Origin: a virus
IMG/VR virus record: IMGVR_UViG_3300033075_000468
DNA: 64,000 nt
Direction: 5' to 3' (one strand)
This document shows, piece after piece, positions 1 through 64,000 of the stretch (positions are counted from its first letter, which is position 1; each line of letters opens with the position of its first letter). The translations under genes were made by a program, and so were the position numbers. The notes beneath the pieces are model-generated. The model ran no database searches. It worked only from the letters and a program-made list of their open reading frames with translations, and was not told where the DNA came from.

Positions 1-1734
1 TGAAACTGGTTGGGTTACTGCGGAACCATCCACCTTGACAGCAGTCATGCCAGTAATACCCTGTACAGTTATTACATCTGCTGATGCTGTTCCTGCGGTG
101 CCTAATGCGGGTTGTTTAGCTGCGGTAGCTGCACCAGTTGGAAGAGAAACAGTACCAGATACGTTAGTAATGTTCCATGTTCCAGACTGTGTGGCAGCTA
201 CAGTGCCATCGACTGTTATAGAGCTACCATTATCATCAATCGAGATAGCTCCACCTAGATCAGAGATACCTACACGTCCTGCTGAGTCTACAGCAATAGC
301 AGAGAAGTCTCCGTCAAGAGAAGTCTTAGAAGCTGCGGCGTCGTTTCTGACACCAAGGATCATCAGTCCCGTTTCGCCTCCTGCTGAGGCTGCATCTTCT
401 GTTTGTACTGACGGGAATCCTGTACCCGCATTTGCGGTTACTGACCCTGATATAGCTACAGTACCATCAACTGTTATTGATCCTCCACCATCATCTATCG
501 AGATAGTAGAAGCATTGTCATCTATGTGAACAACGTTGGTAATAGTTGAAACAGTACCTACGTTCCATGTTCCTGACTGAGTAGCTTGCACCGCAAAGGT
601 ACCAGCGTTGTCTACAGTGAGTGAACCACCATTATCTGTAACGGGAACGGCAGCAGATGAAGCGTCTACTTTGAGTGCTCCACCGGCAGATACAGTGGCT
701 CTTTGGCCTCTAGTTGATGCATCTTCAAGCACCAATACCTGCGCCCGCTTAGAGTCTACTCTAGCGGCTGCTGCGTCATTTTCTGTTAAAGCTGTCCCGG
801 CGACTTCATCGAAGATGTATCCAGCCTGAAACAGTTTTGATGTACCATCAGTAAACCCTGCATTGTCAGTGATTACTTGTGAATCTTGAACAGCAAAGGT
901 TCCGGCATTGTCTACCGTTAGAGAACCTGAGTTGTCTGTTACAGCTACCGCTGTAGAAATTGCGTTGATATTCCAGGTACCTGATTGTGCTGCTTGAACA
1001 GCGAATGTACCCCCGTTATCAACTGTTATAGAACCTGCACCGTCGTCAATGGATATTGTAGATCCATTGTCGTCAATAGAAATTGCCCCGCCACCATCTT
1101 GCACCGTTACAGTGCCAGAAACCGGCTGTGTTACAGCCGAATTATCTACCTTAAGAGCGCCAGCAGCAGAAACAGTTGCCCGCTGACCTCTTGTTGTTGC
1201 ATCCTCAATTGTAAGAACCTGCGCTCGCTTAACATCTATACGAGCAGCAGCGGCATCGTTTTCGGTGAGAGCAGTACCGGCAACCTCATCATACACATAG
1301 CCAGCAGCAAATACTTTAGTAGTTCCATCTGTAAATGCTGCATTGTCAGCAACTACTTGTGAGTCCTGAACAGCAAAAGTCCCACCGTTATCAACGGTGA
1401 GAGATCCTGCCCCATCATCTATAGATAGAGTTGAACCATTATCATCAACGTGTACAACGTTGGTAATGGTTGTGACAGTACCTACGTTCCATGTACCAGA
1501 TTGGGTGGCGGCTACGGTGCCGTCAACAGTTATTGACGATCCACCATCATCTACTGAGATAGTGGTGCCATCGTCTCTAATTGGAATACCGTGAGACGCA
1601 TCGACTAGCTGGGTACCAACAGTTAATTGCACAATTTGATTTTGTGCAACACCTGCTCCTAAATCCTGCTGATCAACATTTACGTCATAAGAACCGCTAA
1701 GACCATCTGAAATAGTCTGTTTTGCTACTGTCAA
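1..1734 (-). CDS. Repeat-containing tail fibre-like structural protein, partial; its C-terminus lies beyond the window start. Probable TTG start at 1734.
   Basis: Hand translation of the minus strand gives a stop-free frame for more than 570 codons. It has tandem roughly 300-aa repeats rich in VTDNSGSLTVDNAGTFAVQ / SIDDNGSTISIDDGAG motifs. GGAG lies 10 nt upstream of the TTG. The plus-strand ORFs listed in the track for this region are opposite-strand artefacts. Confidence 0.55.
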   Translation of the reverse strand, partial: MTVAKQTISDGLSGSYDVNVDQQDLGAGVAQNQIVQLTVGTQLVDASHGIPIRDDGTTISVDDGGSSITVDGTVAATQSGTWNVGTVTTITNVVHVDDNGSTLSIDDGAGSLTVDNGGTFAVQDSQVVADNAAFTDGTTKVFAAGYVYDEVAGTALTENDAAAARIDVKRAQVLTIEDATTRGQRATVSAAGALKVDNSAVTQPVSGTVTVQDGGGAISIDDNGSTISIDDGAGSITVDNGGTFAVQAAQSGTWNINAISTAVAVTDNSGSLTVDNAGTFAVQDSQVITDNAGFTDGTSKLFQAGYIFDEVAGTALTENDAAAARVDSKRAQVLVLEDASTRGQRATVSAGGALKVDASSAAVPVTDNGGSLTVDNAGTFAVQATQSGTWNVGTVSTITNVVHIDDNASTISIDDGGGSITVDGTVAISGSVTANAGTGFPSVQTEDAASAGGETGLMILGVRNDAAASKTSLDGDFSAIAVDSAGRVGISDLGGAISIDDNGSSITVDGTVAATQSGTWNITNVSGTVSLPTGAATAAKQPALGTAGTASADVITVQGITGMTAVKVDGSAVTQPVS

Positions 1735-1773
1735 GACAAATCAACTCCGAAGGCAATTATACTAGCTGAAATA

Positions 1774-2436
1774 TTAAACTGCCGTCCCTGCGGCTCTAGC
1801 TCTTGCCATCTTTAACTCTTGATGTGTAAAGCTGATTGCTGATGCCAATGGATAGTTCTTGAATGTAGCTGCACCAGTAGCAGGATCATAAGATTCAATC
1901 AATGGAACCTCTACTACGCCAGTTTGCTCATTGTAAACTCCACCCAAAGCTACTGCTAAATCTCTTGGATTCATATCTTCCTCTTCCTCCTGTACTAAAA
2001 ATGGTGCATCATAAACTCCATCGTATGGAGTCCACCATTGCAAGTGCCAGTTCTCTGACGGCACTGTATTCACCAAACCAAATTGTTTGGCTAGCAAGTG
2101 AAGCTCCCACCATTGCATGCCTTCGATTGCAACATCTATGGCATGTGAATAACCATCATATTGGGGCTGATGCATTGAGCCCCAAATAGCCCAGCCCCCG
2201 CCATCTTTCAACAACGGGGACTTCGGGGCATATCCTGAAAAAGCGTCGGGATTTGCAACGACAGAACTTCTAAGTCCTGTTATGTATGCAATATAAAGAC
2301 TCTTTTGTTGTGCATATGGACGAGTAGAACTTACGATATCGAGATGCCAACCTCTTGCCCAGCAAGCTTGCAAAAGTCCGTTGAATCTCTTTACCAACTC
2401 GGGGTGCGAAGCCCCCATCTTATCTACTGTATCCAT
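1774..2436 (-). CDS. Putative cell-wall hydrolase or endolysin with a weak M15-like H..D motif.
   Basis: It sits at the distal end of the tail gene block. The GGGWAIWGSMHQ...GYSHAIDV segment resembles metallopeptidase H-x-D signatures. No holin was recognised nearby. Confidence 0.4.
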   Translation of the reverse strand: MDTVDKMGASHPELVKRFNGLLQACWARGWHLDIVSSTRPYAQQKSLYIAYITGLRSSVVANPDAFSGYAPKSPLLKDGGGWAIWGSMHQPQYDGYSHAIDVAIEGMQWWELHLLAKQFGLVNTVPSENWHLQWWTPYDGVYDAPFLVQEEEEDMNPRDLAVALGGVYNEQTGVVEVPLIESYDPATGAATFKNYPLASAISFTHQELKMARARAAGTAV

Positions 2437-2754
2437 ACTATCTATACGTTTATCTTTCTATGGGTCCGTTGCTGTTAAGAGCATCCCATGTAGTCTTCGG
2501 GGTTTGTGACGGAGCAATTGTTTCCGCCTTTGTATTGTCCCCTCCGGTACGATCTACCTTCTTACCCGGTTCTAGATTTGCCATGTTGACTCCTTACGGG
2601 TTGACGGGGTTTAGCTGCCCGACCTTTGTCAGTGTTGCTGAAGAAGCATCTGCACCCGATCCACCAGAATCACCTGACCGACCATCTCTAGCCGATGTGT
2701 TATGATTCGCTGGCTTAGCTGCCGGGAAAGCTGCCTTGTTAGCTCCTGCTGGAC

Positions 2755-3189
2755 CTACTGTTGTATTTTCTGCCATGTCTGATTTCCTCCAAATTCCATT
2801 AGATACTCTATAGCCTTTAACATAAGCTCAGTATCTTCTTTAAACTTTCCTAATCCAGTGTTGCAATTATGACATAGCAACCCCCGCACTATTCCAGTCT
2901 CATGGTCGTGATCTATGTGCAAGGCTCTGCCACTCTCGTTAAGGCCACCACATATTCTACACCCATTATGACTTGTTTCAAGCGCTTTGTACTGCTCATC
3001 AGTGAGCCCATACCTGGAATGTCTTTTATTTCTTTTATTAAGTTGCCTAGCTTGCTCACGATTTTTATTTTTGTGAGACTTATTATTAGCCACCATGCAC
3101 TTCTTGCACCACGATTGATAGCTAGTTACACGATGCCTATAAAACTCTGAGTAAGGTTTTTCTATCTTGCAATTAGTGCAAGCTTTCAA
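2755..3189 (-). CDS. HNH endonuclease with an N-terminal Zn finger.
   Basis: It carries CxxC...CxxC followed by HIDHDHETGIVRGLLCHNCN, an HNH motif. It is a paralog of the HNH genes in the tRNA island. Confidence 0.8.
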   Translation of the reverse strand: MKACTNCKIEKPYSEFYRHRVTSYQSWCKKCMVANNKSHKNKNREQARQLNKRNKRHSRYGLTDEQYKALETSHNGCRICGGLNESGRALHIDHDHETGIVRGLLCHNCNTGLGKFKEDTELMLKAIEYLMEFGGNQTWQKIQQ

Positions 3190-3198
3190 CCTTTCTCC

Positions 3199-3825
3199 TT
3201 AGTAATACTCTAGGTATGCACCTAGAGCAAATGCTGACTTTCCACCTGCTGTTTCAGGCGATGCTGAAATTCCTACATAGAAATAGTGATCTGCTGAACC
3301 TGATCTTGATGCAAGATCGTGGCGCTCAGATGTGTTATCTCCACCAACGTTAGCTGTGGTAAATCCTGTCGGACCAGTTGTTGTGTCTGAGTTCAGCACA
3401 AACCATGCTGAAAGACCCTCGCCCTTTACGTAGCTGGCTACGTCTACACCAGTGGCCTGAGTTGTTGTTACTGAGCCATTGTATGTATAAATCTTACCAT
3501 TCTGTAGCGCATATGCAGCGGCATCATTAAAGTGAAGTCTGTATGAGCACTCATTGTCAGCTAGGTTTGTGTCGTTCAATGTCTCTGAACCACCACCATT
3601 TACTGACATTGTTGTTGAAGTCAGATACTTCACATTGTTTGCGTGTGATGAACCACACTGGTCTGTGCCAGGTGTTCCGTTACCCAAGTGGGTACCGTCT
3701 TGAAATGCTGTGGCGGCTACTGTTGCAGAAATTGATGAGCTTGAGCCCGAAAATACAAGTCTATTTGCGCCCATATCCGTCCAAGCTGGTGTCCCTACGT
3801 AAGCCTCCCAAGTTATTGTTGCCAA
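3199..3825 (-). CDS. Hypothetical minor tail protein.
   Basis: ORF of 208 aa, Ser/Thr/Gly-rich, within the tail block. Confidence 0.4.
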   Translation of the reverse strand: MATITWEAYVGTPAWTDMGANRLVFSGSSSSISATVAATAFQDGTHLGNGTPGTDQCGSSHANNVKYLTSTTMSVNGGGSETLNDTNLADNECSYRLHFNDAAAYALQNGKIYTYNGSVTTTQATGVDVASYVKGEGLSAWFVLNSDTTTGPTGFTTANVGGDNTSERHDLASRSGSADHYFYVGISASPETAGGKSAFALGAYLEYY

Positions 3826-3877
3826 TTTTACTCCTTTGATTAGCCCACATGGGCATATGTATCAATGATAGATACCC

Positions 3878-4282
3878 TTAAATTATATGTCTAGTGTAGT
3901 CACAAGCAATGCGTAAATCATATTTTGGGTTTGGTGACCATGACGTAGGAATATCTATCATTATCCAAAACTTCAATTCTTCGTCCGCTGCTAAATCAAA
4001 ACTCAATGTCGGGCCATAGGTCCCTGCCACCCCCGCCACATCTAGAGCGAACTGCACCCATCCAGATTCATCTGTATCTCCTAAGTCTGTACAATACAGC
4101 AGGCCATCGGTGAGATATTCTGCTGAGGGAGAGTTCATTCTTAAGTAAAATGTCTGTTCGATAGTTGCTCCGGTAGATGGTGCGCTCCACACAATGGGAT
4201 TACTGAACGATTCATCTTCAGATATCTGTCCTACTCCGCTAGGATACTTATAGATACCAAGCATTAAGTTCCCACCGCCCAA
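3878..4282 (-). CDS. Hypothetical structural protein.
   Basis: ORF of 134 aa in the tail block; its start overlaps the upstream gene. Confidence 0.35.
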   Translation of the reverse strand: MGGGNLMLGIYKYPSGVGQISEDESFSNPIVWSAPSTGATIEQTFYLRMNSPSAEYLTDGLLYCTDLGDTDESGWVQFALDVAGVAGTYGPTLSFDLAADEELKFWIMIDIPTSWSPNPKYDLRIACDYTRHII

Positions 4283-5352
4283 ACTAGAATTCTACACAAC
4301 TTATTCACTGTACTATTCATTTTTACACGCACATAATTGACATTCTTACCTAATGGTAAATGCACTTCCAGCGGCATACCAGTCATACCTGGAATATCAG
4401 ACACAGGAGACACTGCCTCCCAAATTAATGCATCTGTAGATGTTTCTATAGATATTGAAGTAAGATCGGGATCTAAAGGAAACACTACAGAAATTTTACC
4501 TATGTTATATACTCCACCCAAATCATATGCTAACCATTGAGAGCCTGTTCCAAACTCTACCCATTTATCATAATCAAACATATAGCTTAAAAAAGCTGAA
4601 TCTGGATCTGTTACACCTCCACCGTATGATGTGAAATAATCTATGCCAAATACAGGAATTAAGGACCACTCATTTACTACAATGGTTTCGGCTGGAACTG
4701 CACTGATAGTAATATTTGTACCATCTGATGTGATATCTACACCCGCCCCATTGACTAAAGTCAGAGCCCCTGTATTCTCTTCATTGTCTGGCGTCGTTAT
4801 TTTATGCACATAATCAACTAGAGCATTTGACGACAATGTAGAAGCTTGTAGCGTTATAGTAAATTCTGCGCTGTTCAGTCCAGTGTTTTCTATCTTGTAG
4901 TGCAGCCAATTACCTTGCGTTGAATCATAGTGCGCCCATAGCTCTTGGTATCTCAAGGTGTCTGTCACACCAACAAGAGAGAACTCTTTGTCCGCATCAA
5001 GATAGGAAGATGTATGATACGAAGAGAAGCTTATCTCTGTGTCATTTGAAAAAGAGAAGTATGTGTCCCGCACTATTGTGAGAGAACACCATGAGATAGA
5101 TGCCTCGTAAGTATCCCCCGGCGCAATAGATGGAGTCACAATTTGTAGCTCTCTAATAGCCATGGATGCAGGATTGTTTAGAGAATAATACTCTAGGATG
5201 GCTGTCCTGGCCTGCGAACGAATATAATCCATTACGTCAGTGTTTAAGTGTGGGAGCTTTATTTGCTTGGCCTGCAAATTAACTGGCGAAGAGTTCACTC
5301 CATCGTGATCATGCCCTTTAGCTTTGAAGAAACTTATTTCTCTTTCATTCAT
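4264..5352 (-). CDS. Hypothetical tail-associated protein.
   Basis: ORF of 362 aa, stop/start-coupled with the 805-aa tail protein. Confidence 0.4.
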   Translation of the reverse strand: MNEREISFFKAKGHDHDGVNSSPVNLQAKQIKLPHLNTDVMDYIRSQARTAILEYYSLNNPASMAIRELQIVTPSIAPGDTYEASISWCSLTIVRDTYFSFSNDTEISFSSYHTSSYLDADKEFSLVGVTDTLRYQELWAHYDSTQGNWLHYKIENTGLNSAEFTITLQASTLSSNALVDYVHKITTPDNEENTGALTLVNGAGVDITSDGTNITISAVPAETIVVNEWSLIPVFGIDYFTSYGGGVTDPDSAFLSYMFDYDKWVEFGTGSQWLAYDLGGVYNIGKISVVFPLDPDLTSISIETSTDALIWEAVSPVSDIPGMTGMPLEVHLPLGKNVNYVRVKMNSTVNKLCRILVWAVGT

Positions 5353-7769
5353 TAATCCGCTATCTCCCTTATTGTCATTGACATATTTAGCCCACCATCA
5401 TATGAGTAATTCACTGAGATAACATGGAACAACACGTTATTAATCCCTAGCTCTTCAAGCAGCACCACTCTAATCAAATCGCCCGTTTCGATTCTCAAGT
5501 CACCAGTACAGTTCAGAGAAACTATACGCCTAGGGCTATTGTACTGGTTAATATAAAAGTTTACAATCTTTTGAGCATGCTCTACTGACTGAATCCAGTT
5601 ATTGTTAATCTCAATCTCATTCTTTCCATATCTTCTAATCAAATTATTGATTGTACCTGTTGGATTCTCGATGCTTTCCTTGATCTTTTCTGATCCATTG
5701 TCGGCAATGACTGTACCAGAAATAGCTGTAGCAAAGTTGATTTGAATATCGTGAGCCTGATCATCAAAATCTTTCAGTGTCTCTCCTGTGCCAGCCAACC
5801 AAGTATTGAATTCCACCATATTCCCCACAACAAGCTTCCCTTTGAAAGCATCATGCTCCCAAAACACCACATAAGCTTGCGCCGTTCTTTCTGCCGGATC
5901 GGTAAGCAAAACATCTATCGCTGTAACGAATGGATAGTTCACAGAGATTACAGGAGAGTTGCTGAACTCCATCTCAAATACTCTTGCCTCACCAGCATAT
6001 GATCCTGGCCAGACATATGATATTGGTGTCCCCAGGTATCCTCTATGTAGTCCGGTAAAGGTTCTTGTGGCATTGTCGCAAGTATCATACTTAATAAGCT
6101 CCCCGCCCGTTAATAGAAATGATCCATCAAGTTGTACTGTCCATTGAGGCAACCATATCAAACCATTTTTTGTAGGCCACAAGAACTCCACTGTAGTCTC
6201 AGTTGACTCGGTGGACTGTCTTGCTCCCAACGACATAGTTAAAGAAGTTGTATTATCCACTAGCAATTCATCGGTAAGAATCCCATAGCTCAATATAGTA
6301 GGAGATGGCGCATTCCATACACTGGCAGTTCTTACGGTATCAGTATTGTAAGGGGCTACCTTGACTGTAATCTTATTAGCATATATCTGAGTATTTAATG
6401 TTCCATTCTGGATATTCGTATCATGTGAGAAGTCTGCTATAGGTCCAGCTACAGGAAGTTCGCTGTATGCCTCATACCTAAACACCCCATCAGAATCAAA
6501 TCCAAAGTAAGCCATATCCGCCAAGGCTATTTCACCCAGAAATGACCATGGTTGTGTATCTCTCATGAACAAGATATCAAATGTGTTTAGATTGGCCGGA
6601 TTGATTTGAATCTTGTTATTGGGAATACCTGCTAGTTGCAGTATCTCTCGAATAGGGCCTTCAGCCGTAGTGTTCACCCACGACTTACCCCAATGAGTAG
6701 CATCATCTTGTAAGAATCTAGAAGCATCTCTACAAGAGGCTGAGGTAACCATCCCGCCTGAGTCTGATTGCCATTGATCTACCCAAAATTCCCCCATCTT
6801 GATATACTCATCATTGCTGCCATTATATAAACCAAAATATGGAACTACTTTATTACCTCGACCTAACTCTGGACGTTCTAGAAGAGTCCAGTAGCCATCT
6901 GTATTAGATAGAGAAAAATTCAGAGTGCTAGCTTCTGTTGTACCTATCGGTACAGTACTATTATACTCTTCTCTAGTATCAGATATATCCATAGATATAA
7001 TAGAATCAGTGGATACGTTTTCAACAAACATACCATTGAATTCAAGTACTCTAGCATAGTCATTCGGACGCCATGTTGAAAGCACTTCGACTACTAATCC
7101 AGTCACATCACTGAAATTATAGTCATTCGATTCCCAAACATATGTATCCTCAGGTATTTCTATTGAAATAAAATTGTTATAATTAAGTCCGCTATCTCGA
7201 TAATAAAGATTGACCAATCTTATATTTGAATATCCCTGTGGCAATGTAAGCTTAAATCTATTCATAGCTTTAGGAGTATTCCAATGAGCTAAAACATATT
7301 CAGATCCATCAAAATTTCCTGATCCATCACTTTTATTTCCACTCCACCATCCACGTTCAAAATCTGATTCAGTCATAGGAATAGCTCTAAATCCATTACC
7401 GTCAGCTACGTCATAAACTTGAGCCCCGCAATCACATACCAGCCACTTAGGTGAAGTTTCTTTATTATTGTATACATCTGATACTTTCCAGAATTTCTTC
7501 ATGCCATTAGAAGTAACTAGAGTATCATCACTCACATTTCCAATAAGATTTGGAGGATCAGCGTAATATCCTAAATATGGAGAGGTAGCATCTAGACCAG
7601 TAACATGATCAAACCCTTTTCTCATTAACTTCAGACTTGAAGCCACCACTTCAGTAAAATCATGCTGAGAATTATCTAGAGTAGTAATCTCTAAGAATCC
7701 AAAGATATTAACTGCTAAGTTTGAATCAAATGACTGTGCTAGTTCACTACCACTCGTTAATGCTCTCAA
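5352..7769 (-). CDS. Minor tail protein, paralog A.
   Basis: ORF of 805 aa. It shares several conserved blocks with the adjacent 1328-aa protein (WLVCDxGA..DGxG[FY]R..ERGWWS, FLQDxxTxW, ANKITVKV, WLAGTGxTxxDxDDxxHDIxIxFATA, LxRRYGKNEI). Confidence 0.55.
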   Translation of the reverse strand: MRALTSGSELAQSFDSNLAVNIFGFLEITTLDNSQHDFTEVVASSLKLMRKGFDHVTGLDATSPYLGYYADPPNLIGNVSDDTLVTSNGMKKFWKVSDVYNNKETSPKWLVCDCGAQVYDVADGNGFRAIPMTESDFERGWWSGNKSDGSGNFDGSEYVLAHWNTPKAMNRFKLTLPQGYSNIRLVNLYYRDSGLNYNNFISIEIPEDTYVWESNDYNFSDVTGLVVEVLSTWRPNDYARVLEFNGMFVENVSTDSIISMDISDTREEYNSTVPIGTTEASTLNFSLSNTDGYWTLLERPELGRGNKVVPYFGLYNGSNDEYIKMGEFWVDQWQSDSGGMVTSASCRDASRFLQDDATHWGKSWVNTTAEGPIREILQLAGIPNNKIQINPANLNTFDILFMRDTQPWSFLGEIALADMAYFGFDSDGVFRYEAYSELPVAGPIADFSHDTNIQNGTLNTQIYANKITVKVAPYNTDTVRTASVWNAPSPTILSYGILTDELLVDNTTSLTMSLGARQSTESTETTVEFLWPTKNGLIWLPQWTVQLDGSFLLTGGELIKYDTCDNATRTFTGLHRGYLGTPISYVWPGSYAGEARVFEMEFSNSPVISVNYPFVTAIDVLLTDPAERTAQAYVVFWEHDAFKGKLVVGNMVEFNTWLAGTGETLKDFDDQAHDIQINFATAISGTVIADNGSEKIKESIENPTGTINNLIRRYGKNEIEINNNWIQSVEHAQKIVNFYINQYNSPRRIVSLNCTGDLRIETGDLIRVVLLEELGINNVLFHVISVNYSYDGGLNMSMTIREIAD

Positions 7770-10700
7770 TCTAAATCTCTCCTGACTCGAATCTCTTGAT
7801 CAATTCCACCATCATATCTTATCGTATTACCGATTACGACGACACTTCTCTCAGTAGAGAAGTTAAATCCATCTAGATAGCCAAATAAGATTTTATCTTT
7901 TAGATCTAAATCTAGAATTGCTGTAGTCTTTACTTTCCATTCCGGCACTGGATATTGGAATCTTGCGATCATTCTATCAAGAATAGTCTCTGCGGCTTCT
8001 CTAGTTTGAATGAATGGAGAATCAATCTTAATTTCATTCTTACCATATCTGCGTACTAGATTTGCTAATGTCTTCTCTGGATTGATAATAGTCTCAGTAA
8101 TCACTTCTGATTGCACCTGTACTAATGCTACTCCCGCCACAGCAGTAGCAAATTCTATCTCTATGTCATGTTCTGTATCATCAATATCTCTAGCTGTTTG
8201 TCCTGTTCCTGCTAACCAAGTGTAGTAGTCAGCAATGTTGGCTATAGCTAGCCTACCTGATGCTTGATCATGCTCCCATAGCACTACGTGTGCCTGTTTT
8301 GTAGCTTCTATATCATCATAAGAAAGTACATCTATTGCCGTTACAAACGGGAATCTAATATCCTCTACCGGTGCGTTACTAAACTCCATGTTGAACATGA
8401 CTAGTTCACCTATCTTGGTACCAGCAGTCCAATCCTGTGCCGCTGTATACAATGCCCCCCGTTCTATATCTGTGAAAGCACTATCTGTTCTTGAGTTGTA
8501 CTTAACTACCTCTCCATTGATAACCATTGGATATGGACGCCCGCCACGAATCTCATAAGCAAGCTCGTATAGGAATAGATATCCCCTGTCAGGCCATCCG
8601 TAGTTCGTCAAATTAAATCCAGATTGTCTAGGGGCAGTAGCCACAGTGATTGTACTAGATTCTGCATTTATGTTAGCCCCTAGTGCAGACCACGACAAGA
8701 TTGTTGGTGATGGCGCAGCCCACAAAGAAGTGAGTTTATTTTCTTCTTTAATTATAGGATTTACTTTAACAGTTATCTTATTTGCATAAACTTCTGTTTG
8801 CATGTTGGCACTTATTATATTCGTTGAATAATCTAATAATTTATCTTTAGAAACTGAAGAAGAGAAATCATCATATTCAAAAATATTATCTCTTGTAAAT
8901 CTGAACATAGAGAAACTAACTAGGGCTAGTTCACCAAATAGTTCCCACGGAGTAGATTGCTTTAGATATACCTGATTAATCGTAGTATTATTTCCATTAA
9001 TATTAATTCTTCTTAAAGGAATATCATTCAGAAGAAGTATTTCGATAAGTGGAGCATCAATAAGCGTATCCTTCCAGACCTTGTTCCAATAAGTCATTTG
9101 ATCTTGTAAGAATTTTGAAGCATCTCTACACTGCACTGAGGCTGTCATAGAGCTAGAGTCATTCGACCAAGAATCTGAATAGTAATCTCCAAAATATACT
9201 TCATCCATTACTAGAGTGTCATTATTGAGTTGACTTAGATATATACTAAATCGTGTATTCGCTCCAAGTACGTAACCAGTGTATGGGGCGAATAACTTAT
9301 ACTTTTCACTAATGTTATTAAATGTGATATCAACACTCTTTGCAGCAGTTCTTGGAATTGCTACATTTGATTCATAGAATTCCATATCTTCTTTGATATC
9401 AATTGAAATTACATCTTCTGATATATCTACAATATAAAAAGCATTAAGCTCGCTCAATCTGGCCCAATCATTTGGTCTAGTTGTTGAATATACTGTTGCT
9501 CTAAGTCCTGAGATCTCTATCGCAGAAGAAAAATCATACGTCCAAATGAAATCTTCTGGATTAAATGCTGTGATAAAGTTAGGTGTAGCCAACTGCACCC
9601 ATTGACCATCAGCAGTTAAATATTCTATACCAACAGAATTCATTGGAGCATATCCATACATAAGATTTAGCTGTATTCTATTTACCAATCTAGGAGTTGT
9701 CCATTGGGATTGCACCCATTCTGGAGTAGTAAAGTTTCCTGCTGAATCGCTACGATTCTGGCTCCACCATCCTCTTTCATAGTCTTCGTTATCAAGTGGG
9801 CATGTTCTATACCCCGTACCGTCCGCAGTATCATGCAGTATCGCCCCCGCATCACATACCAGCCACTTCATCGTAAGTTCATTTCTATTATTATAAACAT
9901 CTTCTGGACGCCAGAACTGATAATAACCAGGAGGAATATCTGGATGCTGTCCAGGTATAACTGTACCTGAACCTGGTCCAGTAGTTCCATCCGTAGGAAA
10001 CTGTGCGCCCGCATTTGTAACAACTATATTATCGAATAAGATAGTTCTATTACCTACAAAGTTACCAACTGTGACTCTCTTATATTGTCCACCCTGAACA
10101 GCAAACGTTCCAAGATCAGTGAATCTAAAGAGAATAACATCATAAAATCCCTCAGTAGGAAATTTTAGACTAAATACTTTATCAGATATAAATAAAGGTG
10201 GAGGATCAGAAATATCTATAGAGTCTGCTATAGAAACACTCCTTATGACTCTAGGAGAAGCAGAAAGATCTACACCATTCTCAGCAAATAATGCAGCATT
10301 AATATCTGGCCCAAACTCATCACTAAATGCTACTAATATGCCATACAGCACATCAGAAGTAGCTAATGAACTAATAGGGGTTCCAGAAAGAACACTTGAG
10401 AAATCTACACCTTGCTTTCCAATCACCCATATATCACCAGCAGGCGGTCCTATATCAAATGTAATATCTGTGAATGTAACTGTCTGTAGTGTATTGGGAA
10501 CTGGATCTGGTGACCAAATAAAATCTACACCATTAGTGGGGAAACTACTCCCGTCTGTAAATATAGTGACTGATTTACTTCTTGTACCATTTGGTGCTCC
10601 AGAAATTGTTGCTAGAGCAGCTACAATATATGAGCCAGTAGTGAGATTAAATACTGGAGTTTCTAATGAACTTGTTTGAAGTAAAGTAGTTCCATCAGAC

Positions 10701-11752
10701 TCATATACACGCCATGTCCAACTCTCTAATGCTCCAGTAGTTGTTAGAAATGGTGTAAAAGTAATCGGACCTGGTGTATCAGGAGAGTATGAAAAATCTA
10801 ATGAAGTAGAGCCAGCCTCAACATTTACATATGAATCTGATGGAGCCCATCCAGTATCACCCTCATAATTTACATAATATGTTCTAGTTCCTGTGAAACG
10901 TCTTTCTACAGGAATGACTACTTCGCTATATGAAGCACCAATATCATTTAGACTATTTCTAGCAACAATATAATAATTTCCAGATTCATAATACCAAACC
11001 TTTAAGTATCCAAGCGGGACAGGATCGCCCGGATTGATAACAAACTCAGAAGCAGTAACATGAATAGTTAAATCTACTCCTCCATCTATGTTACCAGCTT
11101 GTGTCACCGACACAGACGTTCCCGCCTGAGTTCCCCCCACTCCGTCAGATGCCTTAAATATTAAAAATGGCTCTGTTTCAGTAGCGTTATTAAATGCCGC
11201 AGGATTGCTATGTGAAGCAAAATACCCTGGCGCAGAAGCACCTCTTGTGGTTCCAGAAAACGGATAGTATCCACCATATGATGCAAGGCTGTCATCAAAC
11301 CATACAAAATCAACATGGATTGGATTGCTTGTATGACCAGGGGTACCAACTTTATATGGATTATTAGCTATTCTAACAGTATTAATACCTTCGGTGAAGA
11401 AATAGTGCCCCATGAACCCAGCACCAGTGTCCATGACATTCTCAAATCTATTATATGTAGAATTTGTATCAGGTATTCCTACTGGTCCTGAAGGTCCACC
11501 TACGCCAGTACCTCCAGCCATTCCATTTACATAAATAATTGGAGTACCATAGCCATTAGATCCAAGATCAGCAAAAAACGGGCCAGACTTTCTCACCCCA
11601 GCACCCATAGCGAGCGCTGAGTTATTTGCTCTAGCTGCGGTATCAGCGTCCATTGTAAATGTCCACTCGATATAATCGTTATACTCTTCTAATATAGCGA
11701 AGGCAGGCGACCAAAAATTTCCTGATGGAGACGTAACTATATTTGTTGTCAT
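7766..11752 (-). CDS. Minor tail protein, paralog B (large).
   Basis: ORF of 1328 aa. Its C-terminal region of about 600 aa is paralogous to the 805-aa protein, and its start is coupled to the downstream gene. Confidence 0.55.
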   Translation of the reverse strand: MTTNIVTSPSGNFWSPAFAILEEYNDYIEWTFTMDADTAARANNSALAMGAGVRKSGPFFADLGSNGYGTPIIYVNGMAGGTGVGGPSGPVGIPDTNSTYNRFENVMDTGAGFMGHYFFTEGINTVRIANNPYKVGTPGHTSNPIHVDFVWFDDSLASYGGYYPFSGTTRGASAPGYFASHSNPAAFNNATETEPFLIFKASDGVGGTQAGTSVSVTQAGNIDGGVDLTIHVTASEFVINPGDPVPLGYLKVWYYESGNYYIVARNSLNDIGASYSEVVIPVERRFTGTRTYYVNYEGDTGWAPSDSYVNVEAGSTSLDFSYSPDTPGPITFTPFLTTTGALESWTWRVYESDGTTLLQTSSLETPVFNLTTGSYIVAALATISGAPNGTRSKSVTIFTDGSSFPTNGVDFIWSPDPVPNTLQTVTFTDITFDIGPPAGDIWVIGKQGVDFSSVLSGTPISSLATSDVLYGILVAFSDEFGPDINAALFAENGVDLSASPRVIRSVSIADSIDISDPPPLFISDKVFSLKFPTEGFYDVILFRFTDLGTFAVQGGQYKRVTVGNFVGNRTILFDNIVVTNAGAQFPTDGTTGPGSGTVIPGQHPDIPPGYYQFWRPEDVYNNRNELTMKWLVCDAGAILHDTADGTGYRTCPLDNEDYERGWWSQNRSDSAGNFTTPEWVQSQWTTPRLVNRIQLNLMYGYAPMNSVGIEYLTADGQWVQLATPNFITAFNPEDFIWTYDFSSAIEISGLRATVYSTTRPNDWARLSELNAFYIVDISEDVISIDIKEDMEFYESNVAIPRTAAKSVDITFNNISEKYKLFAPYTGYVLGANTRFSIYLSQLNNDTLVMDEVYFGDYYSDSWSNDSSSMTASVQCRDASKFLQDQMTYWNKVWKDTLIDAPLIEILLLNDIPLRRININGNNTTINQVYLKQSTPWELFGELALVSFSMFRFTRDNIFEYDDFSSSVSKDKLLDYSTNIISANMQTEVYANKITVKVNPIIKEENKLTSLWAAPSPTILSWSALGANINAESSTITVATAPRQSGFNLTNYGWPDRGYLFLYELAYEIRGGRPYPMVINGEVVKYNSRTDSAFTDIERGALYTAAQDWTAGTKIGELVMFNMEFSNAPVEDIRFPFVTAIDVLSYDDIEATKQAHVVLWEHDQASGRLAIANIADYYTWLAGTGQTARDIDDTEHDIEIEFATAVAGVALVQVQSEVITETIINPEKTLANLVRRYGKNEIKIDSPFIQTREAAETILDRMIARFQYPVPEWKVKTTAILDLDLKDKILFGYLDGFNFSTERSVVVIGNTIRYDGGIDQEIRVRRDLD

Positions 11753-12915
11753 GCAAACACCACATTTGTAACTGTCAGTACAGAACTAGGATCATATACC
11801 AAAGATCTTCCTGTATCGAATACTCTGATATTAGATACAGAGCACCCTGTTATCGGTGGATCATATGCAGATATATACGAACCCGCAGATCCTTGCTGAC
11901 TATAAATATCTACACCACTTACTGACGAGTTAGAAATGCCTAGATTACTATTATAGAATAAAATACTTGGGTGTCCACTTCCAGTAGAGCTACGAGTAAT
12001 TTTTCCACCAGTTATACTAACCCCATCTACATAGTTTGTCGTATATTCTGATTCTGAAGAAATATATATACTAGCATATTGAGAGTCTTGAATATCAATA
12101 TCTGTGAATGTGATAAATTCTCCACCAACGACAGATAATCCTCTTGCTCTACCACCACGATACACTGGTCTATTCACTGTGATATCGTGACAAATATTAG
12201 AAGTTCCATAAGATACGATAGCCACTCCGCCCCCTCCAGTTACCGTAACTTCTTGTGAATAGTAAATATAATATGATGTTACTGCCTGTGGTCCAGTTAT
12301 GGAATTATAAGAAGAGGTATAGAAAGAAGATACATACCCAGCAATCCCATATGTGCCAGCAACCGTATAAGAAGTATTTACAGGTGATCCTATTACTGAC
12401 CAATAAGATGTGGTAGCATTAGTAGTTTGTAATCCTTCAACCGGAATAGTAATACTAGTATCTTGTTCAAACCACACTATGCCATCAAATGAAGTGGCTT
12501 GCTTAGACTTGGCTATAGGGGTAATAGTAACTACGTCTCCCACAGCAGGTGTCAAATTAGATACGGTAAACTCTGGAACGATAGGGTCTGCCGGAATAGT
12601 AATAACAACATCTGCTGGACCATCATCACCAGTGTAATAAATGTGAGCTTCACAGTTATATCCATAGTAAGTTGAAGCAAGCTCAGGCATTTGAAAATCA
12701 TATATATCAGAGCTACCAGAAATGGTAAACGGACCAAGGCTGTACTGTCTCCACAATGGGCCAGACTCATTCAGATTTATTGTCCACTCCCCGCCAGTAG
12801 ATCCGCCAAGCAAATCAATGGTGAGTCTCCAATGGTCAATATCTGCTGGATCAGGGGCCTGCCCAGGAGTGCTCGAATCAAATCTTCTGTCTACATAGAG
12901 ATTAAATACTGTCAT
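11749..12915 (-). CDS. Tail fibre or spike-associated protein.
   Basis: ORF of 388 aa. Its C-terminal roughly 130 aa (GG.ARG..VVG......D.D.QD..YA.IYIS.E......GHPSILF...VDIY.Q.G) are homologous to the C-terminus of the adjacent 1297-aa protein. Confidence 0.5.
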   Translation of the reverse strand: MTVFNLYVDRRFDSSTPGQAPDPADIDHWRLTIDLLGGSTGGEWTINLNESGPLWRQYSLGPFTISGSSDIYDFQMPELASTYYGYNCEAHIYYTGDDGPADVVITIPADPIVPEFTVSNLTPAVGDVVTITPIAKSKQATSFDGIVWFEQDTSITIPVEGLQTTNATTSYWSVIGSPVNTSYTVAGTYGIAGYVSSFYTSSYNSITGPQAVTSYYIYYSQEVTVTGGGGVAIVSYGTSNICHDITVNRPVYRGGRARGLSVVGGEFITFTDIDIQDSQYASIYISSESEYTTNYVDGVSITGGKITRSSTGSGHPSILFYNSNLGISNSSVSGVDIYSQQGSAGSYISAYDPPITGCSVSNIRVFDTGRSLVYDPSSVLTVTNVVFA

Positions 12916-15900
12916 CCGTACACCACATTTGTTGCTGTAATTCCACCCGCTGTCAGTGCTGTTCTAGGAGTAGAGAACACTGTTACATTTGTTGCAGAGC
13001 ATGATGTTGGACCACCACGCCCCTCAATAAAGTATGCTCCATCACCCGCTTGATTATAGATATCTACTCCGGTAATAGAACAGTTATTAACTGTACCACC
13101 TGTATCTTGGAAGAACAAGATTGACGGGTGTCCATTATTTCCATTAGCACAACTAGTAACCTTTCCTCCCGTGACTGAGCAGTTCGTTGTTGGCTCCGTA
13201 TCATACGATATAGTCTCATTTGATATATATATACCAGCATAAGCTGTATCTTGTAGATCAACATCTTGAGCAACACAATTGTCAGCACCAACCATTGCAA
13301 CACCACGGGCGTTACCACCCCTACATACAGGTCTTATCCAAGTGATATTTGTATTTGGTCCCTGGCCTCCATACCCGACAATAGCAAAGCAGTCGTCTCC
13401 AGAATTCTCTACATAACAATCCGTGTATGTGATATTGTCACATGCATCTGTATTGTGAATGGAGTCAGAGTTTGTGTTCATCACAATCAGATTCTCTACT
13501 GTTGAGTTGGTAGCAGCCGAACCCATAAAGCCAGCAGCATATGAACCATGCACTGCACAGTTCTTTACCGTAATTCCATTACCTCGCATAGTGACTTTAT
13601 TATGCTCATAATTAGCTCCACGTGTAGTCGCATCATTGCGGAAGATGATTCCAAATGCTGAAGCTCCATCTCTCAGCCATACATTTGAAGTTGTATCATT
13701 TGTTCCCCAAAGTATTGCCCCGCCTGTGATGTCATTTCCACTTCTTGATCCACCACCATACATCGGGATACCATCACAGAAAAGGACATCGCTATGACAA
13801 TAAGTCTTTGATGAATTCAAGATCATTGAACCCGAACCATTTGCTAGCACTGCATCCATGCAAGCTTGAAGCGCAGCAGTATCATCGGCTACACCATTAC
13901 CAAGCGCACCGTAGTCTTCTGGATAGAAGAATGGCGCTACAGGTTCATCAGGAGATGTTGAGCTATTTGCGAATACTTCTATTGCCCCCGCAGACCATGT
14001 TGTGTCGGTGCGATAGTTACGCAGTGCATCAGGCCACCCACCTATACGTGAATACAATGCCGAATCAACTACCACTTCATCAGATGTGATCGGTCTAAAA
14101 CTCGTCCATGTACCAATCGTAGGTGTCCCGAAATAATTGGAGCCTTGTGCTGAGCGATCAAAGTTATTCGATGCATCATAAGATGATGGCTCGGCCAATA
14201 TCACATTGTCTACTGGCGTTGTAGCAACCTCATAAATATCAAACCATTTGTTCCCAGCATTCGGGAATGAGATATTCCCACGGACTACACAGTTCTCTGA
14301 ACCAATCGTGTCTATCTCCGCTTGCCCATTGATAGCTGTAGAGTTGCAATTACCGACTGATGTATTGAACATGATGTCGCAGTTGCGTGAGAACAACGAG
14401 TGAATTCCTCTACCACCATTATTGATAGTAATATTATTCATTACTAAGACTCGACCTGTATATCCCACAAGATTTGTGGCGTAGTCACCATTAGCAATAT
14501 CAATGATTATTCCATTGCCATCTGTGATGGCTCCACCATATGACGGGTCATTCTCGTTATTGTATGAAATATTGCCAATGATTCTGTTGTCATATCCATC
14601 AGCATCGACTCCCCCGCCTATATTCACAAGCTTGTAGAGTGAAATGCCCGAAGCAAAAGTATCTAGCCATCCTGAAGTATCGTGGACATAGTTATAGCAA
14701 ATATCATAATGATTGCATTCAACGCCACCAACACCTGACGCTCCATCGTGAATATCACAATTCCATATAGCTATGTGATGTGAATTGCCTACGCCAACAC
14801 AGTCTGCATACGGATGTCCTGAAGTGTTGACTGAACTAATCTCAAATCCATATGCTCCGATGTAACTAGAATTCTTGATGAGAATTCCTCGCTCAAGTCC
14901 TTCAGCATCAGCTTGTCCTGCGGCATCAATGTGAACTGTTGCTCCTGAAGCTGGCATAAGCAAGATATATTGCGAAGGATTCACATTGACAAAACTGACA
15001 GGTCCATATGTGCCTGTGGCCATCTCAATAATTCCACCAGTAGAAGCAAGTTGTGTTATGGCAGCCGCAACCTCTGCATCGTTTGCAACCTTTACAGTGA
15101 TAGCTGGGTGAGCATATCTATCCAAAAACATTTGTCTAATATCGGCTGTACCAGTACCACCTCCTGGTCCACCACCATTACCACCTGTACCACCACCAGT
15201 ACCACCTCCACCAGTAGAAGACGGAGTGCCATCAAAGTATGCTACTTTCATATAGTTTCCTGAAGAATTTCCAGCATATGTAGTATCTACTACAGATACT
15301 TCCCAATCAGAAGGCCATGTAAATCCACCCTCAACACTAGTACCCACCATAGCTCTAATAGTATATCCATTACATTGTAGAGCTATAACATGAGGCCATG
15401 CTGACGCTGTAGCAATCATATATTGTGATGTAGCTGTCTTTAATAATGTATGTGCACCAGTTTCATTTACCTTATAAATAGATAATGTTTTTTTAGATAG
15501 ATTCACATAAAGTGCATAACAGTTAGCTAGAGTTTGAGTAACATGTTCTTGAGTACTTCTAAACGATAAAACTATTGTTTTATCTCTATCAGTTGGTAAT
15601 GCTGAATACCCCCCTGCTTCATTCAACGGCCAAAACGGAACCACAGCATCAAAATTAGATGGAAGAAGAACATTGTATTCTGTGGCTGCCTGGTATGTAG
15701 CTGTTGGCCCTAGGGATATCTGGCCCATCTGTCCAGAACCACCATCTGTAACACCACTAACATCAGATCCATTATTATTTAAGTGAGCCCAGTTTGTATC
15801 CCATCCAATAGGTTCAAATGTTTCAGTAAAACTGAAATCAACAGGATCGGTACTTGGTTTTGTAACGGTACCCACTGGAGGATTCTGATATGAATCTGTT

Positions 15901-16805
15901 GTAGTCTCAAACAAATGAAATCCACGTGTCGCTATCTTTGCAGATGAAGCTGTAATAATTTGATTATCGTTCTGAGAATTATTTCCAAATTCAGCAATAA
16001 CTCTATGGCCTAACTCTAAAGTAGCAGATGTACTTGGGGGAGCAGGTGGAGTAGTTCCCTCGATACTTAATCCAAAGGAAGAATCTATTGTTCCAGAAAT
16101 CTCGCCAGGAATATATATAGATTTTGAGCTTGTGGCTACTGGAATTAATCTATTATTATCTGCTGACGCTACAAAATATATACCTGCTGCACCAGGATAA
16201 GCTTCAAATGTCTGAGTAGGATCAAATTGATAATCATATCCTCCGTCATAAATTATTCCATTATCAGCATAAAAGCTTAAAGAACTAAAGGCCCAACCAT
16301 TTGATGGTATAAGATTTGTAGCACTAACTGTAGGGGAAGATCCATCATATATAAATCTTGCAATAGTGACATACATATAATCACTACCGCCAAGCCATTG
16401 TTGAAATGGAAATTTAATTTCCCATGTTGGTTCGGTTGATGTAAAATTCTGTACATATAAATCAGCAACATAGGTGCCGTATCCGATCAAGCAAACATAT
16501 ACATAGTCACCTATCTGAGTTCCAGTAGGTACAGTTATTAATTCAGAATCATTAGTGGAAACAATTTGGGGTTCATAGGCCCGGAATCTGACAAAACTAC
16601 CAGAGCCATCTGAAAATGACAACGACATTCCCACCCATGGATCAGGGCCATTTACGCTCTGAGCCCATGAAGGCATTATAAATTTATCGTTGATATTTAC
16701 TGGTGGTTCCCGCTCTACATAGCCAATAGCAGTAGATAGACCCACACCAGTAGAGCTAGAATTTTCCGGCCCACTTCCCAATATTGTATAGTTAAATATC
16801 GCCAT
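12912..16805 (-). CDS. Tailspike-like protein with a predicted right-handed beta-helix, possibly a depolymerase.
   Basis: ORF of 1297 aa. It has repetitive N/G/I-rich beta-helix-like segments (NNITINNGGRGIHS, GNISYNNEND) and a Gly-rich linker (GGGGTGGGTGGNGGGPGGG). Its C-terminal domain matches that of the 388-aa neighbour. Confidence 0.5.
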   Translation of the reverse strand: MAIFNYTILGSGPENSSSTGVGLSTAIGYVEREPPVNINDKFIMPSWAQSVNGPDPWVGMSLSFSDGSGSFVRFRAYEPQIVSTNDSELITVPTGTQIGDYVYVCLIGYGTYVADLYVQNFTSTEPTWEIKFPFQQWLGGSDYMYVTIARFIYDGSSPTVSATNLIPSNGWAFSSLSFYADNGIIYDGGYDYQFDPTQTFEAYPGAAGIYFVASADNNRLIPVATSSKSIYIPGEISGTIDSSFGLSIEGTTPPAPPSTSATLELGHRVIAEFGNNSQNDNQIITASSAKIATRGFHLFETTTDSYQNPPVGTVTKPSTDPVDFSFTETFEPIGWDTNWAHLNNNGSDVSGVTDGGSGQMGQISLGPTATYQAATEYNVLLPSNFDAVVPFWPLNEAGGYSALPTDRDKTIVLSFRSTQEHVTQTLANCYALYVNLSKKTLSIYKVNETGAHTLLKTATSQYMIATASAWPHVIALQCNGYTIRAMVGTSVEGGFTWPSDWEVSVVDTTYAGNSSGNYMKVAYFDGTPSSTGGGGTGGGTGGNGGGPGGGTGTADIRQMFLDRYAHPAITVKVANDAEVAAAITQLASTGGIIEMATGTYGPVSFVNVNPSQYILLMPASGATVHIDAAGQADAEGLERGILIKNSSYIGAYGFEISSVNTSGHPYADCVGVGNSHHIAIWNCDIHDGASGVGGVECNHYDICYNYVHDTSGWLDTFASGISLYKLVNIGGGVDADGYDNRIIGNISYNNENDPSYGGAITDGNGIIIDIANGDYATNLVGYTGRVLVMNNITINNGGRGIHSLFSRNCDIMFNTSVGNCNSTAINGQAEIDTIGSENCVVRGNISFPNAGNKWFDIYEVATTPVDNVILAEPSSYDASNNFDRSAQGSNYFGTPTIGTWTSFRPITSDEVVVDSALYSRIGGWPDALRNYRTDTTWSAGAIEVFANSSTSPDEPVAPFFYPEDYGALGNGVADDTAALQACMDAVLANGSGSMILNSSKTYCHSDVLFCDGIPMYGGGSRSGNDITGGAILWGTNDTTSNVWLRDGASAFGIIFRNDATTRGANYEHNKVTMRGNGITVKNCAVHGSYAAGFMGSAATNSTVENLIVMNTNSDSIHNTDACDNITYTDCYVENSGDDCFAIVGYGGQGPNTNITWIRPVCRGGNARGVAMVGADNCVAQDVDLQDTAYAGIYISNETISYDTEPTTNCSVTGGKVTSCANGNNGHPSILFFQDTGGTVNNCSITGVDIYNQAGDGAYFIEGRGGPTSCSATNVTVFSTPRTALTAGGITATNVVYG

Positions 16806-16808
16806 AAG

Positions 16809-17219
16809 TTAAACCGCTTGTACAAGCGTAAGAGATATTCTATATCTGAATCCCTCTTCGGTGCTGCGGCGTTGCAATAATTCTTCTTCGTATGACTCAA
16901 CGAATACAGTATATGTATTATCATGTAAGCCATCTTTCACACGAAGATCCATAGAACCATATGAATCCAACGCCACCGACGAAATTTGGTTTCGTCCCCC
17001 GAACCCATCAATTGTATATGTCGCATCGGCAGACACATTTGTCCATTGAATGGTCCACTTTTTGTACAAGCCTTTTATGTATCTTCTCTTTGAACCATTA
17101 GCAAGTTCCACCTCTACCATGCGCTCATCACGCTGTGTCTGTAGAGGTTCCCTAGACTCATCAGTAAACTCTACCCCGTTTAGAGATATGATATTTGGCA
17201 TTGAGAACGTGATTGGCAT
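16809..17219 (-). CDS. Hypothetical tail protein immediately downstream of the tape measure gene.
   Basis: ORF of 136 aa whose start overlaps the tape measure stop. Confidence 0.4.
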   Translation of the reverse strand: MPITFSMPNIISLNGVEFTDESREPLQTQRDERMVEVELANGSKRRYIKGLYKKWTIQWTNVSADATYTIDGFGGRNQISSVALDSYGSMDLRVKDGLHDNTYTVFVESYEEELLQRRSTEEGFRYRISLTLVQAV

Positions 17220-20200
17220 TAGTGTGTCACCTTACTAAATGTTCTGGATTGAGTGCCCTTGACTCTTTGAATCTTGGGAGTAATCTCTCTGTCAATTCTG
17301 CCAACAAGCTTCTCAATCTCTCTGTCTGAACCGAAGAAGTTTCCATCAATGTGGACATGAATTTCTGTCTTTCCACCAGCATTGTAAGCTGCTGTTTGAC
17401 TTGCTGTCAGCACACGCTCACCCTTATGTACTTCTGCAATTCCAGACTTTCTAATCATACCACCAACATCTAGTGAAGGCACATTTTGTACAACTAATCC
17501 ATTGCGAATTTTGAAACCTAATTCACTATATGTATTTTGAAGATTCTCTGAACCAGCCTGCAAAGATTCACGTACTTGCTTTGCATTGATTGGCTCAACG
17601 TGCCATGGCTCGGAAGGAATTGGGAAGACTAGACCAAACTTTCTAGCAAGTTCTCTATCTGCTGGGGTTGAATTTGGAGCAGTGTCCATAGCAAGACCGA
17701 ATTCGTGCATTGATGAGCCAGGAGGCGCAGCTAGATTGCCCTTGCCCGCCAGATACTTGGCATACAAATCAGCTTGCTGTTGATATGATCTGAAGCCAGA
17801 AACAACATCAAACTTATTCCCTAGAGCAGCATTGAAATCATTGAATGCTTTCATAAATGCTGGATAGATATGATCAATGATCATATTGGCTGGGCTAGCA
17901 GCTTCTAGGATGGCTTGCTTCATTCTCGAAGCGTTAATATTTGTAGTTGTCCCGTCGCTACCTGTAAGTCCAAGCCCTATGTTTCCACCCATGAAGCCCT
18001 TAACAAACTGACCAAAGACATTCTTGATACCACCAGCAAGAACATCAGAAACCATACCACCAGAGTGGAACTTCATCTTTCCATTGTTCATTGCATCTAG
18101 CATCTTCTGACCGTACTTAGATACGGCAGATCTTTGCATTACGTATTCGCCACTAAGAAGTGTTGCGTCTACTTCACCAGGCATACCTGCAACTGTTCCA
18201 CCTGAGTGGTATCTATTAGGATTATCGGGGAATGAATTAACCGTATATCCCTTACGTCCTTGGTATCCTCCACCCTGAGCCTTCGCCCAATTGTCTCCAC
18301 CTGCTGCCGCTGCCGCTTCATCACCTGTTAAGGGTGCATTGCCAGGAGTATCTTCAAATGCCTTCGGATCTAGCTCAACACCAAGTTCCTTAGCAAATGC
18401 AGCCATGGCTTCTTGACCCATGTTCTTCCAGTAGTTATCATCTTCTACTTGCTTCTTGGCCTCATCCATAGCTGTCTTCCAAGAAGACGACCATGCGCTT
18501 GCATTCTCCGCACCGATTGTGGCATATCCACCAGTAGCAGCGCTAAGTGCCCCAAGAATCTTGGCCTGTAAATCCTTCGCAGCCTGTTCACTTCGTGGAG
18601 TAAATTCTGTGAATGCGTCAAGCTGTGCCTCTAGAGCCTTTCTTTGTGCAGCAATAGACTTCTCAAGGGCGTCCTTTTCAATTTGTAGTCTTTCCTTTTG
18701 GGCGTCCCGTTCACGATCTACAAGAGTCTTTACACGATCCTTGTCAACATCAGCATCTTCTTTTCTAAGATCCTTCAGTGATTGACCATGGTCATAGTCC
18801 ATTTGCTTAGCATCATCGAATCTACCCTCATAGATAGCAAGGGCTCTATCGGCACGATACTTGACATTCAGTTCTCTACGCTTCTCACGAATCTCTTCCT
18901 TGCGGCGTAGATACTCAAGATCTTCGTCACGCTTACGCTCGGCGTCAATCTCTTTGTCTATTGCTTTGACTTTCTCGTCAATAGCATCTTTTTGGGTCTG
19001 AGCCCAATCATCAAAGGCTGAAAGCGCTGCGTCTTTCCAGCCCTCCATAATCTTTTCTAGCTTAGACTTGAATGCAGAAATGAATTCTTTTGTGGCTTCT
19101 TCAGCAGCAGCCTTTTGTTCATCAGGAGTTGGCAAGTTTGAATAAAGATCAAGCTTCTCCTGATTAATCTTATCAAGCCCGTCTTTGTATGCTTCTCCCT
19201 GCTTCTTCCCAGCTTCAGCAGCTTTTCTATTTGCAGAATCGGTATCCCATACCTTATCTTCAAGTGCGCTTTGTGCTGCTCCTACTGCATCTAGAGCACT
19301 TTGCTTCCATTTATCTACATTCTCTAGAGGACCAGCCCCACCTACAGGATTCAAGAACGCAACAAACTTACGGGCTGCGTTCCCGATCATACCCATACCC
19401 TCAATTGTGCCTCTTACAAGAGCGAACACGCCCTTGATAACAGCAAGCACGGCAAGACCAGCCACCATCTTCATGTGGTCCCACACTTCACTGAAAATTT
19501 CCTTAGCCGCATCCCAAGCATCTGACCAATCTCCTGTAAGGAGAGCAATGATAAGTCTAATCGCTTGAATGAATATATAAAGAGCACTAGCCAATGTGTC
19601 TGCAAGCAAGCTTACAAATGGTCTAATAACGTCTATTATCTTGGAGAATGCTCTGGCTGCTGCACCTATAATAGTTCCAATGTTTTTCCACATTGAACCT
19701 TGCTTATTGCCCTCGCCACCTAGACGCTTGAATACGCCAATAAATGGATCAATAATGCCATGCCATAGTTTGGACAGAGATTCCTTAAGGGCCTCAATGC
19801 CAGGTCTAGCCGTATCAATCCATTTCTTCCAGTTCTTCCATAGGATCAATACGACAGCAGCAATAGCAGCAATAACAAGTATCCATGGTCCAGCCGCAGC
19901 TAGTCCAGTAGAAATTTGCCCAGCCATTTGTGGACCGAACATACCCTCCATGATTGCGACACCCTTGCCACCCTCTTGAGCGAAGCTCTTCATGAATCCT
20001 GTGAATTTACCTATAGAAGCAGCAGGATTAGTTAGAATGTTTAAGAAACCAAATGCTTTACCACCAACAGACTTACCTTTTTCTGACTCGGCAGCATCCT
20101 TAACCAGTCCACCAAAGAACTTGGCTCTTGAAAAACGCTTCTTTCTTGTGATCGGGAATTGATCCCCAGCAAATTGAGCTAGAGTCTCAGTAGTATCTCT

Positions 20201-23200
20201 GTCCCGATAACGCTGAACGAAGTCCAAAGCACGCTCTGCTGCTCCACCAGCCTTAGATCTAGTCTTTGAGAATCTACCCTCACCAGGCATATTCCGCCAT
20301 CCATACCCAAGCGTATCTCCCGCCTGTTGAGCAATCTCTTGTCGCATCTTCCACTTAGCAAATCTAGAAATCTCTTTACGAGTATAATTCTTGGCGTCTC
20401 TACCAGTAGAAACATCATCAAGGTGCATCTCTGCCAACAACTTCTGTTGTTCAACAGTAAGAGCACGGAACTTTCTCGCCCCGACAAGCTCTCTCTTAAA
20501 GCTTCTCTTCGCCAGCGCTTCCTTATTCTTGTTTACTCTATCATTTGCAGTATCACGAATAGCAGCGGTCTTAGCATTCTCTAGATTGGCTGCGTCCTCT
20601 GCCTTCTTGGCTAGTTCCTCAGCTTCCTTAGCAATTCTATCGGCAGCTTTTGTTTTAGCCTCATTCCATGCAGCTTTCTCTGCCTCCCATGCAGCAAGTT
20701 TGGCTTCGTTTCTAGCTTTAATTTCTTCTCTTTGCTTTGCTGAACCCTTAACCTTCTCAAGTTGTGGCTTCTTAGGCTCTTCGCCAGTTCCTAATTCTGC
20801 ATTAGCAAGCTCTTCAAGCTTCTTATTTCTACGCTCTTCTGTTACTCTGTTAAACTCTTGTTCTGAATTGAAGATTTCTTCAGTACCATCATCATAAGTT
20901 ACCTTGAAAGCACTTGTGAACATATCAGCAAGTTCTCTCTGTGCCTTGTCTCTATCTAGCTTAGCCTTTGACAATTGGTTCTGAAGCCCCAGCTTACGAC
21001 GCTTATATACTTTAGCAAGTCTCTCGTCATGTGCCTTTACAGCAGCTTCTTCAGCAACTCTTGCCTCTTCTAGCTGGTCCTCGATAACCCAAAGAGCGTC
21101 TTGTTTAGTAACAAAGGCATCTCGCATTCCATCAATCTCTTGTTGAGAATGGCTAGCCAGTGCATCTACAGCACTATATCCTCTATCACTTCTAGCTTCT
21201 CCTGTATCCTTAACAAGATCCGGGTCCATCTGGAATTCTTTTCTAGCATTGTCGTCTTCTGGCCCATTTGCTCTTAGACCATTCAAGGTATTGACACGCC
21301 CATCCATTCCAATGGACTTCATACCTCTGCGTCGTGCAGCCTCAGCAATGTCTCTAGTGATTGTCTCACCAAATACCAATTGAGCCATATCAAGGTTTCT
21401 ATTTAGCTCACCCGCAATAGCATGAGCACGCTTTGCATACTCTGTAACCATGTCTTCTGACAAGTCGGGGAAATATGCACGCACAAGCTTCTTCGCATCA
21501 CGCAAAGAGTTAGAAGTTACACGTGATTCACGAATCTTACCCTTCTTAACGGTTGCTTCAGTACCCTCTGTTGCTGCTGCAACTGTCATGTTGTGCAACA
21601 AGCCTGCCATCTCAGGAGAAAGATTTCCTACAAGCGCTCCCAGGTTTGGAACACGCTCAAACTTAACACGACCTCTTCTACCAAAGAGTTTAGGTGCAGT
21701 CTTATCTGATGGGCCAAAGTATTTATCAAGTATATCACTGTGTCTCTCTCCACCAAAGATATCCTTGCTATACTTCTCTGCTTGCTCTTCCCGGCGAGAC
21801 TTCTTGCCAAACTTGACAGTACGCATATAACCGCTCTTATCCAGAGCAGCGTCAAGTGCCTCTAAATCTGTATCGTATAGCTGACCCTTTGTTAGAGATT
21901 CAATGAATCTTGTTGCTTCTATAATCTTGCGCTCTGAACGCTTATTCATTCCACGCATTCCAGACTGTGCAGCAATAACTTCATCTAGAGTAAGTAACCT
22001 TCTAGTCTCTAGATCCCGCAGTTCATTCTGAATCTTTGCTATGTAGTCCTCAACTAATGCACGACGCTCTGGACGAGTAGCACTCTCACCAGTTCTCTTA
22101 TCAAATCTATCGAGTGTATACATAGCCTTAGAAAGCTTGTCTCTAAGGTTTCCAGTATAGAAATTGTAAAGTTCCTCATCACCGTGAACTTCTTCCCAAT
22201 CATTATCAATCTTTCTGATTGTCTCAATGTTTGCAGCAATAGACTTCTTGTGTCCATCAATAAGCTGTCTGGCTCTACCCAATGACTCTGAGTGCTTAAC
22301 TGAGAAATCTTCTGGATCTAAGTCCACTGTGTCTGAATCAATCTCACCAGATATAGCAAGGTTCTTAAGAGCACGAAGTAGTGCTTCTCTACGGCGTTGA
22401 CCTCTTTCAATCAGATCACCAGTCTTACCCATCTTGGCTTGTTCGGCTTCAAACTTGTCAAATGTCTTATTGAAGTCGTATAGAAGAGAGGTATAGCCCT
22501 TCGCAATTTTTTCATCGCCAGTGTCAAAAGTTTGTCTTCTAAGGAAATCTTGGAATCTACGAACTGCACGCTCAGCATCACCATACTGTCTTGGCTTACG
22601 CAATCTTCCATTGCTAAATCTGTCAGCATAAAGCTCTGCCTTCTTTGCCTGAAGCCGACCCATCTCATCAAATAGATCGCTAAGATCTTGAAGTCTTTTA
22701 CCTGTTGCTGAAAGTCCTTCTTCTTGTGCAGCAAGAATTTCTCTTACGCCAGCAAGTGCCTCGTCAACCTCACCAACAGATTTCTTAATTGCACGGGCCT
22801 TGATAGAGCCCTGGCTTCTTATGAGATTGCTACCAGTCAATGACCGATCTACACCATATGAAGGTGTTGTCTGTGATGCATCTGGATTAAGGGCACTGTC
22901 TGTAGCATGCTTGATAATGCTCTCGAATTCTTGAGTAAACATTCTGTCCACCCCAGCCTTATCCATAATCTCCTTTGAGATTTGAGCTACTACAGCAGTA
23001 GCCTTATGGAAGTCCTCGGTTGGCAGCATGGCACTAAGCGCTTTCATAGCCTCAGCCGGTCTATAACCCGCATAAACAATTCTTGAAACAGCATCGGCTA
23101 CAGCAGGAGGCAGACCACCCTTTGAAGCAATATGTGAGTGCTGATCTGATTGCCCGAAAGCGCTTCTAATGAAGTCGATCATTATCTCTTCATTTTTCTT

Positions 23201-26200
23201 ATCTGACTTCTCAATAGTAAGAGCATTTCTTGCACGAATCATTCCGTTAATTTCAACGATACGATCATAAGCAGGCGAATCTGCATCTGGAACTTGTAGT
23301 TCTTCGATAAGAGAACGAACACGACTAATCATCTTTTGGATTTCTCCATCAGACATACCAGCGTGGATTTCCTTCTTCTTCTTAGTAAGCTTATTGCTTA
23401 GAATACCAAATGTATTTGCTAGCTTTTCATTACCACGCTCTACATATGTTTCTCTTTCACCTAGGCTCTTTGAGAAGAACATATTATTTATCTTGTCGCC
23501 AACTACAGTTGCAACAATAGAATCTACACCTCTAGGCGAAGCTCCAATTTCTCCTGAAGTTACTTGTTCCATACCAAATTTTCTAGGAGTTCTTGGGCGT
23601 GCAGCAAATCCTTTAAAGAATGTATTTCTTCTATCATCTTCAGCGAGAATTTTATCTAGTCCGGTAAAGTCAAAATACTTCTCTCCCGACTTATCATCTT
23701 GCCCCAACTCAAGCAGTTCTTTGAGTGATTCACCAATAAAGTAATCAGGAGCCAAAGACTTAGATCTTGTATTGCCCGTGATATTTCTGATCGTTCTCTT
23801 TAGACCATTGCTAAGACCTACTTGTCTTTGGATCTCAACAAGATCATTGCTGTCTGGCACCATACCACCGGCAATATCTTGAACAATGCGAGCAATCGCA
23901 TCACGCATAACACTCTGTGAGCGAAGGATTCTTTTTCTTTGTACCTTCAAAAGACTTGTGTTTGTAGCTGTGTGTCTCCCACTTGAAACCTCGTTCTCGA
24001 TCATTTCAAGTACATACTTGTTCTTACCCTCAACAGTCTCGACCATCTTGATCAAGCGCTGTTGCAGGGTATTGAATTGAGCAGCCTCAGTAGGAGAGAA
24101 TGATTCAGTAATAGAACGAAGAACCCGCCCCATCTCTTCAGTGAGTCCTTGGTCCTTCTTCATTCTGCCCTTTTGACCTTTGCCAGCTAATTCAGCTTTT
24201 CTAATGTCATAAAGGCTCTTGCTTATTCTCTCTACAGGGTCTAGTCCTTTACCCCGAGCATCAACATCTTGTGCCTCAGCTTTTGCTACCTCTAGCACCT
24301 GTGCAATTTGTCTATCATATTCCCGCTCTGATACGTCAATAAATCCTTGGCCTGAAGAATCATGAATTAGTTCCTTAATATGCTCGAACATTGTAAAAGG
24401 CAATGGACGTGGATCATCTGCCGTAGTCATTGCTTCTCTAGCTCTGACAATATCTGAAGCAGCTTCTTCAATAGTGTCTCTTGCCGGGAAGGCATCTCTT
24501 CTTGCTTTAAGGCCAGCACGCTCAAGGGCATCCTTAAATAGTGCTGACTTATCTTGTGCAGATAGATCTGACTTCTCTGCTGCCTTGATCCACTGATCAA
24601 CTTGAACGGCAGTGATAGTTTCACCACTTGGCTTTTCCACAAGCTTACGAAGGGTTGAATCCCAAGTTGTAACTTTTTCTCTACGAATTGATCCTCTTAG
24701 TCTCTCAATTCTCTTTGATGCGGCTTCTGACCCAGCCGAATTTGTAGAGATATCACGCAATGTATCTCTCAAAGCATCAGAGAATCTATAGAATCTGTTC
24801 TCGAAGTCTGCAAGAGCCTCAGCAGGATCAGCAATAGACATATCAATAGTTACAGGAGCATCATATCCCCATGTCTTCTTGAATGATGCCATTCTATTTC
24901 TAAGACGCTCTAGTCTCTCAATGCGATTATTTACAGCATCAAGATCCGGGTCCACCATATCGCCAAGAGCTAGTCTTCTTGCAAGATTCTTGATATCTGC
25001 CTCTGAACCTAATGCCTTGATTTGATCGTCTGAAGAAGCAATTATTGCCTCAAGATCCTTGACTCTGGCATCTGTTTGGCCAGGCTTTAGGATTGAGGTA
25101 TCAATAGCTTCCTTTACGTCTTTACCTCTACCTAGCCCAATTCTCTTATTTCTTCTGATAATCTTATTTCTTAATGACATTGCAGCATCTTCAGAAGAAA
25201 CTGCGCTAGCTGTTGCTGTACCAGGCATCAAAGTAGCAAGATACGCTCCCGAATCGAAAGCCTCATGCTTTAATGAACCAGCAGCCTTGCGCTTCATAGC
25301 AATGCCCGCAGCCTCAACAGAGTTGAGGTGCGTTTGTGCTGTGGCCTGAGCCTCAATAGCAGTAGCATTAGCAGTAGCAGCAGCAGTGTGCGCCTGTGTT
25401 GCTGTAGCGATACCTTCAGTAGTTATCTTTGTCTTAGAAGCTTCATCAATAAGTGTCTTTAAAGTTACCTTGTAATCATTGATGCTTATTTTTCCCTTAG
25501 AAAATGCATCATTAAGAAGAACAAGTGCGTCCTCGGCTTCAGGCGTCCACTTCCACATCTCACCAAAAGTTTTGGATATACCAAACAGCTTAAGGAATGG
25601 GAAGATCAAACCCTTTGCTGATGTGCCAAGCACGATCATCGCCTGACCAGCAGAATAAATCACTGGACCTAATGCGGATAGACCTACCAGCAATGTAAGC
25701 GCAGCCTTTTTTACGCCCTCAGGAAGCTTCTCAAACGAGTCAATAACTTTCTTTATATTCTCAAGAAGATCAACAACATACGGAATAAGCTTCTTGCCAA
25801 TGTCCTGACCAGTATTAACGATCTTTTGAAGTAGACCTTGAATACGGATTGTCTCATCAGCACCTACAACATCTAGCTGCTTTGACCATTCCTGAGCGAA
25901 TGCACCAATTTCTGTATTAGCAATGTTCATTGCTATTGCAAGATCTTGTCCGCTAGCTGTCGCTTGATCCATTGACTTAGACAGTGCCTCAAGAAGCTGT
26001 CCACCTTCTGTAGCCCCTTCTCCACCAAACAATGCTCTAATAGTTCTGAGAGATGTTGCGTACTTTGTGGGATCTGTTTTTTCTAATAGAGCATATCCCT
26101 TTGCCAATTCAGAAAGCATTTGCACAGCAGTTGCAGGCTTCCCGTCATTATTCATGAGCTTAACCTGTACGCCAGTAAGCTTTCCTATAGAATTGATTTG

Positions 26201-27358
26201 CTCCTGAAGGTCCTTAAGTCTTTGCTTACCACCTGTTGAACCCGTCTCAATGTTTGCAAGAGCAGTAGGCAACTTTACAAGTGCGTTATTCAATGCCCGA
26301 GCAGCATCAGAGGCAGACAGACCACCCTGGGTAATACCAGCCATAAGGGCTGCTGTCTGTGTAATAGAAGCATCGAATCTTTTTGTAGTTGGGAATACAT
26401 CTGCTAGAGCAGCAGCAGTATCCTTAATGTTCATGTTTGTCTTCTGATCAATGATCAAGAATTTTTGTAGCTGATCTTCTACTGTTTCGATAGACATACC
26501 AGCCTGATACATAACCTGCACAAGCTTTTGTGCTTCTGAAGTATCAACCTTACCTAGAATTGCTAGCTCTGAAGCTTGTTGTGTGGCTTTACCTACTTTT
26601 TCAATACTAAAGCCTACACGTGCAAACTCTGATTGCATTTCTTTCAGGCTTACACGTGTCATTCCATATGTCTCAGAAAGTGAGCGAGTCTGATCATCAA
26701 GCTTCTTTAGATCGTCTGAACTAGCTGTAGAAAGTACACGCTTAAGAACAAGATCTACTGCACCAATTTCCATGGCAGCACGAACAGAAGTAACACCAAT
26801 AGCAGCTAGTGGAGCAGTAACACCAACCATAAGCTGGCGACCAGTCCACTGTGCATTCTTACCTAGCTTGATCCACTTATCTGCTGTGTTATCAAGATAT
26901 CTTGTGATTAAGTTGCCCTTGATCAAGAATCGAGTATGCGCCATGTCCATGTCATTCATTGATCTGACATATCCATTGTGTCTAGTCGATGTTGTCTCGA
27001 ACTCTTTACCTAACCGATATAGACCTTCCTTAAGTCCATTCAATGACTTAAGATATCTATTATCTATAACCTTTGAGCCCTCGTTCCAGGCATTAGCCAA
27101 GAGGGACCCGTGCTCTCTAGCAAGCTGGGCCTGAGTGATGTTTTTATTAAGGGCTTTGGTAACTGTACCAATGGCAGCAGCTTGTTTATTAGCGCTGCTA
27201 GCTACCGCTCCCCCACCTAGTGCTTTATTCATAGAAGCACTGGCTTGTTCCATAGCCTTAGCTATGCCCTTCGCCATTTGCTCTACTACTTGCCCACCCT
27301 TGATTGCTGATGTAGCATCAACATTTACAACGATGGGCATTACAATTGCTTGACTCAA
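17219..27358 (-). CDS. Tail tape measure protein (3379 aa) with a C-terminal M15-type peptidase motif.
   Basis: It lies immediately downstream of the chaperone pair. It has long Ala/Glu/Lys-rich coiled-coil tracts, a hydrophobic Gly-rich membrane-like segment, and a C-terminal SSMHEFGLAMD, which fits the M15 signature S-x-H-x-x-G-x-A-x-D. Confidence 0.8.
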   Translation of the reverse strand: MSQAIVMPIVVNVDATSAIKGGQVVEQMAKGIAKAMEQASASMNKALGGGAVASSANKQAAAIGTVTKALNKNITQAQLAREHGSLLANAWNEGSKVIDNRYLKSLNGLKEGLYRLGKEFETTSTRHNGYVRSMNDMDMAHTRFLIKGNLITRYLDNTADKWIKLGKNAQWTGRQLMVGVTAPLAAIGVTSVRAAMEIGAVDLVLKRVLSTASSDDLKKLDDQTRSLSETYGMTRVSLKEMQSEFARVGFSIEKVGKATQQASELAILGKVDTSEAQKLVQVMYQAGMSIETVEDQLQKFLIIDQKTNMNIKDTAAALADVFPTTKRFDASITQTAALMAGITQGGLSASDAARALNNALVKLPTALANIETGSTGGKQRLKDLQEQINSIGKLTGVQVKLMNNDGKPATAVQMLSELAKGYALLEKTDPTKYATSLRTIRALFGGEGATEGGQLLEALSKSMDQATASGQDLAIAMNIANTEIGAFAQEWSKQLDVVGADETIRIQGLLQKIVNTGQDIGKKLIPYVVDLLENIKKVIDSFEKLPEGVKKAALTLLVGLSALGPVIYSAGQAMIVLGTSAKGLIFPFLKLFGISKTFGEMWKWTPEAEDALVLLNDAFSKGKISINDYKVTLKTLIDEASKTKITTEGIATATQAHTAAATANATAIEAQATAQTHLNSVEAAGIAMKRKAAGSLKHEAFDSGAYLATLMPGTATASAVSSEDAAMSLRNKIIRRNKRIGLGRGKDVKEAIDTSILKPGQTDARVKDLEAIIASSDDQIKALGSEADIKNLARRLALGDMVDPDLDAVNNRIERLERLRNRMASFKKTWGYDAPVTIDMSIADPAEALADFENRFYRFSDALRDTLRDISTNSAGSEAASKRIERLRGSIRREKVTTWDSTLRKLVEKPSGETITAVQVDQWIKAAEKSDLSAQDKSALFKDALERAGLKARRDAFPARDTIEEAASDIVRAREAMTTADDPRPLPFTMFEHIKELIHDSSGQGFIDVSEREYDRQIAQVLEVAKAEAQDVDARGKGLDPVERISKSLYDIRKAELAGKGQKGRMKKDQGLTEEMGRVLRSITESFSPTEAAQFNTLQQRLIKMVETVEGKNKYVLEMIENEVSSGRHTATNTSLLKVQRKRILRSQSVMRDAIARIVQDIAGGMVPDSNDLVEIQRQVGLSNGLKRTIRNITGNTRSKSLAPDYFIGESLKELLELGQDDKSGEKYFDFTGLDKILAEDDRRNTFFKGFAARPRTPRKFGMEQVTSGEIGASPRGVDSIVATVVGDKINNMFFSKSLGERETYVERGNEKLANTFGILSNKLTKKKKEIHAGMSDGEIQKMISRVRSLIEELQVPDADSPAYDRIVEINGMIRARNALTIEKSDKKNEEIMIDFIRSAFGQSDQHSHIASKGGLPPAVADAVSRIVYAGYRPAEAMKALSAMLPTEDFHKATAVVAQISKEIMDKAGVDRMFTQEFESIIKHATDSALNPDASQTTPSYGVDRSLTGSNLIRSQGSIKARAIKKSVGEVDEALAGVREILAAQEEGLSATGKRLQDLSDLFDEMGRLQAKKAELYADRFSNGRLRKPRQYGDAERAVRRFQDFLRRQTFDTGDEKIAKGYTSLLYDFNKTFDKFEAEQAKMGKTGDLIERGQRRREALLRALKNLAISGEIDSDTVDLDPEDFSVKHSESLGRARQLIDGHKKSIAANIETIRKIDNDWEEVHGDEELYNFYTGNLRDKLSKAMYTLDRFDKRTGESATRPERRALVEDYIAKIQNELRDLETRRLLTLDEVIAAQSGMRGMNKRSERKIIEATRFIESLTKGQLYDTDLEALDAALDKSGYMRTVKFGKKSRREEQAEKYSKDIFGGERHSDILDKYFGPSDKTAPKLFGRRGRVKFERVPNLGALVGNLSPEMAGLLHNMTVAAATEGTEATVKKGKIRESRVTSNSLRDAKKLVRAYFPDLSEDMVTEYAKRAHAIAGELNRNLDMAQLVFGETITRDIAEAARRRGMKSIGMDGRVNTLNGLRANGPEDDNARKEFQMDPDLVKDTGEARSDRGYSAVDALASHSQQEIDGMRDAFVTKQDALWVIEDQLEEARVAEEAAVKAHDERLAKVYKRRKLGLQNQLSKAKLDRDKAQRELADMFTSAFKVTYDDGTEEIFNSEQEFNRVTEERRNKKLEELANAELGTGEEPKKPQLEKVKGSAKQREEIKARNEAKLAAWEAEKAAWNEAKTKAADRIAKEAEELAKKAEDAANLENAKTAAIRDTANDRVNKNKEALAKRSFKRELVGARKFRALTVEQQKLLAEMHLDDVSTGRDAKNYTRKEISRFAKWKMRQEIAQQAGDTLGYGWRNMPGEGRFSKTRSKAGGAAERALDFVQRYRDRDTTETLAQFAGDQFPITRKKRFSRAKFFGGLVKDAAESEKGKSVGGKAFGFLNILTNPAASIGKFTGFMKSFAQEGGKGVAIMEGMFGPQMAGQISTGLAAAGPWILVIAAIAAVVLILWKNWKKWIDTARPGIEALKESLSKLWHGIIDPFIGVFKRLGGEGNKQGSMWKNIGTIIGAAARAFSKIIDVIRPFVSLLADTLASALYIFIQAIRLIIALLTGDWSDAWDAAKEIFSEVWDHMKMVAGLAVLAVIKGVFALVRGTIEGMGMIGNAARKFVAFLNPVGGAGPLENVDKWKQSALDAVGAAQSALEDKVWDTDSANRKAAEAGKKQGEAYKDGLDKINQEKLDLYSNLPTPDEQKAAAEEATKEFISAFKSKLEKIMEGWKDAALSAFDDWAQTQKDAIDEKVKAIDKEIDAERKRDEDLEYLRRKEEIREKRRELNVKYRADRALAIYEGRFDDAKQMDYDHGQSLKDLRKEDADVDKDRVKTLVDRERDAQKERLQIEKDALEKSIAAQRKALEAQLDAFTEFTPRSEQAAKDLQAKILGALSAATGGYATIGAENASAWSSSWKTAMDEAKKQVEDDNYWKNMGQEAMAAFAKELGVELDPKAFEDTPGNAPLTGDEAAAAAGGDNWAKAQGGGYQGRKGYTVNSFPDNPNRYHSGGTVAGMPGEVDATLLSGEYVMQRSAVSKYGQKMLDAMNNGKMKFHSGGMVSDVLAGGIKNVFGQFVKGFMGGNIGLGLTGSDGTTTNINASRMKQAILEAASPANMIIDHIYPAFMKAFNDFNAALGNKFDVVSGFRSYQQQADLYAKYLAGKGNLAAPPGSSMHEFGLAMDTAPNSTPADRELARKFGLVFPIPSEPWHVEPINAKQVRESLQAGSENLQNTYSELGFKIRNGLVVQNVPSLDVGGMIRKSGIAEVHKGERVLTASQTAAYNAGGKTEIHVHIDGNFFGSDREIEKLVGRIDREITPKIQRVKGTQSRTFSKVTH

Positions 27359-27418
27359 ACGATCACCCGTATTTAAAGGAATAGACTACTCTCTAAGTAT
27401 AGAGCAAGTTTTTTTTAA

Positions 27419-27721
27419 CTACACCTTCTCATATCCCATCTTAAATTCAAGGAACTCAGCTTGAAGTCCTTTGTCTGCTTCCTCTTCCTTTTTCTTTTTC
27501 CATTCACGCTCTGCCTCGATTAGTTCCTTTGGCAAATCTCCATCGAATTTAGGTTGAGAAAGTTCATCATCGCCTACTTCTATACCTTGAACTGCTGCCA
27601 TCATTTTAAACTCATTTCTTTTGGCTTTACCTAATTGCTCAGATAATAAAAGTAATTCATCAAGGATAAGATATTCTTCTATATCGTCAAAATTCTTCCA
27701 GGCCCCGATTCCATTTACCAT
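27419..27721 (-). CDS. Tail assembly chaperone, frameshift-extension (T-like) ORF.
   Basis: Acidic 100-aa ORF directly upstream of the tape measure gene. Its frame stays open into the last roughly 10 codons of the upstream chaperone gene in the -1 frame. Confidence 0.45.
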   Translation of the reverse strand: MVNGIGAWKNFDDIEEYLILDELLLLSEQLGKAKRNEFKMMAAVQGIEVGDDELSQPKFDGDLPKELIEAEREWKKKKEEEADKGLQAEFLEFKMGYEKV

Positions 27722-27780
27722 TAAATCGGCCTCTATCTCAGAGAAAGGTATATCCTCAAATTTGACCCCATCCCCTGAGC

Positions 27781-28092
27781 TTACTCTTCCGGGCTTGACT
27801 GACCCATTGCTATATTCATTAGCTTAGCAAATACATCAAGATCAATAGAATCCTCTAGTCGCTCTCTGTCCGCTGCTAGTTCTGGATCTACCTTCTTAAG
27901 AATGATGGATGCTGCATCCATCATGGTATCAATATCTTCGTCATTCATAGCCGTACCAAACTTCTCTTGATCCATCTTTTCAATGATCTTTACGAAGTCT
28001 CTTAGCTGACGAATAGTCAGTGGCTTAACTAATCTCTCTTGCTCATCAGCGAAAACCACAAGTTCGCCTTTTCTAACATTATGCTTGTCCAT
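27781..28092 (-). CDS. Tail assembly chaperone (G-like).
   Basis: Acidic 103-aa ORF between the major tail protein and the tape measure, the canonical position. Confidence 0.5.
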   Translation of the reverse strand: MDKHNVRKGELVVFADEQERLVKPLTIRQLRDFVKIIEKMDQEKFGTAMNDEDIDTMMDAASIILKKVDPELAADRERLEDSIDLDVFAKLMNIAMGQSSPEE

Positions 28093-28178
28093 ATTCTTCT
28101 CCTAGATAATAAATGATAGAGCCTAGGCAGTAAAACCTAGGCTCATATCAAGTATTCAATTTTCTCAGCTTATATCAA

Positions 28179-28724
28179 TTACGATTCAGCGTCTACAATT
28201 GTTCCATACTCTTGTCCAGTATGTGAAGCATCCGGCAGAATTCTAAACTCTACAGGGAACAGAGTTGCCTCTGAACGCTTGTATGAGTGACCTGACGAAG
28301 CGACGGATACTGCACGCCAGCATGTGTATGTACGATCGAATCCTTCTGGCGAAGTACCAATGAATTGAAGCTGACGCTCTGTCGGCTTACCTGTCTCATT
28401 TACACCTAGCTCAAGTGTTCCACCGAATGTTCCCGCTGTATAAGCAGCATCGGGGCGACCCCACGCAATTGCGAGATTTGCCAGAGTTGCCTCGGCAAGA
28501 GTCGTCTTGATCATTACCTTTACTGACTGCTCGATAAGTCTAGCAGCGTCACCGAATTGGTCTACGTTAATGTCCACCATGTTGGGCTCAAGCGTTACCT
28601 CTACACCGTCTACTGTGAATCCCATATCCGCTAGCGGGGTTGCTGGGGATAGATTTGCATCTAGCTCTCCTGAGAGCTTGATCGTACCTACGCCGACTAG
28701 AATATTCTTAACCTGTCGTGCCAT
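28179..28724 (-). CDS. Major tail protein (tube).
   Basis: ORF of 181 aa immediately upstream of the chaperone pair, preceded by a strong RBS (AGGAGG) and an upstream structured region. Confidence 0.55.
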   Translation of the reverse strand: MARQVKNILVGVGTIKLSGELDANLSPATPLADMGFTVDGVEVTLEPNMVDINVDQFGDAARLIEQSVKVMIKTTLAEATLANLAIAWGRPDAAYTAGTFGGTLELGVNETGKPTERQLQFIGTSPEGFDRTYTCWRAVSVASSGHSYKRSEATLFPVEFRILPDASHTGQEYGTIVDAES

Positions 28725-28823
28725 TATTTCCTCCTAAAAAAAATAAGTCCTCTTGGATTTTGGCCTCTAGGCCCATCCAAATCCTCATCTCTGAGAGTAG
28801 ACTTTTTGTTGTTCTACTGCAAA

Positions 28824-29606
28824 TTATCTGTTTATTGTGGTGGGGACTAAGCCTTTACCACTTACGAAAGCACCAGCAGCACCAGTTTGTGTAGGACCAA
28901 ATAATAATATCTGTCCTCTAGAAGTAACCTTTGCTCTTGCTACACCAAGTGAAGCTAGAGTAGTGCTACTCACACCCGCTCTTCTAAACGCTGCTGCGGC
29001 TGATCTATCTATCTTGATTTTGCCTTCTGTTTTAATCTCTATAACATCAGCAATAAAAGTATTTGATACCACAGCATTATACGCTGACAGTAGCCCCTTT
29101 ATTTCTGATGAAAGAGAATTGATTACTTTCTTGACTGCACCTACATATGGAGAACCAACACCATATTCAGTACCATCACGAACGACGCTTACTCCACCAG
29201 AATCTTTTTTATAGTTTTGATCCTCTGTAGAAGAGCCATCCGATGGGATACCAAACTCATGTGTATTCCAAAGATTTACATCACCAGATGAAACTCTAGG
29301 AATCGAACCGTCAGTTCTTGGGGGATGCCCGGCTTCCGATTCAGTCATACCTGAGATAATTACATCAATCCTATTGGAAGAAGTCTCTACCTCAATCTTT
29401 GTTCTATCAGCCATGAAGTTACCAATGCCTGAGTTTGGCATTCGTGTTCTTATGGCATCAATTATGATATTTCCTACAGCTTCTCCTGATTGTTCTGCAT
29501 GCTCTAATATGTTATGAGAAAAACCGTTCCCTATTGATCTTAGGGATGCAACGACAGTATCAACCTCAGAATAATCAACTTCAAATTTCGCTCTAAACCC
29601 TGCCAT
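28824..29606 (-). CDS. Hypothetical head-tail or neck protein.
   Basis: ORF of 260 aa between the capsid and tail genes. Confidence 0.35.
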   Translation of the reverse strand: MAGFRAKFEVDYSEVDTVVASLRSIGNGFSHNILEHAEQSGEAVGNIIIDAIRTRMPNSGIGNFMADRTKIEVETSSNRIDVIISGMTESEAGHPPRTDGSIPRVSSGDVNLWNTHEFGIPSDGSSTEDQNYKKDSGGVSVVRDGTEYGVGSPYVGAVKKVINSLSSEIKGLLSAYNAVVSNTFIADVIEIKTEGKIKIDRSAAAAFRRAGVSSTTLASLGVARAKVTSRGQILLFGPTQTGAAGAFVSGKGLVPTTINR

Positions 29607-29878
29607 TAATCCGCATAGTAATCCTCTACATCTTCTACTGTTGCGGGTACGAAATACACAAAGTGTGTTTCTTTAAAACCAAGTAGGTGCTCCGCTTCAG
29701 CCTCGTCTACTAATTGAAACGGATGATCCTTAAAAAAGCGAGTGCCATTTTCAGATGTATAAGTCATCGGACCCTTTTTCATCTTGATCAGGGTCTTTCC
29801 ACGATGTTTTCTTTTATCTAATAAATCTTTGTAATCGAAGACAACTTGCCCCGCCATCTTCTTTCTACGTTCTCTCAT
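29606..29878 (-). CDS. Hypothetical protein.
   Basis: Basic 90-aa ORF, start/stop-coupled with the downstream gene. Confidence 0.35.
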   Translation of the reverse strand: MRERRKKMAGQVVFDYKDLLDKRKHRGKTLIKMKKGPMTYTSENGTRFFKDHPFQLVDEAEAEHLLGFKETHFVYFVPATVEDVEDYYAD

Positions 29879-29955
29879 GAAAACCTCCTAGCCTAAAATA
29901 GCAAAGCTGCGCCCGAAGGCGCAGCTTGAACTGCTAAATCAATTCACTATCGACA

Positions 29956-30963
29956 TTAGGCGATAGCTGCGTCTGAAACTGCAATATCAGAAATTGTTAC
30001 TGCGGCATCAAGGTTCTCGATCTGGTTCGCAACTCTTGTGTACACTGTGTACTCAATTGCGTCCTTCTTCGGCTTGTACTCACGGTAGACCTTAATCTCA
30101 CGCTGTACACCGACGATCATGTTCTGCGGAATTGTCCACACACCATAACCGTGATCACCTGTTGCACCTGAATAAGAACCATCTACGTCCTCTGGCCACA
30201 GCGGAATTTCAACTGGCTGAACACCGAACGGACGAAGGAAGATTGATCCCCCACCATTACCGGCTACAGCTTCCGAACCGTATGCCTTCTCCTGAAGGTT
30301 CAGGAAGGCACCACCTGTTGCGTCAGTTGTTACGTTCATGAAGTCCTGTAGCAGACCCGGTGACGTGAAGAAACGGAAGTTTCCTCTACGAGAAAGATAC
30401 TTTCTCGGCAGTGTCTTTACAGCCTTGTTGAAGACTGACTTGTTCAGGTTCGCTCCACCAGCAGAAACAACGTGTGCTCCCGCTAGGAATCTCTTGATGA
30501 AGCCATCTAGTGCAGATAGCAGCGCATCACCTGAACCTGTATCACCATTGATGTACAGATCCTCAAGATCGTTTCCAAGCTGTGTTGCCATCAGTCTTGC
30601 TACGTGATCCTCTAGTGCATCGCCCTCAAGGTTATCCTCAAGTGACTCCGTTGTTAGCTCCCAATCCAAACGGATCTTCACTGTTGTCATCGAAATCTTT
30701 GCGAATGTAGGATCTACGTTCTGACCATCATCTGTACCCTCAGTTGCCTTACGAGCTAGACGACGACCGACAGCAATCTTATCAATTTCCATTGCAGGGT
30801 TATTCATCTTAACTCTGCGAACCATTGAGGTTAGCGCTGTCTCGTCCCACATGTAGTCGATAAAGCGGTTAGCCTGCTCTGGCTTAAGAATACCACCGCC
30901 AGCAGCACCAATCGCTGTGGTTGTAAGTACCTTCTCAAGTAGCTCTTCTGTAGTAGCCATCAA
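29956..30963 (-). CDS. Major capsid protein (HK97-like fold).
   Basis: ORF of 335 aa directly downstream of the protease/scaffold gene, with MCP-typical composition and a strong RBS. Confidence 0.65.
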   Translation of the reverse strand: MMATTEELLEKVLTTTAIGAAGGGILKPEQANRFIDYMWDETALTSMVRRVKMNNPAMEIDKIAVGRRLARKATEGTDDGQNVDPTFAKISMTTVKIRLDWELTTESLEDNLEGDALEDHVARLMATQLGNDLEDLYINGDTGSGDALLSALDGFIKRFLAGAHVVSAGGANLNKSVFNKAVKTLPRKYLSRRGNFRFFTSPGLLQDFMNVTTDATGGAFLNLQEKAYGSEAVAGNGGGSIFLRPFGVQPVEIPLWPEDVDGSYSGATGDHGYGVWTIPQNMIVGVQREIKVYREYKPKKDAIEYTVYTRVANQIENLDAAVTISDIAVSDAAIA

Positions 30964-30972
30964 ATCCTCCTA

Positions 30973-32550
30973 TTACTTGCGAAGGAACTCGGGTAGAATT
31001 GTCTCTCCCCAAAATCCTTCGTCACTCTTCTCTAGTTTCTCGCCGGTCTTCCCAGCGTCCTCACCTGACTTCTTCACCGCACCCGAATTCTCAAGTGTGG
31101 TTACACGCTCTACTAGAGCGTCTAGCTCGGTCTTAATCTCTGTCTTGACTGTCTCTACTGCCTCAGCGGTAGCAACCTTCTCAAGAGCCTCGGCAATCTT
31201 TGTTAGCGAGTCGCCAATACCTGTGAACTTCTCGTCCACTGACTTTGTTAGCGCATCTGTTGCCTCATCAATTGCCTTTGTTACATCTTCTGTATTCATT
31301 TCCAGTGTTTCACCTTCCCCTTCTGTTGTTAGTTCCTCACCGGCATTTGACTCAGTGCGAACTTCGTTCCCTTTTAGAAAATCTACGAACTTTCTGAAGA
31401 CACTTCTTTCCTCTTCAGTTAATTCTTGTACACTATTGGTATCAGAATTTTCTTTATCAGTCAAAGTTTCATCCGATTTTTCCATAGTTTGTCCTCCTTT
31501 AGCAGCGATCTTAGCATCTGCTGCGGCCATATCTGCCTTAGCAAGATCATCATTCACTCCATCGAGAGAGTAATACATGGCATCGACGGAATCTGCTGCC
31601 CGCTTATGCTCATACATTTCCGCTCTCATATAAGATCTGACGCTAGCCAAAAGCTCAGAGATACGAGCAACTGCGTACTCATCCTCTTCGTCTATTTCCT
31701 TTTGCCGCCACTTAACCATGGCATCAATAGTCGCCTGAATCTCTGCCTCGCAACACCCGTCCTCATTAGGTGCGTGTGCCGCCTTTTCAATATCAGTTTC
31801 CTCTTCAGTATTCATAACTTCGTCTGCAACAATATCATCTACTTCAACTTCTCCATCAACTGATTTGATTAATGAAATTCTGGCTAATCCATTACACGGC
31901 GCATCAACTAGTGATAGCTCCGTAAGCCTGTACTTTGTGATGCGCCAAACTTGCTTATCAACATCACCAGATTTAACAATAGTCCGCTGCTTTTCTAAAG
32001 TAGCTCCACCAATGCTAAAACCACCGAGGGTGCCGTCCAATACTTTTTGCCAAGTATCTTCAGCACCCTTCGAAATCTTCGCCTCTACCCAAATACCATT
32101 GTATTCTGTTCCGTCATCATCCTTATAGACTTTTGGTTCCCACTTAATGGCTTTACCAACCGCCTGCTTATTATGCATTTCTCTGATGTTTCCGAACCAG
32201 CTACCGAAAGCTTCCTGAGATGCTTCTGCATCAACCAAGTCGCCAGCGTTATCAATGTTATCCAGGGTGGCATAACCTCCGACAATTCTATTCTGAACAT
32301 CTATCTTTGTGATAGGCGAAGAGAATACAAAACCTTTGTCATCAAGTTCTAAATTAATATCCATACTTTTACCCCATTTACCACTTGCTTTTTTTTCGTA
32401 GCCTGCTCTTTTAACAGCGGCCCAAGCTTCTTTCGAAGCCTCTTCTTCCGATTGACCCTCATCTAACGCACCGTTAAAAGCAGTAAGCCATACTTTCTGA
32501 CCTGCTGGTGGTAAAACTCGGGCTGCATCAGGTAACACACCTCTTGGCAT
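30973..32550 (-). CDS. Prohead protease (S78-like) fused to an acidic coiled-coil scaffold domain.
   Basis: IVGGYATLDNIDNAGDLVDAEA..AFGSW resembles the HK97 gp4-type protease block. The C-terminal roughly 250 aa are Glu/Asp/Lys-rich coiled coil. It lies between the portal and capsid genes. Confidence 0.55.
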   Translation of the reverse strand: MPRGVLPDAARVLPPAGQKVWLTAFNGALDEGQSEEEASKEAWAAVKRAGYEKKASGKWGKSMDINLELDDKGFVFSSPITKIDVQNRIVGGYATLDNIDNAGDLVDAEASQEAFGSWFGNIREMHNKQAVGKAIKWEPKVYKDDDGTEYNGIWVEAKISKGAEDTWQKVLDGTLGGFSIGGATLEKQRTIVKSGDVDKQVWRITKYRLTELSLVDAPCNGLARISLIKSVDGEVEVDDIVADEVMNTEEETDIEKAAHAPNEDGCCEAEIQATIDAMVKWRQKEIDEEDEYAVARISELLASVRSYMRAEMYEHKRAADSVDAMYYSLDGVNDDLAKADMAAADAKIAAKGGQTMEKSDETLTDKENSDTNSVQELTEEERSVFRKFVDFLKGNEVRTESNAGEELTTEGEGETLEMNTEDVTKAIDEATDALTKSVDEKFTGIGDSLTKIAEALEKVATAEAVETVKTEIKTELDALVERVTTLENSGAVKKSGEDAGKTGEKLEKSDEGFWGETILPEFLRK

Positions 32551-32586
32551 TCTATTATTAAACTCCTAATATAGCTCTATTGCGAA

Positions 32587-34368
32587 TTAACGCCGAGTAG
32601 ACTTCTCCTGAAATCCACCTGCTGCTTGTGATCCCGCTGCTGCCGTTTCACTCGCTGGCGTTGCTAATGGATTCCCATTTCTAGGTGATCCATCAGTTGT
32701 ATGTCTTCTACGACCTGGCGTTCCAGTCCCACCAGATGACATATCTTTTGCTGGTGCTGGCTTATGAGTTGTTGTCCCGTCAGCATTCTTTGTAGGAATT
32801 AGACCAGCAGTTTTAGCTGACTCATTCGTCATACCAACTTGAGCATCTGCCAAATCAGCCTGAGCAAGTGTCAGTTCAATCTTCGCAGCAGACTCAGCAG
32901 CCATATCTACGAACTTGTCTCCACCCTTGCGGGGGTGACGACCAAGATCTGCTCTTGCTTCGTTGGCGTTTTCTATACCAAGACGAATATACCGATCATG
33001 AATACGTGAATTCGTTTCGGCGTCCAGCAAGTCATACGACTCGAACTCAAATAAATACATATCTGTTTTCTCAGATATGATTCTATTTATCTTCTTAGCT
33101 ACTCTGCGCTGCTCTGGCTGGCAAACCTGTAGCTTGAATGACTTATCTTCTTCTCTTGCTGCCGCTACACCAGCACTAATACCAAGCTTAGACTTTGGAA
33201 CTCTGTGAACCATAGCAATAGATTCTCTATTGCCCGTCCGATATTTTTCGAATGAGCCCTCTTGGACCTTGTTCTCAATGGCCTCAAGTTTTACATCTAC
33301 ATTCGAACCCATGTGCGCTGGCACAGGAATGTAGAGAGTACCGTGGTTCTTGCCCTTGACTTCCTTACGGAAATATTCAAGGATCTTCCGCTCAGCTTGT
33401 GCTGATAGCTTTGCACCCTTGATGATCAAGGCGTATCTAGGAACAGCCTTGTTCTCGAAATAATCTAGATTGTACTCAGAAGCGAACTTCTCGCCCGCAA
33501 CTGAAGACATGGCAGCAATAATATCCGGCACTCCATAGTATGCATTCTTTGGGGAATGCTTCTTGAAATGGATAACCTCATTAGGACGTGTGTCCTGCCC
33601 GAAATAGTCAGGAGTTGTGCGATCACCAAAGTTTCTAAAGAAAGTTATAGCGTCTTGTACAATCTGAATAAATCCATCACGTTCCTTACGGACACGCATG
33701 GTCGCTGCCGGAATATGACCAATATAGCCAATCTCTCCGTTGTTCTTACGACCGACCTCTAGATAGCCATTTCCTGTAGCCTCTACGTCAATCCAAACCT
33801 TATAGAGAATTTCATTGAAATCCTCATCGTCATTTAGATCCTCTACCCACTCAGTCAAAGAATCTGTAATACGCTGAAGCTTACGAGAGAGCTTTTTCAT
33901 CGCATCATCATCGTCTTCTACTTCAGCACGGGCTGACTTAACCTTAGACTTCTCAGCCCACTTGAATCCCAATCCCACAATATTTATTGCTTTGGTTACC
34001 GAACAAGCGTAGTGAGTATCATTTTCACACGATAGCTCGACTAACTGGTCCAGGTTGTATGGAGGGGTAGCTAACTCATATAGCTCATACCCATTGATCT
34101 GATCAATTGTTACAGACTTACCAAACGCACCATCCCGCTTCATCTTGCGGGTAAGTCTACGACGAGAGTTTCTATCGACCATCTCGTATGGAACATTGGC
34201 GAATCTATCTCCACCAAAAATATACTTCTTTAGCTCTTGCTGATATCCTGGGATTATTTCTCCCTCTAGGCGCACATCACCAATGACATTATGATTTCCA
34301 CCATCATCAGTGAAACCATCCCATGTCTCTTCATCTTCATCTATATCTACTGCTCTAGCTCTGGCCAT
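32587..34368 (-). CDS. Portal protein.
   Basis: ORF of 593 aa upstream of the protease/scaffold and capsid genes. It has no Walker A motif, which argues against terminase. Its C-terminus is disordered and basic/Gly-rich. Confidence 0.55.
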   Translation of the reverse strand: MARARAVDIDEDEETWDGFTDDGGNHNVIGDVRLEGEIIPGYQQELKKYIFGGDRFANVPYEMVDRNSRRRLTRKMKRDGAFGKSVTIDQINGYELYELATPPYNLDQLVELSCENDTHYACSVTKAINIVGLGFKWAEKSKVKSARAEVEDDDDAMKKLSRKLQRITDSLTEWVEDLNDDEDFNEILYKVWIDVEATGNGYLEVGRKNNGEIGYIGHIPAATMRVRKERDGFIQIVQDAITFFRNFGDRTTPDYFGQDTRPNEVIHFKKHSPKNAYYGVPDIIAAMSSVAGEKFASEYNLDYFENKAVPRYALIIKGAKLSAQAERKILEYFRKEVKGKNHGTLYIPVPAHMGSNVDVKLEAIENKVQEGSFEKYRTGNRESIAMVHRVPKSKLGISAGVAAAREEDKSFKLQVCQPEQRRVAKKINRIISEKTDMYLFEFESYDLLDAETNSRIHDRYIRLGIENANEARADLGRHPRKGGDKFVDMAAESAAKIELTLAQADLADAQVGMTNESAKTAGLIPTKNADGTTTHKPAPAKDMSSGGTGTPGRRRHTTDGSPRNGNPLATPASETAAAGSQAAGGFQEKSTRR

Positions 34369-34684
34369 TTTCTGTGTTCTGTAGATACAGGTCTACAGCA
34401 TCAGGCACCTTCCCGTCCATAAATCTATCCATTTGGTCTTCCCATTCAGATTGAGTAATCTTTCTAAAGCCGGGGAACCAAGCTGGCTTCCCTGTAGTTA
34501 TACCTAGATGCTTAACAGCATCTCTCATTCGTTTTTCAATATTAAGATTACCTATCTTGCCCTGAGCACAGAAGTAATCTCCTTCAGTATTCTTAACATA
34601 TGAACCGTCCGGCATCTGCCAAACACAGACACCAAATCCTACGTCTACGTGTTCAGTTCTCTGCTTTGGTACCAATATACCCAT
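34355..34684 (-). CDS. Hypothetical protein; start trimmed to the Met that has an RBS.
   Basis: AGGAG lies 6 nt upstream of the ATG at 34684. The ORF overlaps the portal gene start. Confidence 0.35.
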   Translation of the reverse strand: MGILVPKQRTEHVDVGFGVCVWQMPDGSYVKNTEGDYFCAQGKIGNLNIEKRMRDAVKHLGITTGKPAWFPGFRKITQSEWEDQMDRFMDGKVPDAVDLYLQNTENGQS

Positions 34685-34721
34685 AATAACTCCTAAACCA
34701 TAATAAGATGATCTAGGTATA

Positions 34722-34755
34722 ATAGCAAAAAGCCGCACCTAATGGTACGGCTGAT
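34722..34755 (-). terminator. Putative intrinsic terminator downstream of the glycosyltransferase gene.
   Basis: On the minus strand the sequence folds as a hairpin (cagccg...cggctt) followed by a TTTTTG run. Confidence 0.4.
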
Positions 34756-34781
34756 GCAAAATTTGATTGAAAATGGTCAGG

Positions 34782-35762
34782 CTATGACACAGTATTCAAA
34801 ATTCTCTCCACTGCTAGGTCTGCTATGAAGTCCCAATCAAACTTTTCATAGAGCGCAGCAGTCTGTCTATACTGAAACTGAGCATATTTGCTGTAGTCAG
34901 CAATCATCATCTCCATTAGATATATAAGTTCATCCATATCATGTTGAAGCCATTCGCCAGGATGAATCCTCTGCTCTGTTGATTTTACCCACTCAGAATT
35001 ATAGAGAACACCAGCGGCATAGTCAGTAAAATCTCCCATTCCATATCTAGGAATTATAGTGGGAAGACCTGTCGCCATAGCCTCAAGAGGTATCAGCCCG
35101 AAACCTTCTCCCCTAGAGGGATAGACCAAACAATGACATTGATGATACAGTTCCACCATTTGTTGTTGAGTCATTATTTGATCATAGACTTTAACCTTCG
35201 GTCCAGCACTTGTTGGAGCCGAAAGAATATGTCCTTTAGCATCTTTCGCTCTACACCATGGAGAGCCTATAGATTTGAAGACTAGATTTACATCTTTGTT
35301 ATGTCTGAAATGGTGATACCAAGCATTGAAGAATATATCCCCACCCTTTCTTACTGCTGGTTCTCCAACATGCAAAAAGGTAAACGGCCCATCCCGTTTC
35401 ATAGTTCTAACCTTGGGTTGCTTCCATACTTCATCTATTCCATGCGGTAATACAAATACTTCTTTTCCATCTGTATATCGCTGGAAGGTTTCCTTAACCC
35501 ATGACGAAGTAGTCCATAGATCATCCACGCCCCGTAGAGGCAAAACCCAATTCTTAGGAACTTCAGTAGACTCCCAAGGAGTGTAACCAATCGTCCAGCC
35601 ATCACCAACATCATAATCCGGTGGCATACAAAAGTTCAACTGTATACCAGAGTCGGGGAGTATTTCTACTCCCCGACGTTCCAGCGCACCTACTAGTGAT
35701 TTCGATGCTCCCCCATACCCTGTGTGTTCACCTATTACAATACTTTTAAATGCTAAGTCCAT
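34782..35762 (-). CDS. Glycosyltransferase, GT4 family.
   Basis: It carries the EGFGLIPLEAMATGLP (E-x7-E) motif. It is paralogous to the gene at 39087-40133. Confidence 0.8.
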   Translation of the reverse strand: MDLAFKSIVIGEHTGYGGASKSLVGALERRGVEILPDSGIQLNFCMPPDYDVGDGWTIGYTPWESTEVPKNWVLPLRGVDDLWTTSSWVKETFQRYTDGKEVFVLPHGIDEVWKQPKVRTMKRDGPFTFLHVGEPAVRKGGDIFFNAWYHHFRHNKDVNLVFKSIGSPWCRAKDAKGHILSAPTSAGPKVKVYDQIMTQQQMVELYHQCHCLVYPSRGEGFGLIPLEAMATGLPTIIPRYGMGDFTDYAAGVLYNSEWVKSTEQRIHPGEWLQHDMDELIYLMEMMIADYSKYAQFQYRQTAALYEKFDWDFIADLAVERILNTVS

Positions 35763-35946
35763 AAATCATTTTCGTTCTGTGAAACAGGGTCTTTTCCCTA
35801 CATACCTCGCATGGAAGATGGATATCTTCCAACATACAGTTTTTAAGCTCTAACTCAAATTCTTCGCATTCTTGGCATTCATACACTGCGAGGAAATGTA
35901 GAGGATAGTTAGACATTATTTCTCCGGGCACCCATTCGGACCACAA
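35746..35946 (-). CDS. Small Zn-ribbon protein.
   Basis: ORF of 66 aa with CQECEE...CEVCREK. Confidence 0.3.
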   Translation of the reverse strand: MWSEWVPGEIMSNYPLHFLAVYECQECEEFELELKNCMLEDIHLPCEVCREKTLFHRTKMIYGLSI

Positions 35947-38900
35947 GCTAGCTCTCCTGAGCCAGTAGTTGCGACGTACTCATAAAGTTCATACTCCGCT
36001 CTCGAAATACGCTCATATGGAGACTGTGGTCTTGACCCGTCAATCATAATGGTTGTTCCCTTTAGGTTTGGTAGATAATGAATAATTGTTTGCTTTGCCC
36101 GCTCGACAGTTTCAAAGGATGGAGGACCAACCTTTAGTGCCCATGCTGGCACATCGTTCTCTATTTGCTTAGCAAGAAATTCACGTTGTCTTTGATCAGG
36201 CTCAATGTTTACAGTAAAGCTAATTGCATTGTCTGCATAGCACTCTTGAACCATTGCTTGAATAGCTAAGAAATCTGTGAGGGAAACATCTTGTGCCCCC
36301 TCAACTAGATCAGCATCAAAGCCCAAAGCTTCAACTTCAGCTACTAGCGGGTCCTTAACATAGAATGTTACTACCTTTGTATTAACCGTATAGATATCAT
36401 CTTCAATCTCATAACCTTGAGCAGCTAGCTCAATGAGTTTAGGTGAATCTGCGGAATACCGTACTCTTCGCTTAAAATAAGGTGAGTAAGTTGTTTGTAT
36501 AGATTCGGTTGCTCCTGGCAATTTTGCAATTGTTCCAGTAGGAGCAAGAGTAGTTCCCTTAATTGGAATTGGGATTCTAAGTTGGTGAGCATAACGAATC
36601 TTTTCCTTATCTACTACGGCCTTCCAATCCCGCAAAGTCTTACGAACATTACGGTCACGGTGTGAGTCGCTATAGCGTAGACCTTGCTTCACCAGCCATG
36701 CCTGATAACCAAAAAATCCAACACCGATACGACGATTACGATCCACTACCTCACGCTGCAACGGATTTGGAACATCTCCAAATGTTGCTCTCATGAGGAA
36801 TCTCGTCATTAATCTGAAGGCTTCTTTTGAACCCTCGAAATCGTTATAGAATGCAGAGACATTGACATGACCCAAGTTGCAATTTTCCCATGGCTCCAAT
36901 GCGATTTCCCCGCAATTATGAACATATAAACCATTTGCATCAAATGCATTTATACCAGGAACTTGAGCATCATATACTTCTTGTTCCCCAATATATTCTA
37001 ATGAATTGAAGGTCGCTGTCCACGGCTTCGAATAAAAGCCACGCTTCATCAATTTAACAGAATCATAGAACTTATTGGACTTATTATCATTTACGAAGCC
37101 GATAATATCCATAAATCTTTCTGAGTCAGATGTGATTATGAGTCTCCAATTATCCTTCGTCCAGTAATCAGCTAATCCTCCATGACCATCGGGCATGGCT
37201 TTAAATCCAGCGGGGCGGGCATGATTTATCTTTGATCTTATACCAAAATTGAGAAGCATCTTCTGTACCGTCTGTAATCTCTCAAAATTAGATTGTGACA
37301 ATCTTATTGAAATACCTCCGTCAGTAGACGATCCCTCCACATGTCCGTCAGTATCAAATAGACCTCGTAGTAATCCTTTCTGGAAATCTGAACTTGTCTT
37401 AGTTATCAAATGATCAAAATCTTTTGTCCCAACTGGCAAATACTCAGATATAATATCAGCCTTAAGCTCATATCTTTCAGTGCCCTTATACCAGCCACCA
37501 CTATTTACACATATAGAAAGATATTGACGCACACCTATCTCAGCAATATCCTCGCCCCAAGAGCAAAGTAAAGGTCTGCTATTGCTCCAAGTACCATCGC
37601 CAACGAAATGCCCTATGGCATATCCGTCTAGCTCTGATCCCTGTCCACCCCAATCTGCTTCAACTTCATGGTTATGGAGCATAATCTTATCTCCATGGCG
37701 CAAGGACCCTGCTTCTATCCAACCTTCTTCCGTCATGACCTTGTGATCGTATGTAAGATTAAGCTCATATCCTTCTAACGTTGATAGTGTGTATACAGGC
37801 TTAACACCAGTTGAAAAGAATCCATCAGTCTTGTATGGCTTACCATCAACCATCATATAACATGGACGGTTTAAATATTCGTCCACCCGCCTTGGACCAT
37901 TTTGGGTAAGGACTAATGTATCTCCTGTTACGCAAGGGTTGGTCGAACCAACATCTCCCAATTCTCCGACAGAGGCCAACGATATATTATAGAATCCAGG
38001 CTCGCCATTCTCGAACATTCCTTCTATTACTTTTTGATATACTTCTTGTGCATGTTCATGATATCCATGCCGCTTGCTCTTTAGAGCTACAAAAAAATCA
38101 TCATCAATCTCTACCGAGATATTTGTAGACCAATGCTCACCAGAGTCCTTCTTGCAATCAATGAACTCAAAGATATCATGGTCAATCCAAGACTTGATTG
38201 ACATACGTGCGCTTCTACGCACATTTCCTGCCACTACACACTCAGCGATACGATGATCAATAAGCATGTTCTCTAGAGAAGTAAGCTTTCTTCCCACCGT
38301 ATTATTCAATACTTCACAAATCTTATGAAGCATTATAGCTAATGCTATTGGTCCTGACGCAGTTCCACCGAACCCACGAATAGGAGAATTCTTTTCTCTA
38401 ACATTAGATACGTCTAGAACAAGAGTGTTGTATCCCTGTGCTCCATCTACTGTTGAGCCAACCAATAGTTGACGTAGGGCTTCTACCCAGCCCTCTCTTG
38501 AATCATCAATACGCTCCGCTCCATCCCAAAGATGGGAGAAATCCTTTGAGATTACTCCTGCATCTACCATGTCCTGATAATCAGGATGGGCTGGATTGCA
38601 TGTCACATGGACACTGATTGGATTCAGAATAGGTGGTTGTTCCGTTAAATAACGATTGGAGTAGTTTGCTCCTACTCCACCACCCTTCATTAATTCATCA
38701 AATGCAAACGTAAAATGTGTTGACAGCGTATTATCAAACGCTGCCCTGTGACAGTTAAACAAGAACTGTCTCCCCGGCACACCTGAAACCCATAGGTGTC
38801 TTCCTGCCGGAATCATCTTGAAGTTATAGATCAAATCAAATAACTTCTGCTTCTCATCAGGCTCAATATACTTTGATGCTACTAGCCCGGTATTTCCTTC

Positions 38901-39017
38901 TACTACTCTGCGAACTGTGTCTTCCCAAGTCTCGTTCTCGCCGTTCGCTTTGACTCGCATGTACGTGCGCTCATAGACCTCCTGGCCTATGGGACCCCAC
39001 TTAATGCCTTCAGGCAT
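35916..39017 (-). CDS. nrdJ: Ribonucleotide reductase class II (adenosylcobalamin-dependent NrdJ) interrupted by an intein.
   Basis: The extein junction reads GSTNP|C...HN|CGEIALEPWENCNLGHVNVS, which reconstitutes the class II active-site NPCGEI motif. The intervening segment begins with Cys, ends with His-Asn, and is followed by Cys. Confidence 0.9.
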   Translation of the reverse strand: MPEGIKWGPIGQEVYERTYMRVKANGENETWEDTVRRVVEGNTGLVASKYIEPDEKQKLFDLIYNFKMIPAGRHLWVSGVPGRQFLFNCHRAAFDNTLSTHFTFAFDELMKGGGVGANYSNRYLTEQPPILNPISVHVTCNPAHPDYQDMVDAGVISKDFSHLWDGAERIDDSREGWVEALRQLLVGSTVDGAQGYNTLVLDVSNVREKNSPIRGFGGTASGPIALAIMLHKICEVLNNTVGRKLTSLENMLIDHRIAECVVAGNVRRSARMSIKSWIDHDIFEFIDCKKDSGEHWSTNISVEIDDDFFVALKSKRHGYHEHAQEVYQKVIEGMFENGEPGFYNISLASVGELGDVGSTNPCVTGDTLVLTQNGPRRVDEYLNRPCYMMVDGKPYKTDGFFSTGVKPVYTLSTLEGYELNLTYDHKVMTEEGWIEAGSLRHGDKIMLHNHEVEADWGGQGSELDGYAIGHFVGDGTWSNSRPLLCSWGEDIAEIGVRQYLSICVNSGGWYKGTERYELKADIISEYLPVGTKDFDHLITKTSSDFQKGLLRGLFDTDGHVEGSSTDGGISIRLSQSNFERLQTVQKMLLNFGIRSKINHARPAGFKAMPDGHGGLADYWTKDNWRLIITSDSERFMDIIGFVNDNKSNKFYDSVKLMKRGFYSKPWTATFNSLEYIGEQEVYDAQVPGINAFDANGLYVHNCGEIALEPWENCNLGHVNVSAFYNDFEGSKEAFRLMTRFLMRATFGDVPNPLQREVVDRNRRIGVGFFGYQAWLVKQGLRYSDSHRDRNVRKTLRDWKAVVDKEKIRYAHQLRIPIPIKGTTLAPTGTIAKLPGATESIQTTYSPYFKRRVRYSADSPKLIELAAQGYEIEDDIYTVNTKVVTFYVKDPLVAEVEALGFDADLVEGAQDVSLTDFLAIQAMVQECYADNAISFTVNIEPDQRQREFLAKQIENDVPAWALKVGPPSFETVERAKQTIIHYLPNLKGTTIMIDGSRPQSPYERISRAEYELYEYVATTGSGELACGPNGCPEK
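36924..37934 (-). other. Intein with a LAGLIDADG homing-endonuclease domain inside nrdJ.
   Basis: It has an N-terminal CVTGDT, C-terminal LYVHN with Cys at +1, and internal YAIGHFVGDG and LLRGLFDTDGHV LAGLIDADG blocks. Coordinates come from the junction codons read in the DNA and carry roughly +/-9 nt uncertainty: the DNA junctions give a 337-aa intein, whereas counting residues in the ORF-track protein gave 340. Confidence 0.8.
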
Positions 39018-39086
39018 ACATGACCAACTCCCTTTGTCGATTTATATAAGGGATTCATTCTATCTCTGTGACTCTTTGCGATCCAG

Positions 39087-40133
39087 TCACTTCAGATTTT
39101 CGATCATGTATTCTACGGCGAGCCTTGCCTGGTTGTCCCAAGACCAGTACGCTTCATTTTTCGTTGCTTTATCAAAGGCTAAATTGAAGAACTGTTCAGG
39201 GTAATCATAGAAAGCACAGAACCATCTATGCACGTCTTCTAGGCTAGGTTCACACCATTGTCCTAGATGCGGTTCATAATCACAGTCTGTCATTTTCCAT
39301 GCCCGAATTGGGAAACATCTCTCTATATAATCGGCAGGACCAGACCATTCTGTTACTGCTGTTGGTATACCCATGCTGGCAGCTTGAAAAGGAACAAGCC
39401 CGAAGCCCTCTCCTTTGCACGGATAAATCATTCCATGACATGACTGGTATAACTCAAGCATTTCTTCATGCGAGTATTTATCACGGATGACTGTGATGTT
39501 CTTACGTTGAGGTAGCGAGTCGAATTTATATCCCTTTAGTATTAGCTGAACGTCTGAGTTGTTCTCATGAAATGTATCACAGAAAACCTCTACGACTTCT
39601 TTTGCTCCCTTTCGTGGAGCATGCCCACCTATGTGTAGATATCGAAACTGTTCCGTTACCGGAATAGTTTCAAAAGCATCAGGCCCAAGCTTCTTTAGCA
39701 CACGTTTCGATACAGGAAAGTCATTGCGATCTATACCATGATGCAATACTCTAACCGGCACGTCTAAGTAGCGTTCAAAGACACGCTTCATCTCTTCACA
39801 CATAGTCCAGATTTCATCCATCTGGTTCATATAGTGTACCCAGCTTTTAGGAATTTCAGTTGATTCCCAAGCCGTATAACCTATGTTTAGTTTGCCTTCA
39901 ACTCTGTCATGATAGAAAGGTGGTTGACCCATACTAAATAGTATTGGAGCAGTATCATCGTTAGCCCATACGGGTATTCCCATACGTTGCCAGGCTTGTA
40001 TGAGTCTGATTGCGGCATAACCATATCCATCATTTATACCTACTCCCCAAAGCGGACCAAAGAATCCGATGTTACTTACTAGTTTCGAATAGTTTTGCAA
40101 ATTCAGCGTCGAAATTTTCTTTGAAGTCATCAA
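39087..40133 (-). CDS. Glycosyltransferase, GT4 family; second paralog.
   Basis: It carries GEGFGLVPFQAASMGIP, and its N-terminal half aligns with the 34782-35762 protein (IGYTxWESTExPKxW). Confidence 0.8.
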   Translation of the reverse strand: MMTSKKISTLNLQNYSKLVSNIGFFGPLWGVGINDGYGYAAIRLIQAWQRMGIPVWANDDTAPILFSMGQPPFYHDRVEGKLNIGYTAWESTEIPKSWVHYMNQMDEIWTMCEEMKRVFERYLDVPVRVLHHGIDRNDFPVSKRVLKKLGPDAFETIPVTEQFRYLHIGGHAPRKGAKEVVEVFCDTFHENNSDVQLILKGYKFDSLPQRKNITVIRDKYSHEEMLELYQSCHGMIYPCKGEGFGLVPFQAASMGIPTAVTEWSGPADYIERCFPIRAWKMTDCDYEPHLGQWCEPSLEDVHRWFCAFYDYPEQFFNLAFDKATKNEAYWSWDNQARLAVEYMIENLK

Positions 40134-40383
40134 TTTCTTTCTCGGTTATCTTTGTAAACTTTTCACTCAAGGATAGTACCTTTACTCCCCGCTTCCTAAA
40201 GTTGGACACATGATCCCATGTTAGTTTTGTTTCAACTTTATTCTTGCACTTAGCACACGTTACTTGAGCTATTGGGTACTCATCATCTGGATGAGCCCAA
40301 ATTTTAATCTGCTTTGTTTTATTAATATAGGTGACATGCTTACACTTGTCACACTCGACAAACCCTATGTATGGCACAGTCAA
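40072..40383 (-). CDS. Small Zn-finger protein.
   Basis: ORF of 103 aa with CDKCKH...CAKCKNK. Confidence 0.35.
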   Translation of the reverse strand: MTVPYIGFVECDKCKHVTYINKTKQIKIWAHPDDEYPIAQVTCAKCKNKVETKLTWDHVSNFRKRGVKVLSLSEKFTKITEKEIDDFKENFDAEFAKLFETSK

Positions 40384-40398
40384 AGTATAACTCTTTTC

Positions 40399-40692
40399 TT
40401 ATTGAGTAGCGCTACAAGACTTGCACAAAATTGTAAGCCCCGTAATTTGACAAGCATTCTCACGCCTGCATTTATCGCACTTCAACCAATATAACACCTT
40501 TTCAGAAAGCTGCATGCCAATTCGTTTATCCATTTCACCCTGGCCTACTGGCACTGTGAAATATGCCTCACAATCTGAATGTGAACAAGTGTATTGCCAT
40601 ACTGTCTTTTCTTTGTTCTGACCAAGACAAGTGCTCCACCCCGAGCCGCAGTATGGACAGAATTCCCACCTATCCTTCCACTGACCACTCAT
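40399..40692 (-). CDS. Small Cys-rich protein.
   Basis: ORF of 97 aa with several CxxC pairs. Confidence 0.35.
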   Translation of the reverse strand: MSGQWKDRWEFCPYCGSGWSTCLGQNKEKTVWQYTCSHSDCEAYFTVPVGQGEMDKRIGMQLSEKVLYWLKCDKCRRENACQITGLTILCKSCSATQ

Positions 40693-40933
40693 TACACCAC
40701 CTGCAACTCAATTCGCCAGTTTTACGATCAATAGTAAAGTAGTTCCATCCACACTTTTTGCATGCAGGGATATGGCCCAACTTCTCACGCTTAATAAGTT
40801 TCTCTACATTCTTCTTTGCCATAGCGACGATACCGTTTGTTTGCTTTTCTCTTGATAGCTTTCTGGACTCCTGCCCGCCACTTCTTTGCGGCGTAATATC
40901 CACGCTTGGCAAATGAATCCATTTCGTTGCCAT
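40670..40933 (-). CDS. Small Zn-ribbon protein.
   Basis: ORF of 87 aa with CKKCGW...CRWCNEW. Preferred over the overlapping ORF at 40791-41048. Confidence 0.3.
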   Translation of the reverse strand: MATKWIHLPSVDITPQRSGGQESRKLSREKQTNGIVAMAKKNVEKLIKREKLGHIPACKKCGWNYFTIDRKTGELSCRWCNEWSVEG

Positions 40934-40962
40934 CTATTCTATCTCTGCGCCTAGTGTTAGAA

Positions 40963-41337
40963 CTATCGCTCATTTGATATCCACCACATAAGCTTACGAA
41001 GTTGTAGTTTGATTTCATCAGCATCACTAAGTTCATATCCGAAGCCATCTTCGCTTCTTAGCTTCCACCATAGATGTACTTCAAACTCGCTATTAAAATA
41101 TAGTGATATATCGTATCCATTTTTATGCCAAACAAACATGATGCCAGTCCACTCTTCATCAGGAATAACAGATGGTGTTGGGCTGTAATCTGGCAAATAT
41201 ACAGGTGTAAGAGTTTTTACGACCCAAATCAATTCCTTACTAGGATAAGGATATTCTGGCTCTCCCTCATATCCTTTAGACTTAACTAGCATACTAGCTA
41301 ATCTCTCATCAATATAAGGAAAGAGATGTTCATTCAT
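40963..41337 (-). CDS. Hypothetical protein.
   Basis: ORF of 124 aa. Confidence 0.4.
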   Translation of the reverse strand: MNEHLFPYIDERLASMLVKSKGYEGEPEYPYPSKELIWVVKTLTPVYLPDYSPTPSVIPDEEWTGIMFVWHKNGYDISLYFNSEFEVHLWWKLRSEDGFGYELSDADEIKLQLRKLMWWISNER

Positions 41338-41339
41338 GG

Positions 41340-41366
41340 TCTAGTATGAGGGATTTGAACCCCCGA
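41340..41366 (-). pseudogene. tRNA 3-prime fragment (T-arm plus 3-prime acceptor, CCA encoded) between an HNH gene and the next gene.
   Basis: The minus strand reads gtcgggggttcaaatccctc-atactag-a-cca, a perfect T-arm like those of the tRNAs at 50686 and 57532, with no 5-prime half present. Confidence 0.35.
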
Positions 41367-41954
41367 CTACCAATCCTTCCTCGTTTTTAGTGCATGACAC
41401 CATACACACAATGGCATCAAATTTTCTATTTTATTATTAGATCTATTTGAGTCAATATGATCAACATCTAACATTTTTTTGGGTATTTCAATTCCAGATT
41501 TTTGAAGAGAACAATCAGGATTACAGCAAATCTCTCCAAATTTAGAAAAGGCTTTTTCTCTATAATTGGTGCCTCCTTTCCAATTTGGATGAAACTCTTC
41601 TACTTTAAACTTATTATTAAAGGAAGTTGCACAACTTCTATTACAAAATACTTTTCCTGTTTTACTTTTATCAATTTGTGACTTTCTTCTTTTTACTTTT
41701 TTTTGACAATATCCACACTCTAATGTTATAGATTCAGATTTTCCTACTGACTGACAATTTCTACTACAATAAACATTAGGGAAGATATGGGTTTTGCGCC
41801 TCCAAATTTCTGTATCACATACAGAACACTTAACTAGCGCCCACCATCTATGATTCTCAAATTTTTCATCAATAAAGTCAGGTAAGAGGGCTACGATCCC
41901 CCGACCTTCGATTCCCAAAACCGACGCTCTTCCTACTGAGCTATTACCTGTCAT
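41367..41954 (-). CDS. HNH endonuclease with a Zn finger. The annotated N-terminal 25 codons coincide with a tRNA-Pro gene.
   Basis: The C-terminal LMPLCVWCHALKTRKD fits the HNH motif. No alternative in-frame start exists downstream of the tRNA until late in the ORF. Confidence 0.55.
   Translation of the reverse strand: MTGNSSVGRASVLGIEGRGIVALLPDFIDEKFENHRWWALVKCSVCDTEIWRRKTHIFPNVYCSRNCQSVGKSESITLECGYCQKKVKRRKSQIDKSKTGKVFCNRSCATSFNNKFKVEEFHPNWKGGTNYREKAFSKFGEICCNPDCSLQKSGIEIPKKMLDVDHIDSNRSNNKIENLMPLCVWCHALKTRKDW
41878..41950 (-). tRNA. tRNA-Pro(TGG) with a non-canonical T-loop.
   Basis: Hand fold: caggtaa-ta-gctc-agtaggaa-gagc-g-tcggt-tttggga-atcga-aggtc-ggggg-atcgtag-ccctc-ttacctg-a, 73 nt. 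The acceptor is a perfect 7 bp. The T-loop is aTCGtAG, with positions 54 and 58 swapped relative to consensus. Confidence 0.5.
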
Positions 41955-42042
41955 ATGTCTATACTGTTATATTTCGGATTCTAATTCAAGCTTGCGTCCC
42001 AAAACAAGCGCTCCACCAAGCTGCGCTAATACTAGATAGTTA

Positions 42043-42062
42043 GAGGGGCCTTTCGGCCCCTC
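42043..42062. other. Strong GC hairpin (gaggggcc-tttc-ggcccctc) downstream of the 42102-42335 gene.
   Basis: Perfect 8-bp stem with a tetraloop. It has no adjacent T-run, so terminator function is uncertain. Confidence 0.3.
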
Positions 42063-42101
42063 ATAAGTATTCTATCCTTAGTCGCTTCAGCGAGAGGCTA
42101 C

Positions 42102-42335
42102 CTAAGGATTTACCTCTTCCACATCTAGCCCATCGGCTACCCACCATCCGGCATCTCTAATGTCGGACAATTCGGGAGGCCAATCTTCTAAAGTGTGTCC
42201 CTCCACACTATCAGGCCAAGTGCCTGTGTCTTTGTAAGATGGATAAAGGAAAATGCCGCCAAATTGCCCCCAGCCCTCATTGCGATCCCGTAAGTCTTGC
42301 GGGGGCGTTTCTGATCTAACTGCTGGTGCTGGCAT
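42102..42335 (-). CDS. Hypothetical protein.
   Basis: ORF of 77 aa. Confidence 0.3.
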   Translation of the reverse strand: MPAPAVRSETPPQDLRDRNEGWGQFGGIFLYPSYKDTGTWPDSVEGHTLEDWPPELSDIRDAGWWVADGLDVEEVNP

Positions 42336-42345
42336 CTATATCTCC

Positions 42346-42921
42346 TTAGTCGTTTCTGTATGTGTATGTGCCGTCTGTGTGTCCCCAACCACTGGTACGA
42401 TCACGTAGAGATGTTCTAGCCGACTCATCCCGCTTTGTTGCATTGCCATCGTTTAGCTGAACAGTGTTGCGTGTATCTGCTGTGCGACCTGAGGCAAGTG
42501 CCTCTGAATCAGAGGTTGAATGAGCGGTGTTTGAACCCGTTCCTGTTTCTGCCGAATTTGTCTCGTCACGGAAAATACCATATGTATAATCCAGCGGATC
42601 TGCTAGGGAAACGGGTGTCTCTGCGTCCATATTTTCAAATCCATACGAACCTGCACCACCAATACCAGTAAAATCTCCACCATAACCTGCTGTACGATCT
42701 ACGTTATCTACTTGATTCGCCTCAGCAAAAGACTTGCGTAGTCTGCGTGCTCTAGCTACTCTTGTAGCTGTTGATTCCTTTGAAGCATCTGTCTGTGTTA
42801 GCGAATTACCTGATGCTGAGCCCCAAGTACCATTGTCTTCTCTATTAGAATCAGAAGCTGCTGTGTGGCCCCATCCTTCGACTCTATCTACAATCGAAGC
42901 GGCCCCTCTTGTTTCTGCCAT
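42346..42921 (-). CDS. Hypothetical low-complexity protein.
   Basis: ORF of 191 aa, Ser/Thr/Gly/Asp-rich. Confidence 0.4.
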   Translation of the reverse strand: MAETRGAASIVDRVEGWGHTAASDSNREDNGTWGSASGNSLTQTDASKESTATRVARARRLRKSFAEANQVDNVDRTAGYGGDFTGIGGAGSYGFENMDAETPVSLADPLDYTYGIFRDETNSAETGTGSNTAHSTSDSEALASGRTADTRNTVQLNDGNATKRDESARTSLRDRTSGWGHTDGTYTYRND

Positions 42922-43047
42922 TGTTTACTCCTTTTAAACTTTGTGCGCCAAATAGCGCCTGTTGGCACTATATCAAATTTATCATTACTTGGCGATAGAA
43001 TAGAAAAAGGGCACCCGAAGGTGCCCTTAATCTGTGCGTGACTGCTG

Positions 43048-43120
43048 AGCCCACTCAGGGATTCGAACCCTGGACCTATCGCTTACAAGGCGATTGCTCT
43101 AGCCTCTGAGCTAAGCGGGC
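43048..43120 (-). tRNA. tRNA-Thr(TGT).
   Basis: Minus-strand fold: gcccgct-ta-gctc-agaggcta-gagc-a-atcgc-cttgtaa-gcgat-aggtc-caggg-ttcgaat-ccctg-agtgggc-t, 73 nt. Confidence 0.8.
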
Positions 43121-43127
43121 AAATCTT

Positions 43128-43499
43128 TTAAAGATTAGGAACTAAATGATTCCTAAAAAACGGTCCATCGAAACAGAGCTTAGCAAGATGGGCGTCCATG
43201 CCCTCACCCATATCAAGTTCTTCATCTATGATAACACCATTAAGAGGATACCGCTCCACAATTTCTAGCGCACCTCTTGTGTGGTACATAGTTATGAGCA
43301 CCTTAATTTCATCGTCAATAAAGATCCCCGCAGATTCGAGAAACGTGCGAACTCCTAGCTCTGTGATCATACCGTAGGCCAGACCTAGAGTATCCAAGAG
43401 GTAAAAGGCACGGTTCATTGGGTCGGTAATTGATGACGCCTCATTACGTCGGTCTTCTAGGAAGTCCAGTAGGGGCGTAGATATTGCTAGCTCGTCCAT
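43128..43499 (-). CDS. Hypothetical protein.
   Basis: ORF of 123 aa. It is preceded on the minus strand by an unusual GC-rich leader. Confidence 0.45.
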   Translation of the reverse strand: MDELAISTPLLDFLEDRRNEASSITDPMNRAFYLLDTLGLAYGMITELGVRTFLESAGIFIDDEIKVLITMYHTRGALEIVERYPLNGVIIDEELDMGEGMDAHLAKLCFDGPFFRNHLVPNL

Positions 43500-43566
43500 G
43501 GGGTCAGCCTAGCAGGCCCCAGCGCCCGGCACAACCCCGCTGAGCGAGTGCTTCATGCGCCCGTCT

Positions 43567-43581
43567 CACAAAAATTTTGTG
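43567..43581. promoter_or_regulatory. Perfect palindrome cacaaaa-a-ttttgtg, operator-like, inside the AT-rich divergent intergenic region.
   Basis: A 7+1+7 inverted repeat followed by ggcgctattatatatataat (TATAAT-like). It lies between the divergently oriented gene blocks. Confidence 0.3.
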
Positions 43582-43932
43582 CGGCGCTATTATATATATA
43601 ATACTTATGAGTAGTACAATCTTTTAAACATTACTGAGAATTACAGTAAGTTAATACTTGAATAGAAGATTAGAGATAGATATCTCTTAATTATAAGATA
43701 TATACAGGGTACCAGAATCCCAAGGCCCGATGCTGAGCATTTCAATTTTTTCGTGAGCACACCTCTTGGATCATTATGGGCGCAGCCCGACCCAATCGTT
43801 TCAGTAGTCATATATGTGCGCCTAGACTCCCCCAGGGCAGCACACTAGCAAACAGAAGTCCATAGGCAAATTCCCGTTTCAAAAATCCAAAGCCCCTGAG
43901 CAGGTTCGAAGACTGAGCTAGCATGTCCACCG

Positions 43933-44667
43933 ATGAAATTTTCAAGCGAAATCGACGTGCATCTCATAGACAGCATGGGTAATGATGATTCAGTCATACG
44001 TGCCATGCTCGTCTCTACAAACGGTGGTGCCCTGTCTCTAGAGGACGACTTCTTAGCGGAAGTGGAATCAGAGAAGTATCAGAATTCAAAGAACGGACGT
44101 ATCAATTTCTTGATGAAGAACCGTCATGGGTCCCCGTTTGAACACAACGCCTTCACCTTCTATGTGAAGGCTCCTATCTTCGTGTTTAGAGAGTGGCACA
44201 GACACCGCATTGGTTTTTCTTACAATGAAGAGTCAGGTCGTTATACGCAACTTAAGCCTGAATTCTATCTCCCCGCACCTGATCGTAACTTGGTGCAGGT
44301 TGGCAAGCCGGGACATTATGAATTTGTGCCCGGAACTTCTGAGCAATATGCAGACATGTTCTTAGGGCATACACAAATCTGTGCTGACTCATATGCTAAT
44401 TATGAGTATCTACTAAGTAAGGGTATTGCAAAGGAAGTTGCTCGTATGACTCTTCCTGTGAATATCTACAGCAGCATGTATGTTACGCTTAATACTAGAT
44501 CACTAATGGCATTTCTTTCTCTCCGCACGATTCATGAGGGCTCGATGTTCCCCTCATTTCCCATGAGAGAGATTGCAATGGCGGGAGAAAAGCTTGAAGC
44601 CGTGCTTGCCGATAAGTTCCCTATTACGCATGAAGCATTTAATAAGAACGGTAGAGTGTGCCCCTGA
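43933..44667 (+). CDS. thyX: Flavin-dependent thymidylate synthase ThyX.
   Basis: It carries the ThyX signature RHRIGFSYNEES (RHR-x7-S) and is 244 aa. Confidence 0.85.
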   Translation: MKFSSEIDVHLIDSMGNDDSVIRAMLVSTNGGALSLEDDFLAEVESEKYQNSKNGRINFLMKNRHGSPFEHNAFTFYVKAPIFVFREWHRHRIGFSYNEESGRYTQLKPEFYLPAPDRNLVQVGKPGHYEFVPGTSEQYADMFLGHTQICADSYANYEYLLSKGIAKEVARMTLPVNIYSSMYVTLNTRSLMAFLSLRTIHEGSMFPSFPMREIAMAGEKLEAVLADKFPITHEAFNKNGRVCP

Positions 44668-44918
44668 TGTTTAAAAAGAAGAAGCAATCGAATCAAGAAA
44701 TTTACGATGAGTCGATTCGCTGTATTGATCGTGCCTTGTCTAGATACAGAGATGATATTCTTTGGGTTGAAGATTCAACTCTTCTACTAGAGAAATACAT
44801 CGAAGAGTTAGCTAAGATCAAGGCTTACCTAGATTCTGAGATTAAGAAATCCAGAGAACAAATAAGAAAAAACCACAAGATAGCTTCAAACCTATCACAA
44901 CTAATAGAGGAAAACTAA
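44658..44918 (+). CDS. Hypothetical protein.
   Basis: Charged 86-aa ORF, start-coupled to thyX. Confidence 0.4.
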   Translation: MPLMFKKKKQSNQEIYDESIRCIDRALSRYRDDILWVEDSTLLLEKYIEELAKIKAYLDSEIKKSREQIRKNHKIASNLSQLIEEN

Positions 44919-44919
44919 A

Positions 44920-45207
44920 ATGGCGACCAAGCCTGTCAAGATCAAGAAAAACGCTCACCCGCTAGACAAGGGTAAGGCTATCTCTGCCAACGCTCTTGGT
45001 CTATTTCATCAGGCCCTTGCTGGTCTAGATGAGTCTAATGAGATTCTGAATCAGCATGCTGTACAAGCTGAGAATGCTGCTGATCAAATTCTAGCTGCGG
45101 CTAAGGCTCAAGCTGACGCTTTACGTGCAGAAGCATCTGAGGCGTACAAGGGTGTTGAAGCTAATACTGCTGTGAGAGATAAGATTTCATCTCTTCTTAC
45201 GGTGTGA
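44920..45207 (+). CDS. Hypothetical coiled-coil protein.
   Basis: Ala/Glu-rich 95-aa ORF. Confidence 0.4.
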   Translation: MATKPVKIKKNAHPLDKGKAISANALGLFHQALAGLDESNEILNQHAVQAENAADQILAAAKAQADALRAEASEAYKGVEANTAVRDKISSLLTV

Positions 45208-45208
45208 T

Positions 45209-46012
45209 ATGAGAGGGGAACATTTCAAAAGATTTGAAATCCCCAAAAGTCAATCATCAGAAGTAGCACTCCAAAACGAAATCCTGAGAGTATTGGTTGG
45301 TAGTTCTCTTACAGGAATTATCGGAGCTAATTCCTCTCAGGATTTCGACTACTGTGCAGTCTTTATTGAACCGATTGACTATGTTGTGGGACTACATCGA
45401 ATGGATCATTACACTTGGCGTTCGAAGCCCGAAGGCGTAAGATCTGAACCCGGTGATATTGACTTTTCTTCGTATTCACTACGTAAGTTCATGTCATTGG
45501 CTATGACTGGAAATCCTTCTATAGTGCAGATGCTATTTGCTCCCTCGACACATAGAGTTGCAAATAGAAGCGGAATGAAGCTATTAGAGTTGGCACCAGC
45601 AATTGCATCTAAGCAAGCTGGGCCGAGATTCCTAGGATATCTAGAGTCTCAAGAAAAGCGTCTAGTTGGTGAGTTAAAAGGACACATGCCTAAGCGTCCT
45701 GAGCTAGTAGACAAATATGGCTATGATACCAAGTACGCTGCTCATGCGCTAAGACTTGGCTTTCAGGGTATCGAATATATGGAAACCGGACAAATTCGGT
45801 TGCCCATGCTACCTGATCCCGGCGATTATCTGAGGGCAGTGCGAGCGGGCGAGTATTCGCTGGCAGATGTAGTGGCAGATATTGCAGTGATCAAGCAGAA
45901 TTTGAAACATGCAATTGATACCTCACCATTGCCACCCGAACCACATAAGCAAGCTATTGAAGAATGGCTAATAGATATACACTTAGATTGGTGGAATAAC
46001 AATGAGCTATAG
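45209..46012 (+). CDS. Nucleotidyltransferase of the Pol-beta superfamily.
   Basis: GSSLTGIIGANSSQDFDY fits the G[SG]-x9-13-D-x-D NTase motif. It is translationally coupled to the downstream RNA ligase. Confidence 0.6.
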   Translation: MRGEHFKRFEIPKSQSSEVALQNEILRVLVGSSLTGIIGANSSQDFDYCAVFIEPIDYVVGLHRMDHYTWRSKPEGVRSEPGDIDFSSYSLRKFMSLAMTGNPSIVQMLFAPSTHRVANRSGMKLLELAPAIASKQAGPRFLGYLESQEKRLVGELKGHMPKRPELVDKYGYDTKYAAHALRLGFQGIEYMETGQIRLPMLPDPGDYLRAVRAGEYSLADVVADIAVIKQNLKHAIDTSPLPPEPHKQAIEEWLIDIHLDWWNNNEL

Positions 46013-47264
46013 TGCTCTAGTTTGCAGAGTGCATACTAGACCTCATCCGAATGCAGACAGACTACAGCTTGGTACCGCAAATGGTTATCAAGTCATTGTC
46101 GGCCTTGATGTTCAAGATGGTGAGCTAGGTGTGTTCTTTGGTCCTGATGGACAGCTATCGGAAGAGATGTGTGCAGCAAATGACCTCATCGGATATACAG
46201 ATCCAGACACCCACGAACGACGTGGAGGATACTTTCCCAAAAACCGTCGTGTACGGTCCCAAAAGCTACGTGGCATTCCTTCCGATGGATTTTGGACAGG
46301 GCTGTCATCCTTTGTATTCACAGGAGTACGTGCGGAGGATTTCGTGGAAGGACAAACCTTCACCGAACTCAACGGAATCCCCATCTGCAACAAGTACATC
46401 ACCGAAGCAACTAGAAGAGCACAAGCTTCTGGACAAGGTAAGCAGCGCAGAGAAAACGCCGGATTCCCTAAGCACATAGATACCAAGCAGCTTAAGCACT
46501 ATATTGATTCTATCCCCGAAGATTCAATCATCTATATCACAGAGAAGTTGCATGGCACATCTGGAAGATATGGTTTGGTTTATGAGGAAACTGAAGTTCC
46601 TCTCAAGTGGTGGGAAAAGCTCGCTAGACGTAAGTCTAAGGCAGTCGGTGAATATAAGTACATGAATGGCACTCGTAATGTCGTCATGGCTGATCACACC
46701 CATTCTGGCTTCTATGGTAATGAGGAATTCCGTTTCAATGCAGTGAAAGATATTCAACTGCACAAGGGTGAAGTGCTATACTTTGAGCTAGTGGGCTATA
46801 CGACAACGGGTACCCCCATCATGAGCCCGCAAAACACTTCAAATCTGAAGAAGGAGCTTAAAGGATATGCCAACCCGATGGTTTACTCCTACGGAACAGA
46901 AAGTCCGAATTGCGATCTATATGTCTATCGTATTACTCGGGCTGATCCTGACGGTAATATAACTGAACTAAGCTGGCCGCAAGTCAAGCGTAGATGTGGT
47001 GAGCTAGGTATCAAGCATGTGCCAGATATTGCTAGAGCTTTATACACTGGTAAAAAAGATAAACTCCAAGATAAGGTGTCTGAATTTACAGAAGATCTTT
47101 CTTCAACCCTGGATTCTAGACACATTCGTGAGGGTGTGGTTATCAGAGTTGAAGCACCTGATGGCACCACCGACTGGTACAAAAACAAGTCATTTACCTT
47201 TGGTGTGCTTGAGGGTTATCTGAAGGATTCAGATGACTATGTGGATGCTGAAGAAATTGCATAG
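46002..47264 (+). CDS. ATP-dependent RNA ligase, Rnl2-like.
   Basis: Motif I is ITEKLHGTS (compare T4 Rnl2 EKIHGTN). It also has EGVVIRV (motif IV) and KNKSF (motif V). Confidence 0.7.
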   Translation: MSYSALVCRVHTRPHPNADRLQLGTANGYQVIVGLDVQDGELGVFFGPDGQLSEEMCAANDLIGYTDPDTHERRGGYFPKNRRVRSQKLRGIPSDGFWTGLSSFVFTGVRAEDFVEGQTFTELNGIPICNKYITEATRRAQASGQGKQRRENAGFPKHIDTKQLKHYIDSIPEDSIIYITEKLHGTSGRYGLVYEETEVPLKWWEKLARRKSKAVGEYKYMNGTRNVVMADHTHSGFYGNEEFRFNAVKDIQLHKGEVLYFELVGYTTTGTPIMSPQNTSNLKKELKGYANPMVYSYGTESPNCDLYVYRITRADPDGNITELSWPQVKRRCGELGIKHVPDIARALYTGKKDKLQDKVSEFTEDLSSTLDSRHIREGVVIRVEAPDGTTDWYKNKSFTFGVLEGYLKDSDDYVDAEEIA

Positions 47265-47292
47265 TAGTCGTATAATGTGACATACTCTACCT

Positions 47293-47805
47293 ATGAAGAT
47301 CTGCACTGTCAGCGAATGCCAAAACAAATATTATGCTAAAAATATGTGCAAAATACACTACAGTAGGTTTCTTAGACTAGGTCAAGTTGGGCTTCCTGCT
47401 CCAAAAATATGCGCTGTAGATGAATGCAATAATCGTCACTATGCTAACTCATATTGTGAAATGCATAATAGAAGATTTAAGCTTTATGGAGATCCATCAA
47501 TTCGTAAAATTAGACCAAGTGGGTCTGGAACTTATGATGAAAATGGATATATTGTAATAATGAAAAACTCTATTTCTAAGCGTGAACATCATTGGGTCAT
47601 GGAAGAATATTTAGGCAGAGAACTTTTTGTTCATGAAAATGTTCATCATAAAAATGGAATACGAGATGACAATAGATTAGAAAATCTAGAACTATGGTCA
47701 GTATCTCAACCACCTGGACAAAGAGTTAAAGACAAGATTCAATGGATGATTGAATTTCTATCTCAATATGGATATAAAGTTCTAGACCTAGAAGAGTCAA
47801 GCTGA
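47293..47805 (+). CDS. HNH endonuclease.
   Basis: N-terminal Cys pairs followed by [19 protein letters not shown] (HNH). Confidence 0.7.
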
Positions 47806-47818
47806 CTATAATGCTTAG

Positions 47819-48028
47819 ATGGCTGGAAAAAAGAAGGGCAAGGGCTCTAAGCCCGGTCATCTAAAAGTAACAAAAGAAACAATCGGTGAGCGTGTGCTGG
47901 TGTGGAATATGTCTGATGAGGATTTGTTCTGCGCTGCTACAGGTGCCAAACTACCAAAAAGAGGCATGGTCGTAAGACACAATGGAAAATACTACCGAAA
48001 CTCTGATGCAGCAAGAATGGCGAATTGA
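47819..48028 (+). CDS. Hypothetical protein.
   Basis: Basic 69-aa ORF. Confidence 0.35.
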   Translation: MAGKKKGKGSKPGHLKVTKETIGERVLVWNMSDEDLFCAATGAKLPKRGMVVRHNGKYYRNSDAARMAN

Positions 48029-48320
48029 TCCTCATTCAGATGTGTACGAGCATGATTCCGTAATACTGACAACCAGTAGCGGATTCAAATTCAAGGTAAC
48101 TGGTGTCAAAGAAGCGCTAGACATTATCGAAATGCTCCTTGGTGATGGAGAAGTCCCACTCCCTGATGGTTCGAGACTTCGGACTTCATGGAGAGAATGG
48201 AATGTCTATCTTGTAGACACTGATCCATGGCTGAATCCATCATGGAATTATGGAGATAATGTTGGACGTATCCGTGATATGTTATGGGTACTTACAAAGG
48301 TTGCTAGGGATTTCACATGA
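47982..48320 (+). CDS. Hypothetical protein; the true start is probably at the internal Met near 48006.
   Basis: ORF of 112 aa that overlaps the upstream gene. Confidence 0.35.
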   Translation: MENTTETLMQQEWRIDPHSDVYEHDSVILTTSSGFKFKVTGVKEALDIIEMLLGDGEVPLPDGSRLRTSWREWNVYLVDTDPWLNPSWNYGDNVGRIRDMLWVLTKVARDFT

Positions 48321-48532
48321 AGGAAGTATTGATCCCTGTTGGGCGTTGTCCCAACTGTGAGAAATTCATGCCTGTGGTGGTCGAGGATATCGAAATCGAA
48401 TCGCTCGGTAAGCACACGCTCATCTATTGTCCTTCGTGCGTCGAAATAATCAATAACGACAGGAACGTCGAACTGCGGTGGTATACTCCTGAGGAACTTG
48501 AAAGGGACCTTGGGTGGCGAGCGGATTTGTAG
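48317..48532 (+). CDS. Small Zn-ribbon protein.
   Basis: It carries CPNCEKF...CPSC. Confidence 0.4.
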   Translation: MKEVLIPVGRCPNCEKFMPVVVEDIEIESLGKHTLIYCPSCVEIINNDRNVELRWYTPEELERDLGWRADL

Positions 48533-48765
48533 AAGATCCTGCGGGAACTGTGATAATTGAAATACACCATAGAAACTTATGGGTTGTTGCTAAGCTTCTA
48601 CATAAAGCAATACTAGAGGCAAGAGATGTTCATACTGTCGCTGGGGCTAAGGAATTATTGGCTGAGCTAGCGGACCAAACAGATCAAGTCCAGCTTGATG
48701 TTAAGAAGCATCTTTCAGCTATAGAAATATTTGAAGCAACACCAAAGGTTTCAGGAGTAATATGA
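48514..48765 (+). CDS. Hypothetical protein.
   Basis: ORF of 83 aa. Confidence 0.35.
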   Translation: MASGFVEDPAGTVIIEIHHRNLWVVAKLLHKAILEARDVHTVAGAKELLAELADQTDQVQLDVKKHLSAIEIFEATPKVSGVI

Positions 48766-48971
48766 GTAATATCAGAGATGGGCAATTTCAAAGCGATAAA
48801 TATGATTGGTGCCCGCCCGGCTTTTTTGCCATAAAACTGACAGATCCTATTGGTCAGCTATGTCTTTTGACTTATGCTGAGCTAACAGATCAGGCAGATC
48901 TAGCCGAAGACTTAAGAGAAGCTATTAGGATAATAAATGCAAGAGATGACTCTAGAGCCGGTACTTCCTAA
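48762..48971 (+). CDS. Hypothetical protein.
   Basis: ORF of 69 aa, start-coupled. Confidence 0.35.
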   Translation: MSNIRDGQFQSDKYDWCPPGFFAIKLTDPIGQLCLLTYAELTDQADLAEDLREAIRIINARDDSRAGTS

Positions 48972-55959: not shown

Positions 55960-56382
55960 ATGAGAGATACAGAGCTTTTTAGAGACGTTGCACAATATAT
56001 TCGAGATTATCCTAATGAATATGCTCAGGAATATTGGGCATACGTTGATGAAGATTCATGCTGCACTTACCGCTGTATTCTTGGTACTGGAATTCATTTA
56101 AAGGGTCTTTCTAGAGAATGCTTCGAAAGAAGTGGAGACGGAGAAGTTACCTTCAAGACAGGATTCCTTCCTTTTGTTGATGGTGCTGCAATATTTGGTA
56201 TCTCGAAAGAAGAAGCGAACTTCTTGTTCCACGGGGCTTGGCGTCCCGCTCATGGTCTAGAGGTTGCAGAGGCTCTTGAAAAGCTTGCTGCTGGTGCCCA
56301 TATCAAAGATGTTACTGATATGAGAGGCGAATACTTCGGGGCTGCTGAGGATCTTCGCCCCGAAGAGTCTACGCACTTCTAA
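55960..56382 (+). CDS. Hypothetical protein.
   Basis: ORF of 140 aa with AAAGGAG 6 nt upstream of the ATG. Confidence 0.45.
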   Translation: MRDTELFRDVAQYIRDYPNEYAQEYWAYVDEDSCCTYRCILGTGIHLKGLSRECFERSGDGEVTFKTGFLPFVDGAAIFGISKEEANFLFHGAWRPAHGLEVAEALEKLAAGAHIKDVTDMRGEYFGAAEDLRPEESTHF

Positions 56383-56389
56383 AGGTGTT

Positions 56390-56462
56390 GTCTGCGTAGC
56401 CCAACGGCAGAGGCAACGGACTTAAAATCCGCAAAGTGTGGGTTCGAATCCCACCGTAGACA
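56390..56462 (+). tRNA. Class I tRNA with anticodon TAA (decodes Leu UUA/UUG) and a short variable arm.
   Basis: Hand fold: gtctgcg-ta-gccc-aacggcag-aggc-a-acgga-cttaaaa-tccgc-aaagt-gtggg-ttcgaat-cccac-cgtagac-a. Its anticodon stem is identical to that of tRNA-Arg(TCT) at 53417. Confidence 0.6.
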
Positions 56463-56466
56463 CAGT

Positions 56467-56775
56467 ATGGAATCAAAGTGCGTGCAATACGGATTACCTA
56501 CTGATTACTTCTTCCCGATACCTTTTTCGGGGCGACCAAAAAAGGGAGCAGAAAACAACACTCATGTAGTGCAGTCAGAAATTGCAAAGTTCTGCAACGG
56601 CACAAATGATGGAATAGTTTGTCAGTACAAACAACAATGTTTTGAAATGGGGTTGCACAACAATGAACCAGGCGTTTGGGGAGGAACAACCGAAGCGGAG
56701 AGGGACGTATTTAGATCGAAAATCCGCAAAGGTAATACCATTTCCTACCAACTACCAACCGAAGAAACGGGTTGA
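56467..56775 (+). CDS. WhiB-like (Wbl) protein, divergent.
   Basis: It has PTDYFFP, a Cys cluster C..C-x5-C, and the G[VI]WGG signature (PGVWGGTTEAER). Confidence 0.5.
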   Translation: MESKCVQYGLPTDYFFPIPFSGRPKKGAENNTHVVQSEIAKFCNGTNDGIVCQYKQQCFEMGLHNNEPGVWGGTTEAERDVFRSKIRKGNTISYQLPTEETG

Positions 56776-56858
56776 TTGGGTTGGTGGCTTTCTGATTGCA
56801 TTTGGTGTTATCGAAGTTACTGTGATATATCTTCTTATTAAAAGGTTTAGTTAGTCTC

Positions 56859-56929
56859 GGTCCATTAGTTTATTGGTAAAATCTCGGATTTTCACTCCGA
56901 AGAAGAGAGTTCGATTCTCTCATGGACTA
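56859..56929 (+). tRNA. tRNA-Glu(TTC).
   Basis: Hand fold: ggtccat-ta-gttt-attggta-aaat-c-tcgga-ttttcac-tccga-agaa-gagag-ttcgatt-ctctc-atggact-a. Confidence 0.85.
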
Positions 56930-56953
56930 CTCCTTAGAACAAAGGAAAACAAC

Positions 56954-57097
56954 ATGCAGGTTTCTGATGCCAGAATGAGAGAGATGGGCAAGGATCTTTA
57001 TGCGGTGTCGAGAGATACCACGGTTCCTGAACATCTTCGTCAAAGAGCAGCGGGTCATAGCCAGTTCATCTATGATAAGCTGCATGAGAATAAGTAA
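56954..57097 (+). CDS. Hypothetical small protein.
   Basis: ORF MQVSDARMREMGKDLYAVS..., 47 aa, with AAGGAAA 7 nt upstream of the ATG. The track ORF started inside tRNA-Glu. Confidence 0.3.
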   Translation: MQVSDARMREMGKDLYAVSRDTTVPEHLRQRAAGHSQFIYDKLHENK

Positions 57098-57104
57098 GTA
57101 ATCA

Positions 57105-57165
57105 GGAGAGTTGGCAGAGCGGACTATTGCACTGGTCTTGCTATGTAATAGACGCCAGTATAGTC
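57105..57165 (+). pseudogene. 5-prime fragment of a tRNA-Ser-like gene (acceptor 5-prime strand, D-arm, start of anticodon arm) that continues into a long hairpin.
   Basis: The sequence ggagagttggcagagcggactattgca matches 19 of the first 20 nt of the intact tRNA-Ser at 57532 (ggagagatggcagagcggccaaatgcg). No T-arm or 3-prime acceptor follows, and the nuclease gene starts at 57173. Confidence 0.4.
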
Positions 57166-57172
57166 TACTGGT

Positions 57173-57526
57173 ATGGACTCCCGTACAAAGCTGGGGAGCC
57201 TAGCAGAACTAAAGGTAGCTGCTGAACTATTATCACAAGACTACGAAGTATTCGTTGGTTGGGGTGGGAAAACCACATGTGATTTAGTCGCCATCAAAGA
57301 CTCAGAAATATTGAGAGTTCAGGTCAAAGGAACTGGAACACAAAGTAAGTCTGGAAAATGGATAACGCAACTCAAGTCAGTTAGGTCAAACAGAACAAAG
57401 AACGTTATATATCCTTTCGATTCAACATTGTGTGAAATCGTAGGAATCTATATAGCACCAGAAGATAGAGTAGTTATATTAAGCTCGGAAGAGCTACATG
57501 GTAAAAGTGAAATAAGAATAACATAA
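57173..57526 (+). CDS. PD-(D/E)xK nuclease, Hjc or restriction-endonuclease-like.
   Basis: [30 protein letters not shown] fits the Hjc-type E..D-x-[VI]..K nuclease core. The gene is sandwiched between the tRNA-Ser 5-prime fragment and the intact tRNA-Ser. Confidence 0.55.
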
Positions 57527-57531
57527 TACTT

Positions 57532-57616
57532 GGAGAGATGGCAGAGCGGCCAAATGCGAGCGCCTTGAAAGCGCTAGACTCGAAAGGGTCCGGGGGTTCA
57601 AATCCCTCTCTCTCCG
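57532..57616 (+). tRNA. tRNA-Ser(TGA), class II.
   Basis: Hand fold: ggagaga-tg-gca-gagcggccaaa-tgc-g-agcgc-cttgaaa-gcgct-agactcgaaagggtcc-ggggg-ttcaaat-ccctc-tctctcc-g, 85 nt. Confidence 0.85.
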
Positions 57617-57677
57617 CTGCACATAATAACCGGCCATGACTAGAAAGATGGGCTACCTAAAGGGGTATGTCTGCTAG

Positions 57678-58235
57678 TTGGGGCACGACGAAAGGAATAC
57701 TGTGCTTACACAAGAAATCATTGAACATATGAAGGAATTCTGCCTTAATGAAGATAAGATGCTTTGGCAGATGGGCGACTATCTTAATGAGCACAAGCTG
57801 ACAGACGAGGAAATTGAAAAGCTTGCTGATATCGTTCAGCGCAAAGCTTCTACACTTCGTCAGCGTGAAATGGTGGCAAGAGAATTCCAGCCAGAAGTTC
57901 GTAACTATAATCATGCATGGTCAGTTTATAAAGAACTAATGAGAGTTAAGGGGAAGGATTCCCGCCAAGAACTTCTAGATGGTAGAAATGAATGGACTGT
58001 TGACTCTATGAAGTCGGCAGTAAATGATTTCATTTCATCACAACCTAGTGATGGTTCGGGGCGTAATAGAATAGGTACACCGTTAGGTGGTGCAAGTGCA
58101 GGCATGAGAATTGGCAATATTCTCATTCGTGGCACTGAGCAGAATGGTGAATTAACAATCACCATTGATAAACCATTATCTGATATTCAAACCCTTTCAG
58201 GAAAGCAGTCCACCACTATCATCTGTCATGTCTGA
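57678..58235 (+). CDS. Hypothetical protein. The ORF-track start is a TTG; a GTG at 57702 with AAAGGA upstream is more likely.
   Basis: ORF of about 177-185 aa. Confidence 0.4.
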   Translation: MGHDERNTVLTQEIIEHMKEFCLNEDKMLWQMGDYLNEHKLTDEEIEKLADIVQRKASTLRQREMVAREFQPEVRNYNHAWSVYKELMRVKGKDSRQELLDGRNEWTVDSMKSAVNDFISSQPSDGSGRNRIGTPLGGASAGMRIGNILIRGTEQNGELTITIDKPLSDIQTLSGKQSTTIICHV

Positions 58236-58662
58236 TCATTTCAGTAGCCTAGTAAGAAGTAGAAGGCTTGAATTAGGGCTGACTCAGATAGAATTATCTA
58301 GACAGATGGGTGTGTCTAAAAGTGTTATTGCTAAAATGGAGCAAGGGTTAACTCGTTCTATTTTATCCACCAGAATTCATTTTTTTACTAATCCACCACT
58401 TCTATTTTCTAGAGAAATTGTTGAATCTTGGTGCAGCACTAATAGAGAGTGTTCAATAAAAGGTTGTTCAAAGCCAGCAGAAAAACGTACCGTATGTGGA
58501 ATGCATTACCGCAGATGGCAAAGAGATGGAGATTTGCGTGGGGCAGATAGAGAACGGCCCTCATATGTAGACTCAATCTGCTTGATTGTCGGATGCGGTC
58601 TTAAACCTCATGGGCAAGGGTTATGCGATAAGCACTACATGCAATTCTTAAGAAGTCGATAA
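58228..58662 (+). CDS. HTH (XRE-like) DNA-binding domain fused to a duplicated actinophage-type HNH-like Zn motif.
   Basis: It has LGLTQIELSRQMGVSKSVIAKME (HTH) and two copies of C-x4-GC...[GR]-x-[GV]-x-C-x2-HY-x-[RQ][WF]. The start is trimmed to the internal Met after the overlap. Confidence 0.5.
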   Translation: MSDHFSSLVRSRRLELGLTQIELSRQMGVSKSVIAKMEQGLTRSILSTRIHFFTNPPLLFSREIVESWCSTNRECSIKGCSKPAEKRTVCGMHYRRWQRDGDLRGADRERPSYVDSICLIVGCGLKPHGQGLCDKHYMQFLRSR

Positions 58663-58670
58663 GTAAGGTA

Positions 58671-58749
58671 GGAGGGTATGGCATTGGTTGCACTGGTGAA
58701 AACCAGCGGGTGCTTCGGTGCCCCCAGGGTTCGAATCCCTGGCTCTCCG
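58671..58749 (+). ncRNA. Anticodon-less tRNA-like RNA: tRNA acceptor and T-arm combined with two tetraloop hairpins.
   Basis: It reads ggagggt-at-g-gca-ttggt-tgc-a-[ctggt-GAAA-accag]-c-[gggtgc-TTCG-gtgccc]-c-caggg-ttcgaat-ccctg-gctctcc-g. The acceptor pairs over 7 positions (two G-U). The anticodon position is a GNRA-capped hairpin and the variable position a UUCG-capped hairpin. Confidence 0.45.
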
Positions 58750-58860
58750 CAAACGCATACATGACGGTAGTATGCGGGGAACAAACAAGTCCTAAAATCC
58801 GAAGGCGACACGCACGTGCAATCTGACTGTCGTAAACCAGTAACTTGTTTGTTCCCACCA

Positions 58861-58935
58861 GGCCCATTAGCTCAGTCTGGTTAGAGCACCGGCTTGTCAC
58901 GCCGAAGGTCGCCGGTTCAAATCCGGCATGGGTCG
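58861..58935 (+). tRNA. tRNA-Asp(GTC).
   Basis: Hand fold: ggcccat-ta-gctc-agtctggtta-gagc-a-ccggc-ttgtcac-gccga-aggtc-gccgg-ttcaaat-ccggc-atgggtc-g. Confidence 0.85.
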
Positions 58936-59094
58936 CAATGCACAAGTGGAGTGCTCATAGCGCATGTGATGATAAAGGAAGGCATTCCTCATCCCCGCAG
59001 ATTGGATATTGGTAGATATTTCCAGCAGTGCTACCACACTGAAAGCTGGACCCCACTTGTGCAGTTTCTTACACCTTCAAAAAGGAAAGAGATA

Positions 59095-59373
59095 ATGTCA
59101 AGTTGGTATGACGAAGCAGCCTGTAAGGGAATGGACCCTGAATTGTTCTTCCCGCAAACTAAAGGCATCGTCTCTCACTTCAAAGACCTTAGAAGGAGAT
59201 GTGAAAACTGCACAGTAAGAGATGAGTGTGAAGATCAAGTTATCTCAGAACTCGTCTTCTGTGTAAACATTAGAGAACATAAAGTCGGATTTCGGGCGGG
59301 CATGTCTGAAAAGCGGCTTAAGAATATAGCAATTTCTATCCGCAAGGACAGAGCAAAAGAAAGAGCAGCATGA
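59095..59373 (+). CDS. whiB: WhiB family protein.
   Basis: It has WYDEAACKGMDPELFFP...RCENCTVRDEC, matching the canonical WhiB N-terminus and C-x2-C-x5-C pattern. The start is trimmed, because the track ORF began inside tRNA-Asp. Confidence 0.75.
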   Translation: MSSWYDEAACKGMDPELFFPQTKGIVSHFKDLRRRCENCTVRDECEDQVISELVFCVNIREHKVGFRAGMSEKRLKNIAISIRKDRAKERAA

Positions 59374-59942
59374 AGAAAATCAAATATGTGTTTGTGGCTC
59401 TCGCCGCAGTAATTGGATTACTATTAGTTACTGAACAAGCTGACGCACATCACCCCGAGATTACTGCTGAAGCTGACTGTTCAAATGGGCCTACTTCTGT
59501 TGTTGTGGCTCATGCTGAAGCTTGGCAAACTGACAGTGCAGACCATAGATACAACGACAATATACAAATTGCGTATCGTATTGTTGGCGCTGCAACTGGT
59601 GCTACTGGCGCTAACTTTATCCCGGTGGGGAACGGCAAATTTCTCCCCGCCAACGGCTATAAGTTCTCGCTTGCATTCAGTGTGCCATCATCTGCCAAAC
59701 AAATTGTTGTCAGAGCTACAGCATTGTCAAGTTGGGGACCGAATCAAGAATTCCAGGGTGACTCTGACTTCAGAGAAGTTACAGTTGATCTTCCCCTGAA
59801 TTGTAATGACGTGGTGGAAACCACCACTACTGCCCCTACATCAAATACCGTGGAGAAACAAACAACTACCACTATTACGATTGCATCAACAACTATTCCT
59901 CCCGCAGACACAATTATCCGTCAACCTAGATTCACAGGGTGA
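59370..59942 (+). CDS. Secreted protein with a signal peptide and a Thr-rich C-terminus.
   Basis: It begins MKKIKYVFVALAAVIGLLLVTEQADA and ends in a TTTAPTSNTVEKQTTTTITIASTTIPP linker. Confidence 0.5.
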   Translation: MKKIKYVFVALAAVIGLLLVTEQADAHHPEITAEADCSNGPTSVVVAHAEAWQTDSADHRYNDNIQIAYRIVGAATGATGANFIPVGNGKFLPANGYKFSLAFSVPSSAKQIVVRATALSSWGPNQEFQGDSDFREVTVDLPLNCNDVVETTTTAPTSNTVEKQTTTTITIASTTIPPADTIIRQPRFTG

Positions 59943-59945
59943 TAA

Positions 59946-60932
59946 ATGTTTTTCTTCTTTATTCTGGCAGTCATAGCATTGCTCATTTCGTGGGTGATGC
60001 TGGGCTTCTCATTCCTCACGAAGAATGCTGCTGAGAAAAAGTCATCATTTGCTGGCTCTTTCGTGGTGTTCTTCATAGCACTGGTGCTTGGATTCATTTC
60101 ATGCATCAGAATTGTTCCTGCTAATAGCGTCGGCATTCCTGTGACGTTTGGCTCAATTGGAAAGTCAGTTGATTCAGGGTTCCACCTGACTTCTCCGTTT
60201 ACGAAGATTCATACCTTCTCAACTCGGCTTCAAGAGTCGTCAATGATTGGTGATCCCACTGAAGGTGATCGCAAGACTGATGATGCGGTTGATGTTCGTG
60301 GTTCAGATGAAGGTGTTGTGTATCTTGATGTTACCATTAGATATACGGTTTCTGAAGGAACGGCTTCAGAGCTTTTCAAGCGCACGGGTTCGATGGAAGG
60401 TATTCGGGAGAAGATCATTCGCCCCGATGCTCGTTCCATTCTGAGAGATGTGTCGAAGAACTTCATTTCATCTGATCTTGTTGCTGCTAAGCGTAGCGAT
60501 GTTGAAAAGCAGGCTTCTGATATTCTAAAGCAGAGAATGAAGGATGCCTACGGCATCAACATTGACGCTGTGCTTTTGCGTGGTGTTAGACCTTCTGATC
60601 AAGTGGAGAAGGCTATCCAGGCTAAGCTTACTAAGCAACAGGAAGTTGAGCAGGCACTTCTGCAACAGCAGAAAGAGTCAACTGAAGCTGATACCCGTAA
60701 GAAGGTTGCTGCTACAGATGCCGAAACTGCTAAGACTGCTGCTCAAGGTAAGGCTGATGCTGCCCGCATTGAAGCACAGGGTACTGCTGATGCAAACGCT
60801 AAACTTTCTCAGTCTCTTACTCCCGAGATTCTACAGAAGTTGAAGACTGAAGCGCTCAAGAATGGCACGGTGTATGTCGTGCCGGATGGAGCTAACTTCA
60901 TTCTTGGGGATCTGACTACCGCTAAGAAGTAG
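59946..60932 (+). CDS. SPFH/band-7 (stomatin/prohibitin-like) membrane protein.
   Basis: N-terminal transmembrane segment followed by an SPFH-like core (VPANSVGIPVTFGSIGK...YLDVTIRYTV) and a C-terminal Ala/Lys/Glu coiled coil. Confidence 0.7.
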   Translation: MFFFFILAVIALLISWVMLGFSFLTKNAAEKKSSFAGSFVVFFIALVLGFISCIRIVPANSVGIPVTFGSIGKSVDSGFHLTSPFTKIHTFSTRLQESSMIGDPTEGDRKTDDAVDVRGSDEGVVYLDVTIRYTVSEGTASELFKRTGSMEGIREKIIRPDARSILRDVSKNFISSDLVAAKRSDVEKQASDILKQRMKDAYGINIDAVLLRGVRPSDQVEKAIQAKLTKQQEVEQALLQQQKESTEADTRKKVAATDAETAKTAAQGKADAARIEAQGTADANAKLSQSLTPEILQKLKTEALKNGTVYVVPDGANFILGDLTTAKK

Positions 60933-60945
60933 TCTAAAAGCTAAT

Positions 60946-61281
60946 ATGAATAGTGAACAATTACATTGGGTAGCAGGCTTGCTTGAGGGCGAAGGCTGCT
61001 TTCAGATAACAAAAACATCTCCTAAAAAAGATGGCAGTGAAGTTTATAGCCACCTTTCAGTAACAGTAAATATGGGAGATGAAGATATTGTTAGGAGATT
61101 AAAGGAATATATAGGATATGGCAATATTCAAGGGCCATATCTTCCTAAAAAATCTCACTGGACACCAATGTGGCGGTTTGCTGTTCAGAAAGATAGTGAC
61201 GCTAGGAAACTAATGCAAGATGTTCTTCCGCTGATGGGGAAGAGACGTTCAGCCAAAATAAAAGAACTTCTTGATTCTTAG
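60946..61281 (+). CDS. Free-standing LAGLIDADG homing endonuclease (single-motif type).
   Basis: It carries WVAGLLEGEGCF, a LAGLIDADG block, and is 111 aa. It lies immediately upstream of tRNA-His. Confidence 0.7.
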   Translation: MNSEQLHWVAGLLEGEGCFQITKTSPKKDGSEVYSHLSVTVNMGDEDIVRRLKEYIGYGNIQGPYLPKKSHWTPMWRFAVQKDSDARKLMQDVLPLMGKRRSAKIKELLDS

Positions 61282-61298
61282 CGTATTTGTGGCCGTAG

Positions 61299-61369
61299 CT
61301 CAATGGTAGAGCAGTGGTTTGTGGTACCACGTATGACGGTTCGACTCCGTTCGGTCACCCTATGAAAAC
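61299..61369 (+). tRNA. tRNA-His(GTG).
   Basis: Hand fold: gtggccg-ta-gctc-aatggta-gagc-a-gtggt-ttgtggt-accac-gtat-gacgg-ttcgact-ccgtt-cggtcac-c. It has a C73 discriminator, and position -1 is T rather than G. Confidence 0.8.
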
Positions 61370-61371
61370 AA

Positions 61372-61511
61372 CAGATATCTTCGATAAGTGTACATGTCGT
61401 TGTCATAATGATGCACCAGGGATGCATAGACAACATATAGCTGCATGTTGTTGCCCACATAGATATCGTGCTAGGTGTCCGGAGGGTTGTCATGGCACGG
61501 GGAACGAATAA
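61372..61511 (+). CDS. Small Cys/His-rich protein.
   Basis: ORF MKTTDIFDKCTCRCHNDAPGMHRQH...; the track ORF started inside tRNA-His. Confidence 0.3.
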
Positions 61512-61656
61512 CAACGGTCCATTTGAAACATGCGGACATTGTAAAGGTTCAGGACTAGAAGATGGATTCTATGGTCCTAGAGATTGCAGTGTTTGTTATG
61601 GTAACTGCGTTGTTATGAAAAGAGATAACAAAGGTAGATTCACAAAATCTGAATAA
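61492..61656 (+). CDS. Small Zn-ribbon protein.
   Basis: ORF MARGTNNNGPFETCGHCKGSG...CSVCYGNC; it overlaps the upstream small ORF. Confidence 0.3.
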   Translation: MARGTNNNGPFETCGHCKGSGLEDGFYGPRDCSVCYGNCVVMKRDNKGRFTKSE

Positions 61657-61662
61657 AGATTT

Positions 61663-61734
61663 GGGCCTCAAGCTTTTACGGTGAAGCTCCAGACTTTTAA
61701 TCTGGCGAACTGAGTTCAAGTCTCAGGGGGCCTA
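61663..61734 (+). tRNA. tRNA-Lys(TTT).
   Basis: Hand fold: gggcctc-aa-gctt-ttacggtg-aagc-t-ccaga-cttttaa-tctgg-cgaa-ctgag-ttcaagt-ctcag-ggggcct-a. The acceptor includes two G-U pairs. Confidence 0.75.
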
Positions 61735-61777
61735 CTTTTTAATCCGCCGGTCGTGGGTTCGACCCCCACCGCCCCTA
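61735..61777 (+). pseudogene. tRNA 3-prime half (from the anticodon-stem 3-prime strand onward) fused directly after tRNA-Lys.
   Basis: It reads ctttttaa-tccgc-cggtc-gtggg-ttcgacc-cccac-cgcccct-a. The tccgc strand and gtggg..cccac T-arm resemble the 56390 tRNA, and the acceptor end cgcccct-a is identical to the fragment at 55905. Confidence 0.4.
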
Positions 61778-61818
61778 CAAAAATTCGGACTGTCACACCC
61801 CTTGGGTATAATGGAGCC

Positions 61819-62829
61819 ATGACAACACAAAATTACATAAACCACATTGCACTCGTACTAGACGAATCAGGCTCTATGTCTGGTCTGTCAGATAAAGTCG
61901 TTAAGGTCGCAGATAATCTCATTTCATATTTAGCACAAAGATCAAAGGAACTAGATCAGGAGACAAGAGTCTCGGTCTATACCTTCAACAACACAATCAA
62001 ATGCATCATCTTCGATAAAGATGTGCTACGACTTCCCTCACTAAGAGGTAAGTATAGACCGACAGGGCAGACAGCACTTATTGATGCTCTGTTGAAGTCA
62101 CAAGAGGATCTAGCAGATACATCAGAACTTTATGGTGATCATGCTTTCCTCACATATGTTATTACTGACGGTGGAGAGAACGCTTCTCGTAGATTCTCCC
62201 CCGCAGATGTTAGCCTAAAGATTAAGATGCTTCCTGAGCATTGGACAGTTGCTTGTCTGGTGCCTAATCAGCAGGGAGTGTTTGAGGCAAAGAAGTTCGG
62301 CTTCCCATCAAATAATATTGCGATTTGGGACGCAACAGTTCAAGGTCTAGATGTTGCTGAAACTGTTATTCGTACAGCAACCGAAAACTTTATGCAGGCC
62401 CGCTCAACTGGTACCTTCAGAGGCACTAAGGGCTTGTTCGACATGTCCTCCGCAACTCTTAACAAGGACACAGTTAAATCAGTTCTTAAGGAATTGAAGA
62501 ATGGTGAATACTTCATCTTCGAAGTTTTTGAAGGCTCGCCTGAGCAGATTTCAGATTTCGTTACGAGATGTGGACTGCAATACATTCCAGGCATGGCATA
62601 TTATCAACTGATGAAGTCTGAGACAATTCAGTCGTATAAGAAAGTTGCTATTGTCGAAAAATCAACAGGCAAGTGCTATTCAGGACAAAACGCTAGAGAC
62701 TTGTTGGGTCTGCCCAACTATGATATTCGTGTGCGTCCTCAAGATAACCCTGATTACTATGTCTTCATTCAGAGCACTTCTGTGAATAGAAAACTCAAGC
62801 CAAATACTAAGTTGCTGGTGCTCAAGTAA
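61819..62829 (+). CDS. von Willebrand factor A (vWA) domain protein.
   Basis: ALVLDESGSMSG (a DxSxS MIDAS motif) lies near the N-terminus. The start is trimmed to the ATG after the tRNA fragment. TATAAT at 61807-61812 sits immediately upstream. Confidence 0.65.
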   Translation: MTTQNYINHIALVLDESGSMSGLSDKVVKVADNLISYLAQRSKELDQETRVSVYTFNNTIKCIIFDKDVLRLPSLRGKYRPTGQTALIDALLKSQEDLADTSELYGDHAFLTYVITDGGENASRRFSPADVSLKIKMLPEHWTVACLVPNQQGVFEAKKFGFPSNNIAIWDATVQGLDVAETVIRTATENFMQARSTGTFRGTKGLFDMSSATLNKDTVKSVLKELKNGEYFIFEVFEGSPEQISDFVTRCGLQYIPGMAYYQLMKSETIQSYKKVAIVEKSTGKCYSGQNARDLLGLPNYDIRVRPQDNPDYYVFIQSTSVNRKLKPNTKLLVLK

Positions 62830-62851
62830 CGAGGCATGGTAAGCTTATAGA

Positions 62852-63406
62852 GTGAAAACAAAGCTGCTACTAGTAGTGGCCGTTACATTGCTAGTAGTAG
62901 CATCTCTGTATGTTCCTAATGCTAAAGCGGCTACTACATACGAAAAAGAATTCATAGCACTGATAAATGAGCTAAGAGTTAATAACAGCTTAAATCAGCT
63001 AACTGAAAACCCCGGACTTACTGATGGTGCAAGAGTGTGGGCACAAGCATTAGCTGACTCTGGAACCATTGGACATGATCCTAATCTCAAGAATGCTCTG
63101 GCAGAGTATGATGAGTTAGGAGAAAATGTGGGAATGGGAGGCTCAGTGCAAGCTATATTCAATGCGCTTGTAGCTTCTCCTGGGCATCATGAAAATATGG
63201 TGCGTCCAGAGTTTTCAGAAATTGGTGTAGGCGTTGTGGCATCTGGTGATACATTATTCACGGTTCATAGGTTCTTGGACCCCGTGACAAATGTGACTAC
63301 AACAATAGCTATCTCTATACCGACAGAGATTCTAGAGCCCACTACCACAACAGAAGTCATCGGCAAAATATGCTCTCCCATTTATCCAAAACAGATGACG
63401 GGCTGA
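62852..63406 (+). CDS. Secreted CAP/SCP/PR-1-like domain protein.
   Basis: It has a signal peptide (MKTKLLLVVAVTLLVVASLYVPNAKA) and the CAP-like motif GHHENMVRPEFSEIGVGVV. Confidence 0.55.
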   Translation: MKTKLLLVVAVTLLVVASLYVPNAKAATTYEKEFIALINELRVNNSLNQLTENPGLTDGARVWAQALADSGTIGHDPNLKNALAEYDELGENVGMGGSVQAIFNALVASPGHHENMVRPEFSEIGVGVVASGDTLFTVHRFLDPVTNVTTTIAISIPTEILEPTTTTEVIGKICSPIYPKQMTG

Positions 63407-63428
63407 GCGGCTATGCTAGGCTAAGGCC

Positions 63429-63599
63429 ATGAGACTTGACTCTGAAGATATTGCCGCTATTCATCACGCTATGGAGCACTTAAAAAAGTTTCAACATGGC
63501 ATATACTCATTTGGAGAAATTGAGTTCTTCGCTGATGGCGAGTGTCTTGGCACTTTGTATCAAGATACCGATTGGAATTTTGTTCCGACTACAAAGTAA
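63429..63599 (+). CDS. Hypothetical small protein of 56 aa.
   Basis: ORF MRLDSEDIAAIHHAMEHLKKF...; below the track threshold. Confidence 0.25.
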   Translation: MRLDSEDIAAIHHAMEHLKKFQHGIYSFGEIEFFADGECLGTLYQDTDWNFVPTTK

Positions 63600-63604
63600 G
63601 GTTT

Positions 63605-63677
63605 GGGAGTGTAACTCAATTGGCAGAGTAGCTGACTCTTAATCAGCAAGTTGAGGGTTCGATCCCCTCCACTCCTA
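63605..63677 (+). tRNA. tRNA-Lys(CTT).
   Basis: Hand fold: gggagtg-ta-actc-aattggca-gagt-a-gctga-ctcttaa-tcagc-aagtt-gaggg-ttcgatc-ccctc-cactcct-a. Confidence 0.85.
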
Positions 63678-63679
63678 CT

Positions 63680-63964
63680 GTGAGTACATATTATAGCCTC
63701 AGCCAAGAGGTTGAAGAATTATACGAAGAATATGTTGGGCTGAACAATAGAGTCGAAGAGCTAGAAGGCATTCTCTACGAGCTTGAGAGTGATCTTATCT
63801 TTGATGCTATCGAACATGCCGGACAAGAAATTGCAAGAGAATTGGGTTGTGCTATGCCAGGAGCATGGCGTACAGAAAACAATCGTATCCTAGAGCTTCT
63901 ATATGAAGTCTACAAGGAAGTGGAGAATCAATGTCACCGTATCTCAGCGGCACGGCGCTCGTAG
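63680..63964 (+). CDS. Hypothetical acidic protein with a GTG start right after the tRNA. Its last codons run into a GC-rich segment at the window end.
   Basis: ORF of 94 aa. Confidence 0.35.
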   Translation: MSTYYSLSQEVEELYEEYVGLNNRVEELEGILYELESDLIFDAIEHAGQEIARELGCAMPGAWRTENNRILELLYEVYKEVENQCHRISAARRS

Positions 63965-64000
63965 ACGCCGCTATGGCCCTGGCCCTGCGGGCGCACGCCG

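Follow-up and report, generated by a model that had tools for sequence, protein, structure and literature searches.

A 3379-residue tape measure protein with a VanY/M15B peptidase domain and a variable-length spacer in an uncultured phage

Introduction

Some phages carry a wall hydrolase within the tape measure protein (TMP) of the tail, and Pb2 of T5 is an example in which such a hydrolase is embedded. That lysin domains in TMPs aid infection has been established for mycobacteriophage TM4, in which deletion of TMP residues also shortens the tail proportionally (PMC1796659). In cultured long-tailed phages with TMPs of 2090-5002 aa, the tail measures 0.16-0.17 nm per residue (bioRxiv 10.1101/2024.02.16.580700; PMC4919401; PMC4982279; PMC10770324). 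The Gordonia terrae phages Hotorobo, Monty and Woes have TMP genes of 9,969-9,984 bp and tails of ~540 nm, and Katyusha, Benczkowski14 and GMA7 have TMP genes of 9,084-9,141 bp and ~500 nm tails (PMC4919401, PMC4982279). The TMP of Thermus phages P23-45 and P74-26, gp96, reaches 5002 aa with a tail of 0.8-1 micrometre (PMC10770324, PMC10034513). Isolates related to Circinus have tails of 343-359 nm (bioRxiv 10.1101/2024.02.16.580700).

Here, we describe a TMP gene in a 64,000-nucleotide stretch of viral DNA (the window), for which the original prediction was an exceptionally long TMP with an M15-type peptidase motif.

Results

The TMP gene (17219..27358, on the minus strand like all features below) is a single uninterrupted ORF of 3379 codons that starts with TTG and stops with TAA, and the stop shares 1 nt with the ATG of the next gene. 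Some gene callers use the alternative start, an ATG at codon 7, which gives 3373 aa. An open frame of 3379 codons cannot have arisen by chance. The ORF is intact in the Logan assembly of SRR12487046 (99.7% aa identity, 11 substitutions, 0 indels) and is 100% identical in SRR32380200, SRR32380201 and JGI 3300033074 over the portions present there. The single very long ORF of the original prediction is thus confirmed, and the split frame in other isolates that was to speak against it was looked for and not seen, the frame being whole in other assemblies. Its description as exceptionally long is correct relative to most cultured siphoviruses but not relative to Gordonia phages Hotorobo and Monty, Thermus phage P23-45 or its own metagenomic relatives. 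Some of the assemblies carrying the phage originate from activated sludge.

A long ORF might also result from an assembly or annotation artefact that joins two or more genes, and annotation of this locus can indeed err, as one public gene call on the same DNA is 3500 aa. That call, however, reads through two in-frame TAG codons although the DNA is identical, and TAG terminates 14 of the 53 genes in the window. Moreover, at least four other sequencing runs or samples yielded assemblies in which the 3379-aa frame is whole, the frame is likewise intact in relatives with 3369 and 3521 aa, and the protein is colinear from end to end with the product of one TMP gene of a cultured phage, Circinus. 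These facts leave a negligible chance for a joining artefact. Amber-codon recoding was also considered as the source of the 3500-aa call and was rejected on the identical DNA and the usage of TAG as a stop.

Judged from gene position and sequence matches, the gene encodes a genuine siphovirus TMP, as had been predicted. Pfam PF10145 (PhageMin_Tail), with a cutoff of 33.2 bits, matches at 52.7 bits, hits to ten PHROG TMP families reach an E of 8e-25 at best, and BLASTP against the Circinus TMP gives an E of 6e-21, in agreement with the colinearity of the two proteins. The profile searches proposed earlier for TMP subdomains and the peptidase both gave hits above cutoff, PF10145 and VanY PF02557. 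The gene order, based on PHROG matches, is major tail protein, two chaperone ORFs, TMP and then distal tail and tail-tip genes, which places the gene where a TMP is expected, and the same order is found in the annotated Circinus genes 33-38. The candidate major tail protein (181 aa, 28179..28724) matches PHROG 2175 with an E of 1.6e-33 and, more weakly, further PHROGs of major tail proteins. Two small ORFs follow: the first (103 aa, 27781..28092) is probably a tail assembly chaperone and the second (100 aa, 27419..27721), located like the Circinus chaperone genes, is probably its T part. The reading frame of the second is -1 with respect to that of the first and is open across the junction, and no canonical slippery heptamer for a chaperone frameshift was seen there by eye. 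Directly after the TMP gene lies a 136-aa minor tail protein (16809..17219), in the position of the distal tail protein by synteny with Circinus gp37. In megablast searches against cultured phages, the TMP gene had no match, and in the neighbouring 24 kb the tRNA genes alone matched.

The N-terminal TMP core (aa ~131-600, 25559..26968) contains the PhageMin_Tail match at aa 222-435, and aa 552-571 form a hydrophobic segment within it. The core shares 26% identity with aa 143-546 of the Circinus TMP and has a mean identity of 39% across the family. It is followed by a central spacer (aa ~601-2430, about 1,900 aa, 20069..25558), which is highly charged and non-repetitive and has no known domain. 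Self-BLASTP and Tandem Repeats Finder, run for the internal repeats that had been raised earlier as worth checking, showed that the whole protein is without repeats. The spacer is a module of variable length among relatives, 1055-2137 aa across the family versus about 270 aa in Circinus. Its sequence changes rapidly: against one close relative it has 21-37% identity with many indels, while the ends of the same pair are 60-88% identical. AlphaFold2 (AF2) modelling of aa 1500-1980 gave 76% helix in long helices, with a mean pLDDT of 60.6 and a pTM of 0.27. The spacer is thus predicted to be mostly helical, as judged from 481 modelled residues at low confidence. Since these are 481 of ~1,830 spacer residues, folded sub-domains may be present elsewhere in the spacer. 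A conserved island (aa ~1908-1978, 21425..21637) with LVGNLSPEMAGLLHNMTV ... PDLSEDMVTEYAKRA was recognized in the consensus of two family alignments. It was modelled as short helices and a beta-hairpin, and the pLDDT of its blocks ranged from 43 to 82.

From 0.16-0.17 nm per residue and 3379 aa, we predict a tail of about 540-560 nm, which would be very long for a phage and normal for its own uncultured lineage. The original prediction of a tail near 500 nm, made at 0.15 nm per residue, was therefore fair and is probably a slight underestimate when set against the cultured calibrators. The scaling might be non-linear if much of the spacer of this TMP were folded back or globular, giving an ordinary tail of 200-350 nm. 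In the AF2 model, loops and one beta-hairpin interrupt the helices and the pTM is low, so that the helices could pack back on themselves and form a shorter ruler, and the conservation of the island suggests a small folded element. On the other hand, all cultured calibrators, even those with an embedded lysin or polymerase, give 0.16-0.17 nm per residue (PMC4919401; PMC4982279; PMC10770324; bioRxiv 10.1101/2024.02.16.580700), and a spacer that diverges fast in sequence while staying long across relatives is the pattern expected of a ruler. We regard the folded-back spacer as improbable and prefer the extended ruler.

Giant TMPs offer a precedent for enzymes that escape detection (PMC10770324), and a cryptic enzyme or effector might be concealed in the spacer and injected with the TMP, as is the RNA polymerase of P23-45. 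About 1,350 spacer residues lie outside the model, and the conserved island has no assigned function. However, Pfam searches with nine overlapping chunks gave no extra spacer domain at E<=1 beyond noise, and sequence and profile searches of the spacer against PDB gave coiled-coil noise only. Gly, Ala, Pro, Leu and Phe dominate the conserved columns of the spacer, which include few acidic residues and form no conserved motif, and the low identity to a close relative, with many indels, also argues against a hidden enzyme. Neither in the protein nor across its family is there a conserved DxDxD motif, the metal-binding motif required for a polymerase of the P23-45 type, and BLASTP against gp96 gave no similarity (best E 0.07). 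A hidden RNA polymerase was rejected on the latter two results, and we consider concealed cargo of any kind very unlikely compared with a ruler-like helical spacer.

After the spacer, three transmembrane helices are predicted by a hydropathy scan (aa 2481-2653, 19400..19918). Of the 20 closest relatives, 19 have this feature at the corresponding relative position, and it aligns to Circinus aa 719-820. Next comes a strongly charged conserved segment (aa ~2691-2990, 18389..19288; up to 59% K/R/D/E), probably a coiled coil, which aligns to Circinus aa 1250-1499 and has a family mean identity of 45%. A Gly-rich conserved region (aa ~3040-3140, 17939..18241) contains two HSGG...GE.V motifs, and eight residues do not vary among 24 sequences, namely G3053, G3054, G3070, E3071, G3083, N3091, G3100 and G3101. 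The conserved C-terminal ~90 aa (17222..17491), found by alignment, contain a third GG...GE.V motif, align to aa 2016-2096 of the Circinus TMP and have a family mean identity of 47%.

The VanY/M15B zinc peptidase domain (aa 3160-3262, 17573..17881) lies between these two regions, with R3190, S3216, H3218, D3225, E3250 and H3253 as key residues. Pfam VanY (PF02557), for which the cutoff is 25 bits, scores 36.7 bits with the whole protein (E 4.4e-9) and reaches 39.6 bits when the C-terminal fragment is searched. SSMHEFGLAMD (aa 3215-3225, 17684..17716), which fits SxHxxGxAxD and lies 154 residues from the C-terminus, had been proposed as an M15 signature, and we found it inside a complete domain with all catalytic residues conserved. 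The zinc ligands (His-x6-Asp and a distal His), the ExxH motif with the catalytic Glu and the third zinc ligand (EPWH, 17600..17611) and the upstream substrate-binding Arg are all present, and all six key residues show full invariance, or conservation of at least 90%, across an alignment of 36 sequences. The domain is predicted to adopt a LAS fold, with matches to Ply500, LysB4, VanY and LdcB. Thus, it is by its residues a complete M15B/VanY domain with an intact catalytic set, and its enzymatic activity and the bond to be cut are putative.

The VanY domain might serve no wall-opening role and act as a stem-trimming carboxypeptidase or a non-catalytic structural plug. The highest sequence identities, 27-31%, are to the carboxypeptidases VanY and LdcB, and the closest database homologues of a query with VanY plus the C-terminus are small bacterial proteins whose named sources are Actinomycetota. 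Because the nearest sequence relatives include carboxypeptidases, endopeptidase action on the cross-linked wall remains putative. Nevertheless, the zinc ligands, catalytic Glu and substrate Arg are conserved across the TMP family, and the best structural matches by coverage are Ply500 and LysB4, phage L-Ala-D-Glu endopeptidases. Moreover, the same position of the TMP is occupied by M23 in Circinus, and some relatives bear SLT in addition to VanY, which marks this position as a slot for wall hydrolases. A domain without wall-opening function is therefore unlikely, though it deserves somewhat more weight than the folded-back spacer, and a wall-cutting peptidase is our preferred reading.

The same architecture was found in at least 19 metagenomic clusters with proteins of 2620-3755 aa, and IMG/VR relatives have TMPs of up to at least 3923 aa. 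The family search listed 2786 hits at E<=0.001, of which fewer than about 25 extend across the spacer. Single-protein scans of viral and metagenome contigs for related loci found nothing. A homology search with the N-core returned one fragment, and that with aa 2440-3379 gave no hits, probably since the charged low-complexity segment drowned out the candidates. When bacterial and archaeal genomes were scanned with the family alignment, no relative turned up and hence no host clue, and the cluster members of the VanY homologues added just two MAG names, both 'Actinomycetota bacterium'. The capsid protein is 55-57% identical to those of Stanwilliamsviridae phages and the structural module is syntenic; nucleotide similarity to phages of this type was absent outside tRNA genes. 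The window has 22 tRNA genes and a GC content of ~43%. The source is probably a large uncultured siphovirus, rich in tRNA genes and distantly related to Stanwilliamsviridae, a family of Streptomyces phages, in a comparison that covered the capsid protein, gene order, nucleotide similarity, tRNA genes and GC content.

Discussion

Our results are very probably best explained by a six-part TMP composed of the N-core, the helical spacer, the transmembrane helices, the charged segment, the Gly-rich region with VanY and the C-terminal tail, working as follows. Copies of the TMP, presumably an oligomer, would be held by the two upstream chaperones and extend from the tail-tip complex, and the major tail protein would polymerise around them up to their N-terminus. 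As polymerisation would stop there, the length of the protein would set the length of the tail, and growth or shrinkage of the spacer in evolution may tune it. At infection, the TMP would exit the tube with the C-terminal end leading, the peptidase would cut peptidoglycan peptide stems locally, and the hydrophobic helices would insert into the membrane as a conduit for DNA.

The phage is a well-supported addition to the short list of phages with predicted half-micrometre tails, and such TMPs are a common feature of uncultured Stanwilliamsviridae-related phages. The family appears to tune its tail length through a single helical spacer, a discrete module of 1055-2137 aa that evolves fast between ends that stay constant. 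Immediately ahead of the conserved C-terminus lies an exchangeable slot for the wall hydrolase, filled by M23, VanY, or VanY plus SLT. Both results may be reusable as natural design rules where tail length or lysin specificity is to be engineered, and the current understanding of TMPs is not overturned. We see little chance that the spacer is more than a passive ruler, with a cryptic injected function in the island or in undetected folded domains; if so, this widespread uncultured lineage would represent a second class of cargo-carrying giant TMPs.

Finally, the locus can be compared with described phages. The cultured Rhodobacter phage RcZahn has an annotated TMP, gp29 (1678 aa), whose C-terminal quarter includes a VanY-like domain (aa ~1277-1401) with 30% identity to the domain here, but this TMP is half as long, the host is proteobacterial and the tail module is otherwise unrelated. 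TM4 gp17 and T5 Pb2 belong to other hydrolase families and are much shorter; the peptidoglycan hydrolase motif 3 of TM4 gp17 was shown by experiment to be delivered at infection (PMC1796659). P23-45 gp96 is likewise a TMP of giant size and contains domains of the transmembrane and metallopeptidase types (PMC10770324, PMC10034513), but it is about 1,600 aa longer and has an N-terminal virion RNA polymerase with DFDGD, a motif not conserved here. The Gordonia phages, Actinobacteria siphoviruses partly from wastewater, are the direct size precedent, as they combine TMPs of 3027-3327 aa with tails measured at half a micrometre, although by published description their TMPs have lytic transglycosylase domains and not M15 (PMC4919401, PMC4982279). 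Their genomes of ~75 kb have no or one tRNA gene, in contrast to 22 in this 64-kb window alone. Circinus/BillNye (Stanwilliamsviridae, Loccivirinae) has its TMP gp36 (2102 aa) at the same gene position, and shares the module order of N-core, transmembrane helices, charged coiled coil, peptidoglycan peptidase and C-terminal ~90 aa. The major capsid proteins of the two phages are 57% identical, while nucleotide similarity is absent and the N-cores are 26% identical. The peptidase of Circinus is M23 where VanY/M15B stands here, and about 1,945 aa separate the N-core from the transmembrane helices in this phage, compared with about 270 aa in Circinus.

Gene integrity and genomic context

[quoted passage not shown] Contigs from other assemblies were found via exact look-ups of the small proteins flanking the TMP. 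In Logan SRR12487046 the ORF is intact and differs by 11 substitutions, without indels, and it is identical over the portions covered by contigs in SRR32380200, SRR32380201 and JGI 3300033074, so that no split was seen in these assemblies; activated-sludge and other assemblies contain short TMP fragments. On identical DNA of Logan SRR32380200, a 3500-aa gene call fuses the TMP to a 100-aa ORF in the same frame, from which it is separated by two in-frame TAG codons (window 27386-27421 (-)). Recoding was rejected as the source of this fusion, because TAG terminates 14 of the 53 window genes and the DNA is identical, and the call is thus a gene-caller artefact.

The gene encodes a real tape measure protein, as indicated by Pfam PhageMin_Tail (residues 222-435, 52.7 bits against a cutoff of 33.2), ten PHROG tape measure families matching the N-terminal ~1,100 or C-terminal ~900 residues, the gene position and a colinear alignment with the TMP of Circinus, a cultured Streptomyces phage of the Stanwilliamsviridae. 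From ~40 kb down to 4 kb, the minus strand carries a standard siphovirus structural module, with the portal (32587-34368 (-)), head maturation protease, major capsid protein (29956-30963 (-)) and candidate major tail protein (28179-28724 (-)) in order. Upstream of the TMP, two small ORFs occupy the tail assembly chaperone position (27781-28092 (-), and the 100-aa ORF at 27419-27721 (-)). Relative to the first, the second is shifted to the -1 frame, and this frame is open across the junction (window 27419-28092 (-)), which is the usual layout for a chaperone frameshift product; around the junction (gca atg ggt cag tca agc ccg gaa gag taa), no canonical X XXY YYZ slippery heptamer was seen. The TMP is directly followed by a 136-aa minor tail protein and then by several large tail-tip or fibre proteins.

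The capsid protein shares 55-57% identity with its counterparts in Streptomyces phages of the Stanwilliamsviridae, and no nucleotide similarity to cultured phages was found except in tRNA genes. The 64 kb contain 22 tRNA genes (window 41877-63678 and 1349-1427), most of them in a plus-strand array with interleaved small ORFs; Stanwilliamsviridae-like phages typically have large tRNA sets. Within the structural block, between two GT4 glycosyltransferase genes (34782-35762 and 39087-40133), lies a ribonucleotide reductase gene (1033 aa, 35916-39017 (-)) with an intein bearing a LAGLIDADG homing endonuclease, as assigned from precomputed Pfam matches to the identical protein in locus L002. Two genes after the TMP, a 1297-aa protein (12912-16805 (-)) gave weak pectate-lyase-like beta-helix matches under Pfam cutoffs at aa ~960-1185 and may be a depolymerase-type tail spike. 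A 362-aa protein (4264-5352) has an F5/8 type C carbohydrate-binding domain.

Modules and peptidase domain

Composition and hydropathy divide the TMP into an N-terminal core (to ~residue 600), a central stretch of high charge (~601-2430, the spacer), three transmembrane-like helices (2481-2653), a conserved segment of very high charge (2691-2990), a region rich in Gly that holds two HSGG...GE.V motifs, the peptidase (3160-3262) and a conserved C-terminus of ~90 residues with a third copy of the GG...GE.V motif. The three copies (GG, ~10 residues, GE.V) at aa 3051-3075, 3098-3105 and 3297-3316 (window 17222-18241 (-)) flank the peptidase, and none of their Gly and Glu residues varies among the 24 aligned giant TMPs; this motif may contact the tail-tip complex. 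Neither the TMP nor 19 of 23 aligned giant relatives contains cysteine. Self-BLASTP and Tandem Repeats Finder detected no internal repeats, and a Pfam search with nine overlapping pieces (E<=1) detected no domains beyond PhageMin_Tail and VanY.

The string SSMHEFGLAMD (residues 3215-3225, window 17684-17716), originally noticed as an M15-type signature, lies within the VanY match (residues 3175-3233, 36.7 bits against a cutoff of 25). An alignment of 36 homologues shows G3188, R3190, Q3195, A3211, P3213, G3214, S3216, H3218, A3223, D3225 and H3253 to be invariant, with E3250 and W3252 nearly so. Among them are all three ligands of the zinc ion, the glutamate of the catalytic site and the arginine to which, in VanY and LdcB enzymes, the carboxylate of the substrate binds. 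The domain, which AlphaFold2 modelled at pLDDT 91-98, has its highest sequence identity to carboxypeptidases and, at ~103 residues, is compact like phage endolysin catalytic domains. The TMP thus has a complete predicted M15B lysin domain, and the peptidase part of the original prediction holds. Four of nine sampled metagenomic proteins matching the VanY domain have both PhageMin_Tail and VanY.

Spacer and tail length

For residues 1500-1980, AlphaFold2 with an alignment of nine sequences predicted 76% helix, with helices of up to 74 residues and one short beta-hairpin but no compact fold (mean pLDDT 60.6, pTM 0.27). Searched against the PDB, both the whole spacer and a family profile gave just weak coiled-coil matches. 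The few conserved columns are mostly Gly, Ala, Pro, Leu and Phe, with few acidic positions, and form no conserved motif apart from an island at aa ~1908-1978 (window 21425-21637 (-); LVGNLSPEMAxxLHExTV ... PDLSEDxxxEYA), kept across the giant-TMP family and predicted as short helices and a beta-hairpin. A helical spacer whose length is kept while its sequence drifts has the expected appearance of a ruler. A cryptic domain could lie among the ~1,350 spacer residues outside the model, though nothing points to one. Since the 5002-aa TMP of Thermus phage P23-45 contains a hidden virion RNA polymerase (PMC10770324), we searched for such an enzyme; it was rejected, as DxDxD is not conserved in the family and the TMP has no similarity to P23-45 gp96. 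P0070, a related protein of 2637 aa, has at aa 1168 an exact DFDGD, the metal-binding motif of the gp96 polymerase, but this is probably chance because no aligned relative conserves it.

At the textbook 0.15 nm per residue, 3379 residues correspond to 507 nm, in line with the tail near 500 nm originally predicted. Measured tails point slightly higher: in the Stanwilliamsviridae, with TMPs of 2090 aa (DekoNeimoidia) and 2139 aa (Mandalore), five isolates have tails of 343-359 nm (bioRxiv 10.1101/2024.02.16.580700), Gordonia phages Katyusha and Benczkowski14 ~500 nm with a TMP gene of 9,084 bp (PMC4919401), Hotorobo and Monty ~540 nm with 9,984 bp (PMC4982279), and P23-45 ~800 nm with its 5002-aa TMP (PMC10770324). 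All four groups fall at 0.160-0.166 nm per residue, and our best prediction is therefore a tail of ~540-560 nm, slightly over half a micrometre. In phage TM4, removal of 114 TMP residues shortened the tail by ~20 nm, and stationary-phase cells were infected better thanks to a hydrolase motif embedded in the TMP (PMC1796659), which gives an experimental basis for the inferences on both tail length and lysin.

Uncultured relatives

With residues 2430-3379 as query, a full HMMER scan across 1.84 billion representatives yielded 2786 matches at E<=0.001, the top ones including ~20 clusters at 50% identity of 2620-3755 aa. In their alignment, the N-core (~570 aa) and the part beyond the first transmembrane helix (860-1140 aa) keep roughly the same length, and the spacer varies from 1055 to 2137 aa. 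SxHxxGxAxD occurs in 17 of the 19 closest relatives, several with an extra lytic transglycosylase beyond it. An IMG/VR scan with the family alignment found 390 relatives; the best 79 loci include 55 complete stop-to-stop ORFs, the longest of 3923 aa, with 24 of at least 3000 aa and 6 of at least 3379 aa. Quick profile tests did not detect VanY, M23 or SLT in most of these relatives, VanY appearing only in one locus (L021). The TMP is typical of the populous uncultured lineage to which it belongs.

A second, larger uncultured set from IMG/VR (L059-L098) has ORFs of 2787-3932 aa in the TMP position that share only the N-core (~25% identity), with no VanY, M23 or SLT domain detectable by the same tests; giant tape measures are thus common in metagenomes well outside this family. 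A divergent relative (L004, Logan DRR438534 contig 513168) has a TMP of 3521 aa with 45% identity overall, 60-88% at the ends and 21-37% in the centre with many indels, followed by a 100% identical 136-aa protein and four genes with the same lengths as in the window. This mosaic suggests recombination or very uneven divergence inside the tail module.

Comparison with known tape measures

The TMP is long as originally predicted but not unprecedented, since Gordonia and Thermus phages have comparable or longer ones. Lysin domains in tape measures are also already known, VanY among them, as in the annotated TMP of Rhodobacter phage RcZahn. The present analysis adds a map of the modules, the replacement of M23 by VanY at one fixed slot, and a single spacer of variable length identified as the part differing among relatives. 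The annotated Circinus TMP (gp36, 2102 aa) aligns colinearly in the N-core (143-546 with 150-571 here), the hydrophobic region (719-820 with 2430-2508), the charged segment (1250-1499 with 2691-2920) and the C-terminus (2016-2096 with 3293-3365). Its Pfam M23 peptidase (1906-2002) lies exactly at the slot where our TMP has VanY, and ~270 residues separate its N-core from the first transmembrane helix, compared with ~1,945 here. The two proteins thus differ in two respects, the length of this stretch and the wall hydrolase, which has been exchanged.

Follow-up and report, generated by a model that had tools for sequence, protein, structure and literature searches.

A phage tRNA-Pro(UGG) gene in the window, which here means the whole 64,000-nucleotide stretch of viral DNA that was analysed, has probably been invaded by a free-standing homing-endonuclease cassette of a family associated with tRNA arrays, which carries a replacement tRNA. 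The locus is represented by an allelic series (two intact alleles, two independent invasions, and one recombinant) that points to homing endonucleases as agents that reshape phage tRNA genes and put others in their place, and it raises the idea that breaking a gene and providing a resistant version of it may be a way for a nuclease to spread, in place of residence in a self-splicing intron.

A resident tRNA-Pro gene split by an insertion

The preliminary description of this region reported a tRNA-Pro gene overlapping an HNH endonuclease ORF and missed its context, since the unit formed by the two genes lies within another, broken tRNA-Pro gene. The features of this resident gene and of its surroundings are the following:

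42045-42060, minus strand: hairpin GGGGCC-GAAA-GGCCCC, following a 77-aa gene, with the resident tRNA-Pro 9 nt downstream
41991-42035, minus strand: 5' half (positions 1-43) of the resident split tRNA-Pro(UGG), CTAGTAT TA GCGC AGCTTGGTG GAGC G CTTGT TTTGGGA+C GCAAG
41370-41990, minus strand: inserted cassette of 621 nt, made of a 40-nt spacer, a tRNA-Pro(UGG) and the HNH gene; absent from the empty-site alleles
41337-41369, minus strand: 3' half (positions 44-76) of the resident tRNA-Pro, TAGTC GGGGG TTCAAAT CCCTC ATACTAG A CCA
40963-41337, minus strand: downstream 124-aa ORF, its ATG sharing a base with the CCA of the resident tRNA

The cassette is placed exactly between positions 43 and 44 of this second tRNA-Pro gene, which, being split, is invisible to tRNA finders. 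Once 42035-41991 is joined to 41369-41337 a cloverleaf is obtained by ARAGORN, the 7-nt acceptor strand of the 3' half is perfectly complementary to 42035-42029, and the insertion has cost the resident tRNA no nucleotides. In the region of the 3' half there is also a weak tmRNA/tRNA-like match, at 41347-41404.

The cassette is carried by the window, by L001 and by L051-L057. At the same site in related phages, L059/L060 and L068/L069 have an uninterrupted tRNA-Pro and no HNH gene (intact alleles at L060:6301-6377 and L068:2800-2876), in the same layout as the window, with the 77-aa gene, the hairpin, the tRNA and a following ATG that overlaps the CCA. The halves in the window align to these empty-site alleles up to G43 and then from position 44/45. 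The hairpin stem is conserved, and its loop varies yet remains of the GNRA type (GAAA in the window, GTAA in L060, GCAA in L058 and L068). The final A of the resident CCA is the A of the ATG of the next gene, and the 124-aa ORF is variably present among alleles, L054 and L068 being without it. The intact alleles differ from one another by compensated stem changes only, with a flank identity of 86-88%. Four changes that are peculiar to the window and left without compensation, T12>G, A21>G, C31>T and an additional C enlarging the anticodon loop to 8 nt, are found in the resident 5' half, where decay of the broken gene has thus set in.

A third allele, L058, contains a 22-nt remnant of the resident tRNA, a different HNH gene and another tRNA-Pro, and represents an independent second invasion. 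L054 is a recombinant, its sequence changing to the L068 type no more than a few bases beyond the HNH stop codon, on the 3' side. The GC content is 28-34% in the cassette versus 42-50% in the flanks; this low GC, together with the closer similarity of the inner tRNA to a Ruegeria phage tRNA-Pro than to the resident one, indicates a foreign origin. Homing endonucleases are recognised by their presence or absence at one locus in close relatives and by a foreign composition with a recombination boundary at the element, and both were found here, the latter in the GC dip and the L054 breakpoint. The mobility of this copy of the cassette can be inferred from the comparison of alleles within one genomic background. 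No copy of this exact cassette was found outside this phage lineage, IMG/VR searches with a flanking protein and the resident D-arm returned no match, and the search for a co-conversion tract in L051 gave no information, the differences from the window being clustered elsewhere.

An intron-like interruption, in which splicing, or the coming together of its halves, would still yield the resident tRNA-Pro, is very improbable. It would account for the perfect 7-bp acceptor complementarity of the halves, the intact T-arm and CCA, and the retention of all the resident nucleotides, but no group I or group II intron model was matched in 40900-43300, even at E<=10 (Rfam), the non-coding part of the insertion outside the tRNA and the ORF amounts to only 40 nt, the insertion point is at 43/44 and not in the anticodon loop, and the 5' half shows G21, the 8-nt anticodon loop and a D-stem mismatch without compensation. 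A self-splicing intron was rejected on the Rfam result and because the halves stayed unjoined in ARAGORN with introns of 900 nt or less allowed. The decay of the 5' half likewise argues against a functional split or permuted tRNA of the archaeal or algal type. In L054, a G-C>A-T change of the pair 41361/41351 could be taken as selection on the split tRNA; it was rejected as such, since this seemingly compensatory T-stem pair is that of the L068/L060 type, acquired by recombination with an L068-type allele.

The tRNA-Pro carried by the cassette

41878-41950, minus strand: inner, cassette-borne tRNA-Pro(UGG), with C1:G72, A73, G35 and G36; T-loop ATCGTAG; CCA not encoded

The 73-nt minus-strand tRNA-Pro(TGG) with a perfect acceptor helix, proposed at first from the letters alone, is real. 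It was accepted both by ARAGORN, as tRNA-Pro(tgg) at 41877-41950 (minus strand), and by Rfam (RF00005, 41878-41950, minus strand, full model 1-71, E 1.1e-10), where its 55.5 bits are far above chance, the gathering score being 29; the helix CAGGTAA/TTACCTG is Watson-Crick in 7/7 pairs. Of the 22 tRNAs in the window, no other is an intact tRNA-Pro. Bacterial ProRS recognises its tRNA through A73, G72 (C1:G72), G35 and G36, and all these elements are present in the inner tRNA (CAGGTAA...TTTGGGA...TTACCTG-A). Its identity is 67% to the resident type versus 78% to the Ruegeria phage tRNA-Pro; among GenBank phages, queries with the region and the flanking proteins retrieved no relative except for this 67-nt tRNA-Pro match, in Ruegeria phage vB_RpoS-V10, and no exact match to the inner tRNA was found in GTDB genomes.

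The swapped T-loop noted in the preliminary description was also confirmed. The T-arm is GGGGG-ATCGTAG-CCCTC, with a loop reading A54 T55 C56 G57 T58 A59 G60, and the canonical U54-A58 reverse-Hoogsteen pair is absent. A54 and T58 were found together in at least 12 other distinct tRNAs of several specificities with intact stems; those that were scored have 7/7 acceptor pairs, and six of them also have a T-stem of 4/5 or 5/5. In the same survey A54 with A58 occurred in a single case, the tRNA-Met of L073 (ATCAAAA), and no well-registered T54/T58 was seen. The recurrence of the swap in tRNAs with intact stems marks it as a tolerated variant, and A54/U58 looks like a covarying alternative, not a defect. 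Between the two meanings initially proposed for the swap, the evidence thus leans to the preservation of a pair and away from a pseudogene.

A pseudogene marked by its aberrant T-loop, in a phage depending on the host tRNA-Pro, is accordingly an improbable reading of the inner tRNA. It would agree with the description of U54 and A58 as near-universal (PMC7912444) and with the lack of an encoded CCA, but it is opposed by the Rfam score, the integrity of every stem and the bacterial tRNA-Pro identity elements, by the distribution of the 54/58 combinations just given, and by the only polymorphism in the inner tRNA among population variants, which preserves R57. Nothing was found in the literature on an A54/U58 T-loop; this apparently functional, recurring alternative to a near-universal pair bears on tRNA structure and on the enzymes that modify positions 54 and 58.

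The HNH gene and its start codon

41367-41954, minus strand: ORF as called mechanically, 195 codons, of which codons 2-26 are the tRNA
41951-41990, minus strand: cassette spacer holding the ATG 41954-41952; no Shine-Dalgarno motif visible
41367-41873, minus strand: conserved HNH endonuclease coding region (residues 28-195), with two CxxC...CxxxC zinc-finger-like repeats and then the HNH motif

The overlap between the tRNA and the ORF at 41367-41954 (minus strand) was correctly described, the tRNA lying inside codons 2-26 and a single base separating the ATG (41954-41952) from tRNA position 1. An in-frame TAA is found 5 codons upstream of this ATG, and the stop codon TAG (41369-41367) falls within the resident tRNA's variable loop. 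The product is matched by HNH_3 at residues 157-192 (29.8 bits, cutoff 24.8), by Pfam HNH just under its cutoff (21.2 versus 21.4 bits) and by PHROG HNH families; among solved structures there was only a marginal zinc-finger match. In an alignment with 22 homologues, all 24 invariant family residues are kept in the window protein, catalytic and zinc-binding ones included (H166, N178, H187, C143, C148, C183 and C186 are invariant across the 23 sequences).

In the same alignment, residues 1-27 are common only to P0001, a 99%-identical population variant. The closest distinct homologue, P0002 (54% identity), starts with ATG GAT GTT AAA, which aligns with ATT GAT GAA AAA at 41873 in the window. 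Since the homologues begin just after the tRNA, the 27 tRNA-encoded residues are not a conserved part of the protein. The claim that no alternative in-frame start exists until late in the ORF holds for ATG, the next one being codon 161, but not for other codons, as a TTG is present at codon 13, inside the tRNA, and an ATT at codon 28 (41873-41871), 4 nt past the tRNA. A downstream start is therefore backed by homologues as to its position, which goes part of the way to the refutation foreseen in the preliminary description, but it is non-canonical and lacks a visible ribosome-binding site. No Shine-Dalgarno motif is visible before either candidate start (ATG 41954, ATT 41873); such motifs are present at only 7/29 crude gene starts, so their absence does not discriminate between the candidates. 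A frameshift from the out-of-frame ATG 41869-41867 was rejected for want of a good slippery site.

The initial choice between a tRNA-encoded N-terminus and a remnant gene turns out to be too narrow, because the conserved protein begins after the tRNA and yet is no obvious remnant. In the first case coding would be dual, with the HNH normally translated from ATG 41954 and the tRNA also encoding a functional 27-residue N-terminal extension, a possibility to be entertained only tentatively. ATG 41954 is the sole ATG before codon 161, the frame is open and the ORF is unbroken in 8/8 population contigs, where the extension shows one conservative amino-acid difference, V21I (41894 G>A). However, the same change is G57>A57, which keeps a purine at a normally purine position and so fits a constraint on the tRNA; apart from the 99%-identical variant no homologue shares the extension, chance alone gives a frame open across the 25 tRNA codons, with an ATG upstream, a roughly estimated probability of 0.15-0.3, which is not small, and RNase P cleavage would part the ATG from the ORF. 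Gene callers have extended other HNH ORFs through neighbouring tRNAs (P0010, with the N-terminus ...RGFESH..., the window ORF 55415-55828 and the L009 ORF); routine extension of nuclease ORFs through adjacent tRNAs explains the anomaly.

It is rather unlikely that the HNH gene was recently inactivated and survives as a remnant, with its start ATG mutated to ATT and the tRNA alone still functional. Homing endonuclease genes commonly decay after fixation in a population, the window ATT aligns with the homologue ATG, and neither candidate start has a Shine-Dalgarno motif; but the conserved part runs for 168 codons without stop or frameshift in DNA of ~31% GC and retains all the invariant residues, of the two differences from L001 the single one within it is synonymous (41838), and initiation at ATT or at the upstream ATG could still occur.

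Proposed homing with a replacement tRNA

Under the favoured reading of an invading homing cassette, the HNH would cut the intact tRNA-Pro genes of nuclease-free relatives in co-infection, near the anticodon stem, variable loop and T-arm, a target site that we infer solely from the insertion point, and repair of the cut would then copy the cassette in. The carrier genome would be immune, its resident target being split and its inner tRNA divergent: 3' of the anticodon loop the latter differs from the resident at at least 6 of ~22 positions, T-loop included (GGATCGTAGCC instead of GGTTCAAATCT). The inner tRNA would take over the lost tRNA-Pro function, so that the insertion would cost little. 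The presence of a tRNA in the ORF would be a by-product of the insertion, the ancestral start being now ATT and the frame happening to be open up to an ATG 1 nt upstream of the tRNA. The HNH is probably made at a low level, either from ATG 41954 on precursor RNA uncut by RNase P, with 27 tRNA-encoded residues added, or by weak initiation at ATT; maturation of the tRNA would sever the ATG from the coding region and thus limit nuclease expression. Alternatively, a single illegitimate recombination event, with no nuclease action, could have produced the insertion.

The HNH family as a whole adjoins tRNA genes, and its closest members adjoin tRNA-Pro(UGG). The HNH gene lies between two tRNA-Pro(TGG) genes in L002, starts 8-11 nt from a tRNA-Pro(TGG) in L062 and L064, and is followed by a tRNA-Pro 23 nt downstream in L013; a tRNA-Ala is found within 60 nt in L004, L007, L008, L009, L011, L012, L014 and L024.

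Comparison with known systems

The cassette is best read as a new variation on the type already represented by SegB and the T5 F-Tfl genes. SegB of phage T4 is a free-standing GIY-YIG homing endonuclease encoded in the T4 tRNA gene cluster (PMC2330249, PMC13096335) that recognises the T-arm motif GGTTCRANTCC of tRNA genes, and a limit set by tRNA processing has been proposed for segB and T5 nuclease expression alike (PMC2330249). The two systems are alike in that the nuclease gene lies amid phage tRNA genes and shares their transcription, is variably present among close relatives, targets tRNA genes (through the T-arm motif for SegB, by prediction here), has tRNA processing as a proposed brake on its expression and drives the turnover or amplification of adjacent tRNA genes. 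They differ in fold, GIY-YIG versus HNH for an enzyme known here from its sequence alone, and in position, as segB lies between genes whereas the cassette is inside its presumed target tRNA gene, which it breaks, bringing a divergent replacement tRNA of the same specificity.

The likeness to the T5 F-Tfl genes is one of gene layout, with HNH-family genes within a tRNA array and coding sequences that overlap tRNA genes (F-TflII with a pseudo-tRNA-Gln, F-TflI with tRNA-Ser). In T5, however, it is the 3' ends of the ORFs that overlap, no split tRNA around a nuclease-plus-tRNA unit appears in the annotation shown, and the T-loops are canonical in 23/23 tRNAs surveyed. With intron- and intein-borne homing endonucleases the cassette shares a clean single-point insertion, without loss of target nucleotides, and a split site that protects the carrier, but here no intron model matches, and it is not splicing that restores the gene function but apparently a second, divergent copy in the insert.

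In synthetic "cleave and rescue" (ClvR) gene drives, a nuclease destroys a needed gene and is linked to a recoded, cleavage-resistant copy. The logic of nuclease plus recoded copy is the same here, with putative resident cleavage and inner tRNA resistance, but the element is natural and would act on phage DNA in co-infection, and tRNA-Pro may not be essential to the phage. It is doubtful that the likeness extends to the T-loop swap being the immunity determinant, in a natural cleave-and-rescue element whose HNH would destroy resident tRNA-Pro genes while carrying a recoded, cleavage-immune one. If it did, nuclease pressure would explain the recurrence of swapped T-arms across phage tRNA arrays, as well as the identical 22-24-nt swapped T-arm that is shared by tRNAs of three specificities (Pro, Val and Met). 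A54/U58 is possibly relevant to how tRNA genes evade the nucleases that read them. In L002, the tRNA-Pro lying upstream of the closest HNH homologue has a canonical T-loop, which means that such cassettes do not always carry the swap, and a swapped T-arm is present also on L071, a high-GC, bacterial-looking contig, which weakens a specific link to nuclease immunity.

At the DNA level, the A54/U58 swap alters GGTTCRANTCC, the most conserved motif in tRNA genes, which is read by T-arm nucleases such as SegB.

Insertion into a resident tRNA-Pro gene

The tRNA-Pro gene that the preliminary description placed inside an HNH reading frame is recovered by ARAGORN as tRNA-Pro(tgg) (41877-41950, minus strand) and, end-to-end, by the Rfam tRNA model (41878-41950, minus strand; 55.5 bits, E 1.1e-10, gathering score 29), with the perfect acceptor helix described (7/7 Watson-Crick pairs), pairing in all four stems and the odd T-loop, read as ATCGTAG. 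The ORF was likewise found as described, with 195 codons from ATG 41954-41952; several PHROG HNH families match its C-terminal end, as does Pfam HNH_3 (29.8 bits against a cutoff of 24.8). The observation of a tRNA-Pro within an HNH ORF stands. This inner tRNA, around which the minus strand reads ...ACAT ATG A CAGGTAATAGCTCAGTAGGAAGAGCGTCGGTTTTGGGAATCGAAGGTCGGGGGATCGTAGCCCTCTTACCTGA CTTT ATT GAT GAA..., is the only intact tRNA-Pro among the 22 tRNAs of the window, and the halves of another, resident tRNA-Pro lie on either side of the unit.

Features of the locus (window coordinates)
42035-41991, minus strand: CTAGTAT TA GCGC AGCTTGGTG GAGC G CTTGT TTTGGGAC GCAAG; 5' acceptor strand (perfect complement to the 3' acceptor strand), D-arm and Pro (UGG) anticodon arm, about 620 nt upstream of the 3' half
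41990-41370, minus strand: 621-nt insert
41367-41954, minus strand: HNH ORF
41366-41337, minus strand: TC GGGGG TTCAAAT CCCTC ATACTAG A CCA; T-arm, 3' acceptor strand and CCA, immediately following the HNH stop codon

The T-arm stretch 3' of the stop codon gives a weak tRNA-like Rfam match, and three other tRNAs in the window have matching T-arms. When 42035-41991 is joined in silico to 41369-41337, ARAGORN returns a cloverleaf with an 8-nt anticodon loop, tRNA-?(Pro)(tggg). The flanking 77-aa protein has relatives at ~92% identity. Two intact alleles were found.

Intact tRNA-Pro(TGG) alleles
L059/L060 (contigs of 72.7 and 135 kb), after the same 77-aa gene and hairpin: CTGGTAG TA GCAC AGCTTGGTA GTGC G CTTGC TTTGGGA GCAAG AAGTC GGGAG TTCAAAT CTCTC CTACCAG A CCA
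L068/L069, with the acceptor stem of the window: CTAGTAT TA GCTC AGCTTGGTA GAGC G CCGCA TTTGGGA TGCGG AAGTC GGGAG TTCAAAT CTCTC ATACTAG A CCA

In L059/L060 no HNH is found at the tRNA-Pro site, and the CCA of the tRNA overlaps the ATG of a homologue of the window's 124-aa gene. Alignment of the window to both alleles holds up to G43 and resumes at position 44/45; therefore 41990-41370 is an insertion at position 43/44. On sequence comparison, these empty-site alleles prove insertion into the resident tRNA-Pro and establish a presence/absence polymorphism at this locus. The T at 41369 completes the HNH stop codon TAG and stands in place of A44, and the GC content is 28-34% in the insert versus 42-50% around it; a foreign tRNA-Pro and HNH unit has been cleanly inserted into the resident gene.

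Between the two intact alleles, every difference lies in the acceptor, D or anticodon stem and is compensated. The 5' half in the window carries four private uncompensated changes: T12>G (mismatched as G.A in the D-stem), A21>G, C31>T and an additional C following position 38. Since flank identity is 86-88%, this is the amount of change that neutral drift would give. The region gives no match to group I or group II intron models. We take the resident tRNA-Pro to be a pseudogene split in two.

A third allele (L058:375-798, Logan SRR26835473) represents a second, independent invasion of the same locus. Only 22 nt of the resident tRNA 5' end are left (CTAGTATTAGCTCAGCTTGGTA), followed by a 111-aa HNH ORF (401-736), unrelated to the HNH of the window cassette, whose 3' end overlaps a different intact tRNA-Pro(TGG) (722-798), and then by the usual downstream gene. 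The product of this small ORF shares 39% identity (E 1e-23) with that of a second HNH ORF of the window (55415-55828, plus strand).

Over 2119 nt, contig L054 differs from the window only at 41361 (G>A) and 41351 (C>T), the paired positions 52/62. Selection on the split tRNA was considered for this paired change and rejected, the resulting T-stem, GGGAG/CTCTC, being of the L068/L060 type. Downstream of the T-stem the sequence is also of the L068 type, and L054 is therefore a recombinant. Its breakpoint, a few bases past the HNH stop codon, places a recombination boundary at the element.

Immediately beyond the 3' end of the resident tRNA the window encodes 124-aa and 87-aa ORFs (40673-41333, minus strand), replaced by 176 nt in L054 and missing from L068, a turnover by which the resident tRNA 3' end marks a boundary of variable gene content. 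Upstream of the locus, a conserved hairpin GGGGCC-GNAA-GGCCCC (42045-42060, minus strand) has a loop that varies within GNRA (GAAA, GTAA, GCAA); as no T-tract follows on its 3' side, it may serve in processing or stability and not in termination. Further upstream, a 191-aa ORF (42346-42921, minus strand) shows an in-frame length polymorphism at 42489-42519, its homologue having 184 aa in L051 and 179-194 aa in L059, L060 and L068.

Where the HNH protein starts

A public-protein search gave 44 HNH homologues at E<=0.001, of which 22 were aligned. Residues 1-27 are common only to P0001, a protein of the same phage (99% identity). The start of the closest distinct relative, P0002 (54% identity; ATG GAT GTT AAA...), aligns to ATT GAT GAA AAA at 41873, so that a downstream start is supported by the alignment but the codon there is ATT, kept in 8/8 population contigs. 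The alignment therefore delimits the conserved protein as residues 28-195, the first 27 codons being an extension through the tRNA. Similar gene-caller extensions occur in P0010, whose N-terminus ...RGFESH... is a translated T-arm, and in the L009 ORF, which begins in a tRNA-Ala. It had been proposed that either the tRNA encodes the HNH N-terminus or the gene is a remnant; these two options do not cover the case, as residues 1-27 lie outside the conserved protein and 24/24 invariant family columns are conserved, with the nuclease motif intact. The claim that no in-frame start occurs until late holds for ATG (next at codon 161), but TTG and ATT are found in frame at codons 13 and 28.

For the chance that the protein starts at ATG 41954, on unprocessed precursor RNA, we would put it a little short of even; a start at ATT or another weak codon is rather unlikely, and an untranslated HNH unlikelier still. 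Normal, functional dual coding from ATG 41954 is doubtful, being a stronger claim than any use of this ATG. Whichever start applies, RNase P would cut one base past the ATG and so separate it from the rest of the reading frame, which would keep the nuclease level low; the same limit by tRNA processing was proposed for segB and the T5 nucleases (PMC2330249).

The 40-nt spacer (41951-41990, minus strand) contains TTGAAT, 17 nt and CAGTAT, ending ~7 nt before the ATG. The motif is absent from the promoter scan output; if it is a weak promoter, transcription would start at or near the ATG, and one transcript would serve both as a leaderless mRNA and as a tRNA precursor whose leader is very short.

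The second HNH ORF of the window (137 aa as called) is small and unrelated to the cassette HNH. Gene calling extended it likewise, from within tRNA-Leu(tag) (55372-55454) to within tRNA-Ile(tat) (55819-55893); its true start is likely the ATG at codon 15, just past the tRNA.

The swapped T-loop

A54/T58 (ATCRTNN) occurs in eight of the 134 distinct tRNAs surveyed in the window and at loci L001-L061. Besides the inner tRNA and the L001 variant of it, these are Phe, two Lys, Ala, Gly and a Ruegeria phage tRNA-Pro, the best database match of the inner tRNA. All eight have 7/7 acceptor pairs and 4/5 or 5/5 T-stem pairs, no well-registered A54/A58 or T54/T58 was found among the 134, and the sole polymorphism of the inner tRNA (G57>A57 in L001) keeps a purine. 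The swap had been read as either preserving the 54/58 pair or marking a pseudogene; covariation of 54/58, with stems paired in 8/8, speaks against decay and argues that A54/U58 is a tolerated alternative. The exact 22-24-nt T-arm of the inner tRNA recurs in a tRNA-Met (L070) and in two tRNA-Val, one beside a Lon-like gene on a high-GC contig (L071) and one in a 21-tRNA array (L073) with two more swapped tRNAs.

Swapped T-loops other than that of the inner tRNA
L007:220-295
L008:3979-4052
L011:1807-1882, 3370-3446
L012:3565-3640
L061:1494-1569
L070:1068-1141
L071:465-540
L073:3700-3774, 3869-3943, 4092-4165

U54 is considered universally conserved except in eukaryotic initiator tRNAs (PMC7912444), and no description of an A54/U58 T-loop was found in the literature searched. 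In a small biased sample, and with HNH motifs detected by a crude regular expression that missed some HNH genes, an HNH-motif ORF lies within 60 nt of 4/7 independent swapped versus 14/115 canonical tRNAs (one-sided Fisher p = 0.009). No swapped tRNAs occur in T5, L062 or L064, and a link between the swapped T-loop and nuclease immunity is a lead only.

In L073, a tRNA-Met(cat) (4014-4087) has the T-loop ATCAAAA (A54, A58, A60), the pattern described for eukaryotic initiator tRNAs. The ARAGORN 'tRNA-Ile(gat)' of the window (1349-1427, minus strand) has a poor T-arm, with 3/5 stem pairs and a loop that is not TTC-like, and could be a spurious call or a degenerate tRNA.

A probable homing endonuclease associated with tRNA genes

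Association with tRNA genes extends across the HNH family.

tRNA-Pro(TGG) genes next to close HNH homologues
L002/L003: tRNA-Pro(TGG), 51 nt, HNH, 0 nt, tRNA-Pro(TGG)
L062, L064: tRNA-Pro(TGG) on the opposite strand, 8-11 nt from the HNH start
L013: HNH, then tRNA-Pro(TGG) 23 nt downstream

Distant full-length IMG/VR homologues lie 7-60 nt from tRNA-Ala within dense tRNA arrays, and the only homologue loci without a close tRNA are L063 (no tRNA in the locus), L006/L010 and L015. HNH coding sequences overlap tRNA genes in phage T5 as well. SegB of T4, a tRNA-cluster homing endonuclease, reads the T-arm motif GGTTCRANTCC (PMC2330249), and its association with tRNA genes is widespread according to a 2026 study (PMC13096335). 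The exact cassette was found in this lineage alone, in metagenomes of the wastewater and activated-sludge type, and no related phage was found in GenBank.

The cassette HNH is best read as a free-standing homing endonuclease like T4 SegB and T5 F-Tfl. Its target would lie near position 43/44 of intact tRNA-Pro genes; the inner tRNA would be resistant, because at least 6 of ~22 positions 3' of the anticodon loop differ, and would supply the tRNA-Pro function, while tRNA processing would limit nuclease expression. This kind of endonuclease is already known; the new element is that the cassette sits within its presumed target, with a replacement tRNA, and not next to the target or in a splicing intron.

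The ribonucleotide reductase gene is another homing-element presence/absence polymorphism between the same phage lineages: in the window lineage (35916-39017, minus strand; L050/L052) it encodes 1033 aa, including Intein_splicing and LAGLIDADG_3 domains, and in L059/L060 it encodes 694 aa and lacks both. The window also contains a very long ORF of ~3373 codons (17219-27340, minus strand).

What the first reader, a model, noticed from the sequence alone, without database searches (positions are those of the whole stretch)
45209..47264. Coupled Pol-beta nucleotidyltransferase and Rnl2-type RNA ligase directly upstream of the tRNA island: candidate RNA or tRNA repair module
The NTase (GS-x12-DFD) and the RNA ligase (KLHGTS motif I, EGVVIRV, KNKSF) overlap by 11 nt and are probably co-translated. 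An RNA end-healing and sealing pair next to about 30 phage tRNAs fits a counter-defence against host anticodon nucleases or tRNA-cleaving toxins, analogous to T4 Pnk/Rnl1 against PrrC. The NTase partner is unusual (it could be CCA or end-repair related) and may be a new combination.
Basis: partly seen in the sequence, partly recalled or inferred. Interest (0 to 1): 0.7.

Follow-up and report, generated by a model that had tools for sequence, protein, structure and literature searches.

The report
Phage RlaP plus RNA ligase repair pair
Two overlapping phage genes encode an RNA-end-extending enzyme (RlaP) and an RNA ligase, a pairing already described as an RNA/tRNA repair system that phages probably use against host tRNA-cutting defences, so this is a new example of a known system and not a new invention.

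Summary
ORFs 45209-46012 (267 aa) and 46002-47264 (420 aa) exist, overlap by 11 nt and carry the quoted motifs.

ORF1 is a clear member of Pfam PF10127 RlaP, the "RNA ligase-associating Pol-beta" nucleotidyltransferases. It is homologous to T4 NrdC.11. The family was named for exactly this gene neighbourhood, and two bacterial members were recently shown to add 1-2 nucleotides to RNA 3'-OH ends.

ORF2 is an ATP-dependent RNA ligase (PF09414). Its architecture is an N-terminal OB fold plus a C-terminal adenylyltransferase with no C-terminal domain. Its best structural match is Naegleria RNA ligase, so it is Rnl5-like and not Rnl2 in the strict sense.

The order ThyX-x-x-RlaP-ligase-...-RF-1 domain is conserved in related uncultured phages. 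The 11-nt overlap is found only in the closest relative.

No polynucleotide kinase/phosphatase lies in the window, although relatives carry one near the ligase. The window holds 19-22 tRNA genes, not about 30, and the island starts 2.4 kb downstream.

Verdict: the RNA-repair reading is supported by family membership and synteny. "New combination" is not supported. This is a new member of a known kind, of modest interest.

The parts
45209..46012 (+). RlaP-family Pol-beta nucleotidyltransferase gene (267 aa). N-terminal NTase domain with G31-S32, D45, D47, D83; C-terminal helical domain, residues about 137-265.
   Evidence: PF10127 at E 1.3e-20, 74.6 bits against a cutoff of 23. phrog_388 at 1e-53. 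Invariant residues in 50 homologues. AF2 model pLDDT 92. hhalign against T4 NrdC.11 gives 97.4% probability, E 1e-11. BFVD phage NTases match with TM up to 0.78.
46002..47264 (+). ATP-dependent RNA ligase gene (420 aa), Rnl5-like architecture.
   Evidence: PF09414 at E 6e-11. phrog_968 at 8e-52. TIGR02306 (DraRnl family) at E 4e-11 but below its cutoff. AF2 pLDDT 91. Foldseek best match is NgrRnl at E 5e-16, TM 0.65-0.69 of the target.
46002..46406 (+). N-terminal OB-fold domain of the ligase (residues about 1-135), with invariant K131 aligned to NgrRnl K121.
   Evidence: PF21189 is weak in this protein (E 0.002-0.02) but found in 41 of 55 family members. The profile alignment to NgrRnl covers residues 15-176 of that chain. 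The model shows a beta-rich N-terminal domain.
46530..47231 (+). Adenylyltransferase domain of the ligase. Motif I K182-LHGTS, motif III region E257, motif IV E377-GVVIR, motif V K394-x-K396. Only about 24 residues follow motif V.
   Evidence: PF09414 match covers residues 177-394. Invariant columns. Secondary structure of the model.
46002..46012 (+). 11-nt overlap of the RlaP stop region with the ligase start (ATGAGCTATAG). A GGTGG lies 9-13 nt upstream of the ATG.
   Evidence: The same overlap occurs in L095, the 89%-identical relative. It is replaced by a 53-131 aa ORF in L001-L004 and L096.
43933..45207 (+). Upstream genes of the same tightly packed run: ThyX (43933-44667) and two small conserved ORFs of unknown function (44658-44918, 44920-45207).
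   Evidence: PF02511 at E 1.6e-41. Same gene order in L001-L004, L095 and L096. No terminator-like site on the + strand.
49644..63678 (+). Downstream tRNA island (context, and the candidate substrate pool): 19 tRNA genes by ARAGORN, 16 of them also found by Rfam.
50055..50405 (+). RF-1-domain (GGQ) peptidyl-tRNA hydrolase-like gene, 116 aa. Context: a possible ribosome-rescue partner, conserved in synteny.
   Evidence: PF00472 at E 9e-20 and phrog_3122 at 2e-25. Present at the same relative position in L001, L002 and L095.

Best explanation
The two genes form an RlaP-plus-RNA-ligase RNA repair cassette of an uncultured phage. The host is probably an actinobacterium, given two WhiB genes and an Rv2632c-like gene nearby. 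RlaP would add one or two untemplated ribonucleotides to the 3'-OH of a broken RNA, most plausibly the 5' half of a tRNA from which a host nuclease has removed nucleotides. The ligase would then seal the 3'-OH to a 5'-phosphate end. It would self-adenylylate on K182 with help from its N-terminal OB domain, transfer AMP to the 5'-phosphate, and form the phosphodiester. Together with the phage's own 19-22 tRNA genes and an RF-1-domain hydrolase, the cassette would keep translation running when the host attacks tRNAs. Shown here: the genes, their family membership, intact catalytic residues, confident folds, and conserved gene order. Inferred from characterised relatives: the enzymatic activities. 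Inferred from context only: tRNA as the substrate and the counter-defence role. If the attacking nuclease leaves 2',3'-cyclic phosphate and 5'-OH ends, a kinase/phosphatase is also needed. None is in this window, so it must be encoded elsewhere in the genome or the target breaks already carry 3'-OH and 5'-phosphate.
For: ORF1 is RlaP: (PF10127, E 1.3e-20), (invariant GS and three Asp; T4 NrdC.11, 97.4% probability). ORF2 is an RNA ligase with Rnl5-like architecture. The RlaP-then-ligase order is conserved in relatives at 63-89% identity. Every RlaP and Pnk hit near homologous ligases lies on the ligase's strand. Pnkp sits next to or near homologous ligases in Bacillus, Microbacterium and Gordonia phages and in L003/L004. 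24 of 80 IMG/VR loci with this ligase have at least 3 tRNA genes within 10 kb, and 11 of them have at least 10. Literature: RlaP adds 1-2 NMP to RNA 3'-OH, prefers the 5' half of a cleaved-tRNA mimic, and partly restores aminoacylation of a tRNA lacking one anticodon-loop nucleotide (PMC12776372). RlaP distribution mirrors RNA ligases in jumbo phages (PMC7824862).
Against: No activity was measured for these proteins. The characterised RlaPs are bacterial and lie in RtcB operons, in a different cluster from the phage members. Characterised Rnl5 ligases seal nicks in duplexes and are feeble on single strands (PMC4408790), whereas anticodon-loop breaks are the speciality of Rnl1/Rnl4. The ligase is only about 16% identical to NgrRnl and falls below the TIGR02306 cutoff, so its substrate preference cannot be transferred safely. 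No Pnkp, phosphoesterase or other healing enzyme was found in the 64-kb window. Among more distant ligase loci, RlaP lies within 10 kb in only 13 of 80, so the tight pairing is lineage-specific. The neighbours upstream are nucleotide-metabolism genes (ThyX here, RNR in relatives), not RNA-repair genes.
Confidence: 0.68

Rival explanations
1. The ligase is a nick-sealing enzyme for RNA-containing duplexes in phage nucleic-acid metabolism. Examples would be RNA:DNA hybrids or ribonucleotide patches made during replication or repair. RlaP would trim or fill RNA 3' ends there. On this reading the tRNA island is unrelated.
For: The best structural relative, NgrRnl, and DraRnl seal 3'-OH/5'-phosphate nicks in duplexes whose 3'-OH strand is RNA, and DraRnl protects against ionising radiation. 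The genes sit in a run headed by ThyX, with class II RNR nearby in relatives. In Bacillus phage vB_BcoS-136 a DNA ligase lies about 2 kb from the homologous RNA ligase.
Against: RlaP does not use DNA 3' ends and prefers cleaved-tRNA mimics. Homologous ligases recur inside or beside tRNA islands and next to Pnkp, which is the classic RNA-repair partner.
Confidence: 0.12
2. RlaP works mainly on tRNA 3' ends, completing or repairing the CCA tail of the phage's own tRNAs. The ligase acts independently of it.
For: None of the 22 tRNA genes encodes CCA. 21 of 22 have only a C after the discriminator, so two nucleotides must be added, and RlaP adds one or two. No canonical CCA-adding enzyme was found in the window. 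Some mycobacteriophage homologues are annotated 'tRNA nucleotidyltransferase', which is annotation only. The ligase's N-terminal OB gives weak Foldseek matches to Trbp/EMAPII-type tRNA-binding OB domains, a class that binds the tRNA 3' CA (PMC11286949).
Against: The characterised RlaPs show little NTP specificity, and in a cleaved-tRNA mimic they prefer the break-site 3' end over the acceptor 3' end. The host CCA-adding enzyme can do the job. The C74-only pattern is equally common in tRNA islands with no RlaP within 10 kb.
Confidence: 0.07
3. The two genes are adjacent early genes with separate roles, and their overlap is ordinary phage gene packing and not functional coupling.
For: All five genes from ThyX to the ligase abut or overlap. 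The overlap is replaced by an intervening ORF in relatives at 63-74% identity. RlaP is absent within 10 kb of the ligase in 67 of 80 more distant loci.
Against: The order RlaP-then-ligase persists down to 63% identity. The RlaP family as a whole is defined by linkage to RNA ligases.
Confidence: 0.1

Closest known systems
RlaP-RNA ligase repair systems (Burroughs and Aravind 2016; Iyer et al. 2021, PMC7824862; Carruthers, Fatma and Huang 2025 preprint, PMC12776372)
   Same: A PF10127 NTase is encoded beside a 5'-phosphate-type ATP-dependent RNA ligase in a phage that also carries many tRNA genes. The GS motif and three catalytic Asp are conserved. The predicted role is to restore nucleotides lost from cleaved RNA before ligation.
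   Different: The biochemically characterised RlaPs are Pseudomonas proteins in RtcB-RlaP-RtcA operons. Here the partner is an Rnl5-like ligase, which is chemically compatible with RlaP's 3'-OH product. The genes overlap, and no healing enzyme lies nearby.
Rnl5 family RNA ligases (Naegleria gruberi NgrRnl, Deinococcus radiodurans DraRnl)
   Same: N-terminal OB plus C-terminal adenylyltransferase with no C-terminal appendage. NgrRnl is the best Foldseek match over its full length (E 5e-16). Counterparts of K170, K121, E312 and K326 are conserved.
   Different: About 16% identity. About 80 residues longer, with insertions in the NTase domain. Motif I reads KxHG where Rnl5 has KxDG. Below the TIGR02306 cutoff (42 against 151 bits). 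Substrate preference is unknown.
T4 Pnkp/Rnl1 tRNA repair against PrrC, with T4 NrdC.11 and Rnl2
   Same: The logic is a phage-encoded repair of host-cleaved tRNA. T4 also encodes an RlaP homologue, NrdC.11 (97.4% hhalign probability).
   Different: The ligase is not Rnl1 (PF09511 absent). No Pnkp is in the window. In T4 the genes are scattered, whereas here RlaP and the ligase are contiguous.
Pnkp-RNA ligase cassettes of actinobacteriophages and Bacillus phages (e.g. Microbacterium phage Lyell gp80-81, Gordonia phage Rabbitrun gp82-84 plus NTase gp90, Bacillus phage vB_BcoS-136)
   Same: Homologous ligase at 30-38% identity. In Rabbitrun an RlaP lies about 3 kb away on the same strand.
   Different: In those phages the immediate partner is polynucleotide kinase. 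Here the immediate partner is RlaP and the kinase is missing from the window.

Membership tests
RlaP (Pfam PF10127) | Profile match above the curated gathering score | tested here: met
   74.6 bits against a cutoff of 23, E 1.3e-20. All 120 listed homologues carry PF10127.
RlaP (Pfam PF10127) | Pol-beta catalytic signature: G-S motif and three conserved acidic residues | tested here: met
   G31, S32, D45, D47 and D83 are invariant in 50 sequences. The GS motif and D45/D47 also align with T4 NrdC.11; the third-Asp region aligns there too, but with D85, not D83, opposite the T4 Asp.
RlaP (Pfam PF10127) | N-terminal NTase domain plus C-terminal helical domain closed by a terminal helix, as in the PfRlaP crystal structure | tested here: inconclusive
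   The AF2 model (pLDDT 92) has an alpha/beta N-domain and helices 137-265. It matches phage NTase models at TM 0.75-0.78. The PfRlaP structure is not in the PDB copy, so no direct superposition was possible.
RlaP (Pfam PF10127) | Gene neighbourhood with an RNA ligase | tested here: met
   Overlaps the ligase gene. The order is conserved in L001-L004, L013, L095 and L096.
RlaP (Pfam PF10127) | Adds one or two NMP to RNA 3'-OH, Mn-dependent | not testable with these tools
   Known only for PfRlaP and PaRlaP (PMC12776372).
Rnl5 RNA ligases (NgrRnl/DraRnl) | N-terminal OB domain fused to a C-terminal NTase domain, with no C-terminal appendage | tested here: met
   Model secondary structure. Full-length Foldseek match to NgrRnl. 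PF21189 in 41 of 55 members. Only about 24 residues follow motif V.
Rnl5 RNA ligases (NgrRnl/DraRnl) | Catalytic residues: motif I Lys and Asp, motif III Glu, motif IV Glu, motif V Lys, OB-domain Lys | tested here: inconclusive
   K182, E257, E377, K394/K396 and K131 are invariant. The motif I Asp (NgrRnl D172) is His184 here. The D172A mutant of NgrRnl is reported to remain active. A counterpart of R149 could not be assigned.
Rnl5 RNA ligases (NgrRnl/DraRnl) | Match to the NCBIfam equivalog TIGR02306 above its cutoff | tested here: not met
   42.4 bits against a cutoff of 151.15, with only residues 11-196 aligned. The PDB profile search gives NgrRnl at E 0.016. The protein is best called Rnl5-like, or a sister clade.
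Rnl5 RNA ligases (NgrRnl/DraRnl) | Seals 3'-OH/5'-phosphate nicks in duplexes whose 3'-OH strand is RNA | not testable with these tools
   Biochemistry only (PMC4408790).
Rnl2 RNA ligases (T4 Rnl2, REL1), strict sense | NTase domain followed by the signature all-helical C-terminal domain | tested here: not met
   No C-terminal domain. T4 Rnl2 and REL1 match only through the NTase domain, at E about 1e-6 and TMq 0.31-0.37. PF09414, which also covers Rnl2, is matched.
Rnl1 (T4 RNA ligase 1) | PF09511 RNA_lig_T4_1 profile | tested here: not met
   No hit for the window protein. 1 of 55 family members hits at E 0.007.
ATP-dependent DNA ligases | DNA-ligase adenylation profile with a C-terminal OB domain | tested here: not met
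   No DNA-ligase Pfam or NCBIfam hit. DNA ligases appear only at Foldseek E >= 1e-3. The OB domain is N-terminal.
CBASS CD-NTase, antibiotic NTases, other defence NTases | Profile match to the family, with an effector gene nearby | tested here: not met
   No PADLOC hit and no Pfam hit other than RlaP. ANT and HalB structures match only weakly, at E 1e-3 to 1e-2 and TM 0.3-0.4.
Complete T4-type heal-and-seal pathway | A polynucleotide kinase/phosphatase encoded with the ligase | tested here: not met
   No Pnkp in the 64-kb window by tblastn, by a 4-sequence HMM, or by Pfam scans of 36 neighbouring ORFs besides the pair itself. It may lie outside the window, because the genome is larger (relatives' contigs reach 135 kb).

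The most novel reading that the evidence does not exclude
RlaP in this phage lineage may be a tRNA 3'-end completing or repairing enzyme and not, or not only, a break-site filler. Every phage tRNA gene here stops at C74, so exactly two nucleotides are missing, and that is the number RlaP adds. The Rnl5-like ligase carries an N-terminal OB that resembles the Trbp/EMAPII class, which grips the tRNA 3' CA. The pair would then be a dedicated maturation and quality-control unit for phage-encoded tRNAs that works without a polynucleotide kinase.
Probability: 0.07. Interest if true: 0.6.

Novelty: new member of a known kind. Interest (0 to 1): 0.27.

Why it matters
The finding adds a clean, compact example of the RlaP-ligase pairing: two overlapping genes in an uncultured, probably actinobacterial, phage, beside a large tRNA island. 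The ligase partner uses 5'-phosphate/3'-OH chemistry. This avoids the chemical mismatch between RlaP's 3'-OH product and RtcB that the authors of the only biochemical RlaP study pointed out. The in vivo roles of both Rnl5-type ligases and RlaP are still open, so phage cassettes of this type would be good material for reconstituting "fill then seal" repair. The finding does not reveal a new kind of system.

Tried and rejected
- A DNA-level search of the region against 50,697 phage records found nothing. Only protein-level relatives at 45% identity or less exist among cultured phages.
- Single-sequence searches of the PDB found nothing for either protein. A profile search found only a marginal NgrRnl hit for the ligase and nothing meaningful for RlaP.
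- The AFDB50 fold library was unavailable.
- Burroughs and Aravind 2016, the paper that named RlaP, is not held. Its content is cited second-hand through PMC7824862, PMC6514570 and PMC12776372.
- I tried to read the contig beyond the window ends by looking up terminal proteins. This returned only other short contigs or more structural genes, and no repair genes.
- Sigma-70-type promoter matches were not above the shuffled expectation (20 found, 14.4 +/- 3.7 expected). No + strand terminator-like site lies between ThyX and the tRNA island. Co-transcription is therefore plausible but unproven.
- Readings considered and rejected: DNA ligase, CD-NTase/CBASS, aminoglycoside NTase, Hailong HalB-like defence NTase, and Rnl1.
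- A permissive Pfam scan of the isolated OB domain gave only PF21189 and no tRNA_bind family.
Full report
**Observation.**
The two ORFs are real and lie at the stated coordinates: 45209-46012 (+, 267 aa) and 46002-47264 (+, 420 aa), sharing 11 nt. The ligase ATG sits inside the last codons of the upstream gene (…TGGTGGAATAACAATGAGCTATAG), with a GGTGG 9-13 nt upstream.

The quoted motifs are all present. In ORF1 these are G31-S32, 12 residues, then D45-F-D47. In ORF2 they are K182-LHGTS, E377-GVVIRV and K394-NKSF. They fall on columns that are invariant in alignments of 50 and 55 homologues.

Two details are overstated.
- The window has 22 tRNA genes by ARAGORN and 19 by Rfam, not about 30.
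- The first downstream tRNA starts 2.4 kb after the ligase, beyond an HNH endonuclease gene and seven small ORFs.

All five genes from ThyX (43933) to the ligase abut or overlap. The overlap is therefore ordinary phage packing as much as a sign of coupling.

**Identity of ORF1.**
Pfam places ORF1 in PF10127 RlaP, "RNA repair pathway DNA polymerase beta family", at E 1.3e-20 (74.6 bits against a cutoff of 23). PHROGs places it in phrog_388 (nucleotidyltransferase) at 1e-53.

About 1,400 homologues were found, and all those listed carry PF10127. G31, S32, D45, D47 and D83 are invariant, which matches the GS motif and three catalytic aspartates described for the family (PMC12776372).

The AlphaFold model is confident (pLDDT 92). 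It shows an alpha/beta NTase domain followed by a helical domain.

No RlaP structure is in the PDB copy. The nearest solved structures are only weak neighbours (3c18, Hailong HalB and aminoglycoside NTases at E 1e-4 to 1e-2, TM 0.3-0.4). Against predicted viral structures, the model matches many phage "nucleotidyltransferases" at TM up to 0.78.

A profile-profile comparison with T4 NrdC.11 gives 97.4% probability and E 1e-11 over 233 columns. The 2025 preprint names NrdC.11 as an RlaP. There is no PADLOC hit.

**Identity of ORF2.**
Pfam gives PF09414 RNA_ligase (E 6e-11, residues 177-394) and a weak N-terminal PF21189 OB-fold hit. PHROGs gives phrog_968 RNA ligase at 8e-52. PF21189 is found in 41 of 55 family members.

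NCBIfam matches TIGR02306, the Deinococcus DRB0094 (DraRnl) ligase model, at E 4e-11. The match is far below the equivalog cutoff and covers only residues 11-196.

The model (pLDDT 91) has a beta-rich N-terminal domain, a central and C-terminal NTase domain, and only about 24 residues after motif V.

The thirteen best Foldseek hits in the PDB are all Naegleria gruberi RNA ligase, the Rnl5 exemplar (E 5e-16 to 2e-14, TM 0.63-0.69 of the target, full length). REL1, T4 Rnl2 and Rnl3-type ligases follow at E 1e-6 to 1e-4 through the NTase domain only. DNA ligases appear at E >= 1e-3.

A profile alignment equates K182 with the NgrRnl nucleophile K170, K131 with the OB-domain K121, and E377 with E312. 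The motif I aspartate of Rnl5 is a histidine here.

By the Shuman classification, Rnl5 is defined by an N-terminal OB module and the lack of a C-terminal appendage (PMC4408790, PMC7261155). On that basis the enzyme is Rnl5-like and not Rnl2. In the looser usage of the Aravind group, this clade is counted under "Rnl2 family". Xanthomonas phage XacN1, cited there for its Rnl2 paralogues, encodes a 33%-identical homologue. I file it as a divergent sister of Rnl5 and not as a strict member, because the equivalog threshold is not met.

**Context and relatives.**
No cultured phage matches at the DNA level. Protein identity to cultured phages is at most 43% for the ligase (Vibrio, Bacillus, Alishewanella, Microbacterium, Gordonia and mycobacteriophages) and about 40% for RlaP (mycobacteriophages and Gordonia phages).

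Two WhiB genes and an Rv2632c-like gene in the tRNA island point to an actinobacterial host. GC content is 43%.

In metagenomic relatives the block ThyX, small ORFs, RlaP, ligase, small ORFs, RF-1-domain gene is conserved at 89%, 74%, 67% and 63% ligase identity (L095, L001/L002, L096, L003/L004). The 11-nt overlap is kept only in the 89% relative. In the others a 53-131 aa ORF sits between the two genes.

L003/L004 carry a T4-type kinase-phosphatase (AAA_33 + HAD_PNKP) 2.3 kb downstream of the ligase. In Bacillus phage vB_BcoS-136, Microbacterium phage Lyell and Gordonia phage Rabbitrun, a polynucleotide kinase is adjacent or nearly adjacent to the homologous ligase. Rabbitrun also has an RlaP 3 kb further on.

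Counts for the 80 IMG/VR loci carrying this ligase (34-63% identity; several are duplicates of one another), all:

| Feature within 10 kb of the ligase | Loci (of 80) |
|---|---|
| RlaP | 13 |
| Pnkp-like gene | 27 |
| At least 3 tRNA genes | 24 |
| At least 10 tRNA genes | 11 |

Every RlaP and Pnkp-like hit is on the ligase's strand.

The window itself holds no Pnkp. This was checked by tblastn, by HMM, and by Pfam scans of 36 neighbouring ORFs besides the pair itself. No other phosphoesterase, RtcB or CCA-adding enzyme was found among the ORFs scanned. The genome is larger than the window, so absence from the genome is not shown.

**What is known.**
RlaP stands for "RNA ligase-associating Pol-beta". 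It was named by Burroughs and Aravind (2016) for its operonic linkage to several kinds of RNA ligase, and was predicted to restore nucleotides lost from cleaved RNAs before ligation. Iyer et al. (2021) call it the most prevalent such NTase in jumbo phages, with a distribution that mirrors RNA ligases (PMC7824862).

Carruthers, Fatma and Huang (bioRxiv, December 2025) reported the following for two Pseudomonas RlaPs (PMC12776372):
- They add one or two NMPs to RNA 3'-OH ends, and not to DNA or to 3'-phosphate ends.
- They prefer Mn2+.
- They favour the 5' half of a cleaved-tRNA mimic.
- They partly rescue aminoacylation of a tRNA that lacks an anticodon-loop nucleotide.

The authors propose RlaP as an antidote to nucleases such as RloC that excise a nucleotide. 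They also note that RlaP's 3'-OH product suits 5'-phosphate ligases but not RtcB. The pairing seen in this window is the chemically compatible one.

**Mechanism proposed.**
- Step 1 (inferred from family): RlaP extends the 3'-OH of a damaged RNA by one or two nucleotides.
- Step 2 (inferred from family and conserved residues): the ligase adenylylates K182 with help from the OB domain, activates the 5'-phosphate end and seals it.
- Step 3 (inferred from context only): the substrates are tRNAs, host or phage-encoded, cut by host defence or toxin nucleases.

The nearby tRNA island and the RF-1-domain hydrolase serve the same end, which is to keep translation going.

The main weaknesses are these. 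Characterised Rnl5 enzymes prefer duplex nicks and are feeble on single strands. No healing enzyme is in the window. Nothing here is biochemical.

I put this explanation at about 0.68. The rivals are duplex or hybrid nick repair (0.12), no functional coupling (0.10) and a tRNA 3'-end role for RlaP (0.07).

**Novelty and verdict.**
The families, their pairing, their presence in phages with many tRNAs and the proposed role are all published. What is specific here is a direct, overlapping RlaP-then-Rnl5-like-ligase arrangement in an uncultured phage lineage, with no kinase in view. That makes it a new member of a known kind. The claim of a possibly new combination is not, and "Rnl2-type" should read "Rnl5-like". 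Interest is modest, at about 0.27.

Noticed in passing
window, all 22 tRNA genes (1349-63678); also L031, L038, L042, L053, L058: No tRNA gene encodes CCA. 21 of 22 have a C directly after the discriminator, followed by a non-C. The same 'C74 only' pattern dominates tRNA islands beside homologous ligases elsewhere (for example 29/35, 20/21, 24/25), whereas more distant ligase loci have fully encoded CCA.
   Followed up: partly
window 50055-50405 (+): A 116-aa RF-1-domain (GGQ) protein, ArfB/RFH-like, sits inside the tRNA island. It is conserved at the same relative position in L001, L002 and L095. It is a possible ribosome-rescue partner of the repair genes.
   Followed up: partly
window 47293-47805 (+); also 41367-41954 (-), 60946-61281 (+), 57173-57526 (+): An HNH endonuclease gene lies immediately after the ligase. 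It is absent at that position in L095 and L001, so it looks like a recent homing-endonuclease insertion. Another HNH gene, a LAGLIDADG gene and a PD-(D/E)XK endonuclease gene are scattered through the tRNA region.
   Followed up: partly
L001/L002 12875-15180, L096 15239-17493, L008 5476-8029, L009 5989-8448: A phosphoribosyltransferase-like gene plus a NAMPT gene (an NAD salvage pair) lies a few kb downstream of the homologous ligase in several unrelated phages. It is missing from the corresponding part of this window.
   Followed up: no
window 46002-46406 (+), ligase N-terminal OB domain: The full-length ligase model gives weak Foldseek hits to PheRS beta subunits, YtpR and EMAP II (E 3e-5 to 7e-3), proteins that carry OB folds. 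I attribute these hits to the ligase's N-terminal OB domain and suggest it is of the Trbp/EMAPII tRNA-binding type, but neither the aligned region nor the OB type was checked. A 2024 structure shows that this class grips the tRNA 3' CA. Pfam gives only PF21189.
   Followed up: partly
window 56467-56775, 58894-59373, 53750-54160 (+): Two WhiB-like genes and an Rv2632c-like gene are interleaved with the tRNAs, in a 43% GC sequence. This suggests a phage of a low-GC actinobacterium.
   Followed up: no
window 17219-27358 (-): A single ORF of 3,379 aa lies in the structural module on the minus strand, flanked by ORFs of 1,297 and 1,328 aa. It was not examined.
   Followed up: no
window 1349-1427 (-), 51557-51630 (+), 51698-51771 (+): Three ARAGORN tRNA calls (Ile-gat, Met-cat, Asn-gtt) do not reach the Rfam tRNA gathering score. 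The first also has a poorly paired acceptor stem.
   Followed up: no
window 59946-63406 (+): Genes for an SPFH/Band-7 protein, a von Willebrand factor A protein and a CAP-domain protein sit at the far end of the tRNA island.
   Followed up: no

Follow-up and report, generated by a model that had tools for sequence, protein, structure and literature searches.

A putative type I tRNA-Leu(UAA) with a short variable loop in the tRNA array of a virus related to actinophages

Among the native tRNAs of Streptomyces coelicolor is a type I tRNA-Leu(CAA) whose variable loop is ACAGC (Fan, Huang, Ji and Wang 2019, NAR 47:6369; PMC6614811). The single LeuRS of this organism charges the type I tRNA about half as efficiently as the class II bldA tRNA; charging needs U8:A14 and also a variable loop no shorter than 5 nt in which nucleotide 48 is present (PMC6614811). 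The S. coelicolor type I tRNA is not charged by E. coli LeuRS and likewise is not charged by the LeuRS of S. purpurogeneiscleroticus; human mt-tRNA-Leu(UUR) is not charged by S. coelicolor LeuRS. Competence for the type I tRNA is set by the leucine-specific domain of LeuRS, and the whole S. coelicolor genome contains 145 UUA codons (PMC6614811). In E. coli, leucine identity resides in A73, A14, A15-U48, G18G19 and A20a, the anticodon and the long arm being dispensable, and a 2023 review of identity elements describes tRNA-Leu as long-armed everywhere save in animal mitochondria (PMC9976931). Phages are not mentioned by Fan et al. 2019 (PMC6614811). A full-text literature search, of incomplete coverage and thus no proof of absence, found no paper on a short-arm tRNA-Leu of phages.

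The window analysed here is a stretch of 64,000 nt of viral DNA (IMG/VR record IMGVR_UViG_3300033075_000468). ARAGORN calls a tRNA-Leu(taa) of 74 nt at 56390..56463 (+), with the anticodon at position 34. The Rfam match to RF00005 at 56390..56462 covers the full model (1-71) and scores 61.3 bits against a gathering score of 29. The stem lengths, U33 and a T loop of the form TTCRANY are, like the RF00005 score, those of a canonical elongator tRNA. The sequence of 73 nt does not encode CCA; the C at 56463 could act as C74. The acceptor stem GTCTGCG/CGTAGAC includes a G5.U68 pair and is followed by U8 A9. The D arm has a 3-bp stem (10-12/23-25), a C13.A22 non-pair, and A14, A15, G18G19, C20 and A20a. 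It is separated by A26 from the anticodon stem, which has an A27.C43 mismatch. The T arm is GTGGG-TTCGAAT-CCCAC, and U8:A14, G18G19 and the T-loop nucleotides U54 U55 C56 A58 are all present. The minimum free energy fold is cloverleaf-like, with a value of -23.9 kcal/mol and z = -2.0. The E. coli leucine set is found in this tRNA, i.e., A73, A14, A15:U48, A20a and a 3-bp D stem with an unpaired 13:22. The long variable arm of class II (>10 nt) is absent, and 5 nt are found in its place. A preliminary description, made from the letters of the window, had proposed a class I tRNA bearing the Leu anticodon UAA; ARAGORN and Rfam both agree with this, ARAGORN gives the same anticodon, and the high Rfam score is not that of a pseudogene. 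The description had also considered a class I body with UAA to be non-canonical for leucine, and a short-arm tRNA-Leu does break the textbook rule. The features are listed in Table 1.

Table 1. Positions of the tRNAs, their parts and neighbouring genes in the window, with the anticodon stem of the ortholog in contig L258
Feature	Position	Strand	Basis
RlaP, RNA-repair pair directly upstream of the tRNA array	45209-46012		
RNA ligase, RNA-repair pair directly upstream of the tRNA array	46002-47264		
tRNA-Arg(UCU); A20, C35, U36 as expected for Arg	53417..53489	+	ARAGORN, Rfam, drawing
Sister type I tRNA-Leu(CAA); D arm GCCC-AATTGGCAG-AGGC, variable loop CTAGT, A73	54931..55004 (ARAGORN to 55005)	+	ARAGORN, Rfam
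Conventional class II tRNA-Leu(UAG); 13-nt variable arm	55372..55453 (ARAGORN to 55454)	+	ARAGORN, Rfam, drawing
Type I tRNA-Leu(UAA), short variable loop, nucleotides 1-73 (focal tRNA)	56390..56462	+	ARAGORN, Rfam, parse
Focal D arm, GCCC-AACGGCAG-AGGC	56399..56414	+	ARAGORN drawing, parse
Focal anticodon arm, ACGGA-CTTAAAA-TCCGC; anticodon TAA at 56423-56425	56416..56432	+	drawing, parse
Focal variable loop AAAGT, 5 nt, class I length; U48 pairs with A15 (Levitt)	56433..56437	+	parse
Focal discriminator A73, followed by C	56462	+	parse
WhiB-family regulator gene, immediately downstream of the focal tRNA	56467..56775	+	Pfam PF02467, 28 bits vs cutoff 23.6
Anticodon stem of the L258 ortholog, GGAGA/TCTCT (ACGGA/TCCGC in the window)			

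Comparison with S. coelicolor tRNA-Leu(CAA) shows a 5-nt variable loop, U8:A14, G18G19, A73 and an actinobacterial context in both tRNAs, and in both cases a class II tRNA-Leu is present alongside in the same translation system. The anticodon is UAA in the focal tRNA and CAA in the S. coelicolor type I tRNA; the UAA tRNA of S. coelicolor (bldA) is of class II. Position 48 is U in the focal tRNA, where it forms A15:U48, and C48 in the S. coelicolor loop ACAGC. Leucylation by an actinobacterial LeuRS is experimental for the S. coelicolor tRNA, whereas the focal tRNA is phage-encoded and known from its sequence. Class II tRNA-Leu, e.g., E. coli Leu(UAA) and that of phage T4, has in common with the focal tRNA A73, A14, A15:U48, the D loop AAYNGGYAG, the 3-bp D stem, a non-Watson-Crick 13:22 and the same anticodon set. 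It differs in the arm (12-17 nt vs 5), at position 9 (G vs A), in the 12-23 pair (G-C vs C-G) and at position 13 (G/A vs C). Animal mitochondrial tRNA-Leu(UUR) is also of class I length with UAA and has its identity via A73 and A14 (PMC9976931), but no specific sequence relationship to the focal tRNA is seen and the mitochondrial elbows are degenerate.

Closer relatives are present in the chromosomes of Actinomycetota. Over nucleotides 8-65, and with the anticodon masked, the type I Leu(UAA) genes of Nocardia carnea, Aeromicrobium, Mycobacterium, Rhodococcus and acI strain IMCC26103, among others, share 86-91% identity with the focal tRNA. They have the same D arm, the CUUAAAA loop, a variable loop NNAGU, A73 and no encoded CCA. 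The chromosomal copies stand alone among housekeeping genes and have a conserved acceptor sequence, GCCCCCG, whereas the focal tRNA has GUCUGCG and lies in a phage tRNA array. Such single placement of short Leu(UAA) genes among housekeeping genes is seen in Nocardia, Mycobacterium, Herbiconiux and an acI actinobacterium with a genome of 1.46 Mb, and from it we infer that many actinobacterial LeuRS enzymes must accept the short-arm architecture. An origin of the chromosomal actinobacterial copies as prophage cargo was considered and was rejected for the loci examined, where the flanks are housekeeping genes.

Short tRNA-Leu genes are also frequent in phages. A distant blastn search with the tRNA alone matched 142 records among GenBank phages, almost all annotated as tRNA-Leu, with hosts such as Prochlorococcus, Streptomyces, Rhodococcus, Pseudomonas, Lactobacillus, Bacillus, Myxococcus and Acinetobacter, a span from Cyanobacteria to Enterobacteria. 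Examples are found in Rhodococcus phage Trina (tRNA-Leu(taa)), cyanophages P-SSM7 and P-RSM6, Streptomyces phage Wakanda, Pseudomonas phage ZC03 and Citrobacter phage Michonne. These tRNAs have the architecture and D arm of the focal tRNA, with a core that is 79-92% identical, and they often lie beside Arg(UCU) and Ile(UAU) tRNAs. They differ from it in that the flanking DNA is dissimilar and the hosts belong to many phyla. In the 12 records that were retrieved the matching genes are 73-77 nt in length, with the anticodons UAA, CAA, UAG or GAG. The GenBank records carry plain tRNA-Leu labels, and the missing arm is nowhere discussed in them. In one case, that of an Erwinia phage, the match proved to be a genuine Arg(UCU) tRNA. 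A Felix-O1-like phage has three short Leu tRNAs.

The breadth of the family was assessed with the D arm GCCCAAN{1,2}GGCAGAGGC alone, the anticodon being left free, in IMG/VR and in one genome per prokaryotic species. Among the IMG/VR matches listed, 99 of 100 ARAGORN tRNAs have a Leu anticodon (UAA 54, UAG 24, CAA 17, GAG 2, AAG 1, CAG 1), the remaining one being Gly, with lengths of 73-79 nt throughout. The 91 D-arm tRNAs of the prokaryotic genomes are all Leu (UAA 54, UAG 14, CAA 13, CAG 7, GAG 3), with lengths of 74-78 nt. Combined, 190 of 191 independent tRNAs (100 viral, among the matches listed, and 91 genomic) bear Leu anticodons, and all are 73-79 nt. The anticodons come from both Leu codon boxes. 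Since leucine is the sole link between NAA and NAG anticodons, their presence on one type of body, with essentially no others, implies a common leucine identity. A tRNA recently shifted from Arg or Lys would be expected to give another pattern. Short-arm tRNA-Leu genes are present in at least 120 IMG/VR contigs.

Several nearly fixed properties of the family lie outside the search motif, namely U8-A9, U48, A73 and the length of the variable loop. In 228 type I Leu tRNAs, U48 is present in 99%, A73 in 99%, a 5-nt variable loop in 92% and U8-A9 in 91%; among 594 class I tRNAs of other kinds, 55% have A73. A14-A15, A15:U48 (94%), A73 (100%), a non-Watson-Crick 13:22 and the same D-loop pattern are also seen in the 32 long-arm Leu tRNAs of this data set. 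The features common to the short-arm and long-arm tRNAs agree with the published leucine determinants (PMC9976931; PMC6614811). The stems of 221 distinct family sequences are paired at 98.3%, compared with 60.8% when partners are shuffled, with 4-6 pair types per position. This strong covariation suggests that the cloverleaf of the type I Leu family is under selection. CCA is not encoded in 73 of 94 chromosomal family members.

A tRNA orthologous to the focal tRNA is found in JGI contig L258. This contig is the same as the window over 56465-57689, with 0 differences in 1225 bp, and has 16 differing positions, all within 56349-56464. L258 is thus a mosaic, its left part being from a sister lineage about 87% identical to the window, and the breakpoint falls at the 3' end of the tRNA. 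The syntenic tRNA retains UAA, and its loops, D arm and T arm are unchanged. It differs at 9 positions, which represent four compensatory stem changes (2:71 U-A to C-G, 27:43 A.C to G.U, 28:42 C-G to G-C and 29:41 G-C to A-U) and a change of A44 to C. Divergence is 9/74 nt in the tRNA and 7/25 nt in the flanking DNA. The four compensatory changes with maintenance of UAA are direct evidence that the focal gene is under purifying selection. The preliminary description had allowed that homologs might carry a conventional anticodon and that this copy alone had diverged; homologs, including the one in L258, carry UAA.

Megablast found no close relative of the tRNA region in GenBank phages, and the matches of a distant blastn search with this region against GenBank phages are the tRNAs themselves only. 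In IMG/VR no close relative was found with an exact 19-mer of the focal anticodon arm or with the upstream 140-aa ORF, and an exact-protein look-up with the phage RNA ligase returned no record. Through exact matches of other proteins, this phage was traced to assemblies in Logan, ENA and JGI; an activated-sludge metagenome is among the records. The activated-sludge samples concerned are PRJDB4244, SRR32380191/200/201 and JGI 3300045330. A JGI scan with the lineage acceptor stem and D arm revealed a further four contigs of phage-like character in which a short Leu(UAA) or Leu(UAG) is encoded, and in none of these four is a stem common to the Leu tRNA and a neighbouring Arg(UCU).

The preliminary description had noted an anticodon stem common to the focal tRNA and tRNA-Arg(UCU) at 53417, and this is literally so: a 22-nt stretch, A26 to A44, is the same in both save nucleotides 35 and 36. 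The same anticodon stem with a different anticodon at one locus occurs in 26 of 6093 pairs (0.43%). The A27.C43 mismatch is present in 7 of 941 parsed tRNAs, two of the seven being the focal tRNA and Arg(UCU). On these counts the identity of the arms goes beyond trivial coincidence. The stem found most often in Leu(UAA) is GCGGA/UCCGC, and the Leu and Arg families both favour A31-U39, C32 and A37A38. A CGGA/UCCG core as a mark of U34 tRNAs was also considered and was rejected, as its frequency among all tRNAs is 5.6% and 3 of the 22 window tRNAs have it, which is not significant. In L122, an unrelated phage contig, adjacent Leu(UAA) and Arg(UCU) genes also have identical arms. As L258 also shows, the Arg-like anticodon stem is confined to the lineage of the window, and the identity is regarded as lineage-specific, by chance on a constrained background or by local gene conversion. 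It is not evidence on amino-acid identity.

An origin of the shared arm in this lineage by gene conversion or by recombination among the tRNA genes of the array, and not by chance or functional constraint, is unlikely. It would fit the inclusion of the rare mismatch in the identical stretch, the absence of the Arg-like arm from the sister-lineage ortholog, the identical arms of the L122 neighbours and the visible mosaicism of these phages around tRNA genes. Yet one tract would have carried the anticodon across too, and ordinary divergence is enough, the tRNA and its flank in L258 differing at about the same rate. The favoured positions and the common GCGGA/UCCGC stem raise the chance expectation, and only 2 of 21 Arg/Leu pairs have arms in common. 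The shared arm is also a point in favour of a second proposal, made in the preliminary description, of an anticodon-shifted Arg- or Lys-like tRNA, i.e., a body of Arg or Lys type that gained UAA and puts Arg or Lys at UUA codons. Hidden Markov models, one per isotype with the window left out and anticodons masked, give the focal tRNA 62.2 bits for Leu-I, 40.4 for Arg-tct (the best non-Leu score) and 33.2 for Lys; these models are generally weak, with 11 of 21 window tRNAs right at top rank, and were used only for the large Leu-I margin. That margin and the D-arm statistics are partly circular, the family set having been retrieved with the focal D arm, but the results for anticodon, U48, A73 and loop length are free of this circularity. 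When the anticodon is masked, each of the 40 tRNAs nearest to the focal one, out of about 940 parsed, is a type I Leu tRNA, and 33 of them have UAA. The determinants of bacterial ArgRS are A20, C35 and U/G36, and those of bacterial LysRS are U34-U35-U36 and A73 (PMC9976931 Table 1). A73 of the focal tRNA fits both Arg and Lys, but the tRNA has C20, A35 and A36 and thus lacks the Arg set, and of the Lys set it has U34 and A73 alone. Apart from its anticodon arm it is no nearer to Arg tRNA than to other isotypes; its D arm, variable loop and discriminator are of the Leu-family type, and the L258 ortholog retains UAA on a different anticodon stem. Together with the Leu anticodons of nearly all D-arm matches, this makes the Arg or Lys proposal scarcely credible. 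It is effectively refuted by these comparisons, which give no sign of genetic-code tinkering.

The window has 22 tRNA genes by ARAGORN, and the focal gene belongs to a same-strand array of 17 Rfam-supported tRNAs (19 ARAGORN calls). A sister tRNA-Leu(CAA) has the D-arm type of the focal tRNA and scores 57.3 bits with the Leu-I model (next best 31.9). In the ARAGORN drawings of the window the 3-bp D stem is seen in the focal, CAA, class II Leu and Ser tRNAs, and other class I tRNAs have 4 bp. As the class II Leu(UAG) is encoded in the same window, both types of tRNA-Leu coexist in this phage. ARAGORN and Rfam confirm the CAA tRNA, and the earlier statement that the UAA and CAA tRNAs together span both UUR codons holds.

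WhiB-family regulators are characteristic of actinobacteria and of the phages that infect them. Identity of the portal protein is 46-49% with its counterparts in Streptomyces phages of the Stanwilliamsviridae type and 40% with that of a Rhodococcus phage, and two glycosyltransferases indicate the same kinship. By sequence similarity the phage is a distant relative of Streptomyces and Rhodococcus phages. The high-GC host presumed in the preliminary description is plausible, as an actinobacterial one, in view of the adjacent WhiB gene, the portal and the occurrence of the phage in activated sludge; candidates are Gordonia, Mycobacterium, Nocardia and Streptomyces. UUA decoding is presumably limiting in GC-rich actinobacteria and is under developmental bldA regulation in Streptomyces. 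The GC content of the window is 43%, and GC3 is 0.34 over 61 ORFs with 18,143 codons. In these ORFs UUA makes up 15.1% of Leu codons (11.1 per 1000) and UUG 14.8% (10.9 per 1000), and CUA accounts for 24.8% of Leu, AGA for 51% of Arg and AUA for 27% of Ile codons. The phage tRNA set includes Leu(UAA), Leu(CAA), Leu(UAG), Arg(UCU) and Ile(UAU). These five would be the decoders least supplied by a GC-rich host, a set for A-ending or rare codons. A scan for promoters and terminators around the focal tRNA gave counts at shuffle expectation.

The focal gene very probably encodes a functional type I tRNA-Leu of an actinophage array that is charged by the host LeuRS and decodes UUA/UUG for AT3-rich genes. 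The tRNA would be transcribed as part of the array, and host enzymes would process it and add CCA. From its sequence features, and from the biochemistry already published, host LeuRS would then be expected to charge it with leucine. The enzyme would ignore the anticodon and need no long arm, and would read the elbow, core and 3' end, i.e., U8:A14, A15:U48, G18G19/T-loop, the D-loop layout, a variable loop of at least 5 nt and A73/C74. All of these features are present in the focal tRNA. Charging probably depends on the host enzyme, because the LeuRS enzymes of E. coli and S. purpurogeneiscleroticus fail on the S. coelicolor type I tRNA. Once charged, the tRNA would read UUA, and a modified U34 would probably allow it to read UUG by wobble. 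The gain to the phage would be in a codon that is frequent in its AT3-rich genes and presumably poorly decoded by a GC-rich actinobacterial host.

Other readings of the gene are less probable. A pseudogene or relic, such as a decaying class II tRNA-Leu now without its arm, or a recombination site resembling a tRNA, might be suspected from the unencoded CCA, from stems with one mismatch (A27.C43) and one G.U, from the mosaic breakpoint at the tRNA 3' end in L258 and from truncated 5' halves of similar tRNAs in some Streptomyces contigs. This is very improbable, given a high Rfam score, intact universal and Leu-specific positions, a same-strand place in the array and ortholog changes that are compensatory or loop-neutral only. 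Strong covariation extends across hundreds of family members, and an encoded CCA is also missing in most of the chromosomal ones. An explanation that overlaps with the preferred one is that the tRNA-Leu is functional but serves chiefly in counter-defence, replacing host tRNA-Leu that has been depleted or cleaved; with its short arm it may be cut poorly by a tRNA nuclease of the host or of a phage. For other isotypes there are documented cases of phage tRNAs that evade anticodon nucleases. The RlaP and RNA ligase pair directly upstream of the array and the carriage of both type I and type II Leu tRNAs would agree with such a role. However, the CUUAAAA loop is that of chromosomal actinobacterial type I Leu(UAA) and displays no escape signature, codon usage alone accounts for the tRNA set, and we know of no tRNA-Leu(UAA)-specific nuclease in the host of this phage. 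Counter-defence as the chief function is improbable. A further, improbable proposal is that a constitutive UUA decoder also overrides host TTA-codon-based regulation of the bldA type in infection, that the short arm might add independence from, or resistance to, host factors acting on class II tRNA-Leu, and that the sharing of the arm with Arg(UCU) would reflect a common partner that recognises the anticodon arm, and not chance.

With decoding of UUA/UUG by a leucine tRNA as the preferred reading, the focal gene is, as far as sequence comparison can tell, an ordinary member of a known but under-appreciated family of type I tRNA-Leu. The kind has already been described in S. coelicolor (PMC6614811) and is common in phages and Actinomycetota. 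The short-arm tRNA-Leu is no Streptomyces curiosity, being present in the IMG/VR contigs and GenBank phage records counted above and as native genes of Actinomycetota. This breadth contrasts with the single exception, that of mitochondria, in the 2023 review (PMC9976931). Since E. coli LeuRS is reported not to charge the Streptomyces type I tRNA, the question is raised of whether the short-arm Leu tRNAs of enterobacterial phages are charged, and with it the question of whether LeuRS compatibility may be a constraint on phage host range.

Type I (short-arm) tRNA-Leu genes are widespread in phages of non-actinobacterial hosts, as found in the GenBank phage records (L001-L012), the IMG/VR contigs (L013-L132) and Citrobacter phage Michonne (L253). 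Carriers include cyanophages P-SSM7 and P-RSM6, Pseudomonas phage ZC03, Bacillus phage P59, Lactobacillus phage Semele, an Acinetobacter phage, Myxococcus phage Mx1 and Felix-O1-like enterobacterial phages. Michonne has three such genes, with anticodons UAG, CAA and UAA. The Streptomyces type I tRNA is reported not to be charged by E. coli LeuRS (PMC6614811). The phage type I tRNAs differ from that of S. coelicolor at position 48, i.e., they display an A15:U48 pair where the latter has C48.

The anticodon arms of Leu(UAA) and Arg(UCU) in the window are identical, and this includes a rare A27.C43 mismatch. An unrelated IMG/VR contig (L122) also has identical Leu(UAA) and Arg(UCU) arms, but of a sequence other than that in the window. 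Such identity may be due to chance, to gene conversion or to a factor that recognises both arms. In the type I Leu(CAA) of the window, an A31.C39 mismatch closes the anticodon stem UCAGA/CCUGA. This mismatch may be a conserved feature of the CAA members of the family, since the same A31.C39 is present in ACGGA/CCCGU, the commonest Leu(CAA) stem.

The 3' end of tRNA-Leu(UAA) is an exact mosaic breakpoint when the window is compared with the JGI contig L258. The two differ at 16 positions over the 116 bp up to and including the tRNA (56349-56464), and the 1225 bp that follow are identical. Related lineages of phage may use tRNA genes as junctions for recombination.

The tRNA-Ile of the window has anticodon UAU, a direct reader of AUA. 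Ile(UAU), Arg(UCU) and Leu(UAA) recur as neighbours in P-SSM7, P-RSM6 and one metagenomic phage contig (L001, L007, L263), and the trio looks like a recurrent package of decoders for rare A-ending codons. Three ARAGORN calls score below the Rfam tRNA gathering threshold; they may be spurious, or they may represent tRNAs that have degenerated.

The RlaP-family nucleotidyltransferase and RNA ligase genes overlap by 11 nt. The pair resembles a module for the repair of RNA or tRNA and suggests that this phage meets tRNA-cleaving defences. The intein in the ribonucleotide reductase gene has a LAGLIDADG homing endonuclease domain (Pfam). The 137-aa ORF shows no match in Pfam; by eye, its Cys pairs and HH motif look like those of an HNH homing endonuclease. 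In L255, from a related lineage, an additional HNH gene is inserted between the glycosyltransferase gene and the next gene; the window is without this insertion.

Coordinates of tRNA genes, tRNA halves and protein genes (window positions unless a contig is named)
Feature	Location	Strand	Remarks
tRNA-Leu(UAA), type I	56390-56462	+
tRNA-Arg(UCU)	53417-53489
tRNA-Leu(CAA), type I	54931-55004	+
tRNA-Ile(UAU)	55819-55892	+
Ile-gat	1349-1427	-	sub-threshold, 79 nt
Met-cat	51557-51630	+	sub-threshold
Asn-gtt	51698-51771	+	sub-threshold
RlaP-family nucleotidyltransferase	45209-46012	+	PF10127; directly upstream of tRNA array
RNA ligase	46002-47264	+	PF09414; directly upstream of tRNA array
Ribonucleotide reductase	35916-39017	-	class II (B12-dependent type); interrupted by intein
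137-aa ORF	55415-55828	+	between tRNA genes; Cys pairs, HH motif
3379-aa ORF	17219-27358	-	very large; amid structural genes
Leu(UAA)/Arg(UCU)	L122:7021-7178
Extra HNH gene	L255:1097-1429
Michonne short-arm tRNA-Leu	L253:1499-1575
Michonne short-arm tRNA-Leu	L253:2076-2153
Michonne short-arm tRNA-Leu	L253:2496-2574
5' tRNA half	L139:3093-3109	-
5' tRNA half	L149:6445-6461	-
5' tRNA half	L194:3620-3636	-
5' tRNA half	L145:4482-4498
5' tRNA half	L189:4582-4597
Chromosomal type I tRNA-Leu	L160:1581-1654		example
Chromosomal type I tRNA-Leu	L212:4324-4398		example
Chromosomal type I tRNA-Leu	L153:7501-7577		example
Chromosomal type I tRNA-Leu	L230:5461-5536		example

In three Streptomyces contigs and two others, a type-I-Leu-like tRNA is present only as its 5' half (acceptor stem and D arm), and the sequence after it is unrelated. 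This downstream sequence is conserved among the three Streptomyces contigs. The halves could represent a disrupted tRNA, an integration-site remnant or something else.

Many Actinomycetota chromosomes (among prokaryotic contigs L133-L252) encode a type I tRNA-Leu, mostly UAA, as a single gene amid housekeeping genes. It is found in Nocardia, Mycobacterium, Rhodococcus, Gordonia, Arthrobacter, Nocardioides and Corynebacterium, as well as in Acidimicrobiales and a 1.46-Mb acI genome. According to a 2023 review, animal mitochondria are the sole exception to the long arm of tRNA-Leu (PMC9976931). The lone chromosomal type I tRNA-Leu genes of Actinomycetota contradict this statement.
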